A stretch of 64,000 nucleotides of DNA from Candidatus Magasanikiibacteriota bacterium (GTDB lineage: Bacteria; Patescibacteriota; Patescibacteriia; Magasanikbacterales; UBA922): contig JBAQFA010000022.1 in assembly GCA_049287025.1 (NCBI GenBank), forward strand, positions 30,225 through 94,224. Direction: 5' to 3'. Below, one piece after another: positions 1-64,000 of this stretch. Each line of letters begins with the position of its first letter. Within the stretch, counting starts at the first letter, position 1. A program made the position numbers and the translations under genes. Below the pieces are notes generated by a model. The model worked only from the letters and a program-made list of their open reading frames with translations, did no database searches and was not told where the DNA came from.

Positions 1-13
1 AGATATTTGTACA

Positions 14-42
14 TTGACAAAACATATAAAAATGTGTATACT
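14..42 (+). promoter_or_regulatory. sigma70-like promoter TTGACA-17-TATACT driving high-GC ORF
   Basis: ttgaca at 14-19, 17-nt spacer, tatact at 37-42; GGAGG at 60-64 five nt before ATG 70. Confidence 0.5.
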
Positions 43-69
43 TTTTTTAACAACTGACTGGAGGCGACC

Positions 70-291
70 ATGAGTCGCTCGACATTTGCTAGGAGGATGC
101 GCGAAGTGGCGAGGGCCTCTGGCCTTCGTCGTGGTGCTATCCGTCAGCAGGTAGTGGTATTCACCCCTAACGGCCAGTACGTGGGCCGAATCAAGCGGGT
201 GGAGGGATACCAGGTGGTGATTGCTTCTAGGTCGTTGATCGAGCGCAAGATCCGCGGATCTCGGATTCGCAAGATCACGCTCGTCGGCTAG
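70..291 (+). CDS. hypothetical basic 73-aa protein, compositionally foreign (high G+C)
   Basis: ORF with strong G/C third-position bias in AT-rich genome; own promoter and SD. Confidence 0.45.
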   Translation: MSRSTFARRMREVARASGLRRGAIRQQVVVFTPNGQYVGRIKRVEGYQVVIASRSLIERKIRGSRIRKITLVG

Positions 292-454
292 GGCATTCGT
301 GCTCAAGCCGACAAAAAAGGCACATTCAACAACCTACAAGGAGAACAAGGGGGGCCGACACAACAAGGAGGCCCAAAAAAGATTATCATGTTTGGTAGTC
401 TTTTTTGTTTTTATATTCAATATTTTGCTTTACATCTGAGTTTGTGTTAAAATG

Positions 455-545
455 ATCTTTGTTAGGAGCGCTTCCGTTCAATACGGGGGCTGAGAAGTAT
501 CCTTATAACTTGATCTAGGTAATGCTAGCGCAAGGAAACAGAAAC
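455..545 (+). promoter_or_regulatory. TPP (THI-box) riboswitch
   Basis: ggagcgcttccgttcaatacgggggCTGAGAagtatccttataaCTTGATCTAGGTAATGCTAGCGCAAGGAA closely matches the conserved thiM-type aptamer (CUGAGA, ACCUGAUCUGGAUAAUGCCAGCGUAGGGAA); downstream alternative hairpins and T-run; upstream TTGCTT-17-TAAAAT promoter near 427-455. Confidence 0.8.
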
Positions 546-615
546 ACTAATTTTGTTCACTAATCTTCACTAATAGTGTTTGTTGTTTCCTTGTTAGGAA
601 ATTTTTTTGTTTTTA

Positions 616-1247
616 TGAAAATTTTGATAATTGCCAATGGAGAAATTAAAAATTATGGATTTTATACATATTTAATTAGTCAGTCTGCTTTAGTTATTTG
701 TGCTGATGGGGGAGCGAATCATTGTCCTGGTTTAGACGTGGTGCCAGATTATGTAATTGGGGATTTTGATTCGGTTTCTAAAGATTTGTTGGAAGAATTA
801 AAAAATAATCATAAAACAAAAGTTATTTATGATCCAGATCAGGACAAAACTGATTTGGAATTGGCAATTAAACTTGCAGAATCATTTCAACCAGAAGAAA
901 TAAATATTATTGGGGCGATTGGTGATAGAATGGATCATACTTTAGCAAATATAATTTGTCTGGATCAAGTAAATAGAAAAATTAAAGCCAAAATTATAAA
1001 TGAAAAAAATGAAATTGAATTGATAGAAGATATTTGTGAGATAGAAGGGGAGCGGGATGATATCGTGTCTATTATCCCATTAAATTTGGTGACAGGGCTC
1101 ACTTATGAAGGATTGAAATATGGAGTAAAAAATAAACAAGTTGATTTGGGTTGGATTGGAGTGTGTAATCGTTTAGAAAATGATACAGCTAAAATTAAAA
1201 TAAATAGTGGTAAAATTTTGGTTATTAAGATTTCAGATAACAAATAG
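616..1247 (+). CDS. thiamine pyrophosphokinase (TPK)
   Basis: GGANHC and DYVIGDFDS motifs typical of TPK; ATG at 616 preferred over upstream alternative start at 576. Confidence 0.75.
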
Positions 1248-1296
1248 CAGATAACATTAAGCAGTAGACAAAATCTAAATGCTATCTGTTATCTGC
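1247..1296. repeat. composite palindrome gcagataaca...tgttatctgc with duplicated cagataac half-sites
   Basis: 10-bp perfect inverted repeat 1247-1256 / 1287-1296 plus direct copies. Confidence 0.5.
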
Positions 1297-1340
1297 ATTC
1301 TGAGACTATTAAACAACACACAAATTAATTAATAATAATT

Positions 1341-2744
1341 ATGCTTAATATTTCATCTGTCGACTACTCAATAATCATAATCTATTTTATTTCCCTACTC
1401 GCTATTGGCTATTTTATCAAGCACAAATTTATTGAGACTTCTGATTATTTCTTGGCGGGCAGAAGGTTAACCTTACCAATTTTTGTGGCCACGCTTGTTA
1501 GCACTTGGTATGGTGGTACTATGGGAGTAGTGGAATTATCTTTCAATTATGGTTTGGTCAATTGGCTGACGCAGGGATTTTTTTGGTATTTGAGTTATTT
1601 ATTTTTTGCTTTTTTCTTGGCCAAAAAAGTCCGTCAATCAGAGCTTTTTACGGTACCTGATCAACTAGAAAAATTTTATGACAAACGGTCGCGTTTTTTG
1701 GGTGGAATTTTTAGTTTTCTCATGGTGACGCCAGCGCCTTATATTTTATCTTTGGGAATTATTTTTTCGTTATTTTTTGGTTGGCCAGTCTGGGCTGGAG
1801 CCTTGTTAAGTACTATTATTACGATTTTTTATACTTATCGTGGTGGTTTTCGAGCCGATGTCATTACTGATGTGATTCAATTTTTTCTAATGTTTATTGG
1901 TATTGGTTTGCTAGTTCCTTTTGCTGTAGCAAAATTTGGGGGCTTAAGTTTTTTACAAGCCAATTTACCAGCCACGCATTTTAGTTTAACCGGGGAGTGG
2001 ACCACACAAATGATTTTAGTTTGGGGATTTATTGCTTTTTGGACTTTGCTTGATCCGAGTTTTTATCAACGTTGTTATGCTACCAAAAATGATAAAATCC
2101 CTAAGAAGGGAATATTAATTTCAATTTTATTTTGGATGGTGTTTGATTTTTTTACGACCACGATTGGTATGTATGCTCGGGCAGCGATGCCAGACCTAGA
2201 TCCAGCCACAGCCTTACCCATGTTCGCGATCGCTGTTTTACCAAAAGTTTTTTTAGGATTATTTTTTACTGGTTTGATCGCTTCTATTTTATCTACCGTA
2301 GATTCTTTTACTATGCTTGGGGCGATGAATCTCTCTCATGATTTATACAAGAAAATTTTTAAGCCAGATCTTAGTGGAGAAAGAGAAATAAAATTAACTC
2401 GTTACGGCATAATTTTTACGGCTGGAATTTCTTTAATCATTGCTATTTTTGCTAGATCAATTATTGGTATCTGGTATACTATTGGAACAATTGGTATAAG
2501 TGCTATGTTAATTCCTCTATTGTTTGGTTTTTTTTACAAACGTAAACTCTGTGCCAGTGCTTCATTTTATTCTATGATTTTTGGGTCACTTACTGCCATC
2601 GGCTGGCTAATTTATGGCTATGCCAATATGGTTGATGGTTGGGCTAGTTATTTATGGGGTATAGAGCCGATGTATCCCGGACTTATCGTATCACTGGTCG
2701 TTTATATTGGAATAACAATATTTCAAAATAAAAAATCTCTATAA
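1341..2744 (+). CDS. sodium:solute symporter (SSS) family transporter
   Basis: about 13 TM segments, LAGRRL motif near N-terminus. Confidence 0.75.
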   Translation: MLNISSVDYSIIIIYFISLLAIGYFIKHKFIETSDYFLAGRRLTLPIFVATLVSTWYGGTMGVVELSFNYGLVNWLTQGFFWYLSYLFFAFFLAKKVRQSELFTVPDQLEKFYDKRSRFLGGIFSFLMVTPAPYILSLGIIFSLFFGWPVWAGALLSTIITIFYTYRGGFRADVITDVIQFFLMFIGIGLLVPFAVAKFGGLSFLQANLPATHFSLTGEWTTQMILVWGFIAFWTLLDPSFYQRCYATKNDKIPKKGILISILFWMVFDFFTTTIGMYARAAMPDLDPATALPMFAIAVLPKVFLGLFFTGLIASILSTVDSFTMLGAMNLSHDLYKKIFKPDLSGEREIKLTRYGIIFTAGISLIIAIFARSIIGIWYTIGTIGISAMLIPLLFGFFYKRKLCASASFYSMIFGSLTAIGWLIYGYANMVDGWASYLWGIEPMYPGLIVSLVVYIGITIFQNKKSL

Positions 2745-2752
2745 AAACGAAC

Positions 2753-2784
2753 GACCCCCGACATGCAACTTGCACGCGGGGGTC
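2753..2784 (-). terminator. GC-rich hairpin terminator of high-GC gene
   Basis: gacccccg...cgggggtc stem with inner tgcaa/ttgca stem; T-run follows on minus strand. Confidence 0.55.
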
Positions 2785-2808
2785 TGTTCTCTCGCCGGGG
2801 TGACGAGC

Positions 2809-3276
2809 TCAGCTGTAGAAGCCGAGCCTCTGCCACCAGTGGGGCGGGAAAACGACGTTCGGGTTGAACTTCTGGTCGGCATCGGTGGATGACACCTTTA
2901 CCGGCTTGATCTGGACGTCCCTGTTCACGAAGAACTGGAACGTCACGAGGTCACGACCGATGTAGGTGGAAACCACAGCTACCCCGTCCGATCCCGACTC
3001 TACGTAGCCGTAGTAGTCGAAGCCGGCACCAATCTTGGGGACTTCGAGGTAGAAGCCCACCAAGGTGGTGAAGGGTCGGCCGTCCTCGCTACGCAACACG
3101 ATGTTGCGCATGCCAGGCGTCTCCTGACCGCCGTAGCTGAACTCGACCAGGTGATGGCTCGACTCCGCGAACTGGTTGAAGAAGTTGAACTTCTTCATCA
3201 TTTCGCTGGCGAGGAACCAGCTGGTGGAGGCGAACAGGACGACCAGCAATGCAAGCAGAATCGTGAGCTTGTTCAA
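2809..3276 (-). CDS. hypothetical membrane-anchored protein, compositionally foreign (high G+C)
   Basis: TTG start at 3276 preceded by GGAGAG; N-terminal TM helix; track ORF to 3348 would overlap its own promoter. Confidence 0.45.
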   Translation of the reverse strand: MNKLTILLALLVVLFASTSWFLASEMMKKFNFFNQFAESSHHLVEFSYGGQETPGMRNIVLRSEDGRPFTTLVGFYLEVPKIGAGFDYYGYVESGSDGVAVVSTYIGRDLVTFQFFVNRDVQIKPVKVSSTDADQKFNPNVVFPPHWWQRLGFYS

Positions 3277-3319
3277 TTGTCTCTCCAGATTTGGGTTGTT
3301 CTCAACTTCCGAACGATTC

Positions 3320-3348
3320 AATATAACATAAAAACAGACCTTTGTCAA
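3320..3348 (-). promoter_or_regulatory. sigma70-like promoter TTGACA-17-TATATT (minus strand)
   Basis: tgtcaa 3343-3348 and aatata 3320-3325 on plus strand. Confidence 0.5.
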
Positions 3349-3384
3349 GGTCTATTTAGTATAATTTAGCTAGATTTAGGCTTT

Positions 3385-4176
3385 TTATTTATTTTTAGTA
3401 AATACGACAGAATTTATAACTTTTTCTATATCTTTTATAGTAATTTCTGGGTATTTAAAATAAAAACTTAATGTTTTGAATTCATCACTATAGTCTTCAG
3501 GTAGTTTTAAAATGGCAATTATTCCATCTTTTTCATTCGCATAAAAATTAATTGCATAAAACACATAGGCTTCAAGATTATCTTCTCTAATTATAGTTTT
3601 TAAATAATTTTTATCATTAGTTATTGAAGAAGTGTTAAATTCATAATTATTTGTATGCCAATAATCTTTACCTGCAGTAAAATCTTTAGAAACACCACCA
3701 GCAAATTCATACCCATGATTAGATAAGTCAAGTACACGCCAACTATATTGCGAACCACTATCTAAACTATAATACTCTGGAGCTAATTTCGGTGATTGAT
3801 AATTATAATCCGTACTACTCACTGCTCCCAAAGGTATGGGAAAATTAAAAGAAATATTTACATCTTTACTTTCAAATTTTTTCCAAACAAATTTGTTAAT
3901 TTTTGGAATATAAACATCTACATTTTCTGATATTCTAGCATTGTTATAAACAAATTCTTCATTATTTTTAGGATAAATATAACATCCATTACCACAACTA
4001 ATTAATTCTTCTGGTGTGGTTAATATTTTACCTTCAACAGTGTTCAATTGAATTTTTTTAATTTCTTCTTTTTTTACTATTTCAACATTTTTGTTTACTA
4101 TTTCAACATTTTTGTTTTTTGTGGCACAGCCTGTAGTAAAAATAATAATAATTAGAACTAATAAAATTTTATACAT
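3385..4176 (-). CDS. lipoprotein, hypothetical
   Basis: lipobox FTTGC after signal peptide; internal 21-bp tandem duplication near 4075-4120. Confidence 0.5.
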   Translation of the reverse strand: MYKILLVLIIIIFTTGCATKNKNVEIVNKNVEIVKKEEIKKIQLNTVEGKILTTPEELISCGNGCYIYPKNNEEFVYNNARISENVDVYIPKINKFVWKKFESKDVNISFNFPIPLGAVSSTDYNYQSPKLAPEYYSLDSGSQYSWRVLDLSNHGYEFAGGVSKDFTAGKDYWHTNNYEFNTSSITNDKNYLKTIIREDNLEAYVFYAINFYANEKDGIIAILKLPEDYSDEFKTLSFYFKYPEITIKDIEKVINSVVFTKNK

Positions 4177-4180
4177 AAGT

Positions 4181-4441
4181 TTATTTATTTTTTAACCACC
4201 ATTTTTTAAAAAAGGGAATTGATAAAGTAGAAATAACAAAAGCAAGAGAGGGGACAACCGCATTTTTAAATGGTTCTGATAAATTGGCAAAATAAAAAAA
4301 TATAGTGATTACCAAATAAGTAGAAACCAGAATAATGAATCGGCGTGCCCAGCTCGTTTCCCAGGCTTTGTCTTTCTCTACCCGTTCATTACGTTCTTTT
4401 ATTTCATTTATTTGTTGTTGAAGTTCTTCATTTGTGGGCAT
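4181..4441 (-). CDS. small membrane protein
   Basis: ORF, one or two TM helices. Confidence 0.35.
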   Translation of the reverse strand: MPTNEELQQQINEIKERNERVEKDKAWETSWARRFIILVSTYLVITIFFYFANLSEPFKNAVVPSLAFVISTLSIPFFKKWWLKNK

Positions 4442-4451
4442 AAAATTTTAA

Positions 4452-4766
4452 TTATTTTTTAAAATATTTTTCTTTTATTAGCCAGATCAATCCCATAAGA
4501 CAAAAAAATAAAGCAAGAACGAGTGAATAGAGTGAATGGCCAACACCACATTTGATATCATCTGGGTTTAACCAGCAATCAATTGGACCGGCTAAAAATT
4601 TTGTATACAAACTCAAAATGATAGCGACTGCAATTAAATACAGACCTTTATGGTACCAGGCCTTACCTCTGGCTATTTTTTCTAGCGGTAAGTAGACTCC
4701 TAGGAAAATCATGCTGAGAGCTAGAGTAAAAAATAGTACTTGTATGATTGGTGATGTATTCATCAT
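4452..4766 (-). CDS. small membrane protein
   Basis: ORF, three TM helices; overlaps next gene by ATGA. Confidence 0.4.
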   Translation of the reverse strand: MMNTSPIIQVLFFTLALSMIFLGVYLPLEKIARGKAWYHKGLYLIAVAIILSLYTKFLAGPIDCWLNPDDIKCGVGHSLYSLVLALFFCLMGLIWLIKEKYFKK

Positions 4767-5386
4767 AATAAATTGTTAAGAGTAGAATATCCTAAATATA
4801 TGGCAAAGGCAATTAAAATACAACCGGCAATAAAAGAAATTATTTTCATTACTTTTTCATTGACAAATCTCTTGCCCATATGTGCTAAAAAAGAAATGAC
4901 AAATCCCCAAATTATTGCGCCCAAGATTACAAAGCCTAAATTTATCAAAAAATTAAGGTTATGTGTATTGTAGTTTGGGTTGGAAGCAAAGATGCTATAA
5001 AAACCTAGCCACGCAATGGGAGCTAAGGGGTTTGTGATGTTGATTAAAAATCCAGCCCAGAAAGTATCACCAAAAGTTTTTTTAATTTTTTTATCTAAAA
5101 TATTTTTTCCAAAAGCGTTTTTGATATCACCAATACCAAAGTAAATTAATAGTAGCACGCCAAAAGTTCCTAAGACCAGGGAAAAAGTTTGACTTTGGAA
5201 AAAAGAAGTAAAAGCAAAAAAGATTAAGATCAAATAAATGGCGTCGATCAAAACTGCACCCATGTTGGTTATAAACGCTGACCAAAATCCATGTTCTAGT
5301 CCGCGTCGAATAGTTAAAATAGTCACTGGACCAATAGCGGCTACAAAACTAATACCAAGGATAATGAATTTTAGAAAGTCGGGCAT
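4763..5386 (-). CDS. LysE/RhtB family translocator
   Basis: about 200 aa, 6 TM, N-terminal GPV..RGL motif. Confidence 0.5.
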   Translation of the reverse strand: MPDFLKFIILGISFVAAIGPVTILTIRRGLEHGFWSAFITNMGAVLIDAIYLILIFFAFTSFFQSQTFSLVLGTFGVLLLIYFGIGDIKNAFGKNILDKKIKKTFGDTFWAGFLINITNPLAPIAWLGFYSIFASNPNYNTHNLNFLINLGFVILGAIIWGFVISFLAHMGKRFVNEKVMKIISFIAGCILIAFAIYLGYSTLNNLL

Positions 5387-5390
5387 AAAA

Positions 5391-5939
5391 TTAAATCATT
5401 TTTAAAAAATTTCTAAAAATTTGTTTTCCATTTTCACCAGAGACTTCAGGATGGAATTGTAAGCCATATTTATTGCCAAATTTCATGGCTTCATTTTCAC
5501 AAGAAATAGATTTGGCCAATAACATAATATCAACCGGCAAAGAGACAAATTCAGAGTGTTCTTTTTTAAATAAAGTATTTTTATCTACGCCTTCAAATAG
5601 GGGATCATATTGAATAATTTCAATTGGTTCATCTTTACTAATCAATTCACCATGGCCAATTTGTCCGCCATACAAAAGACCTAATATCTGATGACCGAGA
5701 CAGATTCCTAAAACTGGAATATTAATATTTTTTATAAATTCAAATGGCTGAATAAATTTTTTATAATCAATTTGTGAAAGTTTGGTTGGTCCACCAGTAA
5801 TAATAATGCCAGAGTAAACGTTAAAATCATGATTTGTGATTTAATCAATGTTTACAACTATATTTTTATAACCAAAATCATTAAAAGTATTTTGAATATT
5901 TTTTAAAAACATGGTGCCACAATTAATAATACAGATCAT
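5391..5939 (-). pseudogene. class I glutamine amidotransferase (GuaA-N-like) interrupted by in-frame TAA
   Basis: GICLGHQ Cys and FHPEVS His motifs; ATG 5939, in-frame TAA at 5841-5843 (codon 33), frame continues ITNHDFNVYSGIIITGGP. Confidence 0.5.
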
Positions 5940-5952
5940 AATTTATTTTAAC

Positions 5953-6267
5953 TTACTTTTTTATAATTTTAATTCCTCTTAATCCTAAAATCAATAAAAC
6001 CAAAATAATTATTTTTAAAATATAGTGGCCATGTAAATCTAAAAAATTTTTTGTAAATGGAGTAACGTTGCCAACTAATAGATGTATAATAATAGAGATT
6101 GGTAGAGTAAGAAAAAGCCAATTGATTTTTGGTATGTCAAGTTTGATTTTTTTAAAGAGTTTGGTTAATAGGGGAGAAAGTAACCAAATTCCAAGAAAAG
6201 AAACAACAAAATCAAAAATTGCATAGCCACCCAATCTAAATTGACGTAGAAATTCAATAATAGACAT
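5953..6267 (-). CDS. small membrane protein
   Basis: ORF with 3 TM. Confidence 0.4.
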   Translation of the reverse strand: MSIIEFLRQFRLGGYAIFDFVVSFLGIWLLSPLLTKLFKKIKLDIPKINWLFLTLPISIIIHLLVGNVTPFTKNFLDLHGHYILKIIILVLLILGLRGIKIIKK

Positions 6268-6270
6268 AAA

Positions 6271-6882
6271 TTATTTATTAAATTTATTCCACTTTTCAAT
6301 CAAAGCTAAAATATCTTTTTCAAATTCTAGCATTAGTTTTTGATTGTTTTCCGCGGTTTTCCAGTTTGATCTTTCTTCAGCTCCGAGTAATCTGCCAAAA
6401 ATATCTCTAAAAAATCTTGGATAACCCAGGTCAGTATTTACTAACCATTTTTGATTTTTATTTTCCAAGAAAAGATATTTTTGTTTTTGAACAAATTCCT
6501 TTTTCATTTCTTCTAGATTAGAAATTTTATGCAAGGTTTTTTCATCTGGTATTATTTGTTCAGTATTAAAATTAAAAGGTAAGAAATGGGTGTGAGCATG
6601 AAAAACAGTTTGACCAGTAACACCGTGTTCAAATATTCCTACTTCACCATAGTATGTTTTTATAAACAATTTAACTTTTTCGTATAGTTCTATATATTTT
6701 CCAAAAGCGTCTTCTGACAAACTACCCATGGTAGAGACATGAGCTTTGGGAATAATAAGAATATGTCCTTCGGTGAGTGGGTGAACATCACAAACAATCC
6801 AAAATAAATTATCAGTATAGAGTGGATGTTTTAGTCCGATTTCACCAGGGCAGTGAGCGCAGTTGTTATCTTGATTATTCAT
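6271..6882 (-). CDS. HIT family hydrolase-like protein
   Basis: HAHTHFL histidine triad motif, CAHCPGE N-terminal. Confidence 0.55.
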   Translation of the reverse strand: MNNQDNNCAHCPGEIGLKHPLYTDNLFWIVCDVHPLTEGHILIIPKAHVSTMGSLSEDAFGKYIELYEKVKLFIKTYYGEVGIFEHGVTGQTVFHAHTHFLPFNFNTEQIIPDEKTLHKISNLEEMKKEFVQKQKYLFLENKNQKWLVNTDLGYPRFFRDIFGRLLGAEERSNWKTAENNQKLMLEFEKDILALIEKWNKFNK

Positions 6883-6925
6883 AAAATTACAACACTATTG
6901 TATCATCTTTTATTAAATAAAAAAA

Positions 6926-6950
6926 CTCCCCAGGGTTGGTGGGGAGTTCT
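6926..6950. terminator. bidirectional intrinsic terminator aaaaaactccccagggttggtggggagtt
   Basis: A-run, GC stem, T-run. Confidence 0.6.
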
Positions 6951-7019
6951 GTGTTTGAATTATTTTTTTATACCTATTATTCCACTAATGTAAATTTCAA
7001 TTTTTATATGTATTAAATA

Positions 7020-7517
7020 TTATTTATTGCACGCCTCATAAAAAAGTATAGCAGATTTTACTCGTAGGTATTCAATACAAGATGCCATCACTGGTTGAGC
7101 TTGTTCTGAAAATAATTTATCATCACAACCTTTATTTCTAGGTGATTTTCTACAATTTAAGATTTTTTCCGCTATATTATTGTTGTAAAATGAGTAACAG
7201 CCAAGTGCAATTTTATCTACCTGTTTTCCAATATCTAAATTTTTAGTAACACAGTCTTGATAATTTTTGTCAGATTGAAGTAATTTTATAGCTTTTAAGC
7301 TTATGGCATATTCTTCTTTTGTGAAAGTGTGAGACTGTGTACTATCGTTTTTATTATCAGTAGATTCAATATCATTGTTTGTTTGAACTGGTGGCTGAGT
7401 AATAGTTTTGGATTGTTCTGGATTAGCGGAATCATCATTTATTAGAGTGTCTTGTCCGGTAGTGGCACAGCCAGTTAAGAGGAGTGCAAAAGATAATGCA
7501 AAAATGATTTTTTTCAT
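7020..7517 (-). CDS. lipoprotein, hypothetical
   Basis: LLTGCATT lipobox. Confidence 0.5.
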   Translation of the reverse strand: MKKIIFALSFALLLTGCATTGQDTLINDDSANPEQSKTITQPPVQTNNDIESTDNKNDSTQSHTFTKEEYAISLKAIKLLQSDKNYQDCVTKNLDIGKQVDKIALGCYSFYNNNIAEKILNCRKSPRNKGCDDKLFSEQAQPVMASCIEYLRVKSAILFYEACNK

Positions 7518-7605
7518 AATAGTATGAAATGATTAATTAGTTAATAAAATTTGTATAATTTAAGCAAGATTGTTATATATGATGATTATATCACTTTTTT
7601 CCATA

Positions 7606-7633
7606 TAAAAAAACTCCCCAGGGTGGGGAAGTT
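7606..7633. terminator. intrinsic terminator aaaaaactccccagggtggggaagttt
   Basis: same family as 6926. Confidence 0.55.
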
Positions 7634-7643
7634 TAATTGTATT

Positions 7644-8690
7644 TTATGATTGATCACGTTGAATTCCACTAGGGGTTGCTTGAATTTTACCAAATCCTAG
7701 GGCTGACCCGTTTGTTTCTAAGTAGAAGTTCATTTTGTAAGTTTGTCCATCGTTTGAGACATAGGTATAGTTTGATTGTGGTGATAGTGGGTCAGATGGA
7801 ACTGGGTTCATAAATTGGTAAGGCTTTTCACATCCGGCTGGTTCAAAACCATTTTCTCCTAAACATGTGTAGTTTTTTGAACCTAGAATAATGGCTGAGT
7901 TTGCTAGAGGATATTTGTGGTTGTTTTGATAATATAGTTCTAAAGATGTTTGAATTCGTCTCATTTCGCTTATTCTTTGTTCATCTCTTTTTTTTGCTTC
8001 TAATTCTAATGTAACCTCATCTGGTAGAGCGGGGACATTAGTAATTAATGTTTTTAGTTCTTTGTTTAAAGCACACTCAGCTTTAGTTTTTACTACCATA
8101 GCATAACCAGCGTAAGAAACGTCTTGGAGAATGTCAATATTAGTTTTTTCCCAATTTTGAATAGTTGGATTCCACAAATACATTTTTTCAAATTCACAGT
8201 TACCTATAGTAAGCCCGCCTTGAGAAAATTGTGGCACTATAGAAATAAAGTTCCAGCCAGCATGTAGTTTTACTGGTCTGGTAAAGGCATCTTTACTAAC
8301 TTCTAGAGTAAATTTCGCTGGCTGTTTAAAATAAATCCACATGGGGGATAATTGTAAATAATCGCGATTCTGTGCCATTATTTGGTAATCAGCATCTTTG
8401 TATCCACCAGAAGTAGTGATATATCGACCAACAGATGGGGCATAGACATAGAAAGGTGTTAAGATGTTTGATAAATCATTATTTTCATACAAATCCATAC
8501 CAGAAAAACCACCTTCTGGTAATAAATTCCAGCCTTTAGCTATTTCAATTTCTATCAACCAATGGTCAGCGTTTCTTGGGCTAGTCTTATCAGGAATGCT
8601 AGTTAATTTGGAACTAGTCATAGCTTGAGCTATTAGAGCCGAGCCAAAAATGATGGTTAGAATGATTGTGAAGAAAAAATATTTTTTCAT
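7644..8690 (-). CDS. secreted protein with C-terminal pilin-like domain
   Basis: Sec signal peptide; LELYYQNNHKYP resembles pseudopilin globular-domain motif. Confidence 0.45.
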   Translation of the reverse strand: MKKYFFFTIILTIIFGSALIAQAMTSSKLTSIPDKTSPRNADHWLIEIEIAKGWNLLPEGGFSGMDLYENNDLSNILTPFYVYAPSVGRYITTSGGYKDADYQIMAQNRDYLQLSPMWIYFKQPAKFTLEVSKDAFTRPVKLHAGWNFISIVPQFSQGGLTIGNCEFEKMYLWNPTIQNWEKTNIDILQDVSYAGYAMVVKTKAECALNKELKTLITNVPALPDEVTLELEAKKRDEQRISEMRRIQTSLELYYQNNHKYPLANSAIILGSKNYTCLGENGFEPAGCEKPYQFMNPVPSDPLSPQSNYTYVSNDGQTYKMNFYLETNGSALGFGKIQATPSGIQRDQS

Positions 8691-8706
8691 ATTATATAAA
8701 TTTTAT

Positions 8707-8931
8707 TTAATCTTTTGGTAGAGCCGGTGGCGGTGGTATAACATTATCAGAATCAGAATTTTTAGTTTCAGTATTGTTTGTTTTTATAACAGCGTTATTT
8801 ACAGTTTCTTCATCACTTGGTAGAGCTGGTGGTTGTGGTGCCACCTCGTCATTTTTTTGTGATTTATTATAAGTAGTAGCACAGCCACTCATTATTAGTA
8901 TCAAAACTAATAATAACATTGTTTTTTTCAT
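8707..8931 (-). CDS. small lipoprotein
   Basis: MSGCATT lipobox; leader 8932-8960 duplicated at 7518-7550. Confidence 0.45.
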   Translation of the reverse strand: MKKTMLLLVLILIMSGCATTYNKSQKNDEVAPQPPALPSDEETVNNAVIKTNNTETKNSDSDNVIPPPPALPKD

Positions 8932-9049
8932 ATAGTATGAAATGATTAATTAGTGAATAGACTTTAGCATAATTAAGCTAAAATGTCAATATAAAATGGC
9001 TTGGTTATTATAGCATAATTTTTTGTATAAAAATACTTCAAAAATATAT

Positions 9050-9079
9050 TTGACTAAGTATATAAAATTTGGTTAAATA
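9050..9079 (+). promoter_or_regulatory. sigma70-like promoter TTGACT-17-TTAAAT
   Basis: immediately upstream of high-GC ORF, SD ctgagg. Confidence 0.4.
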
Positions 9080-9102
9080 TTTTTGGTAACCAACTGAGGC
9101 TG

Positions 9103-9300
9103 ATGATGTGTCTCTTTAGCGAGCTGTCCGAGGGATCGCACTTCCATCGGAAGGACGACCATGTGATCTACAAGAGGATGCGGCTGGCCTGGTATGTGTT
9201 TTGGCTCGGAATCTGCCGAGCCAACGCCGTCCGACTCGAGGATGGCAGTGGCCCGAAGTACTGTCGGGTCGCGGACAATACGGAGGTCGTCTGGGTCTAG
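9103..9300 (+). CDS. hypothetical 65-aa protein, compositionally foreign (high G+C)
   Basis: highest GC3 of the overlapping frames; promoter and SD; GC hairpin 9313-9340 after stop. Confidence 0.35.
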   Translation: MMCLFSELSEGSHFHRKDDHVIYKRMRLAWYVFWLGICRANAVRLEDGSGPKYCRVADNTEVVWV

Positions 9301-9413
9301 CCAACCCACCCCCCCCTGTGATATCGTGTTGCAGGGGGCAACCGAGATTGGGAGGATTTTTATAAACACCCACCATGACTTGCTTTGATTCTGTTTTATA
9401 AAACCGAGTTAGA

Positions 9414-9500
9414 GTAAGGAGACGGTGGGTGTTTTGTTTTATAAAAAAACTCCATAGGGTGGTGTTTAGGGTTCCAGAAAAAAAAGAAAATCAATAATAA
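9414..9500. repeat. direct repeat copy 1 (about 85 bp) flanking high-GC cassette
   Basis: about 90% identical to 9991-10082; contains terminator-like core aaaaaactccatagggtggtg. Confidence 0.7.
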
Positions 9501-9593
9501 AATTACTTGACAAATTTTGTGATATGTTATAGCATAAGACGCTGTATCAGTGGGCCTTTAGTGTCACTTGGACAATAAACGGAGGTGAGGACC

Positions 9594-9899
9594 ATGATCG
9601 TCTTTGGCTGGCTGAAGAAACTTCGGGAACGGAAGGTGCGACGCCTAGAGCAGCAGGAGGCTGCGAGGGCGAAGATGCGGCAGGCGATTGTCGCCTTCAA
9701 CGAGGAGGACTCTGTTGATCCGGTGGCTCGGATCAACAAGGTGGTGCCCATCCTGCAGGCCTACACCACCCTAGCCGACGCTTTCGACCCCGGGTGGCGA
9801 CAGTGGGGGAAGTGCGACCTCACGACTATTCCGGAACTCCACGAGTTCCGAGGCTACATCGGGGTCGTTTTCGCCGACTGTGAGAGCCTGTTCGACTGA
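9594..9899 (+). CDS. hypothetical 101-aa protein, compositionally foreign (high G+C)
   Basis: GGAGGTGAGG SD 9581-9590; TTGACA 9506-9511 promoter; high G+C. Confidence 0.4.
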   Translation: MIVFGWLKKLRERKVRRLEQQEAARAKMRQAIVAFNEEDSVDPVARINKVVPILQAYTTLADAFDPGWRQWGKCDLTTIPELHEFRGYIGVVFADCESLFD

Positions 9900-9990
9900 C
9901 CACAGTTCGTTGGCTTGTAGAGAGGGGGCAAGTCAACGGTACAACAACAACCATTCCACCCCTCGTTAATATTTCAGAATTGGAATAATA

Positions 9991-10082
9991 GCGAAGGAGA
10001 AGAGGAATGGTTTTTGTTTTATAAAAAAACTACATAGGGTGGTGCTTAGGGTTCCAGCAGAAAAAGAAAATCAATAATAAAA
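9991..10082. repeat. direct repeat copy 2
   Basis: see 9414-9500. Confidence 0.7.
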
Positions 10083-10106
10083 CCGACTATTGAGTCGGTT
10101 TTATTT
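10082..10106 (-). terminator. hairpin terminator aaaaccgactattgagtcggtttt
   Basis: 8-bp stem, T-rich on minus; near-identical copy at 10816. Confidence 0.55.
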
Positions 10107-10130
10107 GTCTTTTAATATGTTGTGGGGTTA

Positions 10131-10763
10131 TTAATAAAGAAACACACTTACTAATCCAACTAAAATAATAATAATGCCTAATATTTTTCTAACAACATCC
10201 TCATGCTTTTGATAAAATGATATAGCCCATTTTTGTGAAAACAATTTTGCCCACACGGATCCCATAAGAAAATAAATTGCGGGCAGTATTATGAAAGAAA
10301 TAAATAATACCCACCATGGGAATTCAACTTTTCTTATAGCAAAGAATACGCTCATAAAAAATACAGCATATTTTGGATTAAACAACCCAGTTAAAAAACC
10401 CATTCTTATGGCCTCAGTTTTAGTAAGTTCTTTTATGTGTTCTTTTTCTCCTTCTATTTTTTTTGTCATTATCTCTCTGGAGAGAATTGTTCTCATGCCT
10501 ACGCCAGTGAGATAAATTACACTCAAAATTTGAATTGTTTCAAAAGAAAAATCCCAAACTTTGGAGATGAGAGAAAAAGCGACAATTGACCAAATGATAT
10601 GTATTATGGTGGCCATAGCATTACCCATGGCTGTTTGGATGCCGGTTTTACGTGAGTAAATTAAAGAATTTCTAACAATGACAAAAATTGATGGTTCAAT
10701 TTTGAACCACTCCAAAACACCCAAGGCGCCAAACATTATGATTGATAGTATATTGTCTGCCAT
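10131..10763 (-). CDS. LysE/RhtB family translocator
   Basis: 6 TM, about 210 aa. Confidence 0.5.
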   Translation of the reverse strand: MADNILSIIMFGALGVLEWFKIEPSIFVIVRNSLIYSRKTGIQTAMGNAMATIIHIIWSIVAFSLISKVWDFSFETIQILSVIYLTGVGMRTILSREIMTKKIEGEKEHIKELTKTEAIRMGFLTGLFNPKYAVFFMSVFFAIRKVEFPWWVLFISFIILPAIYFLMGSVWAKLFSQKWAISFYQKHEDVVRKILGIIIILVGLVSVFLY

Positions 10764-10815
10764 ATCATTACATGATATTAAAATTTTTAAAAATAGTCAA
10801 ATAAAATTTTAGTAA

Positions 10816-10841
10816 AACCGACTGGTGGGTCGGTTTTATTT
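10816..10841 (-). terminator. hairpin terminator aaaaccgactggtgggtcggtttt
   Basis: repeat of 10082 hairpin. Confidence 0.55.
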
Positions 10842-10896
10842 GTCTATACTAGTGTTTAAAATCTCCTCCGGGGTTATGGGGTATTATTATTTGAAT

Positions 10897-11496
10897 TTAT
10901 ATAATTTTTATATACTCAGCAAACCTTTTGCCGTAATCGGATATGAAAATTATAGGGTTAAGATTTTCATCTTGAGCACCATTCATCATAAAATCTCCTC
11001 TTCTAGTTTCCAGAAAACCTAATGATATTAGTTTGTTAACGCCACCATAAATTAGGTATATATCATTTCCGCCTAATGACCTTATTGGTACAGGGTCTTG
11101 ATTGCTAAAAAGAGAAGCTAGTAAAATGCACTCGAATTCAGATAAATCATCTAATATTTTTAAGAAAGTTTTGCGTTCATCGATATCATTTATAATAGGT
11201 GTGTTCAATGTTTTTATAAAAAAATTTTTTAATAATCGTTTTTTTTCTTCCCTTGTCTCTATCTCAACTCGGTTTAGTATGTCTTCAATTAAATTGGTTA
11301 GGTCTTCCTTGTTGTGTTTAGACAAAGCAGACTCATTAATTGGATTTTGTTCCAATTCCTGTTTGACTTGTTCTAAAAATTTTTCTAATCTTTCAAATCT
11401 TTTTTCTTGTTTGTTTCCAAAATATAAAGTTGCAAGTGATCCACCTATATATGGGACAGCATTCAATCCCGCTTCAATTATGGTGTCTCGTTTCAT
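10897..11496 (-). CDS. hypothetical protein, co-oriented 26 bp downstream of clpB
   Basis: ORF; no recognised motif. Confidence 0.45.
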   Translation of the reverse strand: MKRDTIIEAGLNAVPYIGGSLATLYFGNKQEKRFERLEKFLEQVKQELEQNPINESALSKHNKEDLTNLIEDILNRVEIETREEKKRLLKNFFIKTLNTPIINDIDERKTFLKILDDLSEFECILLASLFSNQDPVPIRSLGGNDIYLIYGGVNKLISLGFLETRRGDFMMNGAQDENLNPIIFISDYGKRFAEYIKII

Positions 11497-11522
11497 ATTT
11501 ATAATATTAAAATAGTATTTTA

Positions 11523-14159
11523 TTATTTTATTTCAATCTTATCCTTATTTATTTCCACCTTCACCTTGTCACCATCCTCAATCTTTCCTTCTACAATTTG
11601 CATAGCGAGTTTGTCCAAGAGTTCAGTTTGCAAAACTCGTTTTAGAGGGCGAGCGCCGAGATTGGGATCATAACCTTTTTTGGCGAGCCAGTCTTTGGCT
11701 TTTTTGCTCACATCTAGTTCAATTTTTTTACCAAGCAGGCGAGTGGCGATTTTGGCGAGTTGTAAGTCAACAATTTCGCGGATCTGTTCCTCATTCAATG
11801 GATGGAAAGTAATAATATCATCTACACGATTTAGAAATTCTGGTTTAAATTGTTCACGCAGAGCTTCCATTACTTTATTTTTTATCATTTCTTCTTTTAA
11901 TTTTTTATCTCCATCGCCAGAAGCCGAAAATCCAAAGTCACCACTTCTACCCATTTGCATGATCATGTCTGAACCAATATTTGATGTCATAATAATGACC
12001 GTGTTTTTGAAATTTACTTTCCGGCCCTTAGAATCTGTCAGGTGGCCATCTTCCAGAATCTGCAACATCATATTGAACACATCAGGATGGGCTTTTTCTA
12101 TTTCATCAAATAAAATAACTGAGTATGGTCGGCGACGGACGATTTCGGTCAGTTGTCCGCCCTCATCATAACCAACATAGCCAGGAGGGGAGCCAATCAT
12201 TTTGCTAATCGCATGCTTTTCCATATATTCGCTCATATCTACACGCACGAGAGCATCTTCTTCATTAAACATAAATTCAGCCAGAGCTTTGGCTAGTTCA
12301 GTTTTGCCCACACCGGTTGGACCCATGAATATAAATGAACCAATCGGCCGTTTTTCTTCACTCACTCCAGCGCGTGATCGACGAATGGCATTTGATATGG
12401 CCGTGATAGATTCTTCTTGACCAATCACCCGTTTTTTCAAATCTGTTTCCATGTGCGCGAGTTTTTTTATTTCGTCCTGGAGCATTTTACTTACGGGAAT
12501 ACCAGTCCAACGCGCGACTACTGCGGCAATATCTTCTTCATTCACTTCTTCTTTTAGAATCGCTCGGCCTTTTTGAATTTCGGCCAAATGTTTTTCACTT
12601 TTTTTGATCGCTTCTTCCATCATCGGGATTTTGCCATAGCGAATCTCCGCGACTTTTTGCAAATCACCTTTACGTTCTTCAATATCCGCTTGTTGTTTTA
12701 GTTTATCAATTTCTTTTTTGTGTTCGCGAATTTTGGTTATGATTTCTTTTTCATTTTTCCAATGCACTTCCAATTCATGACTTTTTTCTTTCAAGTTGGC
12801 TAATTCTTCTTTTAATTTTTTCATCCGGTCTTTGGATTCACTATCTTCTTCAGTTTTTAGAGCGCGGAGTTCAATATCAATCTTCATCATTTTCCGTTTC
12901 ATTTTGTCCAGGTCATCGGGCATAGAATCTATTTCCATACGGAGAGCAGACGTGGCTTCGTCAATCAGGTCAATCGCTTTGTCTGGTAAAAAGCGATCAG
13001 AAATATAGCGCGTAGAAAGTTCTACCGCGGCTACAATAGCCGGGTCAGTAATCCGCACACCATGATGCACTTCATATTTTTCTTTTATACCACGAAGAAT
13101 CGCAATCGTGTCATCTACACTTGGTTCATGAACCATGACAGGTTGAAAACGGCGTTCAAAAGCGGCATCTCGTTCAATATATTTTTGGTATTCTTTGAGA
13201 GTCGTGGCGCCAATGGTATGAAGTTCACCGCGGGCCAGAGCTGGTTTCAACATGTTGCTTCCGTCAATCGCACCCTCGGTAGAGCCAGAGCCGACAATCG
13301 TGTGGAGTTCATCAATAAATAAAATTATTTTTCCATTAGCTTCAGTGATTTCTTTTAACACTGCTTTAAATCTTTCTTCAAATTCACCACGGAATTTTGT
13401 GCCAGCAATCAATGACCCAATATCCAAAGCAATCACTTCTTTATCTTTTATACTTTCTGGCACATCACCATCGACAATTCTTTGCGCTAGGCCTTCTACA
13501 ATCGCCGTTTTACCTACACCTGGTTCACCAATTAAGACTGGATTATTCTTTGTTCTACGAGAAAGCACTTGCATTACCCGACGCACTTCATCATCCCGAC
13601 CAATCACTGGATCAAGTTTTTCTTTACGCGCCAAGTCAGTGAGATTTTTTCCATATTTTTCCAAAGCTTGATATTTGCTTTCTGGCTCAGGTGAATCAAC
13701 TTTTTGGGTACCTCGCACTTTTGCTAAAACTTTTAAGACATCATCATACTGAACTGCTTGATTTGATAAAACATCACTAATTGGATTTTTGTTAGTCAAA
13801 AAAGCCAAGAGTAAATGTTCTACACTAATATAGTCGTCGCCCATTTTTTGCGCTTCATTGCCAGCATTTTGAATAATATACATCATGGCCTGACCCATTA
13901 AGATTTGTCCTAAACCACCATGAGACATCTGACCTTTTTGTTTCGGTAAAACATTAATCATGGCTTGGACTTCATTTCTCAGTTGCTCTAGATTAACATT
14001 TAATTTTTTCATGATAGACACAACCACACCATCTTCTTGTTCTAATAGGGCAGAGAAGAGATGAGGAGGTTCTACTTGCGGTTGGCCATTTTCATTGGCA
14101 ATTTGATAAGCGCGTTGTAGAGCTTCTTGTGATTTGTGGGTAAAGTTTTGTGGTGTCAT
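11523..14159 (-). CDS. clpB: ATP-dependent chaperone ClpB
   Basis: two AAA+ modules ([16 protein letters not shown]), coiled-coil middle domain, 878 aa. Confidence 0.92.
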
Positions 14160-14202
14160 AAAACATTGATTTCACTGATTAATATGGATTTCACTGAGAG
14201 CA

Positions 14203-14229
14203 TTAGCACTCTTAGTATCCGAGTGATAA
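14203..14229. promoter_or_regulatory. CIRCE-like HrcA operator TTAGCACTC-N9-GAGTGATAA
   Basis: matches CIRCE consensus TTAGCACTC-N9-GAGTGCTAA with one mismatch; 44 bp upstream of clpB. Confidence 0.65.
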
Positions 14230-14230
14230 T

Positions 14231-14258
14231 ATTATAACATCTTGTATTTTTTTGTCAA
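14231..14258 (-). promoter_or_regulatory. clpB promoter TTGACA-16-TATAAT
   Basis: tgtcaa 14253-14258, attata 14231-14236 on plus strand, abutting CIRCE. Confidence 0.6.
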
Positions 14259-14293
14259 ATTTGCTATTATTATAGCATAAAATTAGTTAAGAT

Positions 14294-14560
14294 ATGATTA
14301 ATATGCTAGATAAATTCAAAGATGAAAGCAAAAAAGTTGGTTTGGAAGTTAGACAAAAAGTAGCGACTTTTATTTTGGCTGGTTTTGGGTTAGTGGCTGG
14401 TTTGGCTTGGAATGAAGCCATCAAAGGGTTGATTGATAGATATTTTCCTCTAGCTTCTGGTGGTGGTTTATTGGCAAAGTTTTTGTATGCTTTTATTATT
14501 ACGATTGTGATCGTGGTGGTGTCAATTTATATTTTAAAGACAGAGAAGAAAAGTGATTGA
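14294..14560 (+). CDS. small membrane protein
   Basis: 2 TM ORF. Confidence 0.4.
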   Translation: MINMLDKFKDESKKVGLEVRQKVATFILAGFGLVAGLAWNEAIKGLIDRYFPLASGGGLLAKFLYAFIITIVIVVVSIYILKTEKKSD

Positions 14561-14562
14561 AT

Positions 14563-14645
14563 AGAACACAAATTTAACAAATTATTCCAAATCTTCACAA
14601 ATATATTTGTGGGAATTTGTCTGATTTGTGTAATTTGAGTTCTAT
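14563..14645. repeat. IR-bounded element (family C) tagaacacaaatt...aatttgagttcta
   Basis: 13-bp terminal inverted repeats; second copy 18134-18222. Confidence 0.5.
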
Positions 14646-14646
14646 T

Positions 14647-15375
14647 ATGAATGTCTTGGGAATTAAAATTAGTGAATTGTCAAAAAATCAAACACTAGAA
14701 AAAGTGGCTGAATTTTTGCATGGTGAAAAACAAAATATAATTTTTACCCCTAACCCAGAAATGCTCGTTGATGCTCAGAAAGATAAATATTTTAAAACTG
14801 TTTTGAATAGTGGTGATTTAAATGTGTGTGATGGTTTTGGTCTTTCTCTAGTTAGCGGTGTTAAGAGATATCCTGGTGTAGAACTTATGTTAGATATTTG
14901 CGCGTTAGCAGAAAAAGAAAACAAATCAGTGTATTTTTTAGGGTCTGGCGATAAAGAAGTAATTAGTAATTTGCAATTAGTAATTAAAGAGAAATATTCT
15001 GATTTAAAAATCGCCGGTGCTCACCCTGGACCCAAGTTACAAGTTACAAGTTACAAGTTACAAGTTGATGAACACGAAAACAATGATCTTGTCGCCGACA
15101 TTTCAATGACTGCACCGGATATATTATTCGTCGCCTTCGGTCATGGTAAACAAGAAAAATGGATTCATGAGAATCTAAAGGATTTACCAAGTGTACGAAT
15201 TGCTATGGGTGTGGGTGGATCATTTGATTTTATTTCTGGCAAAGTAAAACGCGCCCCTTTATTTATTCGCAAAATTGGGTTAGAATGGATGTATCGTTTA
15301 GCTATTCAGCCAAGCCGATTTGGTAGAATATTTAAGGCTACTTTTGTATTTATTTATTATTTTTTAAAAAAGTAA
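14647..15375 (+). CDS. WecB/TagA/CpsF family glycosyltransferase
   Basis: family-typical length and C-terminal FIRKIGLEWMYRL; ATG 14647 preferred over TTG 14617. Confidence 0.65.
   Translation: MNVLGIKISELSKNQTLEKVAEFLHGEKQNIIFTPNPEMLVDAQKDKYFKTVLNSGDLNVCDGFGLSLVSGVKRYPGVELMLDICALAEKENKSVYFLGSGDKEVISNLQLVIKEKYSDLKIAGAHPGPKLQVTSYKLQVDEHENNDLVADISMTAPDILFVAFGHGKQEKWIHENLKDLPSVRIAMGVGGSFDFISGKVKRAPLFIRKIGLEWMYRLAIQPSRFGRIFKATFVFIYYFLKK
15034..15061 (+). repeat. 7-bp tandem repeat (aagttac)x4 inside CDS
   Basis: perfect copies, fifth partial. Confidence 0.9.
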
Positions 15376-15377
15376 AG

Positions 15378-15457
15378 AATGTAGAATATTGAATATAGAA
15401 TACCATTGATTTTATTTGTATATTCTACATTCCATATTCTAAATTCTATATTCTAAT
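15378..15457. repeat. long AT-rich palindrome gaatgtagaatat...atattctacattc
   Basis: 13-bp perfect IR with about 30-nt loop plus further tagaata/tattcta repeats. Confidence 0.6.
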
Positions 15458-15458
15458 T

Positions 15459-16214
15459 ATGTTAAGTAAAAAAATAATCCAACACATCAACAAACTCGGT
15501 CAGAAAAAAGTTCGTCATGAAGAACATGAATTTATTATTGAAGGTATAAAGGGTATAAGTGAAGCTTTGGAATCTGACGCTAATATTCTTTTGTTGGTAG
15601 TAGAAGGTAATCGGCGCGATGAAAATGAATTTGTTGAATTAATTAAATTAGCAGAAAGACAACAAGTTTCAATAGAATTTTGTGGACGCAAAGAAGTGGA
15701 TGATATAAAAACGACTGATACTTTTCCTGGAGTTTTGGCAATTGTGGAGCAATCTGAGGTTGAGTTGAATGATTTAACAGGTAATATAATTTGCCTTGAT
15801 GGTGTCAAAGACCCGGGTAATCTTGGGACAATTATTCGTACCGCTGATTGGTTTGGTATAAAAAATATAATACTCGCCGAAGATTGTGTCGATCCATACA
15901 ATCCAAAAGTTGTACGCAGTACCATGGGTTCAATTTTTCGAGTAAATATTTTTGAGAGTGAGGGGATAGTGAGAGATTTGAGTTATTTACAAGAAGACGG
16001 ATATAAATTGAATGGTTTGGTGATGAACGGTGTTAATTTGGATAAACTTAAACCTGGGAATAAAGAAATTTATGTTTTAGGCAGTGAATCCCATGGTATC
16101 AGACCAGAGGTTGAAAAAATATTAGATAAAAAGTATACTATTTCTGGTTCTGGCTCGGCTGAATCTTTGAATGTTGCTGTCGCTTGTGGAATTTTATTGT
16201 CTCGTATATCCTGA
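15459..16214 (+). CDS. SpoU/TrmH family RNA 2'-O-methyltransferase
   Basis: C-terminal SPOUT motifs (LGSESHG, NVAVA). Confidence 0.7.
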   Translation: MLSKKIIQHINKLGQKKVRHEEHEFIIEGIKGISEALESDANILLLVVEGNRRDENEFVELIKLAERQQVSIEFCGRKEVDDIKTTDTFPGVLAIVEQSEVELNDLTGNIICLDGVKDPGNLGTIIRTADWFGIKNIILAEDCVDPYNPKVVRSTMGSIFRVNIFESEGIVRDLSYLQEDGYKLNGLVMNGVNLDKLKPGNKEIYVLGSESHGIRPEVEKILDKKYTISGSGSAESLNVAVACGILLSRIS

Positions 16215-16650
16215 ACGAAGTGAAGGATCTTTCGGAGCAATTTTGTGTGGTTTATAATATAAAATTGTAGTATGATCTGGAGGGAAAAAATTTATTATGT
16301 TTATATAATGGCTAGTATAAGTAGAGTTCTATATGTTGGTTATACTGATTCTATTATTAAAAGGGGTTTTCAACATAAGACAGGTTTTTTTGAAAATGCA
16401 TTTACTAAAAAATATAGAATAAATAAACTAGTATATTTTGAAACTAAAAATAGTAAAGAGATGTCTTTAATAAGAGAAAAACAAATAAAAGGATTACTTA
16501 GAAAAAAGAAAATACAAATGATTGAGGAGAGTAATCCAAATTGGGAAGATTTGTATAAAGTTATTATGTCTTTATATCAAGTAAAATAGTAATTTAAAGA
16601 GTAGTCTGGTTGACGTACAGATCCTTCGTCGCTGTGGCTCCTCAGGATTT
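16205..16650. mobile_element. family-A palindromic-element arms flanking a GIY-YIG gene (possible autonomous form)
   Basis: atcctgaacgaagtgaaggatct at 16205 and inverted agatccttcgtcgctgtggctcctcaggat at 16618. Confidence 0.35.
16272..16589 (+). CDS. GIY-YIG nuclease domain protein (about 105 aa)
   Basis: YVYIM..LYVGYT..R...H motif pattern. Confidence 0.65.
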   Translation: MIWREKIYYVYIMASISRVLYVGYTDSIIKRGFQHKTGFFENAFTKKYRINKLVYFETKNSKEMSLIREKQIKGLLRKKKIQMIEESNPNWEDLYKVIMSLYQVK

Positions 16651-16659
16651 TTATATAAT

Positions 16660-18132
16660 ATGATAAGAACAAGATTTGCCCCCAGTCCAACTGGTTATGT
16701 CCATATTGGCAGTCTAAAAATGGCTTTGACTGATTATTTACTTGCTAGACAAAAAGGCGGGCAGTTTATTTTACGCGTAGAAGATACGGATCAAGGAAGA
16801 TTGGTAGAAGGGGCAGTAGAAAATTTACTTAGAACTTTGGATTGGGCAGGAATAAATCCAGATGAAGGAGTAAAATTTGATGTGGATAATAAAGTTGTTC
16901 AAGTGGGGGATAAGGGTCCATATATTCAATCTGAACGTCTAGATATTTATCATAAATATCTAGATGAACTGGTGGAAAAAGACCAAGCTTACTATTGTTT
17001 TTGTTCTAAAGAAAGATTAGATGAAGTGAGAAAAATTCAAGAATTAAATAAACAAGCGACCGGTTATGATGGGCATTGCCGAAGTATTAATTTAGAAGAA
17101 GCAAAAAAAAGAATTGAAGCCGGGGAGAAGGCAGTCGTAAGAATGAAAATGCCAAAAGAGGATGTTACAAAATTTACTGATTTAATTCGTGGTGAAGTTG
17201 AGTTTCAAAATAAATTGATTGATGATCAAGTAATTTTGAAATCTGATGGTTTCCCGACTTATCATTTGGCCGTTGTAGTAGATGATCATCTCATGGAAAT
17301 AACCCATGTTATACGGGGTGAAGAGTGGTTATCTTCTACACCCAAGCATATTGAATTGTATAAGATGTTTGGTTGGGAACCACCTTTATTTGCTCATTTA
17401 CCACTATTATTAAATCCTGATAAATCAAAACTTAGTAAACGCCAGGGTGATGTAGCTGTAGAAGATTATATTAAAAAAGGTTATTTACCAGAAGCGGTTT
17501 TGAATTTTGTGGCTTTTCTTGGTTGGAATCCTGGTGATGAAAGAGAAATATTTAGTTTGGAAGAATTAGTTAAAGAATTTTCTTTGGAAAAGGTTAGTAA
17601 AGCTGGCGCAGTTTTTAATTTGGAAAAACTTGATTGGTATAATAGGGAGTATATGAAGAAAATGGACAGTGCGGAACTGGCTAATAGATGTAAGGTTTTG
17701 TTTGAAGAGAAATATCACATATCACATATCACATATCACATATCACTCGATAAAGTAGTAGGGTTAGAAAAAGAAAGAGCCACGACACTAGTGGAGTTAG
17801 TTGATAATGTTAAATTTATATTTGAAATGGGGGAGTATGATAAAGAATTATTGGTCTGGAAAAAAAGTACAGCTGAGGATGCGAAAAATAAATTACAACA
17901 GCTCTCAGATTTATTGAACACATTTAGTGAACAAGACTGGTCTAAAGAAAATCTAGAAAAGAAAATAGGGGAGTGGGTAGTAGAAAGTGGCTTTGGCATG
18001 GGTGACGTCTTATGGCCAATGCGCATAGCTCTATCAGGCCAAAAGAATTCTCCCGGACCATATGAAATTGCTGATGTATTAGGGAAAGAAGAGTGTTTGT
18101 TACGGCTAAAATTGGCGATTAACAAAATTTAA
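16660..18132 (+). CDS. gltX: glutamyl-tRNA synthetase
   Basis: HIGS and KLSKR class I motifs. Confidence 0.9.
   Translation: MIRTRFAPSPTGYVHIGSLKMALTDYLLARQKGGQFILRVEDTDQGRLVEGAVENLLRTLDWAGINPDEGVKFDVDNKVVQVGDKGPYIQSERLDIYHKYLDELVEKDQAYYCFCSKERLDEVRKIQELNKQATGYDGHCRSINLEEAKKRIEAGEKAVVRMKMPKEDVTKFTDLIRGEVEFQNKLIDDQVILKSDGFPTYHLAVVVDDHLMEITHVIRGEEWLSSTPKHIELYKMFGWEPPLFAHLPLLLNPDKSKLSKRQGDVAVEDYIKKGYLPEAVLNFVAFLGWNPGDEREIFSLEELVKEFSLEKVSKAGAVFNLEKLDWYNREYMKKMDSAELANRCKVLFEEKYHISHITYHISLDKVVGLEKERATTLVELVDNVKFIFEMGEYDKELLVWKKSTAEDAKNKLQQLSDLLNTFSEQDWSKENLEKKIGEWVVESGFGMGDVLWPMRIALSGQKNSPGPYEIADVLGKEECLLRLKLAINKI
17712..17746 (+). repeat. 7-bp tandem repeat (atatcac)x5 inside gltX
   Basis: encodes YHISHITYHIS. 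Confidence 0.9.
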
Positions 18133-18133
18133 T

Positions 18134-18222
18134 AGAACTCAAATTACCATAATGGCCAAAATTTACCAAAATAAATTTGCGAAAATTTGAGGTAATTTTG
18201 GAAATTTGTGTTCTATTATTCG
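18134..18222. repeat. IR-bounded element (family C) tagaactcaaatt...aatttgtgttcta
   Basis: second copy of 14563-14645 element, directly upstream of M23 gene. Confidence 0.5.
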
Positions 18223-18245
18223 TATTAAGATGATATAATATTTAC

Positions 18246-19484
18246 ATGAAGAAAATTTTGCCTGTCATTTTATTTATACTATTAGTTGGATTATTATTCC
18301 AGCCTATTTTTGTATATACTGAAAATGTGGGTGGTAATACTGCCGAAATTGAACAATTAAACAAAGCCATTGCGGAAAAAAAGGCCAAGATTAAACAATT
18401 AGAACAAACTATAGAAGAATATAAAAAACAAATCAATCAAAAACGATTAGAGTCGGTTTCTCTCAAAAATCAAATGGCGATTATTAATAATCGAGTTTTG
18501 CAAGTTGAATTGGATATTAAAATTACAGAAGAAAAACTTGATTCTTTGCAATTGGAAATTGAAACTTTACAATTATCAATTGAGGACAAAGAAAAAGTCA
18601 TGAATAAACAAAAATTAATTTTGGCTGAGCTAATTCAAGATATACATTATAATGATAATAAAAATTATTTGGAGATCGCCGCTGGCTATGATAACTTTTC
18701 TGATTTTTATAATCAACTGCAATATGTGCAGACCTTGGATCAGGAATTGGGAAAGAATGTGAAGACTCTACGTGGTATAAAAGAAGAATTGCAAGCTAAA
18801 AAGACTCAAACTGAAGAATGCAAAAAATCTTATGATGATTTGAAAAAAGAATTAGAAGAAAAAATGAAAGATTTGAATGATCAGGTGAATTATAAAGCTA
18901 CTTTGCTGACTCAAACTCAATCATCTGAAGCTAAATACCAAACATTATTAACTAGTTTAAAATCTCAATATCAACAAATAGAAAATGAAGTTTCATCAAT
19001 TGAACAAGAAGTGAGAAGAAAACTTGAAGCGGCTAATAAATTGGATAATATTCCTGGTGATTCTACGCAATTGTCTTGGCCAACCCAGAGTCGATATATA
19101 ACAGCTCGTTTTCATGATCCAGATTATCCTTATCGTCATGTTTTTGAACATACAGGTATAGACATTAGGGCTGGTCATGGAACAGCCTTAAAAGCGGCTG
19201 CCTCAGGCTATGTAGCCCGGGCAAAAAAGTGTTCTCTGGCTAGTTGTTATAGTTATGTCATGTTGGTTCATTCTGGTGGAATTGCGACTGTTTATGGTCA
19301 TATGAGTGGTATTACAGTGTCAGAAGATCAATTTGTCACCAGAGGGGACATAGTTGGTTATTCTGGTGGTACACCTGGCACAGCTGGTGCGGGTCCATTT
19401 GTGACTGGGCCACATCTTCATTTTGAAGTCAGAAAAGATGGTATTCCAGTTAATCCATTGAATTATCTGGTACAGGACTGGTAA
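18246..19484 (+). CDS. M23 family metallopeptidase with N-terminal coiled coil (EnvC-like)
   Basis: HTGIDI and GPHLHFE motifs; long coiled-coil. Confidence 0.75.
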   Translation: MKKILPVILFILLVGLLFQPIFVYTENVGGNTAEIEQLNKAIAEKKAKIKQLEQTIEEYKKQINQKRLESVSLKNQMAIINNRVLQVELDIKITEEKLDSLQLEIETLQLSIEDKEKVMNKQKLILAELIQDIHYNDNKNYLEIAAGYDNFSDFYNQLQYVQTLDQELGKNVKTLRGIKEELQAKKTQTEECKKSYDDLKKELEEKMKDLNDQVNYKATLLTQTQSSEAKYQTLLTSLKSQYQQIENEVSSIEQEVRRKLEAANKLDNIPGDSTQLSWPTQSRYITARFHDPDYPYRHVFEHTGIDIRAGHGTALKAAASGYVARAKKCSLASCYSYVMLVHSGGIATVYGHMSGITVSEDQFVTRGDIVGYSGGTPGTAGAGPFVTGPHLHFEVRKDGIPVNPLNYLVQDW

Positions 19485-19534
19485 TTTGTTTGCGATACTA
19501 ATATACGAATTCATACTAATTATACTAATATAAT

Positions 19535-20128
19535 ATGGTTATTGTTTTTGATCTAAGTGGAGTATTTTTAAATAAAGGAATGAAAGTGGCGATTAAAAGA
19601 ATAAGTAATAAATATAATTTAGAACCTGAAAAAATCAGGTTTGTTTTAAATGGTTCTTTTGCTGAGGAATATAGGAGTGGTTTAATTGACGTAGTTGATT
19701 TTTGGGAGAAGGCTAAAAATAAATTAGGTGTAGAAGACATTGCTGGTGTAAAACAAATATTTTTTGATTCATATGAACCACAAAAATCCTCAGTTGAATT
19801 GATTAAACAGATTAAGAGTAAAGGAATTAGAGTTGGCTATTTATCAAATAGTCCAAAAGACAGAACAGAATATCTAGACAAAAAATATAATTTCATTTCG
19901 TTATTTGATTTTGGACTTTTTTCTTTTGATGCTCATCTGTGTAAACCAGATAAGAAAGTTTATGAGAAATTATTAGAGGATTTTGATTTGAAAGCCGAAG
20001 ATGTTATCTATACTGACGATGTCCAAAAAAATCTGGAACCGGCAAAAGAGCTTGGTATAAAGACAGTGTTGTTTAATGATGTAGAAAGTTTTAAAAAAGA
20101 ACTTGAACAGTCGGGCATAATACTCTAA
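19535..20128 (+). CDS. HAD superfamily hydrolase
   Basis: DLSGV motif I at N-terminus, C-terminal D-D motif. Confidence 0.6.
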   Translation: MVIVFDLSGVFLNKGMKVAIKRISNKYNLEPEKIRFVLNGSFAEEYRSGLIDVVDFWEKAKNKLGVEDIAGVKQIFFDSYEPQKSSVELIKQIKSKGIRVGYLSNSPKDRTEYLDKKYNFISLFDFGLFSFDAHLCKPDKKVYEKLLEDFDLKAEDVIYTDDVQKNLEPAKELGIKTVLFNDVESFKKELEQSGIIL

Positions 20129-20214
20129 AAATTATTAGCTGATAAATATCTTGTGTCGCACAATATTTAGGAAGGGGAGAGAGGATATAGAAAAAGGGGA
20201 TATAAAAATTAATA

Positions 20215-20248
20215 AAAGACCTCATTAATATGTGAGGTCTTTGTTTTT
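20215..20248 (+). terminator. intrinsic terminator aaagacctcattaatatgtgaggtctttgttttt
   Basis: 10-bp stem then T-run. Confidence 0.7.
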
Positions 20249-20514
20249 AATAAATGTTTTAAATTACTAATTACTAATTCACCTAATTTCTAATAAAAAA
20301 ATAAAATAAATTTTAAAATCAATAATATTTTATATAAGTGTGTTGAAGGTATAGTAAATAAGGTAAATGGTATTAGTTGTGAGTCTTTTTGGCTTAACTT
20401 AGTAGTATGTTTATACCTGGGCTCTAGAAACCCCTAGTATATAGTGTCGTATAAGATATATTGTGCGACGCCACTACTATCTTAGTCTAAGGAGAAAAAC
20501 CTATTCTCCCCTGT

Positions 20515-21531
20515 CTATTGCCAATAAATTTTTCCTAAATAACGAAGATCAATATATTGTAAATTATTTCTTTTTATTTTATTTTTTAAAGTATATTGCA
20601 ATTCTTCAAATTGTTTATCAATTTCTTTATTTAGCTTCACTTTTATGTCCCAACCCTCCCTAGTCTTGATTATCCCATCTCCCAGGTCGTTTTCTAGCAC
20701 TACATAGCCAAATGCTATATCAGTCCGCTTGGTTAATAAATTGAACCAGCTTATAATTCCGGCCACATTGTTTTCATTCAAAACCTGATCATTCAAATTT
20801 GTGTCTCTGTTTCTAATATCATAAACAATGGGATAATCACCCATTTCATTTACAATATTTCTAACTGACGGAATATGGGCTAATTTTATCACATCAGTTT
20901 TTGTAATAATTTCACCCGTTTCATTGGTTGAAGTGGTTATTTTGGTTTCAGTTTGCCATTCATCATCCCCGACTTTACGAAGAATTTCTACAATATGGCC
21001 ATCAGTCCCAATATAACTATAATTTATTCCATTGTCATAAATCAAAGTAGAAATTTTTTCTTCAACTACGATATTTAAATTATTCGGAAAAGTCTTGCTA
21101 ATAATAATTGATTCAATGGGAAATTTTTCTTTTAAAATATCTCTAACCTCGTCTAGGTCAACAATGAAATAGTTTTGTCCAGGAAAAATAAATAATCGTT
21201 TATAATTAATCACCCCCAGTGTAGCTTCTTTTATTTCTGTCTCAGAAATTCTTTGTAAGCCAGCTATGTTTATAGTTTTGATATAAAAGAAATGACTAAA
21301 AACGCTAATAATTATCATTGATAATATAGCTATACCCAAAATGGATAGTTCAATAATTTTTTTCCAATCTCTTTCCCCTTTTTCTTGCCAAAATGGATTT
21401 CTTTTTCTCTTGTGCCAATCAAAGTCGCGCTGGGCAGTATTTTTTGAAGAAGAAAAAATAAAATCAGAAGCGATCTTGAATCCCCGACCCCACTTGCGTT
21501 TGTGTTTGTGAATGTTAAAATTATTGTACAC
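20515..21531 (-). CDS. FtsQ/DivIB-like cell division protein (POTRA)
   Basis: N-terminal TM anchor and POTRA-like domain. Confidence 0.45.
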   Translation of the reverse strand: MYNNFNIHKHKRKWGRGFKIASDFIFSSSKNTAQRDFDWHKRKRNPFWQEKGERDWKKIIELSILGIAILSMIIISVFSHFFYIKTINIAGLQRISETEIKEATLGVINYKRLFIFPGQNYFIVDLDEVRDILKEKFPIESIIISKTFPNNLNIVVEEKISTLIYDNGINYSYIGTDGHIVEILRKVGDDEWQTETKITTSTNETGEIITKTDVIKLAHIPSVRNIVNEMGDYPIVYDIRNRDTNLNDQVLNENNVAGIISWFNLLTKRTDIAFGYVVLENDLGDGIIKTREGWDIKVKLNKEIDKQFEELQYTLKNKIKRNNLQYIDLRYLGKIYWQ

Positions 21532-21540
21532 AGTAACTTA

Positions 21541-22557
21541 TCAATTTAAACAAAGTTTATTTATTTTTTCCATTACAGTTTTATCAACATCCAACCAACC
21601 TCTTTTCAAACACTTAGCTTTATTTTTATAAGCTCGTTCTCCAGGTATTAAAATTTCTTTTATAGTGGTTCTTTTTCTTGATTTTTTAAGTTCCTTTATT
21701 AGTTGGGTGTTTTCTTTTTTAAATTTGTTTAGATTAACAAATTTGCTTGGGTCAATGGCTAGATATAGGGCACCACGTTGTTTCCATTTTTTATTTAAGA
21801 AATTTTTAATACCAAAACCAGAATTAACTAATGAGCCAGTTAATATTTCAAATAATATTCCTAGAATATAACCCTTATAATCACCAAAAGGCAGAGCAGA
21901 ATAAGCTTTATCTGGGTCAGTCGCTATATTTCCCTTTTTATCTAAAAAAGAATTTAGTGGTAAATTTTTGTTTAGAAGTTTAGAGAATTCTACTTCCCGC
22001 CAAGCTTTGACTGAAATTGCCATATCAGCCACGATTGGTTCACAGGTGGTTGGGATGGCAAAGCCAATTGGATCAGTACTTATCACTGGATCAATTCCTC
22101 CAAACGGGGCTACTAGTGGAGCTCCCCCGTTATGAAAAACTATGCCAATTAAATTATGTTTAGCAATTTCTTCAGCTTGACTACCTGGTCTAAGAATTGC
22201 TTGAGTTTTATAAGTACCGACCATAGCAATGCCAAATTGTTTGGCTTTTTTTATTAGAATTTTTTTTGCTAATTGGGCGACTAATTGACCAGCCTGTTTG
22301 CCCCCGTCAATAAGAGCATAAGCTTTTTGATTTTTTTTAATAATAATTTTTTTTGGATCAGAACTATTTTTCAATCTATTTATATCATAAACTCCACTAA
22401 CAAAAGCTGCTAAGCCGTGAGTTTTTTTACCCAACAGTTCGCCTTCTAAAAAATCAGCAAAAATAATATTAGCAATATCTTTTTTCATTTTACATTTTGA
22501 AACTAAAAAGTTTTCGCAAGTTTTTCTAATTTCATTTATTTTTACTTTCATAAACAT
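21541..22557 (-). CDS. Ldh_2 family (malate/L-lactate dehydrogenase-like) oxidoreductase
   Basis: LGKKTHGLA-type motif. Confidence 0.5.
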   Translation of the reverse strand: MFMKVKINEIRKTCENFLVSKCKMKKDIANIIFADFLEGELLGKKTHGLAAFVSGVYDINRLKNSSDPKKIIIKKNQKAYALIDGGKQAGQLVAQLAKKILIKKAKQFGIAMVGTYKTQAILRPGSQAEEIAKHNLIGIVFHNGGAPLVAPFGGIDPVISTDPIGFAIPTTCEPIVADMAISVKAWREVEFSKLLNKNLPLNSFLDKKGNIATDPDKAYSALPFGDYKGYILGILFEILTGSLVNSGFGIKNFLNKKWKQRGALYLAIDPSKFVNLNKFKKENTQLIKELKKSRKRTTIKEILIPGERAYKNKAKCLKRGWLDVDKTVMEKINKLCLN

Positions 22558-22700
22558 TGATTACACTGATTTAATTTCTGTTTTAATCTGCTTTAATTTG
22601 TTCAAATCTGCTGTTTTGTATAATTTAACAGCAGATTAAACGAATTATAACGGATTTGAGCAGATATATACAACGCTAATTAATTTTATGTGTTATATTA

Positions 22701-23114
22701 CTAAATGATTTTTTGTAAATCACCATAAATAATGGTTGGCTTTACCGCTTCAATCTCTGATTCACAGTAGGGCATTTTTGGTATTGGATTGAGTAAAAAA
22801 ATCTTTTGATTTAGTACATGAGCAAAGCCTATTTCCATTAAGGTATTACCACCAATATAATTTTCAATATTGTTTTTATCAAAATTTAAAACAAGAATGG
22901 CGTCAGCGCCTTGCATCATATTCCAAAATTCACGAATAGCATCATCGTTGTGTTTTTGGTAGAGTTTTATATCCTCTATCTCTTCAGCTGTCTTGCCAAT
23001 CATTGTTTTGTGAAGATTTGTTAAAAAAGCTTCATGACCTAATTCAGAAAGTTTGTTGCGGTACTCAACCATTTTGTCGGTAAATTGCATGGAACCTACA
23101 ATTCCTATTTTCAT
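22701..23114 (-). CDS. hypothetical protein (nucleoside 2-deoxyribosyltransferase-like fold possible)
   Basis: ORF only. Confidence 0.35.
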   Translation of the reverse strand: MKIGIVGSMQFTDKMVEYRNKLSELGHEAFLTNLHKTMIGKTAEEIEDIKLYQKHNDDAIREFWNMMQGADAILVLNFDKNNIENYIGGNTLMEIGFAHVLNQKIFLLNPIPKMPYCESEIEAVKPTIIYGDLQKII

Positions 23115-23127
23115 ATTAAAATTTATA

Positions 23128-24141
23128 TCAAAATCCCCTTTTAATTTTTCTAATTGACTCTACCAACCAATTTAACCAATATTTGGATGTAATGGGTAAA
23201 TCTTGGCAATGTAATAAATCTTTTTGTGAGCCACCAAAACCTTTTTTAAAATGAGTGATACCATGGAAAGGATGATTTTTTGGTGAGTTTTCTGGCGCTA
23301 TTCCCCAAAAATTATAATATTTTATATTTCTTTTTTTTGCTTCTTTTATAGCTTCCCATTGCAGTAAATACGAGGTTGGTAGGCGTTTATCAAGGCTCAG
23401 TGAAGCTCCATGGCGATAAGCAGACATGTTGCCGTAAAACATAACTATAGCAGAAGAATCTAGTCTTCCATCTGGTAAATAAGCATTAAGAACAAGAGCT
23501 TCATTGTGTTGAGAGAAAACAGAAAATTCGTTGGTAATATATTTTTGGGAAAAGCGATGAAAATTGTGGCGTTTGGCTGTTTCGTCATGGAGTTTATTAA
23601 AATTTTCTAGATCAGCTACTTGGTTTTTGATTTCAATTTTTACATTCTCTTTTTCACAACGATGAATTAGGTTGCGGTGATTTTTATTCATGTCAGTTAG
23701 TAGCTGTTCTTCAGTTTTATCTAAGTCTAAAATCCACGTAGTCTCGGCCAAGACATGCATTGGGGCTGGTCTAAAGCCTAATTTTTTAAACAGATTTTTA
23801 TTGTCTTCGGTTTCATCTAGAAAAGGACTAATTCTAATAAAATCATATTTATTTTTCTCTGCAAAAGATTTTAGATAATTGATAAAAATATCTAAAAATT
23901 TATTTACTTCTCCAATTGGACCATAGGGTAAATAGAGAAAGTCCCCTCTTTTGGCATGAGTACTGATAACTAATGAACCACCAATTAATTTATAATCCTC
24001 ATAAACACCAAAGATCCAGGATTGTTCAGACATTGATTCATAAAATTCTCCATAATGAAAAGATTGAACAAAAAGTGTGTTCATTTGAGATAAGACAAAA
24101 TTTTCCCAGTCATTTTTATTCTCCACTACTCTTACTTCCAT
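23128..24141 (-). CDS. FemAB-family peptidoglycan bridge-formation protein (GNAT fold)
   Basis: length and family-like segments. Confidence 0.45.
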   Translation of the reverse strand: MEVRVVENKNDWENFVLSQMNTLFVQSFHYGEFYESMSEQSWIFGVYEDYKLIGGSLVISTHAKRGDFLYLPYGPIGEVNKFLDIFINYLKSFAEKNKYDFIRISPFLDETEDNKNLFKKLGFRPAPMHVLAETTWILDLDKTEEQLLTDMNKNHRNLIHRCEKENVKIEIKNQVADLENFNKLHDETAKRHNFHRFSQKYITNEFSVFSQHNEALVLNAYLPDGRLDSSAIVMFYGNMSAYRHGASLSLDKRLPTSYLLQWEAIKEAKKRNIKYYNFWGIAPENSPKNHPFHGITHFKKGFGGSQKDLLHCQDLPITSKYWLNWLVESIRKIKRGF

Positions 24142-24146
24142 AAAAT

Positions 24147-25385
24147 TTAATATTGGTTTATTAAGTTTATTATTCTCTCTGCATCCATATTAGTAATGTT
24201 TGTGTCAGTGGGTAGATTGATAGACATGGCAGAAAGTTCTTCAGCTTTTGGGCAATCTCCAGTTTTGTATCCAGATTTAGTAATATCAATATCAGTCGGA
24301 GCTATGGGGCTTCTATACCAATCACCCAAAATAATATTTTGTTTTTTGGCTAACTGTTGTAGTTCAATTGGATTTTTAACTAAAATATTATAGCGAAGCC
24401 AAACTGATTCTTCTGTCCACACGGGCTTAATAATTTTGGAATTATTAATTTTATCATTATAAAGTTTGGCAATGGTTTGCCTATGATCATTAAATTCAGA
24501 AATTTTTTCAGTTTGATTTAATAAAATTTTCGCAAGAGCATTTGGTAGTAGTGATGGGTAAAACAAAACTTGTTTGCCATTTTTTTCTTGGTTATAAATA
24601 ATTTTATTTATTAAATTTAGTTTTTTTGCTATCCCTAAGAGCCACTTTCCTATTTTAATTCCATATAGCTTTTTACCTATAAAAAATATTGGATAATGAC
24701 ACAAATGTTGTTTAATTTTTAAAAGTCTAGATTGTGGCAATCGTGATTGATAATCTTTAATTTTTTTGGCAATTTCTTCACTATTAGTAATCAATCCCCC
24801 ACCTCGGACACAGGAAATAATTTTATCACTCCCAAAACTAAACATCCCAATATCACCAAAAGTACCTAGTAATTTATTATTGTATTTAGCCCCTAAGGAA
24901 TGAGCACAATCTTCAATTACTTTTAAATTATTTTGTTTGGCAATTACTAATAATTTTTCTAAATTAGCTGGCTTGCCAAAAGTATGCTGAATAATTAAGA
25001 TTTTTGCTTTAGGAGTAATTTTTTTCTGCAAATCATCTGTACTCATGTTAAAATCACTGTCTATATCAATATATATTGGCTTGGCTCCTGTCCAAACGAT
25101 AGCATTGCTCACTACCATGCATGTATAGGCTTGGACTAACACCTCATCATCCTGTTTTATTTCTAAAGATTTTAAAACATAAAATAAAGCGGTGCGACCA
25201 CTATCAAAAGCAAAACTATGTTTAGCAGAGAAATAATTTTGCAACCAAATTTCTATTTTTCCTGTGTATTCTCCTTTTTTCCAAGACAAGGGTTTAAATA
25301 AAAAAACACCAGCTGTTTTCACATCTTCCGTAGTTAGGTTAGGCGCAAAGCCAGTAAAAATAAATTTTTTAAAAAAACTAAACAT
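24147..25385 (-). CDS. DegT/DnrJ/EryC1/StrS PLP-dependent aminotransferase
   Basis: GDIGMFSFGSDKII Lys-PLP region. Confidence 0.7.
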   Translation of the reverse strand: MFSFFKKFIFTGFAPNLTTEDVKTAGVFLFKPLSWKKGEYTGKIEIWLQNYFSAKHSFAFDSGRTALFYVLKSLEIKQDDEVLVQAYTCMVVSNAIVWTGAKPIYIDIDSDFNMSTDDLQKKITPKAKILIIQHTFGKPANLEKLLVIAKQNNLKVIEDCAHSLGAKYNNKLLGTFGDIGMFSFGSDKIISCVRGGGLITNSEEIAKKIKDYQSRLPQSRLLKIKQHLCHYPIFFIGKKLYGIKIGKWLLGIAKKLNLINKIIYNQEKNGKQVLFYPSLLPNALAKILLNQTEKISEFNDHRQTIAKLYNDKINNSKIIKPVWTEESVWLRYNILVKNPIELQQLAKKQNIILGDWYRSPIAPTDIDITKSGYKTGDCPKAEELSAMSINLPTDTNITNMDAERIINLINQY

Positions 25386-25387
25386 AA

Positions 25388-26983
25388 CTAAATTTCTTTT
25401 TCTGAATTTTGTAGAATTTCATCTAGAACTATTTTTGGTAAACGATTTTCTAAAAGAATAGCTGAGTGAGAATTTTTTATAGTTTTAACATAATTAAGTA
25501 ATTCCAGTGGTTCATAAATTGTCTTTAATTCAATATTAAATTTTGGAACCAAACCATTTTTGATTGGTTCAATAAAATCAGGCGTGATTAAAACTAGTTC
25601 ATCGGCTGTATAAGAAATTTCTCCAGCGATTTTTTCATGTTCTCCATTACTCTTTTCTCCCAGTTCTAACATACCGCGGGTTATTACAATTCTTTTTTGT
25701 TCAGTCGGAAATTTTGACAAATAGTCTAGGGCAGATTTAAAACCTTCAGGATTGGAATTGTAACTGTCGTCAATTACATTACAATTGCCATATTTATAAA
25801 GATTGACTGTCTGTGGCAGTTCTTTAATGGAATTTAAGACATCTTCACGCTGTAAACCAAAAAAATAACTTACTAAAACACAGGGTACGATATTAAAAAC
25901 ATTATGTACTCCACGTAGGTGGGCTTTGGTTGTCACCGGTTCATTTTTTTCATAAGTCACAGTCGCTTCAACTGTGTCCAGTGAATCATGTATATTTTGG
26001 ATTAATAAATTTGGTTTGAATTCTACTTCAGTTCCAAAAGTTTTTATTTGGCACTTAAGTTCAGATAAAAATTCTCTGCAATATGGATTGTCAGAATTGG
26101 TCACAGCCAAACCATCTTGAGGTAGAGATCGAAGTAATTCATACTTAGCTCGTTGCAAATTTTTCATACTACCAAATAGAGATAGGTGTTGATTGGCAAT
26201 GGCAGTGAGAATACCAATGGTAGGTTTTACCATGTCGCAAATAGTTTTTATTTCACCTAGATTATAAGCGCCCATTTCTACGATAAAAATTTGTTGATCA
26301 GAAAAATCTGTATTTAAAATAAATTTGGCAATGCCAATTTCCGTATTAACATGTTTGGGAGTAGATATAACTTTAAATTTTTTGGTTAAGAAGTGTTCTA
26401 AAAATATTTTTGTAGTAGTCTTACCATAACTGCCAGTAATGCCAATAACTTTTAAATTTTTGTAAGTTGTTATTTTTCTGGTAGCTCTTTTTATTATTAT
26501 TTTTTTAATTAAATCAGTTAGAAAATTTACAAAGTAGACTATCAAACCAAGTACAAAAATTCTAGTCATCATTAATATTAGCAAAGCATCCCAATTGTGT
26601 GATTTGAACAAAAAGCTTACTTCCAAAAATATAGGAATAAGAATTAAAAATGATGATTTAAAAGTAAATACTGGTCTAATAAATTTCTTTCTTTTAAATA
26701 TTTTATAAATGTCATGGATAAAGTTGATAACTAAAATAAATAAAATAACTGCCTTTTGTAGAGGAATACTTAGGGGTAAAAATAAGGCGATCATTATCAG
26801 CAAAGCTCGATGGACAATATTAAATTGAAAAGTAAAATGTTTACCTTGTTCAGTATTTAAAAAATCTCTAAATCTATCCCAGCGATATTCTTTCAACTGA
26901 GCAAAATAAACAAAATAGCTATAGTCGGAAATAGCAGAAAAAATCCAGAGGATTAGTATAAGTAAATTTAGTGTGGAAAACAT
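25388..26983 (-). CDS. murF: UDP-MurNAc-tripeptide--D-Ala-D-Ala ligase with N-terminal membrane domain
   Basis: GITGSYGKTTTK P-loop at about residue 183 preceded by 4-5 TM helices. Confidence 0.7.
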   Translation of the reverse strand: MFSTLNLLILILWIFSAISDYSYFVYFAQLKEYRWDRFRDFLNTEQGKHFTFQFNIVHRALLIMIALFLPLSIPLQKAVILFILVINFIHDIYKIFKRKKFIRPVFTFKSSFLILIPIFLEVSFLFKSHNWDALLILMMTRIFVLGLIVYFVNFLTDLIKKIIIKRATRKITTYKNLKVIGITGSYGKTTTKIFLEHFLTKKFKVISTPKHVNTEIGIAKFILNTDFSDQQIFIVEMGAYNLGEIKTICDMVKPTIGILTAIANQHLSLFGSMKNLQRAKYELLRSLPQDGLAVTNSDNPYCREFLSELKCQIKTFGTEVEFKPNLLIQNIHDSLDTVEATVTYEKNEPVTTKAHLRGVHNVFNIVPCVLVSYFFGLQREDVLNSIKELPQTVNLYKYGNCNVIDDSYNSNPEGFKSALDYLSKFPTEQKRIVITRGMLELGEKSNGEHEKIAGEISYTADELVLITPDFIEPIKNGLVPKFNIELKTIYEPLELLNYVKTIKNSHSAILLENRLPKIVLDEILQNSEKEI

Positions 26984-26987
26984 ATTA

Positions 26988-27776
26988 TTAGTTAATAAAG
27001 TTTTTAATTATTTCTAATAATTTTTCTTTTGTCTGTAAGTGTAGACCGTGTCTGGCATTTTTAATTATTTCTAATTTTGAATTTTTGATTAGTCCATTCA
27101 ATTTGTAAGCATCAGACACTGGTAAATAACCATCCATAGTGCCCCAGACAATTAGAGTTGGTACAGTGATTTTACTGGCTTCCTCTCCCCTATCTTGGCG
27201 AATAATATTTTTAAAAATTTCCCGTTTTATGCCTGAAGTGTCATGGTAATCTTTAGCGCCAATGGCTTTGTGGAAAACATCCTCAGCCCAGAGCGAACCT
27301 TTTTCTATCCACGGAATTTTGAAAATTAGTTTGCCAAATTTTGCAGCAAAATTAAAAATTACTCGTCTAAAAGTTTTTTTTGGTCTAAATACTGCTGGAG
27401 CTACTAAAATTAACTTATCAATCATGTCTGGATATTTACTTGTAAATACAGTGGCGACTTGACCGCCGAAAGAGTGGCCTAACATCACTAATCCTGAGGA
27501 GTCCGCAGACGACGAAGGATCCTGTTGTATTTTCAATTCAATGTTGGATTCATTATCATCGAGATCTTTCGACTTCGTCTCAAGATTGTGTTTTACAAAT
27601 TCAACATAATCTTCTACTCCCCAAACAGTGTCAGGACATGGTTCATTACCAAAACAAGGTAATTCAATAATCTGAATATCAAAATCATTACTGGCTAATT
27701 CAGCAAATTCTTTCCACGTGGCTTTGTTTCCTCCCCAACCTGGCAAAATTATGAGTTGTTGTCTTGAATTATTCAT
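26988..27776 (-). CDS. alpha/beta hydrolase carrying in-frame palindromic-element insertion
   Basis: GHSFGG nucleophile elbow; insertion 27488-27580. Confidence 0.6.
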   Translation of the reverse strand: MNNSRQQLIILPGWGGNKATWKEFAELASNDFDIQIIELPCFGNEPCPDTVWGVEDYVEFVKHNLETKSKDLDDNESNIELKIQQDPSSSADSSGLVMLGHSFGGQVATVFTSKYPDMIDKLILVAPAVFRPKKTFRRVIFNFAAKFGKLIFKIPWIEKGSLWAEDVFHKAIGAKDYHDTSGIKREIFKNIIRQDRGEEASKITVPTLIVWGTMDGYLPVSDAYKLNGLIKNSKLEIIKNARHGLHLQTKEKLLEIIKNFIN

Positions 27777-27826
27777 TTCATTTCTATCTGATTTTTTAAC
27801 AAAGATTAATAATATTTATATGATTT

Positions 27827-28345
27827 TTATTTTGTGTATATAGAACCAAACCTTCCCTCTGATAAAATTTTTACAATTTCCCCTGGTTCAAATATTCTAC
27901 CATTCATACAAACATATATACCAGGTTCTAATTCTTGTGATTTTGCTACAGCATAACCAAGATTAAAACCTGCATCAGTTGGACTGAATCCCATTAGCGG
28001 AATCATAGAACAAACGAATATAATTGTTTTATTATTATTTTTTAATTGTGCTTTTATATAACGGGCAGTATCTGGCAAAGTATAAGTTCCATGTGTGATG
28101 ATGATTCTATCAGATTTACTATTTTTAATTTCTTTTAAAATATTTTTTCTGTCCGTTCTAGTTAGTTGTCTACTATCTTTCATGCAAACTTCAGTGAAAT
28201 CAGTTTTTTCATAGAGTTTTAAAGATTTAATGAATTTAGGAACAGCAGATTGTTCATTAGGGATAGCAGTATCTTTGGTCCCGTCATAATATGAATCAAT
28301 TGTGCCTCCAGTTATAATGAAATGGATTGTATTTTTTTTAGACAT
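27827..28345 (-). CDS. asparaginase-like N-terminal domain protein
   Basis: FIITGGTIDS motif. Confidence 0.5.
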   Translation of the reverse strand: MSKKNTIHFIITGGTIDSYYDGTKDTAIPNEQSAVPKFIKSLKLYEKTDFTEVCMKDSRQLTRTDRKNILKEIKNSKSDRIIITHGTYTLPDTARYIKAQLKNNNKTIIFVCSMIPLMGFSPTDAGFNLGYAVAKSQELEPGIYVCMNGRIFEPGEIVKILSEGRFGSIYTK

Positions 28346-28350
28346 AATTT

Positions 28351-29580
28351 CTATTTTAAAAATTTTTTATTCATAAATTTTTGCAACACCTCTGGCACTA
28401 GTACACTGCCATCAGCTTGTTGGAATTGCTCTAAAATAGCCGGAATAAGACGGCTGGTAGCTAGACCAGAAGCATTGAGAGTGTGAACAAATTTATTACC
28501 GTTTTCAGATTTGTAACGGATATTGCCCCGGCGAGCTTGATAATCAAGTGCATTGGAGGCACTACTAACTTCTTTATAAATTTCCATGCTTGGAATCCAG
28601 ACTTCTACGTCCATGGTTTTTGACATTGCAGCCGAAGCATCACCAGCCGCCAAGAGTGAAGTTTGATAATGCAAACCCAAACCCTCAACTAGTTTTTCTA
28701 CGGCATTGACCATTTCAGCAAAAGCTTCCCAAGATTTGTCTTCGGTTGTAAATTGGAACATTTCAATTTTATTAAACTGGTGTCCGCGGACCATTCCCCT
28801 TTCTTCTTTTCTATAACTTCCGGCTTCTCTTCTAAAACAAGTAGAATAAGCATAATATTTGATTGGTAAATCTTCGCCAGATAAAATTTCATCGCGATGG
28901 TAATTGCCGAGCATCATTTCTGAAGTGGCATTTAGACAATTGCCATCCTGAGTCCAATACAAATCATCTCTAAATTTTGGCAAATGACCAGACACGTAAG
29001 CTGAATCTTCGTTTAATAAATATGGTGGAATAATAAAAGTATAGCCATTATTGCGATGAAATTCTATAAAATAATTTAACAAAGCCCATTCTAATAAAGC
29101 GCCATCACCTTTATAAATCCAAAAGCCAGCCCCAGACATTTTGGCTGCGCGTTCATAATCAATCAATCCTAATGAAGTGGCTAGTTCCACATGATCTTTT
29201 GGAACAAAATCAAATTTCGGTTTGGCTCCAAAAGTTTTTATAACTTTATTATTTTCTTTGCCCCCAGCTGAGACATCGTCAGCGGGAATATTAGGTAAAG
29301 CCGATAATTTTTCTTTTAGATTTTCCTCTACATTTTTCAATTCATCATCAAGTTTTTTTATTTCATCTCCCAATGTTCTCATGTTGGTAATTTCTTCCGG
29401 AGTAGGTTTGCCTTTACTGCCTTTATTTCTTTCGGCTTTCAATTCATCCACTTTGGTAATTATATTTTTTCTTTCATCATCTAACTTAATAATAGTTTCC
29501 AAATCAACGCTTTCCATTCGTTTCAGAAGCGCTTGTTTAACTTCGTTTGTTTTTTCACGGATTAAATTTATGTCTAACAT
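28351..29580 (-). CDS. serS: seryl-tRNA synthetase
   Basis: coiled-coil arm and class II motifs. Confidence 0.9.
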   Translation of the reverse strand: MLDINLIREKTNEVKQALLKRMESVDLETIIKLDDERKNIITKVDELKAERNKGSKGKPTPEEITNMRTLGDEIKKLDDELKNVEENLKEKLSALPNIPADDVSAGGKENNKVIKTFGAKPKFDFVPKDHVELATSLGLIDYERAAKMSGAGFWIYKGDGALLEWALLNYFIEFHRNNGYTFIIPPYLLNEDSAYVSGHLPKFRDDLYWTQDGNCLNATSEMMLGNYHRDEILSGEDLPIKYYAYSTCFRREAGSYRKEERGMVRGHQFNKIEMFQFTTEDKSWEAFAEMVNAVEKLVEGLGLHYQTSLLAAGDASAAMSKTMDVEVWIPSMEIYKEVSSASNALDYQARRGNIRYKSENGNKFVHTLNASGLATSRLIPAILEQFQQADGSVLVPEVLQKFMNKKFLK

Positions 29581-29622
29581 ATAAAAAGGAATAAAGAATA
29601 AGGATTAAGGAGTAAATAATTT

Positions 29623-30081
29623 TTATTCATAACTTTTTGCCTGATATGATATAGGAAAAAGTTCTTGTGAGTCTGTTTTAATTATTTTAGAAAAGTCTTC
29701 GTTAGCGAGTAGGATATTTATCTTTTTATTTTCACCTGAATAATTTTCTGCTTCACTTAAGATTTGTCTACACAATCCACAAGGTGAAATTATTTCATTT
29801 TCCATTTTACCATCATAAAAACCCACAATAGCGATCATTTCATAATTATAATTTTTATCAAAAATAGCTTTATCTAGAGCCATACGTTCAGCACAAGTGG
29901 AATTACTAACATTTGTACGGCGGACACTAGTACCCTCATAAGCAGTTCCGTCTGTACATAGTAACGCTGCACCAACATGTCTAGTACCTCTTTTATTCCA
30001 ATAATGATTTCCTGCTTGTTTCGCTTGGTCAAGCAAATCTTTTTCAATTTGATTTAATTTTTCCAAAGAGGTTTCCTGCAT
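29623..30081 (-). CDS. cdd: cytidine deaminase
   Basis: CAER and PCGLCRQ zinc motifs. Confidence 0.8.
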   Translation of the reverse strand: MQETSLEKLNQIEKDLLDQAKQAGNHYWNKRGTRHVGAALLCTDGTAYEGTSVRRTNVSNSTCAERMALDKAIFDKNYNYEMIAIVGFYDGKMENEIISPCGLCRQILSEAENYSGENKKINILLANEDFSKIIKTDSQELFPISYQAKSYE

Positions 30082-30083
30082 AT

Positions 30084-31109
30084 TTATAAATTATTTTCTT
30101 GAATAGCATTTAATAATTCTGGCATCATTTGGTCAAGCCATTCATTGTCTCCAGGTAAAAAATTATATTTGCTGTGAGTAGTAGGATCAATCCATTTGGC
30201 ATCCAAGACTTCGTTATTATTGATATTTAGTTTACCACCGGTTATTTTACACACCACTGGCACAAGATAAACTTGATAACTAAAATTAGGAAATTTATGA
30301 TTTTTCACTGCAATTTTTTGCAATTGTTTAACAACTTTTATTTTATACCCGACTTCTTCTTTGGCTTCTTTGATAACCGTACTTTCTACTGATTCTCCAA
30401 AATCACAAATTCCACCAGGTACTTCCCATTTTTTATGTGATTCTTTGCGGTGTGGATCATTGCGTAGAGTGATTAATAATTTTCCGTCTTGAATTATCAA
30501 AGCGCACGGGACCACAATATGCTTGGCGCCAAATTGATTTTGCAAATAGTATTTTATTTTTTGTAAAGCCTTGCCACGGTGAGAACAAGAATTTTTTTCT
30601 TGCATATCCATCTCAGCATAGGTTTTTTTCTTCTCATTTACATGAAAAATTGGATCATAAGCAAAACCATCTTTACCTATTTCTTTTTCCGTGATTTTTC
30701 CTTCAGTCAATCCACTAACTAGATACACATCTTGATTATTTTGATTATAAAGTGAACAGACAATCGCAAAAGTAGCCGAACGATTTTTCTTGGCTTTCAT
30801 TTTTTCTAAAATAATTTTTCTTCTTTCTTCGTCAGTCTTGCCAATGCGAGCTGAATAAACACCCGGATAATTTTTTAGAGCCTTAACAAAAATACCGGAA
30901 TCTTCACTTAGAGTAATTAGACCAGTCTTTTCGCCATAATAGCTAGCTTTGAGCATGGCATTTTGTTCTAGAGTAATACCATTTTCGTCTGGTTCAGGAA
31001 TGTTTTTATCCAAGTCTTTTAAACTCAAAAATTCAAATGGCAAATCACCTAAGAATTCTTTAATTTCTTTAAATTTTCCAGAATTTGTTGTTGCTATCAA
31101 AATTTTCAT
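30084..31109 (-). CDS. RdgB/HAM1 NTP pyrophosphatase fused to NUDIX hydrolase
   Basis: N-terminal TTNSGKFKE; C-terminal Nudix box GGICDFGESVESTVIKEAKEEVG. Confidence 0.75.
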   Translation of the reverse strand: MKILIATTNSGKFKEIKEFLGDLPFEFLSLKDLDKNIPEPDENGITLEQNAMLKASYYGEKTGLITLSEDSGIFVKALKNYPGVYSARIGKTDEERRKIILEKMKAKKNRSATFAIVCSLYNQNNQDVYLVSGLTEGKITEKEIGKDGFAYDPIFHVNEKKKTYAEMDMQEKNSCSHRGKALQKIKYYLQNQFGAKHIVVPCALIIQDGKLLITLRNDPHRKESHKKWEVPGGICDFGESVESTVIKEAKEEVGYKIKVVKQLQKIAVKNHKFPNFSYQVYLVPVVCKITGGKLNINNNEVLDAKWIDPTTHSKYNFLPGDNEWLDQMMPELLNAIQENNL

Positions 31110-31123
31110 ATTAGTGTCAGCTC

Positions 31124-31140
31124 CTCCCCTATAAGGGGAG
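31124..31140. repeat. GC-rich palindrome ctcccctataaggggag (family B)
   Basis: perfect 6-bp arms. Confidence 0.6.
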
Positions 31141-31230
31141 GTTGGGTGGGGTCTTAATTATCTCGAACTATATTGTTACTTAATAAAAAGTTTATTACAT
31201 ACAACGACCCCCTCGGTCACTTCGTGTCGG

Positions 31231-31249
31231 CTCCCCCTCATAGGGGGAG
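31231..31249. repeat. GC-rich palindrome ctccccctcatagggggag (family B)
   Basis: perfect 7-bp arms; third copy in-frame at 43565. Confidence 0.6.
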
Positions 31250-31251
31250 AG

Positions 31252-31671
31252 TTAGACGAGACGTTCAATATATTTTCTAATTTTATTTGATTTTAATTCA
31301 TTTGCTCTATAGGGGGTTAATTTTACAATTTTTGTATTTAACCCAAAACTAGTAATGGCATCCTCCAGTTTATCAACATAAACTTTTTGATCATAGCCAA
31401 GAGCGATTATGTCTGGTTTTTTTTCTTTGATTACTTTATAAACATCGGTCTTATCACCCAAAATAACTTCATCAATCAAATCAATATGTTTTAAAAAATC
31501 AAGTCGTTCTTTTTCACTATGCAGAGCACCATATTGTTTTATTCTTTCTACATTAATATCTCTGGCCACAACTGCAATAACATAGTCACCATATTCTTTG
31601 GCTTCCTTAAACATGTGGATGTGTCCACCATGGATAATATCAAATGTACCAAAGATCATTACTTTTTTCAT
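31252..31671 (-). CDS. cytidylyltransferase-like (HxGH) nucleotidyltransferase
   Basis: GTFDIIHGGH motif. Confidence 0.65.
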   Translation of the reverse strand: MKKVMIFGTFDIIHGGHIHMFKEAKEYGDYVIAVVARDINVERIKQYGALHSEKERLDFLKHIDLIDEVILGDKTDVYKVIKEKKPDIIALGYDQKVYVDKLEDAITSFGLNTKIVKLTPYRANELKSNKIRKYIERLV

Positions 31672-31699
31672 AACACAGATTTAAACAGATTATTCTGGA

Positions 31700-32098
31700 T
31701 TATACAGATTTAAATTTATTATAGTTTCTGTAATTTGCGATTCTTTTTACTTCTAAACTAGGATTGCTAAAATTGATTAACAAACCAACTTCTAAATTAC
31801 TTGCTTTGAGATAAGAAACTGTTTGGGTTTGAAAAATTTTTGGTAGATCTCCACTAACAGCCTTGAGTTCCACTATTATTTTGTTATTTATTAATAAGTC
31901 TACTCTGAAAATACCAATTAATTTATTTTTGTAATAAACATCATACTCGTATTCTGTTTCAACTTTAAAATTTTCTTCTAATAAATCATTTAGCATGGCT
32001 TGGTGATAAATTTCTTCTTTAAAACCAGGACCCAATTGAGTATGTATTTTCATTGCAATACCAATTATTTTTTTTGTTAAATCCACATCTTTATACAT
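31700..32098 (-). CDS. GxxExxY family protein
   Basis: GPGFKEEIY motif. Confidence 0.7.
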   Translation of the reverse strand: MYKDVDLTKKIIGIAMKIHTQLGPGFKEEIYHQAMLNDLLEENFKVETEYEYDVYYKNKLIGIFRVDLLINNKIIVELKAVSGDLPKIFQTQTVSYLKASNLEVGLLINFSNPSLEVKRIANYRNYNKFKSV

Positions 32099-32121
32099 AA
32101 TATTACTATCTGTAAAATCTT

Positions 32122-33618
32122 TTAAAAATCTGTGGAATCTGTGTTTTGTTCAACAGGTTTCATCAAAGGAAATAGTGTCACTTCTCTTAAAGTATGTGAA
32201 CCAGTAATAAGAGCGGCAAAACGATCAATTCCAATACCAGTACCGGTCGCTGGTGGCATGCCATGTTCTAGTGCTTCTACATAATCCCAATCATTATTCA
32301 TGGCTTCTTCATCACCCTCGGCTTTGTTTTTTACTTGCTCAGCAAAACGTTCCCGTTGATCCACTGGATCATTTAATTCGGTATAAGAATTACTCAATTC
32401 AAAACCATTCACAATCAACTGGAACATCTCAGTATAGCGTGAATCCTCAGCTTTTTTGGCCAATGGTTTTAATTCTATGGGATAATTCAAAACAAAAGTT
32501 GGTTGAATTAATTTTGGTCTGGTTGATTGTTTGTATAGTTCATCAATTAATTTTCCCCGTTCAGTAATATCTTCCGGATCATAACCTTTTGTCTTCATTT
32601 CTTTTGCTAGTGATTCCACATCAGTAAAATTATTTATATCAATTCCAGAATATTCTAAAACTGCATCATGAAAAGTGATTCGTTTGTATGGTCCAGCAAA
32701 ATTAATTTTTTGACCGTCAACTTCTACTTCTAATTTACCAACTGATTTTTCTACCACAAAAGGAATTAATTCCTCATGCATTTTCATATTGTCTTCGTAG
32801 TCAGCATAAGCCCAATAATATTCTATCATGGTAAATTCTGGATTGTGTTGGTGATCAACGCCTTCATTTCGGAAAGCGCGTCCCATTTCAAAGGTGCGTT
32901 CAAAGCCCCCAACTAACAATCTTTTTTGCCATAATTCTCCCATACAAATGCGTAAATGTACTGGCAAGTTGTAAGCATTGAGATGGGTGTCAAATGTTTT
33001 GGCCATAGCTCCCGAGGCAATAGTTTCCAAAACAGGTGTTTCTACTTCAACAAAGTCCTTGCTAAACATAAACTCACGCATATAACGTAAAATTCGTCCG
33101 CGAGCGAGAATTTTTTCCTTCTCTTCTGGATTGACCAAGAAATCAATATATCTTTTGCGATAACGAGCTTCTTCATCTTGTAAACCATGAAATTTGTCGG
33201 GTAAAGGTAAGAGTGATTTGGCCAACAAATTCCATTTTTTAACTAAAATTGATGGCTCACCTTTGTGGGTGGTAAATTTTTCTCCTTCCACAGAAATAAT
33301 GTCTCCAATATCAATTTTTTTGACAAATAATTTATAGTCAGCCTCATCAATTTCCCCTTGTTTAAAAGCCACTTGCATTTGGCCAGAATTATCTTGTAAA
33401 TGACAAAAAGTCAGTTTGCCCATATCGCGTTTTGTCATGATCCTACCGGCCGAAGCAATAAAATCGCCCTCGTTTTTTTCTAGAGCCTGTTTAAGGGTGT
33501 GTTCACGTTTTACTCTAGCTGGATAAGGGTTAACACCAGCTTCTCTTAGTTCTTCTAGTTTTTTTAGACGAATCGCCCGTTCGTCGTTTATATTGATTTC
33601 TGGAGAAATATTATCCAT
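32122..33618 (-). CDS. lysS: lysyl-tRNA synthetase class II
   Basis: OB-fold N-domain plus class II motifs. Confidence 0.9.
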   Translation of the reverse strand: MDNISPEININDERAIRLKKLEELREAGVNPYPARVKREHTLKQALEKNEGDFIASAGRIMTKRDMGKLTFCHLQDNSGQMQVAFKQGEIDEADYKLFVKKIDIGDIISVEGEKFTTHKGEPSILVKKWNLLAKSLLPLPDKFHGLQDEEARYRKRYIDFLVNPEEKEKILARGRILRYMREFMFSKDFVEVETPVLETIASGAMAKTFDTHLNAYNLPVHLRICMGELWQKRLLVGGFERTFEMGRAFRNEGVDHQHNPEFTMIEYYWAYADYEDNMKMHEELIPFVVEKSVGKLEVEVDGQKINFAGPYKRITFHDAVLEYSGIDINNFTDVESLAKEMKTKGYDPEDITERGKLIDELYKQSTRPKLIQPTFVLNYPIELKPLAKKAEDSRYTEMFQLIVNGFELSNSYTELNDPVDQRERFAEQVKNKAEGDEEAMNNDWDYVEALEHGMPPATGTGIGIDRFAALITGSHTLREVTLFPLMKPVEQNTDSTDF

Positions 33619-33691
33619 ATATATAAAAAATTGGCTAATAGAATTAGACTTAATTATGTAATTATTTTAACATAAAATTTATTTAAATACA

Positions 33692-33715
33692 AATACCCCC
33701 AAATTTGGGGGTATT
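33692..33715. terminator. bidirectional terminator aatacccccaaatttgggggtatt
   Basis: perfect 12-bp palindrome flanked by A/T runs. Confidence 0.7.
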
Positions 33716-33731
33716 TTGCTATTTTTAGCAG

Positions 33732-34202
33732 TTATTTCACTTGTAAAATCTTGAATTCTTGCACCCCAGACGGCAATTGTACTTCAACCTTATCCCCCTT
33801 CTTCTTACTCATAAAAGCAGATCCCAAAGGAGATTCATTGGAAATTTTGCCAGTGGATGGATCAGCTTCTTGGGCTCCAACAATAGTATATTCTTTTTCA
33901 CCGCGTTCGCCTCTAACCAAAACAGTTGAGCCAATGTTTACTGTTCCACCAGTTTGTGTGTCTTCATCTATAATTTCAGAATTTTCCAAAATATATTGAA
34001 TTTGTTTGACTCGGCTTTGTGCCCAGGCCATGTCCTCACGAGCTTGGTGGTATTCGGCATTTTCTGACAAATCTCCCATTTGTCTAGCATCATCAATTCT
34101 TTTGGCTAGAGCAGGGATTTTTTCTTCTCTTAGTTCTTTTAGTTCGGCTTCTAATGATTCTAGCTTGTCCTGGCTCATGTACTGAGTAATTTCATCTGGC
34201 AT
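33732..34202 (-). CDS. greA: transcription elongation factor GreA
   Basis: coiled-coil N-domain and FKBP-like C-domain. Confidence 0.85.
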   Translation of the reverse strand: MPDEITQYMSQDKLESLEAELKELREEKIPALAKRIDDARQMGDLSENAEYHQAREDMAWAQSRVKQIQYILENSEIIDEDTQTGGTVNIGSTVLVRGERGEKEYTIVGAQEADPSTGKISNESPLGSAFMSKKKGDKVEVQLPSGVQEFKILQVK

Positions 34203-34402
34203 AGTAATTGTTTATTATATAAAATATTTAAAGTAATAAAAACCGCTTTTTCGCGGACTGTGTAATAGTATTATAACAGAGTGAGAGCTGGCGTCAAATA
34301 ATCTTATCCACACTTGTCATAAAGATACAAAATACAAGCGAGTCCTACAAATATGTTTTAATTTAAAAAATTGTATTTTGTTACGTGTATTTTGTTTGTT
34401 GT

Positions 34403-36400
34403 CTATTGTTTCGTGTATTTACCCCACCATTGATAAAATTCATAAGCAATCGGAGCTGAAATTGAACTTCCCTCTCCACCCTCCTCTACCATGATAGTGA
34501 CAACAATTTCTGGATTATCAAATGGCGCAAAAGAAGTGAACCAAGCGTGGTTTTCTTTGTTAGAATTCCATTGGGCTGTACCAGTTTTTCCAGCCGAAGT
34601 AAAAGGTAAAAGAGCTAAACGTCGGCATGAACCATAGATAACACAGTCGCGCATACCAAGTCTGACAATGTTAATATTTTTTTCATCTATAAAATTTTTA
34701 TTAATTATTTCTGGAGAAATAGTTTGTTCTTCTTTGGTAATTGGGTCAACAGCCGATTTAACAATTTGTGGTTTATAAATAGTGCCACCATTGGCAATGG
34801 TAGCTGTCATATTGGCAATTTGTAGTGGTGTAACAATCAAATCGCCTTGGCCAATTGATAAATTGTAAGTATCACCAACATACCACCGTTCTTTTTTGGT
34901 AGTTTCTTTCCATTCTTTTGAAGGTAAAAATCCAGCCTGTTCCCCTGGTAAATCTATACCTGATTTGACAGCAAAATTAAATTTACGCAAATAATCAGTA
35001 ATTTTGTTTACACCCAAACCTACAAAGTCATTGTATCCCCCACCAATATAATAATAAAAAGTATTTACAGACCAGGCCAAAGATTTTCTCACGTCAGTCA
35101 CACCATGACCCCCTGCTTGCCAATCGGGGAAAAACCAAGTACCAATTTGCAATCCACCCGTGCTTAAAAAACTAGTAGCACCGTTAATAATCTTTTCTTG
35201 CAAAGCGGCCGAAGCCATGACCGGCTTGATAGTGGAACCAGATGGATATGTACCGCCAATCGCCCGATTAAATAATGGATTATTGATATCTTCAATGTAT
35301 TTTTTGTAATTAGTTTGAGTAATTCCTCCAGAAAAGTCATTATTATCAAATGAAGGTAAACTTACCAAAGCTAGTATTTCTCCCGTGTTAGGATTCATTA
35401 CAATGCCACTAGCACGTTGTTTTTTGGCGACATCCAAATTTTGTTGGATAATTTTTTCTAAATTATTTTGCATGTTAGCATCAATCGCTAATTTGATATG
35501 AAATCCTGGCTTGGGTGGCTCTTCGGCAATAATAGATTGTTCTTTACCTGTCGCATTTACTTCTATACGTTTTTTTCCATAAGTCCCCCTCATAAAACTT
35601 TCATAACTTTTTTCTATGCCAGTTTTTCCTATACTGTCAGATGGCAAATAACCGGATTTGTACAATTCATCTAGTTCTGGTTTATTTAATTTTCCAATAT
35701 AACCTAAAACATGGGCAAATGAATTGGCTGTAGTGGTAGTGGTATTTTGTGCTTCTTCGGTCGGGTGCAAATATAATCTTTTGCTACTGCGTTGGATTTG
35801 AATTCCGGGTAGTTCATTGGAATCAATTAAAATTGATAAAGCTTTTTCATAATCTATGTCTTCTTTTATAATAATAGATTCATAACTATAAGAGCCATAC
35901 TCATCTAGAATTTTGTTAATTTCATTTTTATCAATGTTTAATAATTGAGAAAGTTTGTCTATTAAATTATTTTTGGTTTGTTTTTCTCTTGGCAAATCTT
36001 GGGGTACTAGAGCTAGAGAAAAGTTTGGAATATTTTTTGTTAATTGAATATTATTTCTATCATAAACCAAACCCCGTTCAGCCACAATCGGGATTATTCT
36101 CTCTCGATTATTTTCCGCTGATAATTGGTAGACGTCAGCTTTAATAATTTGCAAATAGATTAAACGAGTGATGATTAAAGAAAAAGATAATATTAAAAAT
36201 ACAAACAAATAAAAGTTTTTTTTCGGAGTAAAACTAGTATTGGTGTATTGACCAATTTGGGGAGTTGAAACTTGCCGATCAGTTTTATTTTCAAAATATA
36301 AAGATTCTTCTGTCCAAGATTTACGATATCTACCATCAAGAGAACCACTATTTATGTCAGAAGAATTGATTTCAAAAAAGTTTTTATTATTATCACTCAT
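34403..36400 (-). CDS. mrdA: penicillin-binding protein 2 (rod-complex transpeptidase)
   Basis: STIK, SGN-type, KTG motifs; clustered with mreBCD. Confidence 0.85.
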   Translation of the reverse strand: MSDNNKNFFEINSSDINSGSLDGRYRKSWTEESLYFENKTDRQVSTPQIGQYTNTSFTPKKNFYLFVFLILSFSLIITRLIYLQIIKADVYQLSAENNRERIIPIVAERGLVYDRNNIQLTKNIPNFSLALVPQDLPREKQTKNNLIDKLSQLLNIDKNEINKILDEYGSYSYESIIIKEDIDYEKALSILIDSNELPGIQIQRSSKRLYLHPTEEAQNTTTTTANSFAHVLGYIGKLNKPELDELYKSGYLPSDSIGKTGIEKSYESFMRGTYGKKRIEVNATGKEQSIIAEEPPKPGFHIKLAIDANMQNNLEKIIQQNLDVAKKQRASGIVMNPNTGEILALVSLPSFDNNDFSGGITQTNYKKYIEDINNPLFNRAIGGTYPSGSTIKPVMASAALQEKIINGATSFLSTGGLQIGTWFFPDWQAGGHGVTDVRKSLAWSVNTFYYYIGGGYNDFVGLGVNKITDYLRKFNFAVKSGIDLPGEQAGFLPSKEWKETTKKERWYVGDTYNLSIGQGDLIVTPLQIANMTATIANGGTIYKPQIVKSAVDPITKEEQTISPEIINKNFIDEKNINIVRLGMRDCVIYGSCRRLALLPFTSAGKTGTAQWNSNKENHAWFTSFAPFDNPEIVVTIMVEEGGEGSSISAPIAYEFYQWWGKYTKQ

Positions 36401-36939
36401 ATTTTGAATAGACCAGATTCTATAATAGTAGTATTAAAACGACGAGATGATTTAGAAATAATAAAATATATAATCGCTAAGGCAGTTAGAGTAAAGATAA
36501 ATTCCCAAAAAAAAGTTATAAAAATTGATTGCCAAGGAATGCTGGTAGTAAAAGATAAAAATTTAGCTAAAATTAGTAATAATAAGTACAGGACACGATA
36601 AAAAAATAAGGCGAAAAATCCAATAGCCAAAGTAGAAAGTAGAGAGCGGTTGGTAAAAATTTCTTGGTACAACCAATAAGTAAATAAGATGCTAATCGTA
36701 CTGGAAAAAAGTATAATACCAAATGGTGTAGTTGAAAAAAGTTCCAAAAGTAAATGTGAAAAAAACGCAAACCAAATAATTGTTCCTGAATTTTTCCAAA
36801 GAATAAAAATAATAATCGCAATAAATAAAATGTTTATTTTATTAAATGGATAAGGTAGTAAATAAGACAAGCCGATATTAAGAACTGTTAATATTATTAT
36901 AATAAGGCTAATACCAAAAAATCTTAAAAATTTTGCCAT
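36397..36939 (-). CDS. mreD: rod shape-determining protein MreD
   Basis: polytopic small membrane protein downstream of mreC. Confidence 0.55.
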   Translation of the reverse strand: MAKFLRFFGISLIIIILTVLNIGLSYLLPYPFNKINILFIAIIIFILWKNSGTIIWFAFFSHLLLELFSTTPFGIILFSSTISILFTYWLYQEIFTNRSLLSTLAIGFFALFFYRVLYLLLLILAKFLSFTTSIPWQSIFITFFWEFIFTLTALAIIYFIISKSSRRFNTTIIESGLFKI

Positions 36940-36940
36940 A

Positions 36941-37741
36941 TTATTTTTTTAGTTTTATGATGGATACCAAAAATATTTTATTCAAATCACCAGCCGTTTT
37001 TAATATGGCTTTTTGGAAAGGCTGATAAGCTTCTTTTTCAACCGCTTCAACCATACCAATTACCAATCCTTTTGGAATGGTAATTTCTAAACCCGAAGAT
37101 ACAATTATATCACCCACACCCACCTCTTCGTTTTGGGGAATATAGTTCATTTTTACACTAATACCATAACCACCTTCTACCAAACCAATACTTTTGTCTT
37201 GATTTAAAACTGTCGCGGCAATTTTACTTTGATTATCATTGATTAATCTAGCTGTGGCAGTATGTTCTTCTACCTTTATAATTTTACCCACTAAAATTCC
37301 TTCACCAATAATAACAGGAAAATCTTTTTCTATACCATCATTTGATCCACGATTTATAATAATAGAACTACCAACTGGATCAATGTTTTTTCCAATTACT
37401 TCGGCGCCAATAAAATCATAATTATTTTTCTTGGCAAAATTTAATTGATTTCTTAATTCAATATTTTCTTGTTCTAATAAATTATTATTAATGGCCTTTA
37501 ATTGACAACTTAAAAATTCTGATTTTGTATTTTTGTAAGCATTTTTTAATTCATCAATAGAGGAAAATTCGTCAGTTTCTCCGTCAATTTTTATGTTGGC
37601 TTTGTAGATTAGTTTTGAACTTGGCACCATAATTCCGCGCAAAAAATTTTCGATTGGATTTAACCAACCGATATAGTGGAGACTGCTAATTATTATAATG
37701 ACGAGAGAAACACTAAAAAATGTTTTTATTTTTTTATTCAT
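36941..37741 (-). CDS. mreC: rod shape-determining protein MreC
   Basis: N-terminal anchor, coiled coil, beta domain. Confidence 0.7.
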   Translation of the reverse strand: MNKKIKTFFSVSLVIIIISSLHYIGWLNPIENFLRGIMVPSSKLIYKANIKIDGETDEFSSIDELKNAYKNTKSEFLSCQLKAINNNLLEQENIELRNQLNFAKKNNYDFIGAEVIGKNIDPVGSSIIINRGSNDGIEKDFPVIIGEGILVGKIIKVEEHTATARLINDNQSKIAATVLNQDKSIGLVEGGYGISVKMNYIPQNEEVGVGDIIVSSGLEITIPKGLVIGMVEAVEKEAYQPFQKAILKTAGDLNKIFLVSIIKLKK

Positions 37742-37789
37742 AAAAGATTATTTTTCAAATCACGATTGGCTTTTATGATAGAGGATTTT

Positions 37790-38839
37790 TTATCTTTTTG
37801 ATTTTCTGGCAGATGGTAAGGCAACTTCTTTTAGAAGATTTTCATCTTCTAATAAAATACCAGTGCCTCTAACTACAGAAGTAAGAGGATCATCGGCAAT
37901 TCGTACGGGTATATCAGTCGCTTCGGAAATAATTCTATCAATTCCTTTTAACAGTGCTCCGCCACCAGTCAAAAGCAAACCTCTCTCATGGATATCGCCG
38001 GTCAATTCCGGAGGAGTTATTTCCAAAGTAGTTTTTACCAAATCAACAATTATATTCACCGATCGAGCCAAAGCTTCTCTAATATGTTCATCTGTCACCA
38101 TCACTTCTCTTGGTAAACCACTGACCACGTCTCGACCGCGCATGGGGAATTGAATATTTTCTCCAGTATCAATAGCTGTACCAATTTTTATTTTTATTTG
38201 TTCAGCATGACTTTCACCAATAAACAAATTAAATATTTCTTTGGCATATTGCATAATATTCCGATTCATTTCATCACCGGCGACTGGAGTGGAGCGCCAA
38301 TTGACTACGCCGTTCAAAGAAATAACTGCTACTTCGGTTGTACCTCCACCAATATCCACAATCATATTGCCGATTGGGTCTTGAATAGGCATGTGTGAAC
38401 CGATCGCGGCGGCCATTGGTTCTTGGACAATATAAACTTCTTTGGCGCCAGCCGAAATGGTAGCATCTTCTACAGCCTTGATTTCCACCTCAGTCACTTC
38501 TAGTGGTACACAAATTATTACTTTTGGTCTAGAAACAAGGGCAAATTTGTCATCATTTATTTTATCAATAAAATATTTTAACATTTTTTCCGTCACTTCA
38601 TAATCAGAAATAATCCCATGATTTAACGGCCGGGTGATCTCAATATGAGGTGGAGTTTTGCCCAGCATGTATTTGGCTTCATTGCCGACTGCCAAAATTT
38701 GTTCGGTTCTGGTATTAATAGCGACTACAGTTGGTTCATTGATTACAATGCCTTTTTCTTTAATAAAAACCAAAGTATTGGCTGTACCCAAATCAATGCC
38801 AATTTCTGTATTAAATTTTTTGAAAAGATTTTTAAACAT
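37790..38839 (-). CDS. mreB: rod shape-determining protein MreB
   Basis: actin-fold motifs GIDLGTANT, DIGGGTTE. Confidence 0.9.
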   Translation of the reverse strand: MFKNLFKKFNTEIGIDLGTANTLVFIKEKGIVINEPTVVAINTRTEQILAVGNEAKYMLGKTPPHIEITRPLNHGIISDYEVTEKMLKYFIDKINDDKFALVSRPKVIICVPLEVTEVEIKAVEDATISAGAKEVYIVQEPMAAAIGSHMPIQDPIGNMIVDIGGGTTEVAVISLNGVVNWRSTPVAGDEMNRNIMQYAKEIFNLFIGESHAEQIKIKIGTAIDTGENIQFPMRGRDVVSGLPREVMVTDEHIREALARSVNIIVDLVKTTLEITPPELTGDIHERGLLLTGGGALLKGIDRIISEATDIPVRIADDPLTSVVRGTGILLEDENLLKEVALPSARKSKR

Positions 38840-38879
38840 AAGTAATTTGAGATAAGTAGAGATAAATGGAGATATTGTT

Positions 38880-39458
38880 TTATGATTCTAAGTCATCACT
38901 ACCCCATTCTGGTGCCGGAGTATGTTTTCTCATAAAATCAAAATCAGTAACCAGTGGATCAATTGTCTCGAGTCTTAAATGGAGTGTTCTGGCAAAATTT
39001 TCTGAGGTATCTGGCTTTTTTTGATTAAATTGTAAAGCTAATTTAATTTTTTCTAAACATTTTTTTACTTCCCCAACAATAGGTCTTAATTTTTTTATTA
39101 GCCAAATTGATTCTTTTTGGTTCATCATCGTTTGTATTTCAGTCAAATAACGATTTACAACTCCTCGTATTTCATCACTGGCAGAAGTAAAAACCTCGCT
39201 CGTGGTTAATTCTATAATTAGTCCGTGTAATTCTAACGCTCTTTCTCTTGCTAATTTTTTCTGTTCTCTAGTTTTTTCTCCGGTTTCTAATCTTTTTTCT
39301 TCTCCTGCTAACGTCAAATCCGGACTGTCATCAACTCTAGGAGAGGTTTCAGCTAGAATGGATTTTTCCTCAGCATTAGTAGGTCTTTCAGTAGCAGTTC
39401 CAATTTTTGAAAATTGTCCTCTATATTTAGGATCGACTTCAAAACTTACTCTTATCAT
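38880..39458 (-). CDS. hypothetical protein
   Basis: ORF only. Confidence 0.45.
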   Translation of the reverse strand: MIRVSFEVDPKYRGQFSKIGTATERPTNAEEKSILAETSPRVDDSPDLTLAGEEKRLETGEKTREQKKLARERALELHGLIIELTTSEVFTSASDEIRGVVNRYLTEIQTMMNQKESIWLIKKLRPIVGEVKKCLEKIKLALQFNQKKPDTSENFARTLHLRLETIDPLVTDFDFMRKHTPAPEWGSDDLES

Positions 39459-39482
39459 AAATTAATATTTAGATGTTATTAT

Positions 39483-41147
39483 TTATACAATTTTCTCCAT
39501 TTTAATTTCTCCACTTTTTCTATCTTTTACCTCAATACTCCCCTGTTCCAAAGTTTTTGGACTAACAATATAACGCGTAGGAATACCAATCAAATCACTA
39601 TCAGCAAATTTTTCTCCAGCACGAAGATCACGATCATCATATAAAACTTCTTTACCTTCACTAATTAATTTATTATACAGCTCATCAACTTTTTTAACAC
39701 CCTCTTCGTCTTTGCAAAGTGAAATTAAATGAATTTGATAAGGAGCAACTGTCTCTGGCCAGATGATACCTTTGTCGTCATAAAATTTTTCTACAATAGT
39801 GGCCAGAGTTCTATCAACGCCAATCCCATAGCAACCCATATAGTAAGGTTTTTCTTTTCCTTCTTTATCTTTAAACGTGGCTTTCATGCGACTGCTGTAG
39901 TGTTCACCGAGTTGAAAAATATTTCCGACTTCAATACCGCGCCCCTCTTTTAGAATACTACCATTTTCACTTTCAAATCCGTCTTGAGCCATAGCAATAT
40001 CACCCTCAATATTAGGAGTAAAATCTCTATCAATATTTATATTTAATAAATCACCATATTTTTTATTGGCTCCACCATAAGCATTTTTTATTGTTCGTAA
40101 TGAATCATCAGCTACAATAAAAACTTTTTTATCAATATTAACTGGTGAAATAAAACCAGGTTCACTGCCAATCGCTCGAACTTCATCTTCACTAGCCATA
40201 CGAAGTTCATTAGCTTCTGTTATATGTTTTAATTTTGTCTCATTTACATCCAAATCACCACGAATAATGGCTAATATATATCTGCCCTTATCATCAATAA
40301 AAAGTACATCCTTAATCTGTTGCCATAGTGGTAAATGATGAAATTCAACTCCGTCTTCCATTGAATTACCACGCTTGGCTTCAACTTCTTGCAAATTTTT
40401 TTCTTCCTCATCAATATTTTTATTGGCTTTTTTAAATTTGGCCACATCTTCGTGAGCAGCATAGGTTCCATCTTCAGAAATAAGAAAACGACTTTCTCCA
40501 GAATCACATTCCACTACAAATTCATGACTGTATTCACCGCCAATATAGCCATTGTCTGCTTCTACTACCACTGTTTTTAAACCCATGCGTTCAAATATTC
40601 TAGTGTAGGTATGCCACATTTTTTCATATTCAATTTTAAAATCCTCTTCATTGGCGTGAAAAGAATAAGCATCTTTCATAAGAAATTCTCTAACTCTAAG
40701 CAGTCCGCCACGAACACGCAATTCATCTCTAAATTTTTGAGAGAATTGATAAATGTTGAAAGGTAAATCTTTATAACTCATATTATACTTTCGCACCAAA
40801 TCAACCATCATCTCTTCGGCTGTTCCACCAAGAGCAAAACTACTTCCATTTCTATCTTTTATGGTCATAAGTTCAAACCCGGCCGATTCTGTCCGGTTGG
40901 TTTCTTTCCACAATTCTAATGGATGTAAAACAGGTGTGATAATTTGCAGAGCACCAGCTTTATTCATTTCTTCTTCAATAATTTTTATAACCTTATCTCT
41001 TACGCGTATACCCAAAGGTAAAAAATAATAACGGCCAGCAGTTGATTCTCTGATAAATCCAGCTTGATACAGATATTTATGACTGATCATTTTAATATCA
41101 GAGGAAATTTCTTTTACTGTTTTCGTAAATAATTGTGATTGACGCAT
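39483..41147 (-). CDS. proS: prolyl-tRNA synthetase
   Basis: class II motifs. Confidence 0.9.
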   Translation of the reverse strand: MRQSQLFTKTVKEISSDIKMISHKYLYQAGFIRESTAGRYYFLPLGIRVRDKVIKIIEEEMNKAGALQIITPVLHPLELWKETNRTESAGFELMTIKDRNGSSFALGGTAEEMMVDLVRKYNMSYKDLPFNIYQFSQKFRDELRVRGGLLRVREFLMKDAYSFHANEEDFKIEYEKMWHTYTRIFERMGLKTVVVEADNGYIGGEYSHEFVVECDSGESRFLISEDGTYAAHEDVAKFKKANKNIDEEEKNLQEVEAKRGNSMEDGVEFHHLPLWQQIKDVLFIDDKGRYILAIIRGDLDVNETKLKHITEANELRMASEDEVRAIGSEPGFISPVNIDKKVFIVADDSLRTIKNAYGGANKKYGDLLNINIDRDFTPNIEGDIAMAQDGFESENGSILKEGRGIEVGNIFQLGEHYSSRMKATFKDKEGKEKPYYMGCYGIGVDRTLATIVEKFYDDKGIIWPETVAPYQIHLISLCKDEEGVKKVDELYNKLISEGKEVLYDDRDLRAGEKFADSDLIGIPTRYIVSPKTLEQGSIEVKDRKSGEIKMEKIV

Positions 41148-41156
41148 AAAAAATTT

Positions 41157-41564
41157 TTAAGAATTGAAATGTGGTTGATGATTATGATTATTTTTTGTAC
41201 TCCAAACAAAAGCTAGATATAAAATTAAGGCTCCTAGTAAAAGCAAAGCATTCCACCAACGTAAATAATTTATACCTTGTAAATAAAGTAAAACAATTAT
41301 TAATCCAGAAAAAAATACAGAATCTTTAAAACTTTTTTGGACATAACGGAACATAGGTAACTGCTCTTTTGAAAAGAATCTTCTGATCATAAAAGCAAAA
41401 ATTGAAATAGTTCCAAGTAAAGCCAAAAATAAACTAATATAAAAAAAACTAAATCCTAGACCAGTGTCTTGGAATGGATCAATGTTAATAACTACTATCC
41501 ACCAGGCTGCCCAGCACAGGATAGAGCCTAAAATCATTACTGTAAAGTATTGTTTGAGTGTCAT
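41157..41564 (-). CDS. membrane protein
   Basis: 4 TM ORF. Confidence 0.4.
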   Translation of the reverse strand: MTLKQYFTVMILGSILCWAAWWIVVINIDPFQDTGLGFSFFYISLFLALLGTISIFAFMIRRFFSKEQLPMFRYVQKSFKDSVFFSGLIIVLLYLQGINYLRWWNALLLLGALILYLAFVWSTKNNHNHQPHFNS

Positions 41565-41571
41565 AGAAACC

Positions 41572-41696
41572 GTTCATCCCGAGTGATCCGCCCAGGGCGG
41601 AGACGAGGGATCTTTCCTATCTAGAATTTTAGTTGAAAAAAAGATTCACCCTTCGGGTATCTTCGACCTCACCCCTATCGGGGATTCGGAATGAAG
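41572..41696. repeat. palindromic intergenic element family A copy
   Basis: arms cgttcatcccgag...cgagggatctttcc / ...ggggattcggaatgaag. Confidence 0.6.
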
Positions 41697-41762
41697 TTAA
41701 AAAAAAGCCTTTTATAGCTATTATATTGTAGTATATTTAGATATTTTTATCAATAGGGGTGA

Positions 41763-42023
41763 TTATAACAAATACCTGATCCTATCCACCTCTTTTTTGC
41801 CTAATTTTAGATTAATTTTTTTAACAATTTCTTCTTGATTTTCTCGGACTTGCTGGGCAATTTCGGAATTAGAACAAGAAACTGTTAATGTCCGGTTTTT
41901 TAAAAAAAGTGGATTAATTTTTTCCGCAATTTCAGATTTAAAAATACTAACAAGACATTCTTTGACATGGGCAATGAATTCATCATCTTTTTGCAGTTTG
42001 TTTGTTTGGCTTTGTGATTCCAT
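41763..42023 (-). CDS. DUF721/DciA-like small protein
   Basis: pattern resembles DUF721. Confidence 0.4.
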   Translation of the reverse strand: MESQSQTNKLQKDDEFIAHVKECLVSIFKSEIAEKINPLFLKNRTLTVSCSNSEIAQQVRENQEEIVKKINLKLGKKEVDRIRYLL

Positions 42024-42027
42024 ATAA

Positions 42028-42534
42028 CTAAACTCTATATAATCTTATATTACCACATATTCTCTCTGGTTGCCAATCTGGGAAGCTAAAACCATAGGAA
42101 ATTACTCTGGCGCCAGGTTTCATTTCTTTGATTATTTTAGTTTTTAATTTTTCCATTTTTGATTGAATAAAATATAACATGATCACATCAGTCTGTTTTA
42201 AATCGGTTTTCCACAAATCTTCTCTCAAAATTGTAATATTTTTGATTTTTCTTAATTTTATTTTACTCCACCAATAAAGAAATGGGTTTATTTCAATGCC
42301 AATGCACTTTTTGCATTTAGGTGAGGCAATTTTCAAAAAACGACCGTCACCAGATCCCAAATCCATTAAAATATCACTGTCTTTTAAATTAGTTAGCTCT
42401 AGCATTTCTTTTACATGTTTTTTTGTAGTGGGAACAAAAGGAGCGCCCAAAATAAAAGCATAAATAAAATAAACACTAAATATAAAAAAGAATAAGTAAA
42501 ACAGAATAACGGCAAAGTATGCTATAAATATCAT
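42028..42534 (-). CDS. small class I SAM-dependent methyltransferase with N-terminal TM
   Basis: DLGSGDGRF motif I. Confidence 0.55.
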   Translation of the reverse strand: MIFIAYFAVILFYLFFFIFSVYFIYAFILGAPFVPTTKKHVKEMLELTNLKDSDILMDLGSGDGRFLKIASPKCKKCIGIEINPFLYWWSKIKLRKIKNITILREDLWKTDLKQTDVIMLYFIQSKMEKLKTKIIKEMKPGARVISYGFSFPDWQPERICGNIRLYRV

Positions 42535-42555
42535 ATGAGGGTTTTAATTTTTTTA

Positions 42556-42690
42556 ATCCCGAATCCTCCGATGAGGGATCCCTTTCCCATGCATTTAACA
42601 AGGGTATTATATATTAATATTGTAAGAAACTTGAAAAGGGATTTCCTCTTGGAGGATTTTCAACCTCATCCTAAAGAATTCGGAATTCAC
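42556..42690. repeat. palindromic element family A copy; 3' arm encodes helicase C-terminus and stop
   Basis: atcccgaatcctccgatgagggatccctttcc ... gaaaagggatttcctc...gaattcggaattcac; helicase ends EFRIL-TAG inside arm. Confidence 0.6.
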
Positions 42691-45600
42691 AAATTTCCTT
42701 AAAATCACAATACTGACAAACATGTTTATTTGGGGTAGCAATAAAATTATTGGTTTTAATTTGGTTGATTGTTTTAAGAATTTTTTCTTGTAATTTTTCC
42801 AAATCTTTATCTTCACCAATAAAAGAGGTTTTTAAATTATCATTAACATAATAAAAAGTCAGCTGGCCAACTGGACCAATGTTCCGATATTCAGGAAGAG
42901 TTTGAGCCGCAATTTGATAAATCAATAGTTGTTGTTTGTCTTCTGTTGTGAGAGTCTCTTTGGCTTTGCCAGTTTTATAGTCAATAATTTCTAAACTACC
43001 GTCCGCTACCTTGTCTATTCTATCAATTCTACCATGGACAATGTAATCCCCGACTTTAACCTTAAACCAACCCTCTAGAGATACTGGGATAGTCCAATTA
43101 TTTTGTTGGGAAGAATAAAAGATTTTCAAAATTTCTTTGCCTTTGGCAAAATATTTTTCTCGTTGTTCACGGCTATTGTACCAGTCTGGTGCCCAATTTT
43201 TTTCATACATTTGTAATAATTCATCTTGACTGGGTACTTTAATTTCTCCTGTATCTGGTTTTGTTTCTACAGGCAAACCAAACAACGAAGCTTGTTTTAC
43301 ACTATTCAACTCTTGAATTTTGGTATAAAAATCTTGCAGAGTATTATGGATGGTATTACCAAAACTAAAACTCGCACTGCCTTTCATGGGAATTTTTAAA
43401 ACATGGGCAAGTTTGTATTGATAAGGACAGCGTTCATAAGAACTGATTTGAGAAAAGGAAAATTTGTTAGGTGTTTCATAAATTAACTCCTCGCCTACCA
43501 GAGGAGGTTTAGGAGAGGTCATTTTTAAATCCAAAATTTGTTTTTTATCCAGGCCCCCTCCAACTCCCCCTTGTAGGGGGAGAGCTTCAGACAGTTCTGT
43601 TAAAAACCGACTAATTTTCTTTTTGCGTGTTCCACCATAATCCTCAGCGCTAGTTAAAAATAGTTTTTCTTTGGCTCTGGTACATGCTACATAAAATAAA
43701 CGTCTCTCCTCTTCATAATGAAAATCACTATTGGGTAAATTATCTTTGACTAGTTCATCAGGCAATTCCAAATTACCACCCTTTTTTCTAGTTGGGAATC
43801 TTTCTTCTACCAGATTTACCACAAAAACATATTTATATTCCAAACCTTTGGCGCCGTGAACGGTAATAATGTTCACTGAATCTGGTGTGTCTTCGGGTTG
43901 GTAAATTTTTCCACCATCACCCGAATCAATAATATTATTAAAATGTTCGACAAATTCAAGTACCTTACAATCAGGCGTGATTTGTTCAAATGTTTTTATT
44001 AAATCAAGAAGTTGTCTTAGATAATTAATTTGTCGAATAATTTCTCTATCACCATTATTTTCACCATGAGTCAGATAAGTTAGATAATCACTATTTTCTA
44101 AAAAATTATACAACACAGCAGTTGGCCTGTCATAACGCGCTTGCTTCATACCACTGTGAATTGTTTCCAAAATTTTACTAGCAATTTTTTGTCCGCCAGT
44201 AGAAATATCAAACTCTGATCCTCGCTTCAAAACTTCGTAATAACTAATAGATTTTTGTTTGGCTCTGGCGGTAATTTTTTGCATGTCATTTTCATCTATT
44301 GCCCAGGCTGGCATACGTAAAAGTCGGTACATGGCTCTATCATCATAAACATGGGTTAATAATTGAAAAAAAGCCAGGCAATTTAGCACAATTGGCTGTC
44401 TATATAGGCCAGATGAGGCCAAATACTCGTAAGGAATACTAGCCTGCTCTAAAGCCTGAATAAAGGGCTCTACGTGCGAATTAGCCCGGACTAAAATAGC
44501 AAAATCATCCCAAGACATTGATTCCACAGATTTGGATTTGATTTCACTGATTTTTTTTATTACAGCTTGGACTTCATCATCCAAAGTCTGACAATGAATG
44601 TGTTCTATTACGTTATTCTGAGGAGTCGAAGACGACGAAGAATCCCGTTGTTTATTGCTTGAACCACGGGATCCTTCGCTCCGCTCAGGATTATGCAATT
44701 TCTTGTCTATCTTTAATTTTACTTCCAGACGATCAGGATTATTATTTTGAATACTTTTATAACTTAGATCCAAAATTTCTTGAGCAGAACGATAATTTTC
44801 ATTCAAAACAATTTCTTTAGCATTTTTAAAATCTTCTTTAAAATGCATAATCACAGAAACGTTTGATCCGCGGAAACTGTAGATACTTTGATCATCATCC
44901 CCTACTACGGTTAGCTGACAATTCTGAGGCAAAGCCGAAGAATCCCGGTGTTTGTCGCTTGAACTACGGGATCCTTCGCTTTGTTCAGGATTAAGAGCCA
45001 ATAATTTAATTAATTGATACTGTGACCAATTCACATCTTGGAATTCATCTACTAAAATGTAAGTAAATCTTTCTTGCAAGGCTTTGAGAATATTTGGTCG
45101 ATCTTTTAATAATTTGACTGTATAAAAAATTAAATCGCCAAAATCCAAGTACCCGTTGTCCAAAAGTAATTGATTATAAGTATGGTAAGCGTTAGCTAGT
45201 TCGGTTTGGCGATTTTTTTCTTGAATGTTGGCTTCGTCTTTATCCATTTTTACATTTTCTACATATTCCAAATATTCAGTTGTAGAAACTAATTCATCTT
45301 TGGCTTTGGAAAAATGATTCAAAAGCGAATGAATCATAGACATGGGACTACCTAGTGGTCGATAATAATCTAGATTGAAATCATATAAATGTTTTTTTAC
45401 CAAGAGCCAAGCGTCAGTGTCAGTCATAAGTTTGAAACGCGCTGGCAAACCAATTTCCAAACCATATTCTTCAAGAATTTTTTGACAAAAAGCATGAAAA
45501 GTAGAAATTTGTAAATCGGTATAACCAATATCCAAAATATCATCTACTCTTTCTACCATTTCGCCAGCTGCCTTCTCGGTAAAAGTGAGAGCCAAAATAT

Positions 45601-45748
45601 TTTCTGGTTTGGCTAATTTTTGTTCAACTAAATAAGCAATCTTTTGCGTGATTACTGTGGTTTTGCCTGTACCAGCACCCGCTACTATCAATAGTGGTCC
45701 GGATGTGTGTTCTATGGCTTGTTTTTGTTGTTGGTTCAGATTGTACAT
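42671..45748 (-). CDS. UvrD/PcrA-like helicase fused to C-terminal PD-(D/E)XK (Cas4/AddB-type) nuclease
   Basis: AGAGTGKT Walker A; C-terminal Cys cluster C..CQYCDFKEIC; three in-frame repeat insertions. Confidence 0.8.
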   Translation of the reverse strand: MYNLNQQQKQAIEHTSGPLLIVAGAGTGKTTVITQKIAYLVEQKLAKPENILALTFTEKAAGEMVERVDDILDIGYTDLQISTFHAFCQKILEEYGLEIGLPARFKLMTDTDAWLLVKKHLYDFNLDYYRPLGSPMSMIHSLLNHFSKAKDELVSTTEYLEYVENVKMDKDEANIQEKNRQTELANAYHTYNQLLLDNGYLDFGDLIFYTVKLLKDRPNILKALQERFTYILVDEFQDVNWSQYQLIKLLALNPEQSEGSRSSSDKHRDSSALPQNCQLTVVGDDDQSIYSFRGSNVSVIMHFKEDFKNAKEIVLNENYRSAQEILDLSYKSIQNNNPDRLEVKLKIDKKLHNPERSEGSRGSSNKQRDSSSSSTPQNNVIEHIHCQTLDDEVQAVIKKISEIKSKSVESMSWDDFAILVRANSHVEPFIQALEQASIPYEYLASSGLYRQPIVLNCLAFFQLLTHVYDDRAMYRLLRMPAWAIDENDMQKITARAKQKSISYYEVLKRGSEFDISTGGQKIASKILETIHSGMKQARYDRPTAVLYNFLENSDYLTYLTHGENNGDREIIRQINYLRQLLDLIKTFEQITPDCKVLEFVEHFNNIIDSGDGGKIYQPEDTPDSVNIITVHGAKGLEYKYVFVVNLVEERFPTRKKGGNLELPDELVKDNLPNSDFHYEEERRLFYVACTRAKEKLFLTSAEDYGGTRKKKISRFLTELSEALPLQGGVGGGLDKKQILDLKMTSPKPPLVGEELIYETPNKFSFSQISSYERCPYQYKLAHVLKIPMKGSASFSFGNTIHNTLQDFYTKIQELNSVKQASLFGLPVETKPDTGEIKVPSQDELLQMYEKNWAPDWYNSREQREKYFAKGKEILKIFYSSQQNNWTIPVSLEGWFKVKVGDYIVHGRIDRIDKVADGSLEIIDYKTGKAKETLTTEDKQQLLIYQIAAQTLPEYRNIGPVGQLTFYYVNDNLKTSFIGEDKDLEKLQEKILKTINQIKTNNFIATPNKHVCQYCDFKEICEFRIL
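43565..43584. repeat. family B GC palindrome inserted in-frame in helicase
   Basis: ctcccccttgtagggggagag encodes LQGGVGG. Confidence 0.55.
44618..44696. repeat. compact family A element inserted in-frame in helicase
   Basis: tctgaggagtcgaagacgacgaagaatcccg ... gggatccttcgctccgctcaggat. Confidence 0.6.
44921..45000. repeat. second compact family A element in-frame in helicase
   Basis: ttctgaggcaaagccgaagaatcccgg ... gggatccttcgctttgttcaggat. Confidence 0.6.
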
Positions 45749-45753
45749 AATGT

Positions 45754-46524
45754 TTATACTCTATGTCCTAATGTTATCTGTGGAGCATTTATATTTTTTT
45801 CGATGTATACTATTGTCTTCATAATAGACCACCAACTACCATAAATATAGTTATCAGCATTTTCATATGTCCAACTATTAATCATTCCAACAAATTGATC
45901 ATCTATTTCTTCGTAGTCGGTCTGGTATTTTTCTTGTGATGATAGTAAACAGTATTTTTTGGTCAATGGTAGGTGTGCACCATCAGCAGGATTATCACAT
46001 GAAATGAAGTTGTCTCCATTAGAAATAAAAATCTTAAAGTTACTATTATACATTACATGCATGTGCACATCCATTAATGCAAACATACCAATTAGTCCCC
46101 CTTTTTTTATGTCTTTTTCTTTAAAACTATTTTCATTTATATTGTATTTATCTTGAAAATCATGGAGTTCCTGTGACATTCTTGTTGTATTTTTTATCTG
46201 TTTAGGTACACGTGAATATAGACTAGAATAGATACTTATAACTAATCCTTTAATTTTTTCAATTGGAGAACGATCCTCTATCATTTTAATAAGATTATTA
46301 TATAAATAATCTATTTTAGCAAAAAATTCGTCTTCAATTAAAGTTATGTTTGTCCCATTAATATTTTTGTAGCTGTAAAGATGTTTTTCTAGAGCATTAT
46401 CTTTAATGGATATTTCCGTCATTATTTTTAAATTTTTGTCAAATCTCCAAATAAAAATTTTATTAGGATCACTGGTAAAATGTTTTTGTATAACTTCAGG
46501 GATAAAATGGTGTCTTTTTTTCAT
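45754..46524 (-). CDS. hypothetical protein (DUF4238-like N-terminal HHFIP motif)
   Basis: KRHHFIPEVIQKHF resembles DUF4238 N-terminus; 5 bp upstream of helicase. Confidence 0.4.
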   Translation of the reverse strand: MKKRHHFIPEVIQKHFTSDPNKIFIWRFDKNLKIMTEISIKDNALEKHLYSYKNINGTNITLIEDEFFAKIDYLYNNLIKMIEDRSPIEKIKGLVISIYSSLYSRVPKQIKNTTRMSQELHDFQDKYNINENSFKEKDIKKGGLIGMFALMDVHMHVMYNSNFKIFISNGDNFISCDNPADGAHLPLTKKYCLLSSQEKYQTDYEEIDDQFVGMINSWTYENADNYIYGSWWSIMKTIVYIEKNINAPQITLGHRV

Positions 46525-46653
46525 TTAATATGTTTATTATTTCAAAGCAAACTTAATATATAGTATTTACACGATTAGGGAAAGAAAATTTATAATTCCT
46601 TTTTCATTTCAATAGTATTCCCATGATCTTTGGAGTGAACTATTTTAATTTTT

Positions 46654-47154
46654 TTAATTCCAATTTTTCCACTCAAAGCGTAAAATACTATAGATATAAT
46701 CATCCCAAAGTTTTCCATCTAATTCATGGTGTTCGCGCAACACTCCATCGCGGTGAAAGCCTAGATCTTTCAATATTTTCACCGATGGCTTGTTAAAAGA
46801 ACTAGTTTGACAATACAATTTATTAAAATCAAAATTTTTGAACAAATGATTAACGCAGTACCTTAACATTGTTTCACCATATCCTTGCCCTCTGTATTTT
46901 GGGTTAATTGTATAACCACATTCACATGATTTGTTGCGTTTATTTATACTAAAATAATTAAATTTTCCAATAGGTTCTTTTATGTTTTCTATAAAAAATG
47001 AAAATGTCAAAACTTGAGGATCAGCAAAAGCTTTTCCCTCTCTAATTTCACGACAAGTTATTTCTTCCATTCTGCCTTCCTGTTGCCATTTTTTGAATAG
47101 TTCTTTTTGTTTTTCTGTAGAGCGTTTAAGTTTCATATATAATAAGAACCACAA
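46654..47154 (-). CDS. GNAT N-acetyltransferase (RimJ/RimL-like)
   Basis: YRGQGYGETMLRYCVNHLF acetyl-CoA motif. Confidence 0.7.
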   Translation of the reverse strand: MWFLLYMKLKRSTEKQKELFKKWQQEGRMEEITCREIREGKAFADPQVLTFSFFIENIKEPIGKFNYFSINKRNKSCECGYTINPKYRGQGYGETMLRYCVNHLFKNFDFNKLYCQTSSFNKPSVKILKDLGFHRDGVLREHHELDGKLWDDYIYSILRFEWKNWN

Positions 47155-47197
47155 GGCCTTTAATATTTTTGTATTTTAGCACTATTTTGCAAAAAAG

Positions 47198-47225
47198 AAA
47201 ACGGGCTTTTACAGAGCTCCGTTTT
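47198..47225. terminator. hairpin aaaacgg...ccgtttt with T-run on minus strand
   Basis: 7-bp stem. Confidence 0.45.
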
Positions 47226-47398
47226 CTCGTAAGTTTTTATCTCGACAATGGTTAGCAACCGCATGCTCCACCGTCAAGCTTACTGTTGATCCTTTTGTTT
47301 CCCATAGGTAAAATATTAATAATTAATCCTCCTATATCTATATAATACATATTTAGTATGATATGTGTCAAGAGGTGGATAACTAAGTATAAAAAAAC

Positions 47399-47420
47399 CA
47401 GCTTTTTCAAGCTGATTTTT
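47399..47420. terminator. bidirectional terminator A7-cagctttttcaagctg-T6
   Basis: follows stop of Cys-rich gene. Confidence 0.6.
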
Positions 47421-47425
47421 TGGTC

Positions 47426-47659
47426 TTACTCTTTATCATCTTCATTTTCGTCTAGATCCCCACTCTCTAGTTCTTCGTCTGTTTCGCTTTCATAGCATTC
47501 ACAACAATCACCACAACCGCCACATTTGGGGCAAAGTTCGTCCTCGCTAAAGGGCATATCACATTTACGACATTCCATAATGTAATTAATTAGATAAGGT
47601 GTCACGCTAGGGACATGACAGGATATACAATTAAAATTTATTGGCAATTGCAACCACAA
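47426..47659 (-). CDS. cysteine-rich small protein (CxxC x4, acidic tail); internal ATG gives 50-aa MECRKC... form
   Basis: 11 Cys incl. CGGCGDCCEC. Confidence 0.4.
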   Translation of the reverse strand: MWLQLPINFNCISCHVPSVTPYLINYIMECRKCDMPFSEDELCPKCGGCGDCCECYESETDEELESGDLDENEDDKE

Positions 47660-47775
47660 CCACCATCACCACAACAAGATTCATCTTCTTTGCAATCACA
47701 GCAAGCCTTGCAACAAGTTTCTTGTTCGCAACCATTTTCCTCGTTTAATTCTACTCCGCATTTTTTACAATTCAT
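47638..47775 (-). CDS. cysteine-rich 45-aa peptide (metallothionein-like composition)
   Basis: MNCKKCGVELNEENGCEQETCCKACCDCKEDESCCGDGGCGCNCQ, 13 Cys, below ORF-track cutoff. Confidence 0.4.
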   Translation of the reverse strand: MNCKKCGVELNEENGCEQETCCKACCDCKEDESCCGDGGCGCNCQ

Positions 47776-47836
47776 ATTGATTTAATTAATTATTATTAAT
47801 AATATTTTACCAATTTTAAAGTATTTTGTCAATAAT

Positions 47837-49141
47837 TTACATCCCCTCTCCTAATTCATCTGGTTTAACATTGGTTTGTTTATATATTTCTCGTTCAAAT
47901 AGGAATATTCCTAGTACGCTAACCAAGACAATAGATAGGAGAATAGATGAAGACAGACTCTCAGTAAAGACATTGTTAAAAATAGCTATGGCTAAAAACG
48001 TCAAACCGATCTCCCCTCTTATTGTCGTGGCTCGAGCAATCAGTATTCCTTCTTTTTTATTTTTATAAAAGAAACGGATGAAACACTTACCTACAAAAGC
48101 CAAAATAACAAACATGATAGCGTACAACCAAGTATGATAATCAAATAAAGATTCTCTAGTCAACATTGTTCCCAAGCTGACCAAAAATCCACCAACAAAA
48201 ATATGCATATAGCCTTCAATTTTTGACCAAATTTCGTTTTTTATTTTATTATCCATTTTGGATAGTATTAGACCAATGCCAAACGCCCCTAAAATTGGTT
48301 CTAGACCAATGGCCGAAGTTAGAGCACAAGCTAAAATTAAAGCTCCAAAAAAGAAACGAGTATAAGATCCAGTACTTGTCGTCACATAGTGTTGATCTAA
48401 ATATTTTACAACTTTGTCTACAAAGTTGAATGACCACATAACAAAGGCGACAAACAAGAATCCGATAATTGATAATGATATTAAGAAAATATCACCAAAT
48501 CCCGCACTACCATATAAAAATTTACCCAAAATTGTCAAAAGCAACATACCAATGATATTGCCAATCAAAGCGATGCTTAAAATTTTATCACCAACTTCGG
48601 TATGGAGTTTGTTACCAGCCTTGAGAGCCGAGACTGAAAGCCCTAGAGATGTAGCAGTAAAAATACCACCAAGGAAGATTGCTGGCAACCAATTAATATC
48701 TAATAAATAAAAACCAACTAAGGAAAATAAAGCTAACTGAACTAATGTGGCAGACACAGCGGATAAAATATTGGAACCAAAATTCTTTTTGAGAATTGCC
48801 AAATCAAAGTATAGTCCAGCTTCAAATAAAATAAAAAATATTCCAGCTAAGCGAGCAATCTCGACTCCTTGGGCATAGGGATCAATGGCGCCAAATAAAG
48901 CCGGACCAATTATTATACCCATAAATATTTTACCAGCCATTGGGGCAATGTTAAAGATTTTGGCCAAACGAGCGCCAAAAGAAGCAAAAATTGCCAAGAA
49001 AGATATATCCAAAAGAATTGGTAAAATAGTACTAATTTCATAGCTATCACTTGCGATTAAGACTGGCCTCAAATAATACAAAATAAAAATCGCAATGACT
49101 GATTCTATAATTACCAAGAATAAACTTTTTAATTTGTCCAT
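47837..49141 (-). CDS. cation:proton antiporter (CPA/Kef-NapA-like)
   Basis: about 12 TM, GIIIGPALFG motif. Confidence 0.55.
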   Translation of the reverse strand: MDKLKSLFLVIIESVIAIFILYYLRPVLIASDSYEISTILPILLDISFLAIFASFGARLAKIFNIAPMAGKIFMGIIIGPALFGAIDPYAQGVEIARLAGIFFILFEAGLYFDLAILKKNFGSNILSAVSATLVQLALFSLVGFYLLDINWLPAIFLGGIFTATSLGLSVSALKAGNKLHTEVGDKILSIALIGNIIGMLLLTILGKFLYGSAGFGDIFLISLSIIGFLFVAFVMWSFNFVDKVVKYLDQHYVTTSTGSYTRFFFGALILACALTSAIGLEPILGAFGIGLILSKMDNKIKNEIWSKIEGYMHIFVGGFLVSLGTMLTRESLFDYHTWLYAIMFVILAFVGKCFIRFFYKNKKEGILIARATTIRGEIGLTFLAIAIFNNVFTESLSSSILLSIVLVSVLGIFLFEREIYKQTNVKPDELGEGM

Positions 49142-49218
49142 AGGGATTAATTAATAAATTATAAATTAAGTTGCTAATATTATACTATAATTACACTAAA
49201 AGAGACAATGTTCGTGGG

Positions 49219-49244
49219 GATAAAAAATTCCACAAAAGTGGAAT
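49219..49244. terminator. bidirectional terminator aaaaaattccacaaaagtggaattt
   Basis: 8-bp stem with A/T runs; ends Ehr-like operon. Confidence 0.7.
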
Positions 49245-49291
49245 TTAAGATTATTAAAATAGATTAATAAATTTCTAATTCACTCAAACTA

Positions 49292-50860
49292 TTATAAATC
49301 ATTACCAGAATATGATAAATTAAAACTTTTATTAATTAATGGAAAATCAGGTACAATATTACCAATACCTGCATATCCCAGTACAGACCAGTTGACAAAT
49401 GATGGATCACGAGGAAAAACCCTGTCAATCTCCCCTATTGAATTAGTTGTTACAAAATACATTATTTCTCCACGCCAACCTTCTACAGAACTAATGGCCA
49501 AAGAATTTTTTTCTAACTTATTAATTCCTTGACAAACAATTTTGCCCTTTGGCAATTTTTCTAAAGCTTTTTCAATGACCGCTATTGATGAACGTACCTC
49601 TTTCACTCGAACAAAAAATCTAGCGTAAGCATCACCATCTTGTTCAACAGGAACATCTCCAATAGAAAGTTCACTATAAGCTGCATAAGGAAAATCAATA
49701 CGAGTATCACGCGCAACTCCTAAAGCTCGACTCGGAACCCCCACTATTCCATGATCTACAGCAACATACGAAGGTAATTTTCCTGTGCCTTTTAAACGAT
49801 TTAAAAGTGAGACACTGTTTTCGGCAATGGCAATAATTTCAGAAAAATCTTTGTTTATTTTATTTAATTCAAGGGATAAAAATTTAATATTATTTTCATC
49901 TAAATCTTTTTTTACTCCACTAACAGTGTTTACTCCACGCAAAAATCTACTACCAGTTAATTTTTCATTAATCTGCATTACCATTTCTCGTAATCTCGCA
50001 CCATTACTTCCCCCAAAATTAAAACCAGTATCCAACATCATGGCACCAATATCACCAAAATGATTTGCCAATCTTTCTAATTCAGCAAAAATAACTCGTA
50101 AATAATTAGCTCTTTTTGGTACGACAGTATTACTCAGCTGCTCTACGGCCTGACAAAAAGCCAATGAGTGACTAAAAGAACTATCACCAGAAATTTTTTC
50201 TGAGAGTTTTATTTTTTCATCTAAAGATAATTGTTCAAATAATTTTTCACTGCCTTTGTGAACATATCCTAGACGTGATTCTAACAACAAAATTTCTTCG
50301 CCAGCTACACTAAAACGAAAATGACCTGGCTCAATAATACCAGCATGAATCGGACCAACAGGAATTTCGTAAACACCCTCGCCTTCTACTTTTTGAAATT
50401 TGTATAAGTCATTATGTGCATTGGCTGGCCTGTTATTCCAATCAAAATCTTTTCGCAAAGGAAACATGTTTGTTGGCCAATTTTCATGCAAAATTACAGG
50501 TCTTTCATCAGGATGTCCAATTGGCTTTAGACCAAAAAAAGTTTTAATTCTTCGTTCATAAATCCAGGCCTCATGCATAGTAGGAGCCAAGGCTGGGAAT
50601 TCTTCAGAATTTTTTAATACTATAAATGGAATAATAAAACATTTTTCTTCTGGTGATGCAAATACATACCATATTTTGTAACACCCATTTTCTTTTCGTT
50701 CATCTGTGGCAGTAATTAATTTTAAAGAAAGCTTTTCATTATCATGTAAGTCGTGGGCTAATTTGATAATTTCTGTCGTTGGTACTTCAAAAATTACCGT
50801 ATTATCAAAAGATGAAACTTTGGTATCTTTAGTAATATATTTTGTTAATATTTGGTTCAT
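49292..50860 (-). CDS. NuoC-NuoD-like fused large subunit lacking NiFe-ligand cysteines
   Basis: GPIHAGIIEPGHFRF..GEEIL; site aligned to RICGVCxxSH reads KISGDSSFSHSLA; C-terminus SFNLSYSGNDL vs DPCxSCTDR. Confidence 0.7.
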   Translation of the reverse strand: MNQILTKYITKDTKVSSFDNTVIFEVPTTEIIKLAHDLHDNEKLSLKLITATDERKENGCYKIWYVFASPEEKCFIIPFIVLKNSEEFPALAPTMHEAWIYERRIKTFFGLKPIGHPDERPVILHENWPTNMFPLRKDFDWNNRPANAHNDLYKFQKVEGEGVYEIPVGPIHAGIIEPGHFRFSVAGEEILLLESRLGYVHKGSEKLFEQLSLDEKIKLSEKISGDSSFSHSLAFCQAVEQLSNTVVPKRANYLRVIFAELERLANHFGDIGAMMLDTGFNFGGSNGARLREMVMQINEKLTGSRFLRGVNTVSGVKKDLDENNIKFLSLELNKINKDFSEIIAIAENSVSLLNRLKGTGKLPSYVAVDHGIVGVPSRALGVARDTRIDFPYAAYSELSIGDVPVEQDGDAYARFFVRVKEVRSSIAVIEKALEKLPKGKIVCQGINKLEKNSLAISSVEGWRGEIMYFVTTNSIGEIDRVFPRDPSFVNWSVLGYAGIGNIVPDFPLINKSFNLSYSGNDL

Positions 50861-50864
50861 AATA

Positions 50865-52304
50865 TTAATAAGTCAATGACACCATATTTATTAATTTTGA
50901 CAAAAATGGCGGGAGATAAAAACTTAGACAAAAAACTATAACTAATAATACCAATGGTGAAACAAGCAACCAACCACTAACTTCACCAACTGCTACATCA
51001 TCAGTTTTCTTTCCAAAAAACATTTTTGTGACATGTTTAAGAAATCCAACAAAAACTATCGTCGTAAAGATAATAACTAAAATAGTTACAATCGGATTAG
51101 TTTTTATACCAACAGATAAAATTAACATTTTGGAAAAAAATATACCAAACGGTGGCATTCCAGTTAGAATTAAAAAGCCAATTATAAATATTATACTGGT
51201 GAAAGGAACAACACTTAGCGCACCTTTAATTCTATTAATTTTTGATGAATTATATTTCAACAATAAATTACCAGAAGAAAAAAAGAGAATTGCTTTTATA
51301 CATGAGTGGTAAATTAAGTGAATAGTGGCAGCAAAACCACCCAAACCACCCAAACCAAAACCAAGTATAATTAACCCCGCATTCTCAATGCTTGAATATG
51401 CTAACAATCTTTTATAATTCTTGGCATTAAACATAATTAACGCTGGAATACCGATTGATAACATACCAAAAATAATTAACAAATTTTTACTAAATAAATT
51501 ACCCACAGCAATATCTGTAATAATCTTAAATTTCATTACAATAACAAAAGCTACTGGTAATAAGGCACCTGACAATAGCGCCCCAAGAGGTGCTGGTGCT
51601 TTACTGTAAGCATCTGGTTTCCAAGTGTGCATTGGCACCAATCCAATTTTGGTTCCATAACCAATGAGAATAAAAATAAAGGCAATCTTCCCTAACAGTG
51701 GATCAAGATGAATGGCATTATCTGCTAAAATTTGCCAGTTAATTAATCCAGTATTAGACAAATTAACTGAAGTAAAATATAAAAGGGTGCCAAAAAATCC
51801 CAAAATTAAACCAATGGAATTTATAATTAAATATTTCCACGCTCCTTCTATTGCCGAAGGCTTATTGTAAAAACTAATTAAAAAAGCAGTTGATAAAGTT
51901 GTGGCTTCAATTGAGATCCAGGCAAAAATTGGACTACTAGCTGTAATAGCCAAAAACATGGCCAAAAGAAAAATGTTTAGCAAAGTAAAAAATTGTTTGA
52001 CTCGATGAAATCCAATAATATTTTTTGCTGTTTCTTGATGAAAATATTGAATTGAGTAAATAGTAGTGACAAAACCAATTAGTCCAACAATTAGCATGGT
52101 AATTGCACTAAGAGCATCAACATAAAATATTCCGTATTGCATGTAGGATCCAATTTCTGCCACCTTAATAGCTACTATAATTGATCCAGTCAAGGTCACA
52201 CCTGAAGATAGTACGGAACAGGCTTCAACGCTACTTCGGTGTTTTATAAAAAAACAAATGGCAGAAGCTATAATAAGTGATATTAAAATGATAATAATTT
52301 CCAT
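50865..52304 (-). CDS. NuoN/NuoM/MrpD-like antiporter subunit
   Basis: HTWKPDAYSKAPAPLGALLSG motif, 14 TM. Confidence 0.7.
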   Translation of the reverse strand: MEIIIILISLIIASAICFFIKHRSSVEACSVLSSGVTLTGSIIVAIKVAEIGSYMQYGIFYVDALSAITMLIVGLIGFVTTIYSIQYFHQETAKNIIGFHRVKQFFTLLNIFLLAMFLAITASSPIFAWISIEATTLSTAFLISFYNKPSAIEGAWKYLIINSIGLILGFFGTLLYFTSVNLSNTGLINWQILADNAIHLDPLLGKIAFIFILIGYGTKIGLVPMHTWKPDAYSKAPAPLGALLSGALLPVAFVIVMKFKIITDIAVGNLFSKNLLIIFGMLSIGIPALIMFNAKNYKRLLAYSSIENAGLIILGFGLGGLGGFAATIHLIYHSCIKAILFFSSGNLLLKYNSSKINRIKGALSVVPFTSIIFIIGFLILTGMPPFGIFFSKMLILSVGIKTNPIVTILVIIFTTIVFVGFLKHVTKMFFGKKTDDVAVGEVSGWLLVSPLVLLVIVFCLSFYLPPFLSKLINMVSLTY

Positions 52305-52308
52305 AGAA

Positions 52309-52956
52309 TTAGTCTTTTAAATATTTCATCTCAGTCACGTCTAAAGAACCAAAATGTTTTTGTATCATACCAATAAATACTGTTGCAATAATAATCCAGA
52401 CGAAGATATCAAAAACAATTCCGATTTGTAAAATTGGTGATTGTTCTAAACCAGCAAAAAAACCAAAAGCCACAATACTATTTTCCAACGAAAGTACGGC
52501 AATAATTTGTGAAAGCGCTACTTTACAATTTACAATCAAAAACAATGAGATAAATATCGCTGATAATGCCAAATATAAAAGATGTTCGTTGGCAGGAATA
52601 ATATGAGCGAGTGATACAAATAATTTTGAGTGAGCAAAAGCAGTCAAAATTGTCACGGAAATAAGAGTAAGTGGCGTATTGACGTAAGTCGTAACTAAAA
52701 ATTTTAACTTGAATTTGTTAATTAAATTGATAAAGAAAGCCGGAGCTAAAATGACCTTTACCACCAGAACCAAACACGCTACAAAAAGTAATGACACTTT
52801 TCTTGTTTCCAAAAAAGAATTAATCAATAATAAAACAATGATTAGTGACTGCAGACTGTAAAGTACAGCCGTGGTAATATTTTTTTTGACAATATGTAAA
52901 GAGACTATTGTTATAAAAAATAATGTTAACAAAATTTGATTATAAAATGAGTTCAT
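52309..52956 (-). CDS. HyfE/EchA-like small membrane subunit
   Basis: 215-aa polytopic protein inside the cluster. Confidence 0.4.
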   Translation of the reverse strand: MNSFYNQILLTLFFITIVSLHIVKKNITTAVLYSLQSLIIVLLLINSFLETRKVSLLFVACLVLVVKVILAPAFFINLINKFKLKFLVTTYVNTPLTLISVTILTAFAHSKLFVSLAHIIPANEHLLYLALSAIFISLFLIVNCKVALSQIIAVLSLENSIVAFGFFAGLEQSPILQIGIVFDIFVWIIIATVFIGMIQKHFGSLDVTEMKYLKD

Positions 52957-53885
52957 AAATTACTTATTAATCCAAGCGCAATAATATTTAAGACAAAAGA
53001 AATAATCAATAAATCTGGCAAGCGAAAAAATCTATACTTTGCAATACTTGATTCAAGAATAGCAATTGCAAGATAAAAGATGGATATTTTTATTGCAAAA
53101 ATTATTAAACCTAAAAATAATGCTTTTAAATCTGCACTCTGAGCAATTCCCCAAGGGAAAAATAAATTCGCTCCTAGTGATATAAAAATTAACAGCTTAT
53201 TGGCAGAAGCCCATTCCATCAACGCTAATTTTTTTCCAGAATATTCCAATATCATGGCTTCATGAATCATGGTCAATTCCAAATGCGTGGCGGGATTATC
53301 AAACGGAAACCTGGCTGTTTCGGCCAATAACACTATAAAAAATCCAAAAAAGGCCAACAAAATTGATGAAAATGACTGACTATATGGAGAGACAATGTGA
53401 TTTGAAATATTAAATAAGTTTGTAGTATTGGCAACAATACTAATAGTCAATAAAGAAAAAATTAATCCCCCTTCTGCTAGAGCTGATATAGTCATTTCGC
53501 GACTTGATCCAAATCCACCAAATGCACTCCCACTATCCATACCTGATAACGCCAAAAAAAATGTTCCAATGGAGAGTAAATAGACAATTACCAATATATC
53601 ACTCGTAATGTTGTTAGAGAATAAACTTCCAAAAAGTGGAATACTAGCACCGACAATTATCGTCACGGTAAAAACAATAATCGGAGCGTAATGAAAAATC
53701 CAAGAAGCATCTTTACTAACAATCTCGTCTTTATGAAAAAGTTTGTATAAATCCCAATAAGGCTGAAAAATACTCGCTCCTTGTCGATTTTGCAGTTTGG
53801 CTTTTAATTTTTTTACCAAACCAACACCCAACGGCGAGAGTACTGGAACAAAAATACATTGAATTATCCAAATTACAATCATCAT
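52953..53885 (-). CDS. NuoH/HycD-like membrane subunit
   Basis: RFPFDNPATHLELTMIHEAMILEYSG motif. Confidence 0.7.
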   Translation of the reverse strand: MMIVIWIIQCIFVPVLSPLGVGLVKKLKAKLQNRQGASIFQPYWDLYKLFHKDEIVSKDASWIFHYAPIIVFTVTIIVGASIPLFGSLFSNNITSDILVIVYLLSIGTFFLALSGMDSGSAFGGFGSSREMTISALAEGGLIFSLLTISIVANTTNLFNISNHIVSPYSQSFSSILLAFFGFFIVLLAETARFPFDNPATHLELTMIHEAMILEYSGKKLALMEWASANKLLIFISLGANLFFPWGIAQSADLKALFLGLIIFAIKISIFYLAIAILESSIAKYRFFRLPDLLIISFVLNIIALGLISNL

Positions 53886-53888
53886 AAA

Positions 53889-55937
53889 TTAGTTGGCTAC
53901 AATTAAGGTAATAATCAAAGCAATAAATATATATAATATATAGGCATTGACGTTTCCACTCTGAATTTTTTTAAGTTTCTCTGATAATGTTTCAATAAAT
54001 TTTTGCATGGGTTCATATAGATGACTCCGATACATATCATTAATACTCAAAGTAACCCCTCTAAACTTTGGGAGATACCGACTTTTTTCGTCATGATATT
54101 CAACTTCATGCTGTAAACTTGGTTTTAAAACACCTCTAAATATGGTAATAATTGACCGAGAAAATCCAGTAGCCGTTATTTCCATTCTGGAGTTCAAATC
54201 AACACCGCAGTCCCAAGTAGCACCCGAACTAATATCTTGTTTTCTATACACTAAATATTTTACACTTAATAAAACAACCATAAATACGATTAACAATAAC
54301 AAAAGTAAAATTGGAGCCGAAACAAAAGAAAAGCTTCCAACACTTATACCTTGATCAGTGGATGTTTTTAGGACGGAAGAAACTGAACTTAAAACCTTCA
54401 AACTATTTCCGATGCCAAGTAAGATAGATGATATATAGCCAGAAAATACACCAAACAACAATGAACACAAGGCTAACATTCCCATACCAAAACGTAATGT
54501 CAATGATGATTCCTTGGCGTGCTTGACTTCTTCACTTCTGGGCCGAGCTAAAAAGGTCGCTCCAAAAGCCTTGACAAAACAGGCCAAGGCCAACCCACCA
54601 GTAAAAGCGAGAGCACCAGCCGAAACCATGAAAATCCATTTAGCAGAAAAATCCAATGCTATTATCCCCTGGAACAAGGACTGAAAAGTAAGCCATTCAC
54701 TGAAAAAACCATTAAACGGTGGCAGGGCCGAAATGGCCATGGAGCCAACCAAGAAAAACATGGCTGTGTAAGGCATAAATTTGATCAATCCACCATATTC
54801 TTCTATGTTTCTAGTGTGGGTGGCGTTGATTACTGATCCTGCTCCCAAAAATAATAACGACTTGAATGTGGCATGATTTAGCGTATGAAAAAGAGCCGCC
54901 ACCAAACCAAGAATCGCTAACGCTGGCATATTCAGTGAAGTAAAAGTCAAGGCACTTCCTAAACCGAGTAAAATAATTCCAATATTTTCAATACTATGAT
55001 AAGCCAGTAATCTTTTGATATCATGTTCGGTAAGTGCATACAACACTCCGAGTAACGAAGACACGGCGCCAACGATAAGAAGAGTAAGACCCCACCAGCT
55101 CGGGACAGGCTGTAAAATGTCCAAAAATAATCTAATCATCATGTAAATACCAGTCTTTATCATTACCCCAGACATTAATCCTGACACGTGGGAAGGAGCA
55201 GCTGGATGAGCGCTTGGTAACCAAATATGAAAAGGGATTACGCCAGCCTTGGTACCAAACCCGATCATGGCTAAAATAAAAATAATATTTTTAATTGATA
55301 ATGGAATCAAACCTACTTCTAATTTGATGTTTTCAAAATCAAAAGAACCGGTAAATTTGTAAAACAATATAAAAGCCAAAATAATAAACGCTGTGCCAAT
55401 GTGAGTCATAACTAGATACAAAAATCCAGCCTTGACATTGCTTTCATCGTGGCGATCATAAATGACAAGAAAAAATGAAGCCACTGACATAATTTCCCAA
55501 GCAACCAGAAAAAATAACTCATTACTAGCTGTAACGACCATCAACATACCAGCAATAAACAAGTTATAAAAAAAACCAAGTGCACCAATATTATATTTTT
55601 GATAATAATGTTTTACATAACCAACACCATAGACCGAACAGAATAAAGTGATAAGTGAAATTACAAATACAAAAAATGCGGACAATTTATCAATATGAAA
55701 AGATATTGAAAATAAAGGAAAAATAGATGTACCAAGCTGATAAGTTAGTTCGGACGAAACTGTTAACAACAAAAATGACAACCCTATCCCCCACAGTGAT
55801 CCCGCAATAGCAAAAACGTTGCCCCAAACGTTGGCAATTTTATCGCTCTTTTGAAAAACTAATGAACCAACCGCCCCCACAAAAAAGAATAGCAATAAAA
55901 TATTGAAACCTAATGATGACGTAAGAAAGCTAATCAT
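53889..55937 (-). CDS. NuoL/MrpA-like antiporter subunit
   Basis: HIWLPSAHPAAPSHVSGLMSGVMIKTGIY motif. Confidence 0.75.
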   Translation of the reverse strand: MISFLTSSLGFNILLLFFFVGAVGSLVFQKSDKIANVWGNVFAIAGSLWGIGLSFLLLTVSSELTYQLGTSIFPLFSISFHIDKLSAFFVFVISLITLFCSVYGVGYVKHYYQKYNIGALGFFYNLFIAGMLMVVTASNELFFLVAWEIMSVASFFLVIYDRHDESNVKAGFLYLVMTHIGTAFIILAFILFYKFTGSFDFENIKLEVGLIPLSIKNIIFILAMIGFGTKAGVIPFHIWLPSAHPAAPSHVSGLMSGVMIKTGIYMMIRLFLDILQPVPSWWGLTLLIVGAVSSLLGVLYALTEHDIKRLLAYHSIENIGIILLGLGSALTFTSLNMPALAILGLVAALFHTLNHATFKSLLFLGAGSVINATHTRNIEEYGGLIKFMPYTAMFFLVGSMAISALPPFNGFFSEWLTFQSLFQGIIALDFSAKWIFMVSAGALAFTGGLALACFVKAFGATFLARPRSEEVKHAKESSLTLRFGMGMLALCSLLFGVFSGYISSILLGIGNSLKVLSSVSSVLKTSTDQGISVGSFSFVSAPILLLLLLIVFMVVLLSVKYLVYRKQDISSGATWDCGVDLNSRMEITATGFSRSIITIFRGVLKPSLQHEVEYHDEKSRYLPKFRGVTLSINDMYRSHLYEPMQKFIETLSEKLKKIQSGNVNAYILYIFIALIITLIVAN

Positions 55938-55938
55938 A

Positions 55939-56481
55939 TTATTTTTTGGCTACAGATTTAGCGTCCAGTATTTCTAACAAATTTAATAAATGACAAATTA
56001 TCGTTTTCGGAGATGGTGGATTGCCTGGAATACAATAATCTACTGGTATTATATTGTCTACTCCATCAAAAGTGGCATAGGAACCCTTATATATTCCTCC
56101 ATTAATTGCATCATCGCCAACAGCTATAATAATTTTGGGGTTAGGGGTGGCATTGTAGGCTCTTCTTAAAGCCTCAGACATATTTCGCGTGACAGGTCCA
56201 GTGACCATCAACATATCAGCGTGCTTTGGAGACGCCACAAAATGAATACCAAAACGCTCCACATCATAAAAGGCATTGGAGAGTGCAACTAACTCCTGCT
56301 CGCAGGCGTTGTCCGAACCTGCGTCAACTTGTCTAATCGCCAACGACCCCTTAAATAATTTTTTTACATTATCTTGAATTTTTTTTCCTACAACATCCAA
56401 ATCTATTTTTTCACAATCAAAGTCACTTAGAGGAATAATATTATTGGAAGTAGAAAAAATTTTTAACAAAAGTTTCAGCAT
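55939..56481 (-). CDS. NuoB-like small subunit with N2-cluster cysteines replaced
   Basis: DAGSDNACE, GDDAINGG, IPGNPPSP in place of CCxxE, GxCxxxGG, GCPPRP. Confidence 0.7.
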   Translation of the reverse strand: MLKLLLKIFSTSNNIIPLSDFDCEKIDLDVVGKKIQDNVKKLFKGSLAIRQVDAGSDNACEQELVALSNAFYDVERFGIHFVASPKHADMLMVTGPVTRNMSEALRRAYNATPNPKIIIAVGDDAINGGIYKGSYATFDGVDNIIPVDYCIPGNPPSPKTIICHLLNLLEILDAKSVAKK

Positions 56482-56527
56482 ATTTTTAAAAGTATTTCAA
56501 TGTAATAAAAATATAACCATGCACACC

Positions 56528-56556
56528 ATTTTATATTATTTTTATTTTCTTGTCAA
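56528..56556 (-). promoter_or_regulatory. promoter TTGACA-17-TAAAAT of Ehr-like operon
   Basis: tgtcaa 56551-56556 and atttta 56528-56533 on plus strand; 13-bp IR aaaaaacattcac/gtgaatgtttttt flanks region 56560-56632. Confidence 0.5.
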
Positions 56557-56680
56557 TAAAAAAAACATTCACCCTTCTCCTTAAATTAATTCCATAATTA
56601 TAGAATCAAATCAAGTGTGGTGAATGTTTTTTCACTACCACCAACCCACCATCCCACTGGATGGCGGGGTTGACGGTTTT

Positions 56681-56893
56681 TTAGCCTGGGACGACAGAGA
56701 AGACCAACGTGTTGTCAGGGAAGTAAACCCTCTTCTGTCGAATTCCCTCGTCCAACATCACGGTGGCGATGGCGTTGTACTGATAGTGTTCATTGACAAC
56801 CACTAACAGTACTTTGGTGTAGAGCGTTCCCTCTGGGAGTTTCCCCAGACGAAACTTGCCGTTGACCGACAACTGACCAAAAGTCATATTCAT
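56681..56893 (-). CDS. hypothetical 70-aa protein, compositionally foreign (high G+C)
   Basis: high-G+C ORF; promoter TTGACA-16-TAGAAT; palindrome ccatccagtgggatgg after stop. Confidence 0.4.
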   Translation of the reverse strand: MNMTFGQLSVNGKFRLGKLPEGTLYTKVLLVVVNEHYQYNAIATVMLDEGIRQKRVYFPDNTLVFSVVPG

Positions 56894-56923
56894 GACCAGA
56901 CCACGTGGCAGTTTGAGTAATAT

Positions 56924-56951
56924 ATTCTATATTAAATTTAAATTTTGTCAA
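56924..56951 (-). promoter_or_regulatory. promoter TTGACA-16-TAGAAT for high-GC ORF
   Basis: tgtcaa 56946-56951. Confidence 0.45.
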
Positions 56952-56955
56952 TAAA

Positions 56956-56984
56956 AAAACACACATCATGATAGTGTGTGTTTT
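56956..56984 (-). terminator. terminator aaaacacacatcatgatagtgtgtgtttt
   Basis: 10-bp stem then T7 on minus strand; follows 57003-57449 gene. Confidence 0.6.
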
Positions 56985-57002
56985 AAAATCAGTAACTTTT
57001 AT

Positions 57003-57449
57003 TTATTTCTCAGTTTCTACATTATGACTAATTGTTATTTCTTCAATTACAATTTTCATTAATTTATCCAGTCTTGCGGATCCTTCTGCTCTTTCTTCTT
57101 TTCTAGTTGAAGGTAGTCGTTGCAATTCACTCTTACGTCTATTGATCTCGACCATAACTTGTAAAAACTTTTCTTTTGTGTCAATTTTTTTGATGCTATC
57201 AGCAAAATCTATCCATTCTTTAACACCACCACTAATACCCTCTTCTTTGGTAAAGGCGGCTAATATATTAGAAAAATCGGTGTGGTTTTTAATATTACCA
57301 TTATCAAATCCTTCCAAAATCATGTTATATTTAGCTTCCAAACCAATAGCTTCTCCTAAATTATGGCTTCCCTCTGCCAATTCCCTGTCATCTTTTGCTT
57401 GTATTAAATCTTCTAAGAATCGAGGTGTATCCCCATTTGGTTCACTCAT
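57003..57449 (-). CDS. hypothetical protein
   Basis: ORF only. Confidence 0.45.
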   Translation of the reverse strand: MSEPNGDTPRFLEDLIQAKDDRELAEGSHNLGEAIGLEAKYNMILEGFDNGNIKNHTDFSNILAAFTKEEGISGGVKEWIDFADSIKKIDTKEKFLQVMVEINRRKSELQRLPSTRKEERAEGSARLDKLMKIVIEEITISHNVETEK

Positions 57450-57544
57450 ATATTTTATATATTAAAAAATAAATATTACATATTAATATCTTAACATATC
57501 GCAAAAAAAAAACAAGCTTGAAGTAAAAATAGGGTGTGGACAAA

Positions 57545-57572
57545 AAACACACACCAATTTTGGTATGTGTTT
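57545..57572 (-). terminator. atp operon terminator
   Basis: aaacacacacc/ggtatgtgttt stem, T-run on minus. Confidence 0.6.
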
Positions 57573-57590
57573 TGTATTTTGTGTCTCGTG

Positions 57591-58013
57591 TTATTTCACG
57601 TTTTTGTATTTCTTCGCCACTCTTACCCGATTCATTTCTCTATCAATCACAGCTTGCAAACGAGCAAAGTTAACATCCTCACCAGTTTTGGCTTTGGTCA
57701 TTTCTTCTTCGGCTCTAATTCTAGCTTGTTCAGCGCGATCAATATCAATCGCATCAGCTCTTTCTATATTATCAGCCAAGATAATTAATTCATTATTACC
57801 TTTTATTTCCAAGAAACCACCAGAGACAGCAAAAGGATGTTCACCATCTTTATCAACAATTTTTAATTCTCCAGCCTTAAGCACAGACACAAGTGGAATG
57901 TGATTTGGTAAAACTGTTATCTCACCAGACATAGTTGGAATAGAAACCTGAAAAATTTCATTTTCATAAACAACTTTTTCTGGAGTAGCGATTTTGAATT
58001 TGATTGTATTCAT
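57591..58013 (-). CDS. atpC: ATP synthase epsilon subunit
   Basis: position and size, beta-sandwich plus helical C-term. Confidence 0.8.
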   Translation of the reverse strand: MNTIKFKIATPEKVVYENEIFQVSIPTMSGEITVLPNHIPLVSVLKAGELKIVDKDGEHPFAVSGGFLEIKGNNELIILADNIERADAIDIDRAEQARIRAEEEMTKAKTGEDVNFARLQAVIDREMNRVRVAKKYKNVK

Positions 58014-58124
58014 AATCTCGAGCGAAGCGAGAGATCCCTTTTCTTTGGGTTTAACTTCGCTTTATTTTAAAAATTTTTTAATGTTTTGGAAAGGGATTCC
58101 TCATCCTTCGGGATTCGGAATGAA
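58014..58124. repeat. family A palindromic element (intercistronic atpD-atpC)
   Basis: about 90% identical to 62689-62795 copy; abuts atpD TAG. Confidence 0.7.
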
Positions 58125-59616
<1,492 letters not shown>

Positions 59617-60585
59617 TTATTCTAACGCTGCAGCACCACCAGCAATCTCGGCAATTTCTTGGGTAATACCAGCTTGGCGGGCTTTGTTATAAGTTAAGTT
59701 CAATTCATCTATCATATCTTCGGCAGAATCACTAGCATTTCTCATCGCCATCATACGGGCGCTGTGTTCACTGGCCGATGATTCCAAAGCTGCTTGAAAA
59801 ATCTGTGTTTCCACTAGTCTTGGTAAAATTGTTTTTAAAACATCAGTTGTGTTTGGTTCAAACAGGTAGGTATCAGTAATCAAAGTTTTATTATATTTTT
59901 GTTCATCTGTCATCAAGTTGCCATTACCAGCCCCAAGATTATTCATCATTTTTTCCAAATCATGTTCGGAAATTGGTAAAACTTGTCTCAATTTTGCATT
60001 CTGGACAATCGCTGATTGATAATCAGTATAAGCGACTACTACTTTGTCATATTTCTTAGCTTCATATTCCCCCACAATCATTTTGGCAATTGGTAAAATG
60101 TCATTTAAATTTGGAGTATCAGAAATATCACTATATGAGGCAATTAAATTAAAGCCGTTTTTCTTGGCAAAATCAGCGCCTTTTTTTCCAATACCAATGA
60201 CATCAATTTCAATATTTTCATTTGGTTCAATGTGTCCGTTTTCTACTCTGTGTCGGCTAATATTTTTTGGATCCTTTAATTGTTCAGTAGTTTTTCTAAT
60301 AATATTCGCATTAAAGCTACCACACAGACCACGGTTAGATGTTACTAAAACCACTAATAGTTTTTTTACCGGCCTCACTTCTAATAAAGGTAATTTTACT
60401 TCCTGTACTTTTGACAAACTAACCAAAAGATCCCAGGCCATTTTGGCATAAGTGCGAGTATTAACAGCTGCCTCAGTTGCTTTTCTCATTTTAGCAGCAG
60501 CAACCATTTCCATGGCTTTCGTAATCTTCTTCGTATTGCCAACGGATTTGATGCGACGTTTAATTGCTTTGGTATTTACGGCCAT
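59617..60585 (-). CDS. atpG: ATP synthase gamma subunit
   Basis: N/C-terminal coiled-coil helices. Confidence 0.85.
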   Translation of the reverse strand: MAVNTKAIKRRIKSVGNTKKITKAMEMVAAAKMRKATEAAVNTRTYAKMAWDLLVSLSKVQEVKLPLLEVRPVKKLLVVLVTSNRGLCGSFNANIIRKTTEQLKDPKNISRHRVENGHIEPNENIEIDVIGIGKKGADFAKKNGFNLIASYSDISDTPNLNDILPIAKMIVGEYEAKKYDKVVVAYTDYQSAIVQNAKLRQVLPISEHDLEKMMNNLGAGNGNLMTDEQKYNKTLITDTYLFEPNTTDVLKTILPRLVETQIFQAALESSASEHSARMMAMRNASDSAEDMIDELNLTYNKARQAGITQEIAEIAGGAAALE

Positions 60586-60589
60586 ACAA

Positions 60590-60716
60590 ATTCATTCCGA
60601 GAGTAGCGAGGAATCTTTTTTACCTCTTACTTCTAGAAATAATAAATTAGTAATTTTAAATAATACTTTTTAGGAAAGATTCCTCACCCTCGCTTGAGCT
60701 CGAGTTCGGAATGAAC
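60590..60716. repeat. family A palindromic element (atpA-atpG)
   Basis: cattccgagagtagcgaggaatctttt ... aaagattcctcaccctcgcttgagctcgagttcggaatg; abuts atpA TAG. Confidence 0.7.
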
Positions 60717-62203
60717 TAACGACTAAATTCGTTGCAAGCTTCTTTCAATTCACTTTCAACACTATCATCCCAATCACCTTTTGCCAACTTATCTAACAAA
60801 GTTCGTTTTGATTTGTTCATAAATTCAATCATTTTCTTTTCTGCTTCAGCAACTTCTTTTACAGCAAATTTATCAAAATAACCATTGGACACAGCATAGA
60901 TAACAGCGATCTGTTCTTCTACGGCCATTGGACTATATTGTGGTTGTTTTAATAATTCTGTCATGCGTTGACCTAGATCAATTTGTCTCTTGGTATCAGC
61001 ATCCAAATCACTAGCAAACTGAGCAAAGGCTTCTAATTCACGGAATTGTGCCATGGCAAGTTTAATCTTGCCAGCCACTTTTTTCATCGCTTTCAATTGA
61101 GCCGCTCCACCTACACGAGACACTGAGATACCAATATTTAGAGCTGGTCTAATACCTTTGTAAAACAAATCTGTTTCCAAGAAAATCTGACCATCAGTAA
61201 TAGAAATAACATTGGTTGGGATATAGGCAGTCACATCACCAGCTTGAGTTTCAATAATTGGTAGAGCAGTAATAGAACCACCACCATTTTCTTTACTTAG
61301 TTTGCAAGCGCGTTCCAAAAGACGTGAGTGTAAATAAAATACATCACCTGGATAAGCCTCGCGCCCTGGTGGACGGCGAAGTAATAGAGAAATTTCACGA
61401 TAGGCCCAAGCTTGTTTGGTAAGATCATCATATACGACTAAAACATCTTCACCTTTGTCAGCAAAATATTCGGCCATGGCCACACCAGCGTATGGAGCAA
61501 TAAATGACATAGAAGCTGGATCTGATGCACCAGCTACTACCACAGTAGTATATTCCATGGCGCCGGTTTCTTTTAATTTGGCTACGATACGAGCAACTTT
61601 GGATTCTTTTTGACCAACGGCTACATAAACACATTTCATGTTTTGACCTTTTTGATTGATAATGGTATCAATCGCAATCGCAGTTTTACCAGTTTGTCTG
61701 TCGCCGATAATAAGTTCACGTTGACCACGACCAATTGGAATCATCGCATCAATCGCTTTGATACCAGTTTGGACTGGTTGGTGAACTGGATGACGTTTCA
61801 TAACACCAGGCGCAATCTTTTCTACTGGATAAAATTCTTTAGTATTAATTTCACCTTTACCATCAATCTCTTGACCTAAGGCATTTACCACTCTACCAAC
61901 CATTTGTTCTCCGACTGGTACGGACAAAATTCTACCAGTACGTTTGACTGTATCCCCTTCTTTGATCGCTTTATAATCCCCCAAGATCATGGCACCAACA
62001 GTCTCTTCTTCCAAGTTTAGAGCTACACCAAAAACTCCGCCAGTAAATTCTAGCATTTCTTGATATTGACATTTGGTTAAGCCAGACATGCGAGCAATAC
62101 CATCACCAACTTGAATAACTGTACCAACTTCTTCAGTTTGAACAGTTTTTTCAAAGTCAGCAATGTGCTTTTTTAATTCTTCAACGATTGCGTTTGTAGA
62201 CAT
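60716..62203 (-). CDS. atpA: ATP synthase alpha subunit
   Basis: GDRQTGKT P-loop. Confidence 0.95.
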
Positions 62204-62295
62204 AGAATAATAATTATATTTTTATATTAAATTAAAATTTTGATCACTGATCACTGTTTACTTTTATTGTTAATAATCAATGATCTGTGATCAAT

Positions 62296-62688
62296 TTATT
62301 GTAAGTGTTTACTAAGATTAATTAGCTGTGTTTTTAAACTCGCATCCAAAATTTTATCTTCTGTTTTTACTGCCACTCCACCAAGTAAATCTGTATCAAT
62401 AGTTTCAATCGCTTCTACCTGATTACCGAAAACTGATTTAATTTTTTCCAAAGTATTTTTGTCTAATTTTCTCGCTGACTTAACTTCTATTTCTATTACG
62501 CCAGCTTGTTTTTTGGCGTATTTTTCAAATTCTTTAATAATATTGTCAGACTGTTTTAATTTTTGATTGGCAACTAAAATAGCGACAAACTTTTTTAAAG
62601 CATTGTTTAATTCTCCACCTTTAAGCTCTTTTGTACTATCATACAGAGCTTCAGCGTATTGTTTGTTTGAAATTTTCTTTTTTGACAT
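62296..62688 (-). CDS. atpH: ATP synthase delta (OSCP) subunit, short
   Basis: position; C-terminal LLGG pattern. Confidence 0.65.
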   Translation of the reverse strand: MSKKKISNKQYAEALYDSTKELKGGELNNALKKFVAILVANQKLKQSDNIIKEFEKYAKKQAGVIEIEVKSARKLDKNTLEKIKSVFGNQVEAIETIDTDLLGGVAVKTEDKILDASLKTQLINLSKHLQ

Positions 62689-62795
62689 AATCTCGAGCGA
62701 AGCGAGAGATCCCTTTTCATTGGGTTTAACTTCGCTTTATTTTAAATGTTGTTTAATGTGTTGGAAAGGGATTCCTCACTCCGTTCGGAATGAAC
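62689..62795. repeat. family A palindromic element (atpF-atpH); 3' arm encodes last 7 codons and TGA of atpF
   Basis: ttcggaatgaacg rc encodes IRSFRTE-stop. Confidence 0.7.
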
Positions 62796-63375
62796 GAATT
62801 GTTTCTTCAATCAAAGTGACATCTTTTTTGTCATCCAATTTTTCATTCATTATTTTTTCCACAGCCGCAATAATAAGATTAACAGTTTCTTTCTTAATTT
62901 CAGTCATCATACTTTCTTTTTCTATTTGGATATTTCGTTTGGCCTGATCAACCAACATCTCAATTTCTTTCTTGGCTTTTTCTTTCATGTCAACAGACAA
63001 TTTTTCTGCCTCAGTGTGTGATTTTTCAATTATTTTATTGGCTTCCACTTTCGCTTGATCCAATTTTTCTTGAAATTTCACTTCACTCATTTGCAAATTA
63101 GTTTCCACTGCCTTAGCATTATCAATGCTGTCGTCAATTATTTTTTTACGTTCTTCCATGGTCTTCGTCAATGGTTTTAAAATCAAAAACCAAACAATCG
63201 CACCAACAATGGCAAAGTTTAATAATTGAAAACCAAATAATTGAGCATTGATACCAAGTGAGGCTGCAACACCCTCATTTTTTGGAGCAACGGTAGTGTG
63301 TTCTGCGGTGGTAGCTTCAACATTTGTTTCTTCTACAGCTTCAGAAGAGGCGTAAGCATTTTCTATTAAAAACAT
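62776..63375 (-). CDS. atpF: ATP synthase b subunit
   Basis: N-terminal TM plus long helix. Confidence 0.7.
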   Translation of the reverse strand: MFLIENAYASSEAVEETNVEATTAEHTTVAPKNEGVAASLGINAQLFGFQLLNFAIVGAIVWFLILKPLTKTMEERKKIIDDSIDNAKAVETNLQMSEVKFQEKLDQAKVEANKIIEKSHTEAEKLSVDMKEKAKKEIEMLVDQAKRNIQIEKESMMTEIKKETVNLIIAAVEKIMNEKLDDKKDVTLIEETIRSFRTE

Positions 63376-63503
63376 ATTTTTTATTTAATAATTATATTAG
63401 TTTATCTCCATTTATCTCTATACTATTTCATAAAATTGAGATAAATAGAGATAATGAAATAATCTGATTACGCCGGATCATATTTGACCCAGCGTCTATC
63501 AAT

Positions 63504-63725
63504 TTATTTCAATGTAAATACAACTACAAGGGCGTAGATGGCGATAGCTTCAGCAAAAGCTGCACCAAGCAACATTGGGACGAACAATTTTCCAGCAGAT
63601 TCTGGGTTACGTCCGATTGATTCCATAGCTTTGCCTACCAATTTACCGATAGCAAGAGCTGGAAACATACCACCGATTGCCATGGTGAAGGCTTTGGCCA
63701 AGACCACGATAGATGCGTGTTCCAT
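63504..63725 (-). CDS. atpE: ATP synthase c subunit
   Basis: two TM hairpin, conserved carboxylate region. Confidence 0.85.
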   Translation of the reverse strand: MEHASIVVLAKAFTMAIGGMFPALAIGKLVGKAMESIGRNPESAGKLFVPMLLGAAFAEAIAIYALVVVFTLK

Positions 63726-63805
63726 ACTTTTTCCTCTTAGATATTAGAGCCGATCGACCAAGGTTGGATATTTAAGGTCGTGGGTAATATCAATTATTAA
63801 TTAAG

Positions 63806-63945
63806 CACACTGTCATCCTGAGCGACAGCGAAGGATCTTTCTTATCTCGGATTTATTTAATTCATAATTTATTGAAATAAATATGCCTGTGGTAAGAAAG
63901 ATTCCTCGTCATCTCTTTCAGGATTTCTCGGAATGACAGAAAAAC
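63806..63945. repeat. family A palindromic element (atpB-atpE)
   Basis: ctgtcatcctgagcgacagcgaaggatctttctta ... taagaaagattcctcgtcatctctttcaggatttctcggaatgacag. Confidence 0.7.
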
Positions 63946-64000
63946 TAATGTTCCTCTGCTCCATGTGGTGCGCTAGTGGCTACAGTTAAATAAACAATTG
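63935..64000 (-). CDS. atpB: ATP synthase a subunit, C-terminal fragment (runs off window)
   Basis: minus-strand frame ends ...APHGAEEH-TAG, a typical a-subunit C-terminus; operon position. Confidence 0.45.

Follow-up and report, generated by a model that had tools for sequence, protein, structure and literature searches.

A G+C-rich small-ORF cassette with its own expression signals at a variable intergenic site in a Candidatus Magasanikbacteria chromosome

Phage morons, as described by Hendrix and Juhala, are stretches of DNA that are extra relative to the closest related genome, carry their own promoter and terminator, and are independently transcribed (PMC3594210). A moron usually amounts to a single small gene whose role is accessory or unknown (PMC3594210). 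By definition, morons reside in a phage or prophage genome. The locus described here, which we call cassette 1, resembles a moron in several respects. It consists of ~415 bp of DNA that is extra relative to the UBA11710 genome at an otherwise syntenic position, and it has a promoter scoring 11/12, a terminator and a G+C content of 54% versus 34%, all as read from the sequence. Unlike a moron, it lies in a core chromosome, within a 64-kb stretch of DNA (the whole of what was analyzed, hereafter the window) that contains no phage gene, and it has no viral relative. Moreover, three of the five local cassettes end in a conserved structured hairpin, which is no feature of morons.

The minimal mobile elements of Neisseria (Saunders & Snyder 2002) offer a second comparison. 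These are sites at which variable, compositionally distinct content lies between conserved flanking genes, with neither mobility genes nor target duplications, and exchange is presumed to occur via natural transformation and homologous recombination (PMC3787668). Here, too, content varies between the same flanks, both between the window genome and locus L004 and among the wider relatives, and cassette 1 is without transposase, integrase, terminal repeats or target-site duplication. However, the cassettes considered here are far smaller (single ORFs of 45–230 aa), each has a consensus promoter, a Shine-Dalgarno sequence (SD) and a terminator, and tandem arrays with conserved 5′ and 3′ modules also occur.

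Integron cassettes carry attC sites with RYYYAAC/GTTRRRY core sites, are linked to intI, attI and Pc, are mostly promoterless, and sit in one array. The present cassettes resemble those of integrons and CALINs in that the ORFs are small and for the most part orphans, and in that behind every ORF there is an imperfect hairpin whose base is conserved while its terminal part varies. The possibility of tandem arrangement and the strong variation between strains are further similarities. But the hairpin of the family defined below has CAAAAACC.../...GGTTTTTG instead of RYYYAAC/GTTRRRY core sites (the terminator of cassette 1, like the family hairpins, reads CAAAAA(C)C... / ...GGTTTTTG), the cassettes are scattered among core operons and do not form one array, and cassette 1 has a simple terminator only. 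An integron was ruled out on the grounds that core sites are missing, the window has no intI, attI or recombinase, and every cassette has its own promoter.

Hairpins that direct RNase III processing or stabilize 3′ ends include the R-sites of phage T7 and 'retroregulator' terminators. The hairpins of cassettes 3–5 resemble these in having two stems, an upper and a lower, on either side of an asymmetric internal loop whose larger side is 3′, and they would lie at the 3′ end of a putatively strongly expressed mRNA. They differ in their conserved, SD-like GAGRA bulge, which to our knowledge is no RNase III determinant, and cassette 1 lacks the upper stem. No account of G+C-rich cassettes in CPR genomes came up in our literature searches.

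Layout and composition of cassette 1

An earlier reading of the sequence alone had proposed a self-contained expression cassette with a TTGACA-17-TATACT promoter and a GGAGG SD. Our analysis agrees on each point: promoter, SD, ORF and terminator are all present in the sequence (Table 1). The promoter score is the best of the first 12 kb, tied with that of the cassette 2 promoter. The predicted transcription start is ~49, and an unpaired AAGGAGG lies at 365–371, just 5′ of the terminator. The coordinates given in the sequence-only reading (1–360) had to be revised, as the unit starts ~14 nt before window base 1 and continues to ~400; an end at 360 truncates the 3′ UTR and leaves out the terminator.

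Table 1. Positions of cassette 1 features, right-hand neighbors and other cassettes in the window
Feature	Position	Strand	Details
Cassette 1, within window	1–412	+	
Cassette 1 left end	1–13	+	Insertion starts ~14 nt before window base 1 (L001 position ~3102)
Cassette 1 sigma-70-type promoter	14–42	+	−35 TTGACA 14–19, 17-nt spacer, −10 TATACT 37–42
Cassette 1 SD	60–64	+	GGAGG, 5 nt 5′ of ATG; direct sequence reading
Cassette 1 ORF	70–291	+	73 aa, MSRSTFARRMREVARASGLRRG...ITLVG
Cassette 1 3′ UTR	292–373	+	A/C-rich, 54% G+C, small hairpins
Cassette 1 intrinsic-terminator hairpin	374–412	+	CAAAAAAGATTA..TAGTCTTTTTTG, tail TTTTTGTTTTT; terminator scan and fold
TPP riboswitch (neighbor, outside cassette)	454–553	+	Rfam RF00059, 67.8 bits
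TPK (thiamine pyrophosphokinase) gene	615–1247		Pfam TPK; led by TPP riboswitch
SSF-family symporter gene	1341–2744		Pfam SSF
Cassette 2	2745–3350	−	Promoter TTGACA-17-TATATT 3348–3320; ORF 3276–2809 (155–170 aa, GC3 0.79–0.85); GC-rich terminator ~2752–2790
Cassette 3	9050–9442	+	Promoter TTGACT-17-TTAAAT 9050–9078; ORF 9103–9300 (65 aa, GC3 0.79); two-tier hairpin 9362–9442
Cassette 4	9507–10023	+	Promoter TTGACA-17-TAGCAT 9507–9535; ORF 9594–9899 (101 aa, GC3 0.78–0.79); two-tier hairpin 9944–10023
Direct repeat flanking cassette 4	9432–9502 and 10012–10082		71 nt
Cassette 5	56554–56951	−	Promoter TTGACA-16-TAGAAT 56951–56924; ORF 56893–56681 (70 aa, 49% G+C, GC3 0.66); two-tier hairpin 56632–56554

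The G+C content of positions 44–400 is 54.3%, compared to a window mean of ~33.6–33.7% (sd 5.3%, 357-bp windows), and only 0.72% of 357-bp windows reach this value. Enrichment over the flanks is 1.6- to 1.75-fold, so the earlier estimate of about double was right in direction and slightly generous in size. By segment, G+C is 30% in the promoter region (1–69), 59% in the ORF and 23% in the terminator, with the 3′ UTR close to the ORF (Table 1). Within the ORF, GC1, GC2 and GC3 are 0.57, 0.50 and 0.69, giving the order GC3 > GC1 > GC2. Native ORFs of at least 150 aa (n = 50) have a GC3 of 0.258 ± 0.089, placing cassette 1 ~4.9 sd away and confirming the reported dominance of G or C at third positions. 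The excess of GC3 (0.69) over GC1 (0.57) is modest. A 5-mer SD-like motif precedes 1 of 57 native genes, consistent with the earlier remark that most native genes lack a clear SD. The suggested check of composition and codon usage thus revealed a strong deviation, and G+C is not uniform, uniformity being what that reading had named as evidence against an island.

The predicted protein (8.3 kDa, pI 12.0, 15 Arg, no Asp) is hydrophilic and basic, and a single-sequence AlphaFold2 model has a mean pLDDT of 44.6 with no confident fold. A word-indexed search of 5.8 billion clusters yielded no homolog. A full HMMER search of 1.84 billion representatives gave two matches and no real homolog; both matches are to short beta-hairpin repeats of giant repeat proteins and were judged spurious. 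The protein belongs to no family in Pfam, PADLOC or PHROGs, so its initial description as basic and without recognized family stands. Nothing was found in an IMG/VR protein scan, tblastn against all 40+ fetched loci returned the self-match only, and blastn of cassette 1 against phage and plasmid collections returned no match. A collection of gene positions holds no gene with exactly this product, and the gene table of the NCBI contig passes straight from the upstream 199-aa gene to the TPK gene, illustrating how easily such cassettes are overlooked. A CsrA-like protein was considered and rejected, as the Pfam signal is absent at E ≤ 1. The cassette 1 protein is a complete orphan, and in consequence its coding status rests on intrinsic signals only. 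Our guess is that it might be an accessory protein that binds nucleic acid or a partner.

Insertion site and other cassettes

In the closest relative, UBA11710, the ~415-bp unit is absent, leaving a clean empty site with both flanks conserved (the symporter is 93% identical at the protein level). The homolog at the same locus that the sequence-only reading had named as counter-evidence is thus missing from the sister genome. Placed by visual comparison of the occupied site with the empty one, the junctions show that the inserted unit starts at approximately −14 and ends at ~400, promoter included, so that the promoter lies inside the segment missing from the sister. The left junction reads ...gataagttttgt|ctaataaatattttt AGATATTTGTAC... 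in the window genome and ...gataagttttgt|tttttgtaacaatt in UBA11710. The right junction falls at ~400/401, which makes the T-tract of the terminator part of the pre-existing site. There is no target duplication; the insert lies between two adjacent copies of TTTTGT/TTTTTGT, both of which are also present in the empty site. These junctions were seen in one population only.

Both the window genome and L004, the empty UBA11710 locus, have a 199/203-aa gene on the left and the riboswitch-led TPK gene on the right, with the site occupied in the former and empty in the latter. The riboswitch, the TPK gene and the symporter gene constitute the conserved right-hand anchor of a hot spot. Upstream of this riboswitch, L005–L008, L017, L019, L026, L027, L030 and L031 carry GC-enriched cassettes, and those of L026 and L030 include tandem arrays. 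Most relatives have unrelated GC-enriched small-ORF cassettes at this site, and the site is also empty in L016 and L028. Judged by these comparisons, cassette 1 is evidently an indel at a hot spot common to the clade.

As originally proposed, cassette 1 is one of five in the window, and these are spread over four loci (Table 1). UBA11710, whose genome comes from another study, carries an ortholog of cassette 2 at the corresponding locus. The ten homologs of cassette 2 are all from Patescibacteria or unassigned metagenome contigs, and its AlphaFold2 model (pLDDT 88.6) shows a TM helix and a beta-sandwich. Cassette 4 has a homolog, 72% identical, in an independent ENA sample with the same AT-rich flanks; the ORF differs by 18.6% (dS 0.42), compared to 4.3–4.5% for the flanks. 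Values of dN/dS are 0.23 for cassette 2 (versus the UBA11710 ortholog), 0.19 for family Y and 0.42 for cassette 4, and are below 1 in all pairs measured. These substitution patterns provide strong evidence that the sister cassettes are under purifying selection and thus coding.

Cassette 2 also bears on the persistence of high G+C. Its orthologs retain a GC3 of 0.78–0.85 at a dS of 1.16 (0.63–0.93 for neighboring genes), and among 96 codons for conserved amino acids, third positions show S↔S changes in 14 and S↔W changes in 23. At least in cassette 2, then, sequence comparison indicates that GC-richness is maintained and is not a relic of fresh transfer. High GC3 kept in a 34% G+C genome after ~1 substitution per synonymous site, in at least one cassette, offers a compact natural test case for whether selection, biased gene conversion or mutation sets local base composition.

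A two-tier hairpin at cassette 3′ ends

An ~80-nt two-tier hairpin with strong covariation closes cassettes 3, 4 and 5. It consists of an outer stem, an asymmetric internal loop with a GAGRA 3′ bulge, an inner stem and a TTTTTGTTTT tail, and is co-oriented with the cassette. We define the corresponding family as these three cassettes together with those of L005–L008, L017, L026, L030 and L043. A covariance model, R1, was built on the relatives' hairpins only. In the window, R1 has three matches, solely at the 3′ ends of cassettes 3, 4 and 5 (E = 6e-9 for cassette 3 and 4e-10 for cassette 5). In these matches, 95% of cells pair, compared to 41–53% in slid controls, and both sides have changed in 20 of 27 pairs, compared to 4–8 in the controls. 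The covarying hairpin is a new structured element and deserves a place in libraries of RNA families; at the gathering threshold, the sole Rfam match in the 64-kb window is the TPP riboswitch.

Cassette 1 shares with the family a TTGACA promoter, an SD-led G+C-enriched small ORF and an intergenic hot-spot location, but not the full two-tier hairpin, as R1 gave no match there in the whole-window search. In a 201-nt search, positions 373–414 align to the outer stem and tail of R1 only (E = 1.4e-5, 19.3 bits), and 8 nt stand in for 46 inner positions of the model. Two further ideas about these 3′ regions were discarded. A K-turn in the internal loop, judged by eye, fits type-a sequences and not cassettes 3 or 4, and a second small ORF 3′ of the AAGGAGG motifs is contradicted by frames that are not conserved between cassettes 3 and 4.

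Origin and product of cassette 1

On balance, we think that positions −14 to 412 probably represent a genuine lineage-specific autonomous gene cassette, drawn from a clade-wide hot-spot pool without a linked mobility gene, in the chromosome of a member of Candidatus Magasanikbacteria (CPR/Patescibacteria). The consensus sigma-70 promoter would drive a constitutive monocistronic mRNA of ~360 nt, and the strong GGAGG would bring ribosomes to the GC-rich 73-codon ORF, a device unused by native genes. A G+C-rich, more structured message would plausibly require an SD. The terminator, in turn, would block read-through into the adjoining thiamine-salvage operon controlled by the TPP riboswitch. GC-enriched small-ORF cassettes would form a clade-wide pool housed in intergenic hot spots between core operons, and would be gained, lost and swapped without a linked mobility gene. 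The most likely route, by analogy with the Neisseria elements, would be DNA uptake followed by homologous recombination via the conserved flanks. Natural competence has been shown for Saccharibacteria (PMC10633639), not for Magasanikbacteria.

A bolder version, possible though doubtful, is that Magasanikbacteria and their relatives maintain a dedicated, undescribed cassette system in which G+C-rich SD-led small-protein ORFs lie between consensus-promoter/5′ UTR modules and covarying-hairpin modules with an SD-like bulge, the units being scattered over hot spots between core operons and cassette 1 being a stripped-down member. If so, the conserved modules would be RNA-level signals for expression or stability, and would also be homology arms or putative recombinase sites that allow rapid allele swapping. 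The source of the high GC3 would then be not a donor but active maintenance, either by selection or through biased gene conversion at recombination hot spots. With or without such a system, these genes have translation signals and composition unlike the rest of the genome and appear to turn over faster than their own regulatory flanks. CPR/Patescibacteria are episymbiotic and have tiny streamlined genomes, and a strain-variable pool of small proteins is a candidate source of host-interaction or conflict functions. The promoter, SD and terminator modules may also serve as parts for emerging CPR genetics.

Could cassette 1 instead have been acquired recently by ordinary horizontal transfer, say from the episymbiont's host or another high-G+C donor, with an un-ameliorated ORF beside a chance promoter and no cassette system? 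GC3 values of 0.69–0.85 in a genome of GC3 0.26, SDs on cassettes but not on native genes, and the absence of cassette 1 from the sister genome would all fit. Yet the searches of 5.8 billion clusters and 1.84 billion representatives yielded no homolog of cassette 1, homologs of cassettes 2 and 4 are on contigs named as Patescibacteria or unassigned, with none assigned to another phylum, and the AT-rich consensus promoter lies within the inserted segment. In addition, the high GC3 of cassette 2 persists after a dS of ~1.2, many relatives have different cassettes at this very site, and there is a shared structured 3′ module. We consider recent transfer unlikely.

A structured ncRNA or dual-function RNA could be the functional product, with the 73-codon ORF a by-product of the scarcity of stops in G+C-rich sequence. 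The cassette 1 transcript is predicted to fold better than shuffled sequences (z = −6.2 for the whole transcript, a value inflated by mixed composition, and −2.8 for the ORF alone). By calculation, ~9% of frames stay open for 73 codons at 59% G+C, and the orphan ORF with low AlphaFold2 confidence and no product on record would be compatible with such a by-product. On the other hand, GGAGG lies at the optimal 5-nt spacing to ATG in a genome otherwise without SDs, the ORF fills the G+C-rich segment with GC3 > GC1 > GC2, and cassettes of the same architecture are under protein-level purifying selection. Nor does any credible Rfam family match positions 1–450 at E ≤ 1, where a single 14-bit chance match was the only one returned. 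An RNA product is, in our estimation, decidedly unlikely.

We give still less credence to a small toxin, antitoxin, anti-phage or anti-defense gene, part of an addiction or conflict module. Such a role could explain the rapid turnover, hot-spot turnover being typical of conflict systems, and would suit small orphan proteins and the fast divergence of the cassette 4 ORF relative to its conserved flanks. But seven cassette proteins tested had no PADLOC match, there is neither a partner gene nor an antisense promoter, and the hydrophilic, basic cassette 1 protein is unlike type I toxins. The dN/dS of <1 in every pair measured also argues against this idea.

Extra DNA relative to a related genome, with its own promoter and terminator and deviant G+C, would also fit a phage moron, or the remains of a prophage or some other integrated mobile element. 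We regard such an origin as very improbable, because the 64 kb encode core functions only (aminoacyl-tRNA synthetases, MreBC, PBP2, F-ATPase, a hydrogenase-like complex, ClpB and a UvrD-family helicase among them), with no integrase, transposase, recombinase or phage structural gene. The window also has no tRNA or tmRNA as an integration target, no PHROG matched, no relative was found in IMG/VR or INPHARED, and no phage, plasmid or viral contig matched. An integrated conjugative element, suggested by an upstream DUF87/TrwB ATPase, was ruled out because the corresponding upstream region of the sister genome consists of dnaX and core genes, which also argues against a prophage.

Least probable of all is chimeric assembly or contamination, in which a G+C-rich fragment of another organism was joined into a CPR contig: although cassette 1 is seen in one population only and NCBI-assembly MAG contigs break near some cassettes (e.g. 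beside cassette 5, ~56.5 kb), a 357-bp insert between syntenic native flanks would need two joins exactly at promoter and terminator, cassette 2 is found in a genome from another study, and cassette 4 with AT-rich flanks is found in an unrelated ENA sample. An NCBI MAG contig (JBAQOB010000143.1) matches the window at 100% over 12.7 kb, including cassettes 1–4, with 4 SNPs beyond, which places cassette 1 in at least two assemblies, and cassettes 3 and 4 are also found, independently, in a Logan contig.

Anatomy and composition of cassette 1

The 64-kb window (mean G+C 33.7%) carries the gene content of a core CPR chromosome, including ClpB, four aminoacyl-tRNA synthetases, GreA, cell-wall and shape genes (PBP2, MreBC, Mur/Fem enzymes), a UvrD-family helicase with a PD-(D/E)XK domain, a hydrogenase/complex-I-like operon and an F-type ATP synthase. 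No integrases, transposases or phage genes were found in it. Contig JBAQOB010000143.1 (GCA_049304355.1, NCBI name Candidatus Magasanikiibacteriota) is 100% identical to positions 1–12744, from contig position 3116, and its remainder differs from 12745–15710 by 4 SNPs, clustered at 14659, 14663, 15696 and 15699. Because of these SNPs, and because the window extends beyond the contig end, the window comes from a separate assembly of the population that yielded the contig. The Logan assembly of run SRR28062879 contains an exact copy of 6822–13890. NCBI assembly contigs break at 15710 and ~56525, the latter directly beside cassette 5 (C5); the assembly behind the window is less fragmented than the public MAG, in which one break falls at a cassette.

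The sequence-only reading placed cassette 1 (C1), a G+C-rich 73-codon ORF unit, at 1–360. The locus stands but the ends do not, as the unit starts ~14 nt before base 1 and stops near 400. The compositional island is borne out: 44–400 is 54.3% G+C, in the top 0.72% among 357-bp windows, and GC3 of the ORF far exceeds that of native ORFs (mean 0.258±0.089). The consensus promoter and GGAGG Shine-Dalgarno (SD) sequence described there are both present, and the only other 11/12 sigma-70 match in the first 12 kb is the cassette 2 promoter. G+C content is mosaic (promoter 30%, ORF 59%, 3' UTR 54%, terminator 23%). The product (8.3 kDa, pI 12.0, 15 Arg, Asp absent) is predicted, with low confidence, to form an N-terminal helix followed by beta-strands.

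That reading also counted five self-contained cassettes and remarked that most native genes lack a clear SD. Both statements hold. Four further units (C2–C5) share the build of C1, and among 57 native genes (those at 615, 1341, 16660 and 58125 are examples) a 5-mer SD-like motif precedes 1 and a GGA-type motif only 6, which makes the cassette SDs conspicuous. Four of the five cassettes have one (GGAGG, GGAGA, GAGG, GGAGG); together the cassettes make up 3.7% of the window sequence and contain 29% of its GGAGG pentamers.

Coordinates of cassettes and neighbouring features in the window
Feature	Position	Strand	Details
C1 promoter	14-42		TTGACA-17-TATACT; joint-best sigma-70 match in first 12 kb
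C1 SD	60-64		GGAGG, 5 nt upstream of ATG
C1 ORF	70-291		73 aa; GC1/2/3 = 0.57/0.50/0.69
C1 3' UTR			82 nt, A/C-rich, begins after stop codon
C1 terminator	374-412		hairpin + T-tract
TPP riboswitch	454-553		67.8 bits; ahead of TPK and symporter genes
Thiamine pyrophosphokinase (TPK) gene	615-1247		downstream of TPP riboswitch
SSF-family symporter gene	1341-2744		downstream of TPK
C2	2745-3350	-	same build as C1
C3	9050-9442	+	same build as C1
C3 two-tier hairpin	9362-9442	+	R1 match
C4	9507-10023	+	same build as C1
C4 two-tier hairpin	9944-10023	+	R1 match
GIY-YIG small nuclease-domain gene	16272-16589	+	105 aa, stand-alone
PD-(D/E)XK_3 small nuclease-domain gene	31700-32098	-	132 aa, stand-alone
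C5	56554-56951	-	same build as C1
C5 two-tier hairpin	56554-56632	-	R1 match

A hot spot for cassettes and a shared 3' hairpin

Downstream of cassette 1, the riboswitch, TPK and symporter look like a clade-conserved, riboswitch-controlled operon for thiamine salvage and uptake. The closest genome found, Ca. Magasanikbacteria UBA11710 (locus L004; symporter 92.5% protein identity, TPK 79%), is colinear with the window on both flanks yet lacks cassette 1: ...GATAAGTTTTGT is joined directly to TTTTTGTAACAATT...TPP riboswitch. The inserted unit in the window genome is ~415 bp, from CTAATAAATATTTTT... to ...GGTAGTC, promoter included, and comparison with the empty site revealed no target-site duplication at the junctions.

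We collected further relatives through one GTDB genome scan and one JGI metagenome scan, queried with the symporter and with a TPK alignment. The riboswitch-TPK anchor is common to more distant relatives, and in most of them a G+C-enriched small-ORF cassette lies directly upstream (L005/L020, L006, L007/L031, L008, L017/L018, L019, L026, L027, L030); the site is without a cassette in three loci (L004, L016, L028). The riboswitch/TPK/symporter unit is the fixed anchor of a cassette hot spot, whose ORFs belong to several unrelated families. None of those in relatives resembles cassette 1. Two or three units stand in tandem in L026 and L030, and half-hairpin remnants kept in L019 and L028 are traces of cassette turnover.

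Cassettes at L005, L006, L017, L026 and L030 share a near-identical promoter and 5' UTR (TTGACA-17-TGGTATGAT, small hairpin, AGGAGG) and a near-identical ~80-nt hairpin (CAAAAACCACCC-GCGA-CTCGATTTG...loop...ATCGAG-GAGGATA-GGGTGGTTTTTG-TTTT), with differing ORFs between these modules. A covariance model (R1) built solely on six hairpins from this group gave exactly three full-length matches in the window, at C5 (E 4e-10), C3 (6e-9) and C4 (5e-7), each on the same strand as a G+C-rich ORF and directly downstream of it. R1 additionally matches other cassettes in L006, L007, L008 and L043. Among relatives, the hairpin is present in L005-L008, L017, L026, L030 and L043, and no copy lies anywhere but at the 3' end of a G+C-rich cassette.

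For six matches that did not enter the model, standard pairs occupy 95.1% of cells, compared to 41–53% with slid partners; two-sided changes occur at 20 of 27 pairs (4–8 in slid controls), and the covariation score is 0.83 (0.07–0.16 in slid controls). The plan comprises an outer stem (A-run/T-run), an asymmetric internal loop and an inner stem whose tip varies; the tail is TTTTTGTTTT. In 14 intact folded hairpins, GAGRA opens the 3' side of the loop (AGAAGA in C4 and L043 when the G before it is taken as paired), so that an SD-like GGAG is exposed. No Rfam family matched the hairpin. The cassette 1 terminator aligns to the R1 outer stem and tail only (CAAAAAAGA...TCTTTTTTGTTTTT; 19 bits); the inner stem is absent, and an unpaired AAGGAGG lies directly upstream. 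Cassette 1 has the same architecture and location as the family, without the defining hairpin. The cassette 2 terminator is of the ordinary G+C-rich type.

A block of ~2.5 kb (9038–11519) is missing from UBA11710; besides cassettes 3 and 4 it includes another LysE-family gene (10131–10763, paralog of 4763–5386) and a 199-aa gene (10897–11496), and forms a larger variable region in which G+C-rich cassettes are mixed with genes of native composition. UBA11710 itself has a G+C-rich orphan beside dnaX (L004 4052–4756, minus strand) encoding a 225-234-aa membrane-anchored protein. L007 has two such orphans, of 188 aa (11552–12118, plus strand) and 129 aa (16806–17195, plus strand), the latter followed by the family hairpin. 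In L030, another G+C-rich orphan, a Cys-rich, zinc-ribbon-like 66-aa ORF (2430–2630, minus strand), lies within the hot spot on the opposite strand.

Coding constraint and base composition in sister cassettes

As no homolog of cassette 1 was found, coding was tested on cassettes of like architecture. C2 and its counterpart at the same locus in UBA11710 give dN/dS 0.23 at dS 1.16 (62% amino acid identity; neighbouring genes dS 0.93 and 0.63). In the 72-aa family Y (L026b versus L030a), dN/dS is 0.19 at dS 0.92, and C4 compared to L043 (a 599-bp contig, ENA ERZ27248911) gives dN/dS 0.42 at dS 0.42 (72% amino acid identity). The AlphaFold2 model of the C2 protein is confident (pLDDT 88.6), with an N-terminal membrane helix and a beta-sandwich ectodomain; its resemblance to carbohydrate-binding modules and to PirA is weak (E ~0.01). 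These data show that these cassettes encode proteins. The ten members of the C2 family are labelled Patescibacteria or unassigned only. Distant C2 homologs on ~49% G+C Patescibacteria contigs (L012/L013/L014, ~4440–4540; 46% amino acid identity) also have TTGACA within a small hairpin (TTGACAAAAGGCTGTTTTTGTGCTATTAT, versus TTGACAAAGGTCTGTTTTTATGTTATATT in the window at 3320–3357), which hints that the promoter travels together with the gene.

Unexpectedly, GC3 of both C2 orthologs (window 2809–3276 and L004 11471–11938, both minus strand) is still 0.78–0.85 at dS 1.16. Among 96 conserved-amino-acid codons, third positions show 14 S<->S and 23 S<->W changes (S, G or C; W, A or T), compared to 11 and 107 for the native symporter (GC3 0.28–0.30). 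Many synonymous changes between the C2 orthologs are C<->G. By a rough two-state estimate, which depends on the assumed fraction of S<->W changes, neutral decay toward GC3 0.26 would need an ancestral GC3 above 1. These comparisons therefore suggest that selection or biased conversion maintains the high GC3 of C2, and that it is not left over from a fresh transfer.

A second unexpected result concerns C4 (window 9455–10090 versus L043 1–599, from an unrelated ENA sample): the non-coding flanks (138 + 132 nt) are 4.3–4.5% divergent and the ORF 18.6%, a roughly ninefold faster evolution, or exchange, of the ORF than of its promoter, UTR and hairpin. Either nearly all flank bases would be constrained, or ORF alleles would be swapped between conserved flanks.

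Interpretation of cassette 1 and minor features

The most economical reading of cassette 1 is an autonomous, monocistronic accessory gene. A predicted constitutive consensus promoter would drive it, and its G+C-rich, more structured message would plausibly need a strong SD in a cell where native leaders are A/U-rich and have none. The terminator would insulate the downstream riboswitch-controlled operon. Our guess is that the protein is a basic nucleic-acid- or partner-binding one. The cassette may plausibly have been acquired through uptake of DNA followed by homologous recombination. Saccharibacteria, a lineage other than Magasanikbacteria, have been shown to be naturally competent (PMC10633639).

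The definition of minimal mobile elements (MMEs; PMC3787668) fits cassette 1, which has no target duplication, repeats or mobility genes, and the likeness extends to clean occupied and empty sites with alternative contents in relatives. The description of morons (PMC3594210) fits too, except for the non-phage context. Taken alone, cassette 1 belongs to a familiar general type, the orphan accessory gene. What is new in the set is that moron-/MME-like units occur in a cellular genome that is streamlined, with a covarying 3' element dedicated to them and a deviant composition that is maintained; our literature coverage, which was incomplete, turned up no account of mini-cassettes in CPR genomes that are G+C-rich, led by an SD and tailed by a hairpin. 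That the cassettes form a cassette-exchange system is conceivable, though we doubt it.

We consider a simple, recent transfer from a donor of high G+C unlikely: it would account for the composition and SD of cassette 1, but would leave unexplained why the gene is an orphan, why the insert includes an AT-rich promoter, why the site is a hot spot and why C2 keeps its high GC3. Slightly less probable is a structured RNA as the functional product: folding z-scores are -6.2 for the entire transcript, a value inflated by its mix of AT- and GC-rich segments, and -2.8 for the ORF by itself, and an open frame of 73 codons is not improbable at 59% G+C; however, cassette 1 matches no Rfam family. A conflict module (toxin, antitoxin, defence or anti-defence gene) is possible but unsupported, and we rate it a little lower again. 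Context and the independent assemblies and samples make a phage moron or prophage remnant very improbable and an assembly chimera scarcely credible.

Candidate selfish or homing-type elements are the stand-alone GIY-YIG and PD-(D/E)XK_3 genes, which are wedged among housekeeping genes beside those for GluRS and LysRS-type synthetases. Two neighbouring minus-strand lipoprotein genes (7020–7517 and 8707–8931) are 70-75% identical over their signal-peptide-coding 5' ends and upstream regions (7459–7573 versus 8873–8986); here a module of promoter and lipobox has been duplicated locally. This part of the window also has a second family of intergenic repeats, a bidirectional terminator-like hairpin, AAAAAAACTCCCCAGGGT(TGG)TGGGGAGTT, found between native minus-strand genes (6922–6950, 7611–7634) and as degenerate copies at 9440–9463 and 10020–10043. 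The degenerate copies fall within a 71-nt direct repeat (94% identical; 9432–9502 and 10012–10082) that starts with the T-tail after the C3 and C4 hairpins and brackets cassette 4.

Follow-up and report, generated by a model that had tools for sequence, protein, structure and literature searches.

A G+C-rich single-gene module of the Magasanikbacteria as a candidate autonomous cassette of a Patescibacteria protein family

G+C-rich islands in A+T-rich genomes are a classic signal of non-coding RNA, and mobile DNA tends to be richer in A+T than the genome that carries it. Phage morons are associated with a base composition that deviates from that of their flanks, single-gene genomic islets of atypical G+C are expected to drift to the composition of the host, and integron gene cassettes are small single-ORF mobile units that are usually promoterless. 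Atypical G+C is routinely taken as a clock for recent horizontal transfer. A search of the literature on G+C-rich islands in Patescibacteria returned nothing relevant. For morons, one published account describes independent transcription units that have spread horizontally (PMC3594210).

Here we describe a protein-coding module for which the reading of atypical G+C as a clock fails. We hold, with about even confidence, that it is an autonomous mobile single-gene cassette of a Patescibacteria family in which G+C content and folding are maintained traits, the cause of which is unproven.

Setting and anatomy of the module

The module spans positions 2745–3357 on the minus strand (about 0.6 kb) of the window, by which we mean the whole 64-kb stretch of DNA analysed, and belongs to a very A+T-rich genome (Magasanikbacteria, Patescibacteria). 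The overall GC of the window is 33.7%; calculated over 300 nt, GC is 0.53–0.59 across 2701–3300 and 0.22–0.37 in the flanks, which bears out the G+C-rich island described in an earlier note on this DNA. The module is wedged, as that note also had it, between an SSS symporter gene (1341–2744; Pfam SSF match, 3e-33), which is convergent to the module gene, and a 263-aa gene with a lipoprotein-like N-terminus (3385–4176), which forms the upstream flank. The surrounding genes (TPK, SSS symporter, lipoprotein, LysE, HIT and ClpB) have housekeeping or transport functions. A TPP riboswitch near the module is the only Rfam match at the gathering and E-value thresholds. The NCBI contig JBAQOB010000143.1 carries an identical module, with 100% identity across 13.3 kb, and ends inside the span of the window, which appears to come from a longer assembly of the same genome. 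This copy, together with an orthologous module in the metagenome-assembled genome UBA11710, rules out the assembly artefact that had been raised as an alternative.

Upstream of the gene, a promoter scan predicted a sigma-70-type promoter at 3320–3348 on the minus strand, with TTGACA at 3348–3343, a 17-nt spacer and TATATT at 3325–3320; a TG precedes the latter, forming an extended −10. It matches the consensus at 11/12 positions and is joint best in the first 11 kb of the window; the second 11/12 site there belongs to another islet, island 1. The −35 hexamer sits within the loop and 3′ arm of a hairpin (3332–3357, minus strand; AAAUAGACCUUGACAAAGGUCUGUUU, followed by a T-run) that has 11 pairs and is terminator-like in the scan. 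The folding energy of this hairpin is −13.6 kcal/mol (z −5.05), and that of its UBA11710 copy is −16.3 kcal/mol (z −5.55). We read it as a predicted terminator or insulator against upstream transcription. The same layout of a hairpin around TTGACA was seen by eye at three further loci (L021, L038 and L007), and most family members inspected have a TTGACA-type −35 and then an extended −10 upstream of the gene. The 85-nt block that contains the promoter is identical at 82/85 positions in UBA11710, whereas the neighbouring genes differ at 38–53% of synonymous sites.

The predicted 5′ untranslated region, read from the sequence with its start placed by the position of the −10, comprises about 37 nt (3277–3313, minus strand) and includes a Shine–Dalgarno motif, GGAGAG (3286–3281), followed by ACAA and the TTG start codon (3276–3274). 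Its predicted pairing probability is 0.42–0.52, compared with 0.72 in the coding body, a difference too modest to be informative about translation initiation. The 3′ untranslated region (2743–2807, minus strand) contains a small hairpin (2807–2791), the main terminator hairpin (2789–2749) and a U-run (2747–2743). The main terminator consists of a core at 2784–2753 within the full stem at 2789–2749, followed by UUUUU, and folds with −37.8 kcal/mol over 81 nt (z −5.35); its U-run abuts and overlaps the stop codon (2742–2744) of the convergent SSS gene. In UBA11710, the stem is retained despite several base differences inside it (−32.9 kcal/mol, z −4.67). A homologous terminator is common to three further loci (L021, L022 and L026) and travels with the gene. 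The TTGACA-17-TATATT promoter, the GGAGAG with its TTG start at 3276 and the GC hairpin at 2753–2784 that the earlier note had picked out are all present, and its proposal of a self-contained promoter–gene–terminator module of foreign-looking composition is supported. At the level of sequence, the module has its own promoter and its own terminator and would constitute an autonomous transcription unit.

The encoded protein and its family

The coding region (2809–3276, minus strand) starts with TTG, ends with TGA and encodes 155 aa, one fewer than the 156 first counted; its assignment is supported by a third-position G+C content (GC3) of 0.85, by homologs and by a dN/dS of 0.23 against the UBA11710 ortholog. 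The TTG at 3276 is preferred over upstream TTGs at 3348 and 3321 because many homologs start within a few residues of it in the alignment. Codon periodicity is clear (GC1/GC2/GC3 of 0.51/0.37/0.85). By comparison, GC3 is 0.12–0.30 in seven neighbouring genes and averages about 0.26, with a maximum of 0.33, across the 58 native ORFs of 100 aa or more in the window.

The product begins with a positive charge (Lys3) and a hydrophobic segment of about 20 residues, as in a membrane-anchored or secreted extracytoplasmic protein, and the 19-residue Kyte–Doolittle maximum is 2.36 at residues 4–22. AlphaFold2 models a helix over residues 3–40 and a β-sandwich of 7–8 strands (pLDDT 90.8); the C-terminal motif is YPPHWWQRLGFYS. 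The N-terminal transmembrane helix proposed earlier is thus supported by both approaches, and the extracytoplasmic domain corresponds to the predicted β-sandwich, its placement outside the cell following from a presumed topology. A type IV pilin-like protein was considered and rejected, given that the N-terminus (MNKLTILLALLVV...) lacks the Gly-Phe/Met...Glu5 motif of a prepilin leader (G/(F,M)xxxE) and that the conserved Glu (E25) falls after the hydrophobic segment. Scans of the product and 14 family members against Pfam, NCBIfam, PHROGs and PADLOC gave nothing above noise, and a sequence search of the PDB with the family profile gave only chance matches (E above 0.1). The best PDB matches in a fold search were the Ruminococcus flavefaciens carbohydrate-binding modules 5aos and 5fu2, PirA (7fcn) and Ptr ToxA (1zld), all weak and generic to β-sandwiches (E 5e-3 to 2e-2, TM 0.33–0.52, 11–16% identity). 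Because these matches are weak and generic (best E 5e-3), a surface-binding function is a soft guess. The hydrophobic helix would insert the product into the membrane, most likely with the N-terminus inside, and the β-sandwich of about 115 residues, with its aromatic C-terminal motif, would be displayed outside the cell. On this model, the protein would most plausibly act in binding or adhesion at the surface of an episymbiotic Patescibacterium. The protein evolves 5–10 times faster than those of the neighbours and is evidently under purifying selection, with dN/dS of 0.11–0.34 across comparisons.

A word-index search gave 13 named homologs, all from Patescibacteria or Magasanikbacteria. A profile search of 1.84 billion representatives gave 186 clusters, nearly all of about 150–165 aa or fragments, and the named members among ten clusters that were looked up are all Patescibacteria. 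Neither the search of 5.8 billion proteins nor that of 1.84 billion gave an actinobacterial homolog, and no relative was found on the 2.9 million viral contigs of IMG/VR. As judged from these sequence collections, the family is restricted to Patescibacteria, putatively membrane-anchored, fast-evolving and without a Pfam family. A high-G+C donor such as an actinobacterium, raised as a possibility in the earlier note, is therefore not supported: the named homologs do not come from high-G+C taxa outside the Patescibacteria. Homologs do occur in A+T-rich relatives, a result that had been named as refuting the reading of a recently acquired cassette, yet the gene is G+C-rich there too, with a GC3 of 0.71–0.78 between flanks of 33–37% GC in L012, L020, L021, L023, L026 and L029. 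The family provides an abundant-looking set of fast-evolving, Patescibacteria-specific surface protein candidates in organisms whose cell-surface biology and attachment to hosts are little understood.

Age, composition and folding of the module

In UBA11710, whose SSS protein is 93% identical, the ortholog occupies the corresponding site, has its promoter block and terminator in common with the present copy and reaches a GC3 of 0.78. Between the two genomes, dS of the coding region is 1.16, near saturation, and that of the neighbours is 0.53–0.93. An ortholog at the same site with this divergence implies that the insertion predates the split from UBA11710, and the description of the module as recently acquired does not stand. 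In three more distant relatives (L014, L015 and L016), the SSS gene is directly followed by A+T-rich DNA or other genes, with no G+C-rich gene or hairpin. Comparison with related genomes thus speaks against recency, through the copy in UBA11710, and for insertion, through the absence after SSS in the distant relatives only; on the sequence comparison, the module was inserted between SSS and the gene that follows it, as first proposed. What the loci L021, L022 and L026 have in common is confined to the coding region and terminator, their flanks lacking homology over kilobases, so that the module moves into new genomic surroundings as one piece. A second, independent syntenic clade (L020/L023/L029) has flanks that are 92–98% identical in amino acid sequence and a family gene that is 57–79% identical, with a dS of about 1.2 and a GC3 of 0.74–0.76. 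Around the present module, flanking direct repeats are limited to weak 13–17-nt matches, unlike those of islands 1 and 3b. The 3′ coding end was considered as a DNA-level recombination site across the family and rejected: its synonymous sites vary, so that what is conserved there is the protein motif.

The high G+C content extends to the family. The GC3 of the gene exceeds that of the flanks in 15/16 loci (mean +0.27; Wilcoxon p=6e-5), and no sampled genome among these 16 loci reaches the GC3 of its own G+C-rich copy; the highest host GC3 is 0.56, where the family gene has 0.89. A rough neighbour-joining tree intermingles G+C-rich versions with A+T-rich ones. Because some members have a host-like GC3 of 0.20–0.46, high G+C is not obligatory. 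In a two-state calculation with turnover derived from the flanks, a copy that started at a GC3 of 1.0 would now be near 0.76, whereas the values observed at strictly synonymous sites are 0.88 and 0.79; likewise, 22/89 sites differ between G/C and A/T in the comparison with UBA11710, where about 32 were expected. This reasoning applies a simple model to about 90 synonymous sites and breaks down if the allele was re-imported in each lineage. Polarised counts of changes towards A/T and towards G/C were few and noisy, with a saturated outgroup. Differences of the G-to-C type per G/C site are 9/63 in the cassette and 11/72 in the flank, similar rates that are as expected for equal age. The best reading is that G+C-richness is an intrinsic, family-wide trait that is actively maintained, as opposed to the fading mark of a recent high-G+C transfer.

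The coding sequence also folds 5–7 standard deviations beyond what its composition, codon usage and protein sequence would lead one to expect. The folding z is −6.54 here and −6.59 in the UBA11710 ortholog, and the family mean against synonymous-codon shuffles is −3.5 (n = 12), compared with −0.5 ± 1.2 for control coding segments (n = 44, including genes of 50–58% GC; Mann–Whitney p=5e-6). The A+T-rich member L025 folds strongly as well (z −7.2). The excess is nearly symmetric between the strands (sense z −6.0, antisense z −4.8), and, because the antisense strand folds in excess too, a DNA-level cause is possible. Excess folding is likewise seen in some further G+C-rich islets, both coding and non-coding. 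A conserved, specific RNA fold as the reason for the high G+C was rejected: the two orthologs have 35/170 base pairs in common, the structure from this genome fits the UBA11710 sequence no better than randomly mutated copies (z −0.84), and the structure conservation index (SCI) falls from about 0.5 inside clades to 0.01 for the family as a whole. Since individual pairs are not conserved, any selection would be for generic foldedness, which would be unusual and is unproven. Taken together, the GC3 and folding excess suggest that the nucleic acid of a coding gene is itself the target of selection or of a biased mechanism.

Competing explanations and described systems

The extreme contrast in GC3 (0.85 against about 0.26), a codon usage that reads like that of a genome of roughly 60–65% GC and the empty site in more distant relatives would all suit a recent acquisition from a high-G+C donor, for example an actinobacterium, with amelioration still pending. 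We find this scarcely credible, however. The syntenic ortholog, which places the gene at one site in two genomes with a flank dS of 0.5–0.9, already contradicts it; the confinement of every named homolog to Patescibacteria, with no actinobacterial match in either protein set, and the G+C-richness of the family gene in many A+T-rich genomes also speak against it. Recurrent allelic replacement deserves more weight, although we regard it as on the unlikely side. The site would be a recombination hot spot at which homologous recombination, by way of the conserved promoter block and the terminator/SSS end, repeatedly brings in divergent alleles. Their source would be a G+C-rich pool, as yet unsampled, of other Patescibacteria or their mobile elements, and both the high G+C and the large protein divergence would persist with no need for selection on composition. 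Identity between this genome and UBA11710 indeed changes abruptly, from 96% in the promoter block to about 69% in the coding body and about 94% over the last 50 nt of the coding region and the SSS end; the dS of the cassette is somewhat above that of the flanks, the SSS–ClpB interval is hypervariable, the cassette is mobile over evolutionary time, and sister cassettes vary in presence and absence, with flanking repeats. On the other hand, no source was found, with 0/16 hosts reaching the GC3 of the G+C-rich copy and the family absent from the viral contigs; the G-to-C differences are alike in cassette and flank, as for equal age; and replacement alone leaves the folding excess unexplained, including that of the A+T-rich L025.

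The near strand symmetry of the folding excess, its lack of a tie to conserved pairs and the excess folding of some other G+C-rich islets, coding or not, would fit a neutral local bias, in which GC-biased gene conversion in a segment that recombines often, hairpin-templated (quasi-palindrome) mutation or both raise G+C and self-complementarity with no advantage to the cell. To our knowledge, however, a GC3 rise of 0.3–0.6 is far above the effects ascribed to biased conversion in bacteria; moreover, the boundaries match one transcription unit exactly and the protein is under purifying selection, and we consider this explanation quite improbable. A structured non-coding RNA with a chance ORF would account for the very strong folding z of a G+C-rich island, but receives almost no credence from us in view of the codon periodicity, the conservation of the 155-codon ORF in 186 clusters at a dN/dS far below 1, the confident AlphaFold2 model and the lack of an Rfam match or conserved RNA structure in the module; a dual coding and RNA role may exist. 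A phage moron or prophage remnant, that is, a phage-borne accessory gene left in the chromosome, would agree with the deviant base composition and with the published description of morons as horizontally spread, independent transcription units (PMC3594210). It is nevertheless very unlikely, because the family has no PHROG match and no relative on IMG/VR contigs, no viral fold match was better than E 3e-3 (TM about 0.2–0.35), and the neighbours are housekeeping or transport genes.

Our preferred reading therefore remains the autonomous single-gene cassette with maintained composition and folding. Such a cassette would comprise, in order, the upstream hairpin or terminator over the −35, the extended −10 promoter, the Shine–Dalgarno motif, the TTG, the 155-aa ORF and the intrinsic terminator. 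The family gene would move between genomic contexts as a unit; its insertion downstream of SSS would date to an ancestor shared by this genome and UBA11710, both of which would have inherited the gene in place, with its protein diverging 5–10 times faster than those of its neighbours. G+C-richness and self-complementarity would most probably be maintained because the transcript is under selection, for instance to be a compact mRNA with a long lifetime. If this is true, the locus is a concrete, testable case of composition held against mutational bias, with a GC3 near 0.8 kept at one site through near-saturating synonymous divergence in hosts with a GC3 near 0.26.

The module, which we term island 2, has sister islets, namely islands 1, 3a and 3b, an ORF at 56681–56893 and similar islets in relatives. 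Islands 3a and 3b are separated by a repeated 71-nt element, and the sister cassettes show filled and empty sites and long flanking repeats, which give a handle on gene gain in reduced genomes. Homology searches for the sister ORFs gave one homolog for a 101-aa ORF and none for a 73-aa ORF, and no donor is identifiable for this reason. A broader proposal, which we think rather unlikely, is that island 2 and the sister islets form an undescribed class of mobile, insulated single-gene cassettes in Patescibacteria that enter intergenic DNA with 30–70-nt target duplications by means of a recombination system provided in trans. In such a class, G+C and extreme self-complementarity would be required by the element itself, for instance for an intermediate of folded single-stranded DNA or RNA or for a transcript that is long-lived and resists nucleases, and this requirement would explain the resistance to amelioration in A+T-rich hosts.

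Among described systems, integron gene cassettes resemble the module as small single-ORF mobile units in a variable region. They were rejected as a match: the module has its own promoter, a plain hairpin and U-run occupies its 3′ end with no recognisable attC-like site, and no integrase or recombinase domain was found in the contig's annotated genes or in ten additional mid-size ORFs. The product has a predicted 7–8-strand β-sandwich similar in size to the small binding modules 5aos/5fu2, 7fcn and 1zld; however, the fold matches are weak, no solved structure is related to it in sequence, and the N-terminal transmembrane helix and C-terminal YPPHWWQRLGFYS motif are specific to the family of the cassette. 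G+C-rich structured-RNA islands have the same sharp G+C boundary and very strong folding z, but the cassette is protein-coding and lacks a conserved secondary structure or Rfam family. Like phage morons, it is one gene with its own promoter and terminator, lodged between unrelated genes, deviant in composition and horizontally spread. Unlike morons, which reside in phages or prophages, it is chromosomal, has no PHROG or IMG/VR match and has stably kept a single position through a split at species level, and its composition is a family constant and not that of any identifiable donor; by its location, it does not belong among them. The cassette shares with single-gene genomic islets its atypical G+C, a site at the 3′ ends of convergent genes, variable presence and a narrow family. 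In contrast to the drift expected of such islets, its GC3 stays at 0.78–0.85 after near-saturating synonymous divergence, the second syntenic clade likewise keeps a high GC3, and, unlike most mobile DNA, the cassette is G+C-richer than every sampled host.

Anatomy and setting of island 2

The window has an overall G+C content of 33.7%. Across island 2 (~2745–3313), 300-nt values rise to 0.53–0.59, compared with 0.22–0.37 in both flanks, in agreement with the G+C-rich module described in the earlier note. The open reading frame (ORF) exhibits GC1/GC2/GC3 of 0.51/0.37/0.85; GC3 is 0.12–0.30 in the seven neighbouring genes and averages ~0.26 (maximum 0.33) in the 58 native ORFs of the window that are 100 aa or longer. 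No paralog was found within the window.

The unit lies on the minus strand. It opens with a predicted hairpin and T-run (3357–3332), flagged as terminator-like in the scan (−13.6 kcal/mol, z = −5.05), the loop and 3′ arm of which contain the −35 hexamer of a predicted promoter (TTGACA, 3348–3343; 17-nt spacer; TATATT, 3325–3320, preceded by TG). This promoter matches 11 of 12 consensus positions and ties for best in a scan of the first 11 kb with that of island 1, another G+C-rich mini-unit. A 5′ untranslated region of ~37 nt, read from the sequence, carries GGAGAG at 3286–3281 and leads to an ORF of 155 codons, from a TTG start at 3276 to TGA at 2811–2809. The predicted terminator comprises a small hairpin and then a strong G+C-rich hairpin (2789–2749) with UUUUU (81 nt folding at −37.8 kcal/mol, z = −5.35); its U-run abuts the stop codon of the SSS symporter gene, which is convergent with the unit (1341–2744; Pfam SSF, 3e-33). 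The earlier note had placed promoter, GGAGAG, start and hairpin correctly but had counted 156 aa.

Over its first 13.3 kb the window matches JBAQOB010000143.1 (NCBI; a Candidatus Magasanikiibacteriota MAG) at 100%. That 18,825-bp contig would stop at ~15710, within ORF 15459–16214, which the window crosses uninterrupted; the window therefore appears to stem from a more extended assembly of that genome. The neighbours are ordinary chromosomal genes (TPK, SSS, LysE, HIT, ClpB, FtsQ, MreB, SerRS and ATP synthase). Directly 5′ of the thiamin pyrophosphokinase gene (576–1247) is a plus-strand TPP riboswitch (454–553; Rfam RF00059, 67.8 bits). The SSS-to-ClpB interval (2745–11500) is hypervariable across relatives: ~8.8 kb here, ~150 nt in relative L014 and ~3.9 kb with different content in relative L015. 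The gene adjoining island 2 encodes a 263-aa lipoprotein here (3385–4176) and a 150-aa membrane protein in the MAG UBA11710. A recurrent terminator-like element, AAAAAAACTCCCCAGGGTGGGGAGTTT (6922–6950, 7611–7634, 9439–9463 and 10019–10043), is found 3′ of native genes and, as degenerate copies, within the 71-nt repeats flanking island 3b.

Insertion, age and protein family

Relatives were recovered by scanning species-representative genomes with the SSS protein. In three of them (L014, L015 and L016; SSS 71–73% identical), SSS is followed by A+T-rich DNA with neither the gene nor the G+C-rich hairpin, and in L014 there is hardly any gap before the ClpB region; the module was therefore inserted. 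UBA11710 (L012; SSS 93% identical) carries an ortholog at exactly the same site. The promoter block (hairpin, −35, −10 and first half of the untranslated region) is identical at 82 of 85 nt, the terminator stem is kept despite several base differences inside it, and the SSS 3′ end is conserved, whereas the cassette coding regions share 69% DNA and 62% protein identity. Nei–Gojobori estimates (custom script) against UBA11710 gave dS 1.16, dN 0.27 and dN/dS 0.23 for the cassette, compared with 0.93, 0.04 and 0.04 for SSS, 0.63, 0.14 and 0.22 for TPK, and 0.53, 0.04 and 0.08 for an 86-aa neighbour. The insertion is therefore older than the split between the window and UBA11710, since which synonymous sites have become nearly saturated. 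The proposal of a recently acquired cassette thus holds as to an inserted cassette and fails as to recency. The protein is under purifying selection, yet evolves far faster than most neighbours. The pattern recurs in a second, independent syntenic clade (L020/L023/L029), where flanking proteins are 92–98% identical and the family gene 57–79%, with dS ~1.2, dN/dS 0.11–0.34 and GC3 0.74–0.76.

A word-index search returned 13 homologs, and searching 1.84 billion representatives with a family profile returned 186 clusters, nearly all of ~150–165 aa or fragments. Named matches from both searches are all 'Patescibacteria group' or 'Magasanikbacteria', with no actinobacterial or other high-G+C lineage among them, which speaks against the suggested high-G+C donor. 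Island 2 is a real protein gene, of a family seemingly confined to Patescibacteria. The family alignment supports TTG at 3276 as the probable translation start and reveals three conserved motifs: FLASEMxKKFGF, which immediately follows the hydrophobic stretch; GFDYYG; and, at the very C terminus, YPPHWWQRLGFY[SGA]. An AlphaFold2 model (pLDDT 90.8; alignment of 14 sequences) predicts a single helix (residues 3–40), of which residues 4–22 are strongly hydrophobic (Kyte–Doolittle 2.36), followed by a beta-sandwich of 7–8 strands. Fold matches were weak and generic (beta-sandwiches of Ruminococcus CBMs, PirA and ToxA; E 5e-3 or worse), no viral model matched convincingly, and Pfam, NCBIfam, PHROG, PADLOC and PDB-sequence searches returned no match. 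Given this architecture, the fast evolution and the episymbiotic lifestyle attributed to this group, we infer a surface-displayed, binding-type protein.

Composition and folding across the family

The family gene exceeds its flanking ORFs in GC3 at 15 of 16 loci with usable flanks (mean excess 0.27, Wilcoxon p = 6e-5). Among A+T-rich hosts (flank GC3 0.24–0.33), copies are G+C-rich (0.71–0.85) in the window, L012, L020, L021, L023, L026 and L029, and host-like (0.20–0.46) in L027, L030, L031, L024, L025 and L001; even where the sampled hosts are richest in G+C (flank GC3 0.54–0.56), the gene reaches 0.84–0.89. These values mark G+C-richness as a trait of the family and not of a donor.

The predicted folding energy of the coding region (468 nt) is −201.3 kcal/mol, compared with −164.1 ± 5.7 in dinucleotide shuffles (z = −6.54; UBA11710 ortholog, z = −6.59). 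Against synonymous-codon permutations, which preserve protein, codon usage and GC3, the family mean is z = −3.5 (range −1.2 to −7.2, n = 12), with −7.2 in the A+T-rich L025. Control coding segments, which included native window genes and 41–58% G+C genes of G+C-richer Patescibacteria, average −0.5 ± 1.2 (n = 44; Mann–Whitney p = 5e-6). Only 35 of 170 predicted pairs are common to the window and UBA11710 orthologs, the window structure fits the UBA11710 sequence no better than it fits randomly mutated copies (z = −0.84), and SCI is ~0.5 within clades and zero family-wide. The antisense strand also shows excess folding (z = −4.8). Generic self-complementarity is maintained, at the RNA or DNA level, and specific structure is not conserved.

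Proposed mobility, explanations and known systems

The module acts as a single unit. The family members inspected are mostly monocistronic and have a predicted TTGACA-type −35 and extended −10 upstream. In the window, UBA11710, L021, L038 and L007, the −35 is enclosed by a hairpin with a T-run behind it; a predicted upstream terminator thus overlaps the promoter. Context varies by genome (after PNPase, RecR, HAD hydrolase or SSS), and L021, L022 and L026 share ~70% DNA identity over coding region and terminator, with no detectable similarity in kilobases of flank. The family is absent from IMG/VR.

The best-supported explanation, to which we give an even chance, is a resident, transcriptionally insulated cassette for a fast-evolving surface protein, which would be mobile over the long run and whose composition and folding potential would be maintained traits. 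The main rival, appreciably less probable, is that alleles have been replaced time and again by others from an unsampled G+C-rich pool. A rough neighbour-joining tree intermingles G+C-rich and host-like copies, and no 'home' composition matching the gene GC3 was found among the hosts sampled. At strictly synonymous third positions, the window and UBA11710 share G/C at 54 and A/T at 3, with 9 G–C interchanges and 22 strong/weak (G or C versus A or T) differences. A two-state model fitted to the synonymous-site counts of the flanking genes (our own arithmetic) predicts that a gene starting at GC3 1.0 would now stand at ~0.76, with strong/weak differences at ~32 of 89 sites; the two orthologs actually stand at 0.88 and 0.79, with 22 such differences. 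This outcome is suggestive, not decisive, of G+C retention, on which polarised substitution counts in the L020/L023/L029 clade are too few for a verdict. A neutral biased mechanism is a less probable candidate still.

Other G+C-rich islets were observed. Island 1 (14–410) has a predicted TTGACA-17-TATACT promoter (14–42), GGAGG, a 73-aa ORF (70–291, GC3 0.69) with no homolog among 5.8 billion proteins, and a hairpin and T-run (374–407); folding of the entire unit gives z = −5.1, an imperfect ~30-nt direct repeat of the target (GATGTTAATTGTTGATAAGTTTTGT...) brackets the insertion, and the site is empty in UBA11710. Islands 3a and 3b (9040–10082; GC3 0.78–0.80; full units z = −5.6 to −6.8) contain a 65-aa ORF (9103–9300) and, behind a predicted promoter (9507–9535), a 101-aa ORF (9594–9899) with one other homolog only (72% identity); 3b lies between 71-nt direct repeats that are 94% identical (9432–9502 and 10012–10082). 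A G+C-rich 70-aa ORF (56681–56893, minus strand; GC3 0.67; z = −3.2 against dinucleotide shuffles) has a TTGAC-type promoter ~58 nt upstream and no Pfam match. In the more distant relative L013, the post-SSS slot holds a different single-gene cassette of ~50% G+C (5382–6107; promoter, 118-aa ORF, terminator), and a flanking 61-nt direct repeat duplicates the SSS 3′ end. G+C-rich single-ORF islets with TTGAC-type promoters and no Pfam family occur in L012 (52–756, minus strand; 234 aa, GC3 0.72, folding z = −5.6) and L015 (8770–9354, plus strand; 194 aa, GC3 0.66–0.67).

Among known systems, island 2 is not an integron cassette: it has its own promoter, and neither an attC-like site was recognised nor an integrase found. 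The product lacks a prepilin motif and so is not a type IV pilin. Nor is island 2 a structured non-coding RNA, given its clear coding signals and lack of conserved structure. Phage morons, described in PMC3594210 as independent transcription units spread by horizontal transfer, resemble island 2 functionally, but their defining location is a phage genome, which is not that of island 2. From the expectation for acquired islets, island 2 departs by not ameliorating and, also unexpectedly, by exceeding the G+C of every sampled host.

Follow-up and report, generated by a model that had tools for sequence, protein, structure and literature searches.

Phage morons are extra genes in lambdoid prophages, each equipped with a promoter and terminator of its own and differing in base composition from its neighbours. 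The attC sites of integron cassettes follow the consensus R'' RYYYAAC / R' GTTRRRY. The 3' stem-loop "positive retroregulator" and the STAB-SD of Bacillus thuringiensis cry genes stabilise mRNA, and the Borrelia vls antigenic-variation locus consists of G+C-enriched recombination cassettes in an A+T-rich genome. A literature search for G+C-rich mini-genes in CPR genomes found nothing.

Each of these systems shares some traits with the locus analysed here, which lies in a window of 64,000 nucleotides (contig JBAQFA010000022.1, positions 30,225 to 94,224 of the forward strand). We consider it probable that positions 9050-9442 of this window form a complete autonomous accessory transcription unit, i3, in a Candidatus Magasanikbacteria (CPR/Patescibacteria) chromosome; the cause of its high G+C content is outside this account. 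The unit and the direct repeat at its 3' end are laid out as follows:

9050 to approximately 9442, plus strand: whole unit i3, with promoter, Shine-Dalgarno (SD) sequence, ORF, GC hairpin, long G.U-rich hairpin and U-tract.
9050-9078, plus strand: putative sigma-70-type promoter, presumed active (TTGACT at 9050-9055, 17-nt spacer, TTAAAT at 9073-9078).
9086-9105, plus strand: short A/C-rich 5' leader with SD GAGG at 9096-9099; transcription would start near 9086.
9103-9300, plus strand: small-protein gene i3, 65 aa from the ATG at 9103 or 64 aa from the ATG at 9106, with stop codon TAG at 9298-9300.
9309-9338, plus strand: GC-rich hairpin 1, directly after the i3 stop codon (MFE fold).
9364-9442, plus strand: hairpin 2 and U-tract, a predicted intrinsic terminator (from fold, conservation and covariation).
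9432-9502, plus strand: copy 1 of a 71-nt direct repeat (family D2); copy 2, at 10012-10082, is 94% identical.

Between 9077 and 9401 the G+C content exceeds 0.5, with a mean of 0.53 (120-nt sliding window) compared to 0.337 for the window overall, so that the high-G+C patch described in the initial annotation is there and differs in base composition from its neighbours. The span given for it, 9050-9400, does hold a G+C-rich element but ends too early, as the element reaches approximately 9442 with the terminator U-tract. The difference is largest at third codon positions: host genes have a GC3 of 0.249 (sd 0.042, maximum 0.327; 36 long host ORFs), and the i3 ORF lies approximately 13 sd above this. 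Among the overlapping frames, the plus frame at 9103-9300 has the highest GC3 (GC1/2/3 of 0.56/0.39/0.79, against a GC3 of 0.44-0.63 for the rest), in agreement with the third-position bias that had been proposed for it. The patch had also been numbered as an island, which is correct, but it is not an isolated oddity: the window has five such islands, corresponding to five autonomous GC3-rich mini-genes (i1-i5), in each of which a TTGACA-type promoter precedes the ORF and a hairpin terminator follows it. The four sister units are:

26-396, plus strand: unit i1, with TTGACA promoter, 73-aa ORF at 70-291 (GC3 0.69) and terminator.
2715-3352, minus strand: unit i2, with TTGACA-17-TATATT promoter, ORF of approximately 155 aa at 2809-3276 (GC3 0.85) and GC hairpin terminator.
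9507-10025, plus strand: unit i4, with TTGACA-17-TAGCAT promoter, 101-aa ORF at 9594-9899 (GC3 0.78) and a two-hairpin terminator like that of i3.
56555-56955, minus strand: unit i5, with TTGACA promoter, 70-aa ORF at 56681-56893 (GC3 0.66), GC hairpin and hairpin-2 terminator.

The i2 protein has an N-terminal hydrophobic segment, and its orthologue occupies the same site in the syntenic relative L100 (62% aa identity, dS 1.16, dN/dS 0.23, GC3 0.78); i1 is absent at the matching site of that relative. A homologue of the i4 protein (P0002, 72% identical) is encoded on locus L083, where the flanks are approximately 95% identical yet the CDS has a dS of 0.42. Matched by hhalign to the i3 alignment, i5 aligns over its whole length with 25% identity (E 0.0017, probability only 15%), and BLASTP gives no match; we regard i5 as a probable distant paralogue of i3. 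By sequence comparison, i3 is a member of a small family with a common conserved terminator element, a family of three sequences within which i5 is only weakly linked by its protein.

A full HMMER scan of 1.84 billion representative proteins recovered one true homologue of i3, P0003 (65 aa, 56% identity, E 7e-16, end-to-end alignment), on another metagenome contig (locus L084). This locus matches i3 in ORF length, in its promoter TTGACT-17-TTAAAT and in both 3' hairpins. Two further candidates from the scan, P0004 and P0005, are repetitive (WxAFWLG repeats) and were rejected as false positives. In a word-indexed protein search, i3 alone retrieved no homologue and the alignment of i3 with P0003 retrieved only P0003. 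For i3, the antisense ORFs and the sister-island proteins, nothing rose above noise in Pfam, PHROGs, NCBIfam, PADLOC and PDB sequence searches, and there was no match to i3 in protein-based scans of IMG/VR and JGI metagenomes, by tblastn against phages or by blastn against plasmids.

The comparison of i3 with L084 is informative about the reading frame. Among the six frames, pN/pS is lowest in the plus frame (0.36; NG86 dN/dS approximately 0.13), and changes at codon positions 1/2/3 number 23/13/33, most at position 3 and fewest at position 2. Minus frames give a pN/pS of 0.52-1.49, a pattern typical of non-coding frames, and have no homologues of their own. At the level of sequence evolution, this demonstrates that the plus frame at 9103/9106-9300 is coding, as the gene for a protein of 64-65 residues; the alignment with P0003 suggests that the second ATG (9106) is the more likely start. 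The small ORF put forward by the initial annotation is thus real, with a conserved homologue and under purifying selection, and the homology search on the frames found P0003 for the plus frame only; the minus-strand frame with conserved homologues that would have spoken against this is absent. The ORF is uncalled in both (identical) public assemblies, an example of how conserved small genes in CPR genomes escape gene callers. The plus-frame peptide starts with MCLFSELSEGSHFHR....

Upstream of the ORF, the promoter and SD are present as claimed. Both hexamers, the 17-nt spacing and a TG two bases ahead of the -10 hexamer are identical in L084, while the spacer sequence differs. The -10 hexamer matches the consensus at 4 of 6 positions and lacks the A at position 2, which explains why the promoter is not listed by a consensus scanner. 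The SD lies 3 nt upstream of the ATG at 9103 and 6 nt upstream of that at 9106. The plus frame is, as had been stated, the only one with a promoter and SD, none preceding a minus-strand ORF. An assembly chimera was ruled out, since independent samples show the same passage from A+T-rich promoter to G+C-rich ORF.

Downstream, hairpin 1 persists in L084, where one change is double (compensatory) and several others are one-sided; the i5 ORF, too, is followed by a comparable GC hairpin. The inverted repeat noted initially is real (CACCCACC at 9367-9374, GGTGGGTG at 9424-9431). Hairpin 2 has an 11-bp outer stem (AAACACCCACC/GGTGGGTGTTT) and an inner stem of 13-17 bp rich in G.U pairs, with an invariant AAGGAGA near its 3' base followed by TTTTGTTTTAT; this structure comes from single-sequence folds and a manual register, as an automatic consensus fold of 5 sequences misaligned the outer stem. 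Both the GC hairpin and the inverted repeat fold, and the 3' region is far more stable than shuffled sequences (z -6.2 here, -8.5 in L084). Hairpin 2 is 86-88% identical to its counterpart in L084 and approximately 76% identical to the i5 copy, and there is covariation in its outer stem (CC/GG of i3 replaced by TT/AA in i5). Owing to the G.U pairs, folding is more favourable in the sense strand than in the antisense strand by 12-14 kcal/mol. Such a strand-asymmetric, covarying hairpin with TTTTGTTTT has the properties of a factor-independent terminator, and we read hairpin 2 and the U-tract as an intrinsic terminator. The comparisons with L084 and i5 show that the promoter and hairpins of i3 are conserved and that the hairpin is strand-specific in its predicted folding. 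A hairpin-2 profile run on the window and approximately 100 loci matched only i3, i5, L084 and, weakly, i4. A loose terminator pattern gave 15 matches in IMG/VR, all by chance and none with a G+C-rich upstream region, and a specific hairpin-2 pattern gave none in JGI metagenomes. A mini-ORF 3' of the AAGGAGA motif was rejected as a gene because its frame and length are not conserved.

The surroundings of i3 are cellular genes (TPK, SSF, LysE, HIT and ClpB). No phage or mobile-element genes adjoin it, there is no PHROG match and no similarity to phage records, and "moron-like" is therefore used here for architecture and not for origin. The sole Rfam match at gathering score in the window is a TPP riboswitch at 454-553. 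The neighbouring duplicated lipoprotein genes and direct repeats that had been pointed out were confirmed: the lipoprotein genes, at 7020-7517 and 8707-8931, have duplicated 5' ends and promoters, and copy 1 of the 71-nt repeat overlaps the i3 U-tract, extends to the i4 promoter and holds a decayed reverse-strand terminator. The suggestion that the locus is recombinogenic gains support from the fact that the repeat pair brackets i4 and that the block 7633-11520, with i3 and i4, is missing from L100 (ClpB 86% identical at the nucleotide level), in which the lipoprotein promoter runs straight into the ClpB terminator. This empty site was found via the 90%-cluster relatives of the SSF transporter; the ClpB-anchored loci of GTDB species gave none because synteny is absent on the island side of ClpB. 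In L084 the i3 homologue sits in a different gene context, and in another relative (L104) the slot beside SSF holds a zeta-toxin module. The missing block shows that the i3 unit is accessory: one species carries it and a relative does not.

The AlphaFold2 model of i3 (3-sequence alignment) has a pLDDT of 72.9 and five strands, with a low-confidence loop at residues 29-38, and with moderate confidence we take the predicted protein to be a five-stranded small beta-barrel. The best fold matches, all non-significant (Foldseek E >= 0.05), are EF-P domain I (TM-score 0.58), eIF5A and Sm; many uncharacterised phage proteins of 60-90 aa also resemble the model at a non-significant TM of 0.6-0.7. The longest hydrophobic run is approximately 11 residues, and there is no signal peptide or lipobox. 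As a guess from what small phage and accessory proteins provide, the i3 protein might have a binding or modulating role.

Expression, termination, fold and protein role are what we infer from these features, as follows. A near-consensus sigma-70 promoter would drive a short leader with an SD, from which a cytoplasmic protein of 64-65 aa, probably a five-stranded small beta-barrel, would be made. The transcript would end with the GC hairpin and then the long G.U-rich hairpin and U-tract, which would stop transcription ahead of the next unit and probably protect the 3' end of the mRNA. The units i1-i5 would be a small, lineage-restricted set of "moron-like" mini-genes in variable intergenic slots, gained and lost between related species and set apart by their G+C-rich codons.

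At face value, i3 is an ordinary orphan small gene. What can be recognised is a cassette design, in which a G+C-rich ORF stands between a consensus promoter and a conserved two-hairpin terminator. The design is a marker of variable slots in this ultra-small symbiont genome. A tentative extension, which we regard as possible but would not favour, is that the five mini-genes and similar ones at other Magasanikbacteria and Falkowbacteria loci represent an undescribed class of CPR accessory cassettes, in which G+C-rich codons and highly folded mRNAs are actively maintained against the strong A+T bias of the host. Maintenance could occur through selection, e.g., in favour of mRNAs with resistance to AU-directed RNases or with translation restricted to special conditions, or through G+C-biased gene conversion if cassettes are often exchanged via their conserved promoter and terminator flanks. 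Should such a class exist, the covarying hairpin with its invariant AAGGAGA may be part of the expression or exchange machinery.

Rather less likely, in our estimation, is that nothing maintains the G+C content and that i3 is a passive relic of recent transfer from a G+C-rich donor, with too little time to drift. The composition of i3 is indeed atypical and the gene is accessory, and G+C content varies within the family (i3 0.58, i5 0.49, L084 0.475) in what could be stages of decay. In a rough two-state calculation from third-position tables, neutral decay of i2 from a GC3 near 1.0 predicts approximately 0.74; the observed values of 0.78 and 0.85 exclude this only mildly. However, no homologue from a G+C-rich organism was found among approximately 15 billion proteins, nor any in phages, plasmids, IMG/VR or JGI metagenomes, and in an independent sample the G+C-rich ORF is again accompanied by an A+T-rich promoter and terminator. 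Synonymous sites between i3 and L084 are saturated (pS 0.72) and both genes are still GC3-rich; the third-position states (G/C or A/T) of the two are uncorrelated (32/19/9/5). Likewise, i2 is syntenic in two species at a dS of 1.16 with a GC3 of 0.85 and 0.78, and 9 of its 22 four-fold differences are G<->C exchanges, versus approximately 13% in host genes. A genome with a GC3 of 0.8 is expected to have GC1 and GC2 above the 0.52-0.56 and 0.36-0.39 seen here. These comparisons concern small genes and pairs only (i3/L084 and i2 with its L100 orthologue). On such evidence, the G+C richness of i3 appears to be long-lived and not the relic of a fresh transfer, and the codon composition of the cassettes appears to be at an equilibrium other than that of the surrounding host genes. 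If so, they would offer a natural system to ask whether selection on mRNA or biased gene conversion holds local composition off the genomic mutational equilibrium, a question of long standing in the field of bacterial genome evolution.

An integron-like arrangement, with hairpin 2 as an attC-type recombination site and i3 and i4 as a short array, strikes us as very unlikely. It would account for a small ORF followed by an imperfect inverted repeat of 70-80 nt with structure better conserved than sequence, for the tandem units i3 and i4 in the same orientation, for the bracketing of i4 by the repeat and for a cassette set that varies between relatives. Yet each unit has its own TTGACA-type promoter, where promoterless ORFs under a common promoter would be expected, and i1, i2 and i5 are solitary. 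By eye, the outer arms of the hairpin (TATAAAC... / ...GTTTTGT) depart from the attC consensus, only AAAC/GTTT being complementary, and the greater stability in the sense strand with an adjacent U-tract is that of a terminator.

We give equally little credence to a type I toxin-antitoxin-like system, in which a small toxic protein would be encoded by a stable folded mRNA with a sequestered SD under antisense RNA control. The small ORF with its own promoter and heavily structured mRNA would suit such a system, as would the zeta-toxin module in the matching SSF-side slot of L104. In the predicted folds of both i3 and L084, the final codons of the ORF also base-pair with the SD and start codon, although this 5'-3' pairing is an MFE prediction from two sequences only. 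On the other hand, the protein has no membrane-spanning stretch and is modelled as all-beta and soluble, no convincing antisense promoter was found, and neither PADLOC nor Pfam gave a match.

G+C-rich intergenic regions in A+T-rich genomes are often structured non-coding RNAs, and the island, the strongly structured 3' UTR and a CDS that folds somewhat better than shuffled sequences (z -2.5; -3.75 in L084) would fit an RNA in which the ORF is a by-product of few stop codons. We consider this highly improbable: no Rfam model matches the island at gathering or relaxed thresholds (at the latter, 8950-10120 gives chance-level miRNA and leader models), i3 has a clear GC1/GC2/GC3 periodicity, ORF length and ends are kept at 56% aa identity, substitutions track codon positions with the lowest pN/pS in the sense frame, and the hairpins internal to the CDS differ between i3 and L084. 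Least credible of all is a real gene on the minus strand (98-aa ORF at 9073-9369 or 86-aa ORF at 9116-9376). In its favour, both ORFs exceed the plus ORF in length and the antisense frame is open in L084, but only as the codon-for-codon complement of a G+C-rich gene. Against it, their codon-position G+C (0.68/0.39/0.57 and 0.61/0.69/0.44) is wrong for a gene, the 98-aa ORF has a pN/pS of 0.78 and an aa identity of 0.42 versus 0.56 for the sense frame, the ends are not conserved (98 aa here, 134 aa in L084), the ORF crosses the terminator hairpins, and promoter, SD, Pfam and PHROG matches are all absent.

Returning to i3 as an autonomous accessory unit, comparison with the described systems places it as follows. 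With integron cassettes, the i-units share a small ORF with a 70-80-nt inverted repeat of conserved structure, tandem organisation and variable content; they differ in having their own promoters, arms that by eye misfit R''/R', and a sense-strand hairpin with U-tract. As with the positive retroregulator and STAB-SD, a very stable 3' stem-loop ends a small unit and an invariant SD-like AAGGAGA lies in an untranslated region. There is, however, no sequence relationship, the motif is within the terminator hairpin, 3' and not 5', and a stabilising role is our inference. In size (64-65 residues) and number of predicted strands (five), the i3 protein resembles SH3/KOW/Sm-like beta-barrels and phage proteins (e.g., DUF1653-type), but it has no sequence similarity or significant structural match to them. 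Borrelia vls and i3 both have a G+C content locally raised above that of an A+T-rich genome, adjoining lipoprotein genes and signs of recombination, whereas the i-units are independent genes without silent cassette arrays or expression-site architecture, and the i3 protein is without the signal peptide or lipobox of a lipoprotein. Phage morons share the design of one small ORF, preceded by a strong promoter and followed by a factor-independent terminator, among unrelated genes, as well as a composition sharply unlike the flanks and presence or absence between relatives. In contrast to morons, i3 has cellular neighbours in place of a prophage and no PHROG match, several i-units share a dedicated terminator element, and their composition looks long-lived and not transient.

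The initial annotation had described a G+C island carrying a promoter and a Shine-Dalgarno (SD) sequence ahead of a small plus-strand gene, here called i3. A ClpB-anchored scan places the window in Candidatus Magasanikbacteria (CPR/Patescibacteria). It has 33.7% G+C, and in a 120-nt sliding window G+C exceeds 0.5 across 9077-9401 (mean 0.53), so the island is real. The promoter, its spacer and the SD all match that description, as read from the sequence:

Signals of the i3 unit
9050-9055 (+), -35 hexamer TTGACT
spacer (+), 17 nt, with TG two bases ahead of the -10 hexamer
9073-9078 (+), -10 hexamer TTAAAT
9096-9099 (+), SD GAGG
9298-9300 (+), stop codon TAG
approximately 9309-9338 (+), GC hairpin 3' of the stop (hairpin 1)
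9367-9374 / 9424-9431 (+), outer arms CACCCACC/GGTGGGTG of the longer hairpin 2, then TTTTGTTTTAT

The GC hairpin and inverted repeat assigned to a feature at 9050-9400 also exist, the repeat forming the outer arms of hairpin 2, but the end was set too early, since hairpin 2 with its trailing TTTTGTTTTAT carries the feature to approximately 9442. The predicted folding energy of this 3' region is -58.9 kcal/mol, which gives z = -6.2 vs dinucleotide shuffles. For ORF 9103-9300(+), GC1/GC2/GC3 is 0.56/0.39/0.79, a coding-frame pattern not seen in the other frames overlapping i3. Host GC3 is 0.249 ± 0.042 (maximum 0.327; 36 long host ORFs), which puts the i3 ORF approximately 13 standard deviations from host genes. 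The ORF lacks a gene call in either of two public assemblies with the same sequence, namely GCA_049304355.1 contig JBAQOB010000143.1 (99.97% identity to window 131-15710) and a Logan contig from SRR28062879 (100% identity to 6822-13890).

Of 1.84 billion representative proteins covered by a full HMMER scan, one proved to be a genuine i3 homologue, P0003 (65 aa, 56% identity, E 7e-16); two further matches were discarded on reading as repetitive artefacts. P0003 is encoded on a contig of 1053 bp from a separate sample, ERZ27248911 (locus L084), which shares with i3 the -35 and -10 hexamers, spacing, ORF length and both hairpins. Changes between i3 and L084 at codon positions 1/2/3 number 23/13/33, with synonymous sites saturated (pS 0.72) and pN at 0.26. 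When all six frames are compared across the aligned block, amino acid identity is highest (0.56) and pN/pS lowest (0.36) in the plus frame. The competing 98-aa antisense ORF, a codon-for-codon complement of the G+C-rich gene, reaches an identity of 0.42 and a pN/pS of 0.78; it is open in L084 too, but its ends are not kept (134 aa there) and it passes through the terminator. Judged by a homologue of the same ORF length, the codon-position pattern and the six-frame pN/pS, i3 is a plus-strand protein-coding gene, as originally proposed, and from the P0003 alignment its start is more likely the second ATG (9106). In the predicted i3 mRNA fold, the SD/start (9096-9108) pairs with the last ORF codons (9285-9300, ..UGG GUC UAG), and L084 is predicted to fold alike (98-116, SD/start, with 295-308, last codons); in these MFE predictions, the pairing may reflect translational sequestration.

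Hairpin 2 consists of an 11-bp outer stem and an inner stem of 13-17 bp with 3-6 G.U pairs. Its RNA is more stable in the sense than the antisense orientation in i3 (-35.5 vs -22.0 kcal/mol), L084 (-38.3 vs -26.6 kcal/mol) and i5, another G+C-rich mini-gene (-25.8 vs -11.7 kcal/mol). One inner pair changes from C-G to U-A between i3 and L084, as do two outer pairs between i3 and i5, and hairpin 1 shows a double change between i3 and L084. Together with the U-tract, hairpin 2 has the anatomy of an intrinsic terminator, at which the plus-strand transcript would end. Across the window and approximately 100 fetched loci, its profile has matches only at i3, i5 and L084, plus a weak one at i4, and hence the element is specific to these units and no general genomic repeat. 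Close to its 3' base, the hairpin carries an SD-like AAGGAGA that does not vary among the five copies examined (9416-9422, 9996-10002 and 56577-56583 (-), plus those in L084 and in L083, the locus of an i4 homologue). A GTG or ATG 4-8 nt past this motif opens a mini-ORF of 5-13 codons that reads through the U-tract; neither its frame nor its length is conserved across the five copies.

The window carries five ORFs with this GC3-rich signature, each with a TTGACA-type promoter, SD and hairpin terminator. Besides i3, all are orphans, with GC3 of 0.66-0.85. Other Magasanikbacteria/Falkowbacteria loci also hold orphan genes whose G+C exceeds that of the surrounding sequence (GC3 0.54-0.94):

G+C-rich mini-genes of the window and G+C-rich orphans of other loci
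i1, ORF 70-291 (+), unit 26-396, 73 aa
i2, ORF 2809-3276 (-), unit 2715-3352, approximately 155 aa, N-terminal hydrophobic segment
i4, ORF 9594-9899 (+), unit 9507-10025, 101 aa
i5, ORF 56681-56893 (-), unit 56555-56955, 70 aa
L100, 4052-4729 (-)
L009, 1836-2162 (-)
L010, 11146-11475 (+)
L029, 5439-6599 (+)
L022, 1189-2601 (+)

Near-consensus TTGACA promoters precede the genes in L100, L009 and L010. The proteins from L029 and L022, 386 and 470 aa long, each carry a basic C-terminal tail and match nothing in Pfam. The i5 copy of hairpin 2 is approximately 76% identical, and over its whole length i5 can be aligned to the i3 profile (25% identity; hhalign E 0.0017, probability 15%); BLASTP found no i3-i5 similarity. 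On these alignments, i5 is probably a distant paralogue of i3. A homologue of i4 (72% amino acid identity) sits on a different ERZ27248911 contig, with flanks approximately 95% identical and, for the CDS, dS 0.42 and dN/dS 0.42. The 71-nt direct repeat bracketing i4 (9432-9502 and 10012-10082, 94% identical) includes an apparent decayed reverse-strand terminator hairpin (ACTCCATAGGGTGG; elsewhere ACTCCC...GGGGAG).

Relatives were drawn from the 90%-identity cluster of the adjoining SSF transporter. Syntenic contigs come from a groundwater Magasanikbacteria MAG, GCA_003510435.1 (L100), whose host genes show 81-86% nucleotide identity to the window (dS 0.6-0.9) and which has i2 at the matching site. 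At L100 18372-18424, the promoter of the 167-aa lipoprotein directly adjoins the ClpB terminator, and the window block 7633-11520 (a pilin-like gene, a second truncated lipoprotein copy, i3, i4, a LysE gene and a 199-aa ORF) is missing; i1 is absent from its corresponding site. Downstream of SSF in a third lineage (L104, SRR22387951; 2207-3143), a 66-aa ORF and a zeta-toxin gene take the place of i2, and thus this slot gathers different accessory modules. Given these absences and this replacement, comparison of the loci indicates that slots turn over and that i3 lies within a lineage-specific insertion.

Several other features surround i3. The 5' end and promoter of a lipoprotein gene are duplicated (7020-7517 and 8707-8931, 70-75% identical; repeats 7459-7573 / 8873-8986) just ahead of the i3-i4 portion of the missing block, and the second copy, a stub of 74 aa, contains proline-rich repeats (8707-8737 / 8809-8839). 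Also inside the block, a 348-aa protein (7644-8690, -) weakly matches type II secretion protein G / pilin (Pfam T2SSG, E 0.019). The LysE gene (10131-10763, -) is bracketed by a 36-nt direct repeat (10075-10110 and 10810-10845, 89% identical) that forms a bidirectional terminator hairpin, which suggests that it also came in as a cassette. A TPP riboswitch (454-553, +; Rfam RF00059, 67.8 bits), kept in L100, precedes genes for thiamine pyrophosphokinase (576-1247) and a sodium:solute symporter (1341-2744).

For the origin of the G+C richness, i2 is the cleanest case, being syntenic in two species. Against its L100 orthologue, dS is 1.16 and dN/dS 0.23, and GC3 is 0.85 and 0.78 (window and L100) vs 0.2-0.33 in flanking genes. 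At four-fold sites, 22 of 45 shared positions differ, and 9 of these 22 differences are G<->C, whereas in ClpB and SSF such changes make up only approximately 13%. Such a pattern would be expected if some force pushed silent sites towards G or C. Coding regions fold better than shuffles (z -2.5, -3.75 and -3.2). A rough two-state calculation on the i2 third-position tables argues only mildly against neutral decay from an ancestral GC3 near 1.0, and for this reason we rate active maintenance of G+C, through mRNA selection or biased gene conversion, as plausible but less likely than not. A recent foreign gene fits poorly: approximately 15 billion proteins searched included no homologue from any G+C-rich organism, the A+T-rich promoter and terminator were co-inherited with the G+C-rich ORF, and the third positions of i3 and L084 are saturated (G/C vs A/T table 32/19/9/5, as independence predicts), yet their GC3 is 0.78 and 0.63.

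Searches of Pfam, NCBIfam, PHROGs, PADLOC and PDB sequences gave nothing matching the i3 protein. An AlphaFold2 model from the i3, P0003 and i5 alignment has five strands (pLDDT 72.9, pTM 0.56). The top Foldseek matches in the PDB are EF-P domain I, eIF5A, CAP-Gly and Sm (TM approximately 0.58, E at least 0.7), and those among predicted viral structures include numerous phage proteins of 60-90 aa that are uncharacterised (TM 0.6-0.7, E 0.05-0.3). This model can reasonably, if tentatively, be read as a small beta-barrel.

We conclude that i3, previously unannotated, is a real and conserved gene for a small protein, carried by an accessory cassette that is autonomous. It bears no likeness to a type I toxin, and a known RNA family was rejected for the unit, with no Rfam match at the island. 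The architecture resembles that of a phage moron; however, the unit lies outside any prophage. The unit also recalls an integron cassette in combining an ORF with a structured inverted repeat, in forming a tandem pair and in the direct repeat, but differs in having its own promoter, in the core-site consensus (by eye) and in the strand preference of the hairpin. The kind of gene is ordinary, while its persistent G+C-rich coding and dedicated terminator element are unusual.

Follow-up and report, generated by a model that had tools for sequence, protein, structure and literature searches.

In a metagenome-assembled Candidatus Magasanikiibacteriota genome, two small G+C-rich units follow each other on the plus strand of the stretch of DNA that was analysed (64 kb, hereafter the window): unit C at 9050-9502 and unit D at 9503-10082. 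The original prediction had singled out unit D and overlooked the second G+C-rich island just upstream of it (9090-9340, up to 65% GC). The locus has the following features.

9050-9078, plus strand: promoter-like site of unit C, TTGACT (9050-9055), a 17-nt spacer, and TG followed by TTAAAT (9073-9078); read from the sequence
9103-9300, plus strand: putative ORF of unit C, 65 aa, 58% GC, with GAGG 4 nt upstream of the ATG
9367-9440, plus strand: long hairpin of unit C (9367-9431) with the U-run TTTTGTTTT (9432-9440), resembling an intrinsic terminator
9432-9502, plus strand: repeat copy R1, consisting of the U-run, then ATAAAAAAACTCCATAGGGTGGTG, then an A-rich spacer that abuts the -35 element of unit D
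9507-9535, plus strand: promoter-like site of unit D, TTGACA, a 17-nt spacer and TAGCAT; from a consensus scan
9581-9590, plus strand: Shine-Dalgarno sequence of unit D, GGAGGTGAGG; read from the sequence and identical in the related locus L002
9594-9899, plus strand: gene D, 101 aa, with the family motif LADAFDPGWR..GKCDL..IPEL; restricted to Magasanikibacteria
9951-10020, plus strand: long hairpin of unit D (9951-10010, 60 nt) with the U-run TTTTTGTTTT
10012-10082, plus strand: repeat copy R2, 94% identical to R1; the next element is a terminator, with no promoter
10076-10105, no strand assigned: bidirectional terminator hairpin, AATAAAACCGAC-loop-GTCGGTTTTATT, common to unit D and the convergent LysE-family gene (10131-10763, minus strand)

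The overall G+C content of the window is 33.7%, and its 48 ordinary ORFs of at least 150 aa have a GC3 of 0.24±0.044 (maximum 0.33). Their products are housekeeping proteins, including tRNA synthetases, Mur ligases, MreB/MreC, a penicillin-binding protein, NADH-dehydrogenase-like subunits, ATP synthase, ClpB and an AddA-like helicase; the near neighbours of the G+C-rich units are LysE-family, HIT and ClpB genes, and ATP synthase and NADH-dehydrogenase-like genes. No integrase, transposase, recombinase, reverse transcriptase or phage protein was found among the window ORFs of at least 150 aa, as judged from Pfam searches with 38 of these ORFs and from the gene table of L001, which gave housekeeping families only. 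A search of the whole window against Rfam at the gathering threshold returned a TPP riboswitch at 454-553 and otherwise chance matches, and the region 8900-10200 gave no real match at E-values up to 10. A search for tRNA and tmRNA genes found none. An independent assembly, GCA_049304355.1 (locus L001), differs from window positions 1-15710 by 4 mismatches, and since the two assemblies are concordant the arrangement is no accident of assembly.

Units C and D

The 101-aa ORF of unit D, annotated by NCBI as a hypothetical protein, runs from an ATG at 9594 to a TGA at 9899 and has 60.5% GC (GC1/2/3 of.64/.38/.78). It is preceded by the Shine-Dalgarno sequence and by a promoter-like site with 10 of 12 matches (TTGACA at 9507-9512, TAGCAT at 9530-9535), so that the promoter, Shine-Dalgarno sequence and high-G+C ORF of the original prediction are all borne out at the sequence level. 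The closest relative of gene D is P0002 on locus L002, with 72% amino acid identity. The two genes are separated by a dN of 0.16-0.18 and a dS of 0.42-0.61 (dN/dS about 0.3-0.4), and by a 3-nt indel that keeps the frame; judged from this comparison, gene D is certainly coding and under purifying selection. The 5' flank of the unit, promoter included, is identical to L002 at 132 of 140 positions (90-100% per 30-nt window), and the other flank at 126 of 135.

When 1.84 billion representative proteins were searched with a profile, P0003, P0004 and P0006 emerged as further members of the D family, and in this set together with 5.8 billion proteins searched through a word index all named members come from Magasanikibacteria. 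The motif LADAFDPGWR..GKCDL..IPEL is conserved across five diverged members, and the homologues occupy unrelated gene neighbourhoods in four genomes. No member was found in viral contigs, and the JGI metagenomes contained already known loci only; JGI matches to large membrane proteins were rejected as false, as these merely share the LADAFDPGW motif. An AlphaFold2 model of D consists of a helical hairpin and a small C-terminal part (mean pLDDT 78). A fold search of the PDB with this model gave no informative match, and Pfam, PHROGs and PADLOC gave nothing significant for ORFs A-D. As modelled, D is a lineage-specific helical-hairpin protein. Its neighbour, the LysE-family protein, had no relative in the genome contig collection searched, and tblastn of the proteins of units A, C and E against the other loci analysed retrieved nothing.

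The promoter-like site of unit C was missed by the consensus scan because its -10 hexamer is weaker, and its -35 element aligns with those of the other units. ORF C has a GC content of.56/.39/.77 at codon positions 1/2/3, as in a coding frame, but it has no homologue in the databases and is unannotated in the public record. A global alignment with the ORF of unit E (see below) brought out a weak, collinear resemblance (z = 4.8, reached by 6 of 5000 shuffles), which is suggestive of paralogy at the sequence level; BLASTP of ORF C against ORF E returned nothing. The whole stretch 9085-9445 folds with z = -5.1, and ORF C could be non-coding instead of a protein gene.

The 3' hairpin and the direct repeats

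Both units end in a long hairpin and a U-run. The hairpin of unit C (65 nt) has a folding energy of -32 to -37 kcal/mol (z = -8.6). That of unit D had been described as weak, but is actually strong (-21 to -30 kcal/mol, z = -5.4), and it is conserved in L002, where only the loop and inner stem differ. When the window was scanned for long hairpins preceding a U-run, a third copy came to light on the minus strand (56566-56626), at the end of unit E. The hairpins of C, D and E are homologous, with compensatory changes at paired positions, and the same two-tier structure with a purine loop of the AAGGAG type and a U-run is present at the D homologues of L002, L003 (twice) and L005. Since a MAFFT alignment of the hairpins is not structure-aware, they were aligned by structure manually and searched for with a descriptor. 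In the six variants (C, D, E, L002, L003 and L005), 59 of 60 outer-stem and 28 of 30 middle-stem cells are paired, with many double changes; that pairing is kept despite these changes argues for selection on pairing. The descriptor scan, covering the window and loci L001-L022, detected no others beyond these variants.

The stem-loop is directly followed by a U-run in all six variants (at least 7 T in 9 nt), as in an intrinsic terminator of atypical length. With its A-rich 5' flank and a U-run that is never missing, the element has the marks of an intrinsic and partly bidirectional terminator; it would also form a barrier to 3' exonucleases. The hairpin, at 60-65 nt, exceeds the usual size of such terminators and may therefore possibly act at the DNA level. 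The pattern of its 3' arm matched only ordinary gene starts (Shine-Dalgarno sequence plus ATG) in viral contigs, and no hairpin. The "positive retroregulators" of the cry genes of Bacillus thuringiensis are long-stem intrinsic terminators that stabilise the 3' end of the mRNA. The hairpins described here are similar in being very stable 3' stem-loops with a U-run behind a gene with a predicted strong promoter, but differ in their two-tier form, in the AAGGAG internal loop, and in being shared among unrelated genes.

The direct repeats reported on either side of gene D are real. Over the intervals given originally (9414-9500 and 9991-10082) the two copies align with 78 identities in 93 columns (84%), and their core, 9432-9502 versus 10012-10082, is identical at 67 of 71 positions (94%; longest exact run 22 nt). 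Two sub-patterns of 28-34 nt occur twice each in the 64 kb, where none is expected. To the left of the core a weaker homology (107 of 149 columns) extends for about 70 nt through both long hairpins. Exact-pattern scans for the repeat in JGI metagenome contigs and GTDB species genomes gave no matches.

Each repeat is composed of the terminator U-run, a relic minus-strand terminator and the A-rich spacer. The relic, ATAAAAAAACTCCATAGGGTGGTG in R1, is local in origin: the central part of the repeat corresponds, in decayed form, to minus-strand terminators found at 6923 and 7611 (AAAAAAACTCC..AGGGTGG), a connection that had been proposed from the sequence and proved real. R1 starts exactly at the U-run of unit C and sits directly upstream of the -35 element of unit D. 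As unit C lies upstream and the left repeat is its end, the locus consists of two units in tandem, R1 being the 3' tail of unit C and R2 the 3' tail of unit D; the repeats are the two tails of tandem units. Upstream of the D promoter in L002, the right half of R1 is conserved. On the other side, homology with the window stops at about 10035, some 20 nt past the U-run, which means that R2 is missing from L002; an intact terminator is found instead.

Ordinary genes of the window are bracketed in a similar manner. The repeated terminator that had been noticed downstream of unit D was confirmed (10075-10110 and 10810-10845, 89% identical), and this pair encloses the LysE-family gene; another terminator repeat pair, 6897-6939 and 7585-7627, encloses a lipoprotein gene at 7020-7517. 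Both genes are AT-rich. The view of the repeats around gene D as insertion or excision sites thus gives way to one of common 3' modules of tandem units.

Further units and base composition

Three further units of this kind are present in the window.

14-420, plus strand: unit A, TTGACA (14-19), GGAGG, ORF at 70-291 (73 aa, 59% GC, GC3.68), and a hairpin of its own with a U-run
2745-3348, minus strand: unit B, TTGACA (3348-3343), TTG start at 3276, stop at 2809, 155 aa, GC3.85, and a GC-rich terminator at 2750-2795
56558-56951, minus strand: unit E, TTGACA (56951-56946), ORF at 56893-56681 (70 aa, GC3.66), and the hairpin (56626-56566) with its U-run

Unit E is located between ATP-synthase genes and a NuoB-like gene. 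The promoters of units A and B are of the consensus type and their terminators differ from the C/D/E hairpin, the 3' structure of unit A being unlike that of C, D and E. Seven promoters were compared, some of them from relatives, and all have TTGAC(A/T); in unit B this -35 element lies inside a perfect inverted repeat, AGACCTT-GACA-AAGGTCT. The protein of unit B has an N-terminal transmembrane helix and a beta-sandwich. ORFs A and E, like ORF C, have no homologues and are unannotated in the public record, and tblastn of A and E against phages and plasmids returned nothing.

Unit B is syntenic in a relative, since the transporter gene next to it in the window also adjoins its orthologue on L015. 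The two B genes have a dS of 1.16, a dN/dS of 0.23 and 42/26/75 differences at the three codon positions. Promoter and leader are identical at 66 of 68 positions, compared with 69% nucleotide identity in the coding sequence and 82% in a fragment of the neighbouring transporter gene. The D homologues vary in their surroundings: that on L003 is flanked by direct repeats of about 285 nt, which in two consecutive units cover the 3' UTR, the hairpin and the sequence beyond, and those on L004 and L005 have neither flanking repeats nor a C-like partner.

The five small ORFs of units A-E have GC3 values of.66-.85, against.24±.044 for the 48 ordinary ORFs. The deviation is not peculiar to the window. 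Members of the D family have 52-60% GC (GC3.59-.80) in hosts of 34-45%, even at 32-34% amino acid identity, and at synonymous third positions of the window and L002 D genes strong (G/C) bases are exchanged for weak (A/T) ones as often as the reverse, 6 times in each direction. The B orthologues retain GC3 values of.85 and.76 at a dS of 1.16. Homologues of B resemble the D family in behaviour; a B homologue on L011, in a genome of 50% GC, has near-host composition. The most constrained parts of both the D and the B family are the promoters, leaders and 3' modules. No GC-rich donor and no phage or plasmid relatives of the units were found. Judging from these comparisons, the gene families seem to be held at equilibrium in their deviant composition, which would then not stem from a recent import: the units remain some 20-25 percentage points above host G+C over deep divergence and are restricted to the lineage.

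Origin and nature of the units

A phage moron is an autonomous promoter-gene-terminator insertion such as gene 15 of HK97 (PMC3594210). Like morons, the units described here consist of one gene equipped with its own promoter and factor-independent terminator, both predicted in our case, lie between unrelated genes, and deviate in G+C content (60.5% versus 33.7%, and a GC3 of.78 versus.24±.044 for gene D). In contrast to morons, they reside on a bacterial chromosome amid housekeeping genes, their composition is long-lived in the lineage, and several of them share one structured 3' module. There was no significant match in PHROGs and there were no relatives in IMG/VR or INPHARED; with the prophage context absent, we regard them as moron-like units and not as morons. 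The moron-like layout is also among the observations that would fit a recent gain from a GC-rich donor (a host bacterium, plasmid or phage, by way of a moron or genomic islet), the composition not yet having been ameliorated. The GC3 of the units, at least 10 standard deviations above the genome mean, and an amino acid usage shifted towards GC-rich codons (GC1.64) point in the same direction, as does the L011 homologue of B, whose composition is close to that of its 50% GC host. On the other hand, the relatives of D are confined to Magasanikibacteria among the 1.84 and 5.8 billion proteins, viral contigs, phage records and plasmids hold none, and phage genes are absent nearby. Moreover, the deviation is still there at 32% identity and beyond a dS of 1, strong/weak fluxes are balanced, and within the units conservation is highest in the AT-rich promoters. 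We consider recent transfer unlikely.

Integron cassettes provide the other obvious comparison. Their attC sites carry the inverted core sites R'' (RYYYAAC) and R' (GTTRRRY), clusters of attC sites without an integrase are known as CALIN, and the cassettes are generally promoterless and driven by Pc. Both systems have a variable ORF followed by an imperfect palindrome of about 60 nt, conserved in structure more than in sequence, and units that are arranged head to tail. Unlike integron cassettes and CALIN, the present units have their own promoters (a TTGAC(A/T) -35 and a -10 element in each) and U-runs, form an array of only two, and are devoid of attC cores. The hairpins end in ..ATAAACACC/GGTGGGTGTTTTGT (C), ..CAACCATTCC/GGAATGGTTTTTGT (D) and ..AACATTCACC/GGTGAATGTTTTTT (E), GTTRRRY is absent from these ends on both strands, and no IntI tyrosine recombinase, which a CALIN does not require, was found beside the array among the ORFs of at least 150 aa. 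The original prediction had stated that the locus is not a classical integron, and in this it was right.

A mobile cassette of some other kind, in which the long 3' hairpin is a recombination site comparable to attC, the recombinase is encoded elsewhere and insertion produced both the C-D array and the repeats, would account for several findings: unrelated ORFs of the C/E and D types carry a homologous hairpin of 60-65 nt with conserved structure, two-unit arrays exist in two genomes, D homologues occur in different neighbourhoods, and the composition is deviant. The different contexts of the D family and the direct repeats in two genomes also fit such a cassette. The hairpins, though, are terminator-like throughout, with an A-rich stretch before and a U-run after each and without RYYYAAC/GTTRRRY core sites at their ends. 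Every unit has its own promoter, and only 3 hairpin copies are present in the 64 kb. Breakpoints between homologous units fall at no single fixed position, being located after the U-run (C versus E), about 20 nt later (window versus L002) or at the end of the repeat (R1 versus R2). The recombinase search that followed from the original prediction drew a blank among the window ORFs of at least 150 aa, as did that for an integrase or transposase. With ordinary genes bracketed likewise, R2 missing from L002, unit B syntenic in a relative, and no machinery found in the window, we hold this explanation to be quite unlikely. The cassette interpretation put forward originally is only partly supported: it was correct in recognising a self-contained single-gene unit of foreign-looking composition, but the repeats do not have the look of sites at which insertion or recombination took place. 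By homologous recombination, the two 71-nt copies could possibly bring about loss or duplication of unit D.

That the G+C-rich islands are structured non-coding RNAs, with ORFs as a by-product of scarce stop codons, is a reading favoured by the folding of two islands far beyond that of shuffled sequences (z = -5.1 and -4.9), by the orphan status of ORFs C, E and A, and by the fact that in AT-rich genomes such RNAs are classically recognised as GC-rich intergenic islands. Much of the folding signal, however, comes from the terminal hairpins, and Rfam had no match even at E-values up to 10. For D, the codon-position pattern of G+C, a dN/dS of 0.3-0.4, the in-frame indel and a motif kept in five members speak against this reading, as do for B its dN/dS of 0.23 and the 42/26/75 distribution of differences. 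It is rejected for D and B and possible for C; as an account of the islands in general it is very improbable. Even less credit can be given to the idea that C and D work together as a toxin-antitoxin pair or as a defence module of two genes. Both are small orphans that lie side by side in one orientation with predicted strong promoters, which would suit it, but the two genes have separate promoters with a full predicted terminator in between, the D homologues of L004 and L005 lack a C-like partner, and PADLOC and Pfam returned no matches; we regard it as highly improbable.

The explanation we favour, and consider reasonably probable on the sequence evidence, is that the region 9050-10105 consists of two autonomous small-gene units placed in tandem, both strongly promoted and equipped with one common, conserved terminator module, and that they form part of a persistently GC-rich set specific to the lineage. 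As read from the sequence, each unit comprises a near-consensus promoter of the sigma-70 type, a strong Shine-Dalgarno sequence, a GC-rich ORF (C, 65 aa and putative; D, 101 aa), a GC-rich 3' UTR, the two-tier hairpin of about 65 nt, the U-run, and a tail of about 60 nt made of a decayed minus-strand terminator and an A-rich spacer. Each gene would be transcribed separately from its own strong promoter; the long hairpin and U-run would halt transcription and probably shield the 3' end of the mRNA, and the unit would be insulated from its neighbours, the convergent LysE-family gene included. The near-identity of R1 and R2 is most likely due to local duplication or gene conversion of adjacent 3' ends, and the same process may have given rise to the paired terminators of the ordinary neighbouring genes. 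With at least 5 such compositionally deviant small-gene units, this 34% GC genome harbours a set that resembles phage morons in layout and is embedded in chromosomal housekeeping surroundings.

Tandem units with similar terminators largely account for the repeat-flanked cassette that had been perceived here. What is noteworthy beyond this is the persistent G+C content, promoters more conserved than the coding sequences, and one covarying hairpin on unrelated genes. A more far-reaching proposal, which we put forward as speculative and rather unlikely, is that Magasanikibacteria possess a class of autonomous small-gene units amounting to an undescribed cassette system. Their coding sequences would be actively held GC-rich, either through selection on mRNA or codons (for instance to gate translation or make the message RNase-resistant) or because loci prone to recombination undergo GC-biased gene conversion, their promoters and leaders would be ultra-conserved, and the shared two-tier 3' hairpin would serve as a portable module or recombination handle. 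We did not find the observed pattern of G+C content, promoters and hairpin described in the literature for candidate-phylum bacteria. If that pattern is general among them, it would bear on the local upkeep of composition against mutation bias and on the common use of deviant G+C as proof of recent transfer. Annotation would be affected as well, as the public record lacks three of the five ORFs.

Two other known types of element were considered and rejected. A target of a diversity-generating retroelement (DGR) was dismissed because the substitutions between the window and L002 D genes are symmetric (A->G 10, G->A 10), and no reverse transcriptase was found among the window ORFs of at least 150 aa. 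A MITE or REP-like repeat was set aside as well: no target-site duplication was seen, and the three copies in 64 kb always lie 3' of a GC-rich ORF.

Divergence and sequence motif of the D family

Between gene D, which encodes a 101-aa protein, and its closest homologue (locus L002), divergence was patchy (window 9604-9660): the region of the N-terminal helix is 53-70% identical, and the middle of the gene about 90%. This pattern reflects either relaxed constraint in the charged N-terminal helix or a recombination mosaic gene. Large multi-pass membrane proteins of unrelated organisms, including some G+C-rich ones, also carry the family motif LADAFDPGW(R/K) close to their C-terminus; the match is too short for homology to be inferred. 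The loci, found in the search for the D family, are:

L020, ~5000-5150
L021, 774-851
L022, 4014-4064

Start-like sites in the long hairpins

In every case, the 3' arm of the long hairpins resembles a translation start, with AAGGAG or GGAGG, a gap of 7-10 nt, and an ATG or GTG that falls within the outer stem. These sites, including those at two loci with D homologues (L003 and L005), are:

window 9414-9445
window 9994-10030
window 56585-56540 (-)
L003, 250-285
L005, 6600-6635

A Phe/Leu/Val mini-ORF of 5-8 codons follows, crossing the U-run and stopping at TAA, with MVFVL, MDFFV, MFFLL and MFFLLTRK as the predicted products. Unit C is out of register. The start-like pattern may be incidental to common ancestry.

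Neighbouring genes and other elements in the window

Adjacent genes near units C and D have terminators that are similar in pairs, and the promoter and signal-peptide regions of two lipoprotein genes are homologous, which together suggest that local duplication or gene conversion is frequent across 6.9-10.9 kb of the window. The similar pairs are:

6897-6939 and 7585-7627
7459-7573 and 8873-8986
10075-10110 and 10810-10845

Further G+C-rich small-gene units with TTGACA promoters are:

14-420 (+), unit A
2745-3348 (-), unit B
56558-56951 (-), unit E

The ORFs of units A, C and E are absent from the public protein collection and are thus unannotated. Unit B encodes a membrane-anchored beta-sandwich protein with weak likeness to carbohydrate-binding modules. 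In the promoter of this unit, the -35 lies at the centre of a perfect inverted repeat of 7 bp, AGACCTT-GACA-AAGGTCT (window 3335-3355 (-)), which resembles an operator; the repeat is kept in a relative (locus L015), inside a stretch with 66/68 identical positions.

The leader 5' of a membrane-protein ORF (41157-41564 (-)) is G+C-enriched, with many hairpins (window 41565-41700 (-)) and no Rfam match, and could be an undescribed cis-regulatory RNA. Directly after unit A, a TPP riboswitch (67.8 bits; window 454-553 (+)) lies 5' of a thiamine pyrophosphokinase gene.
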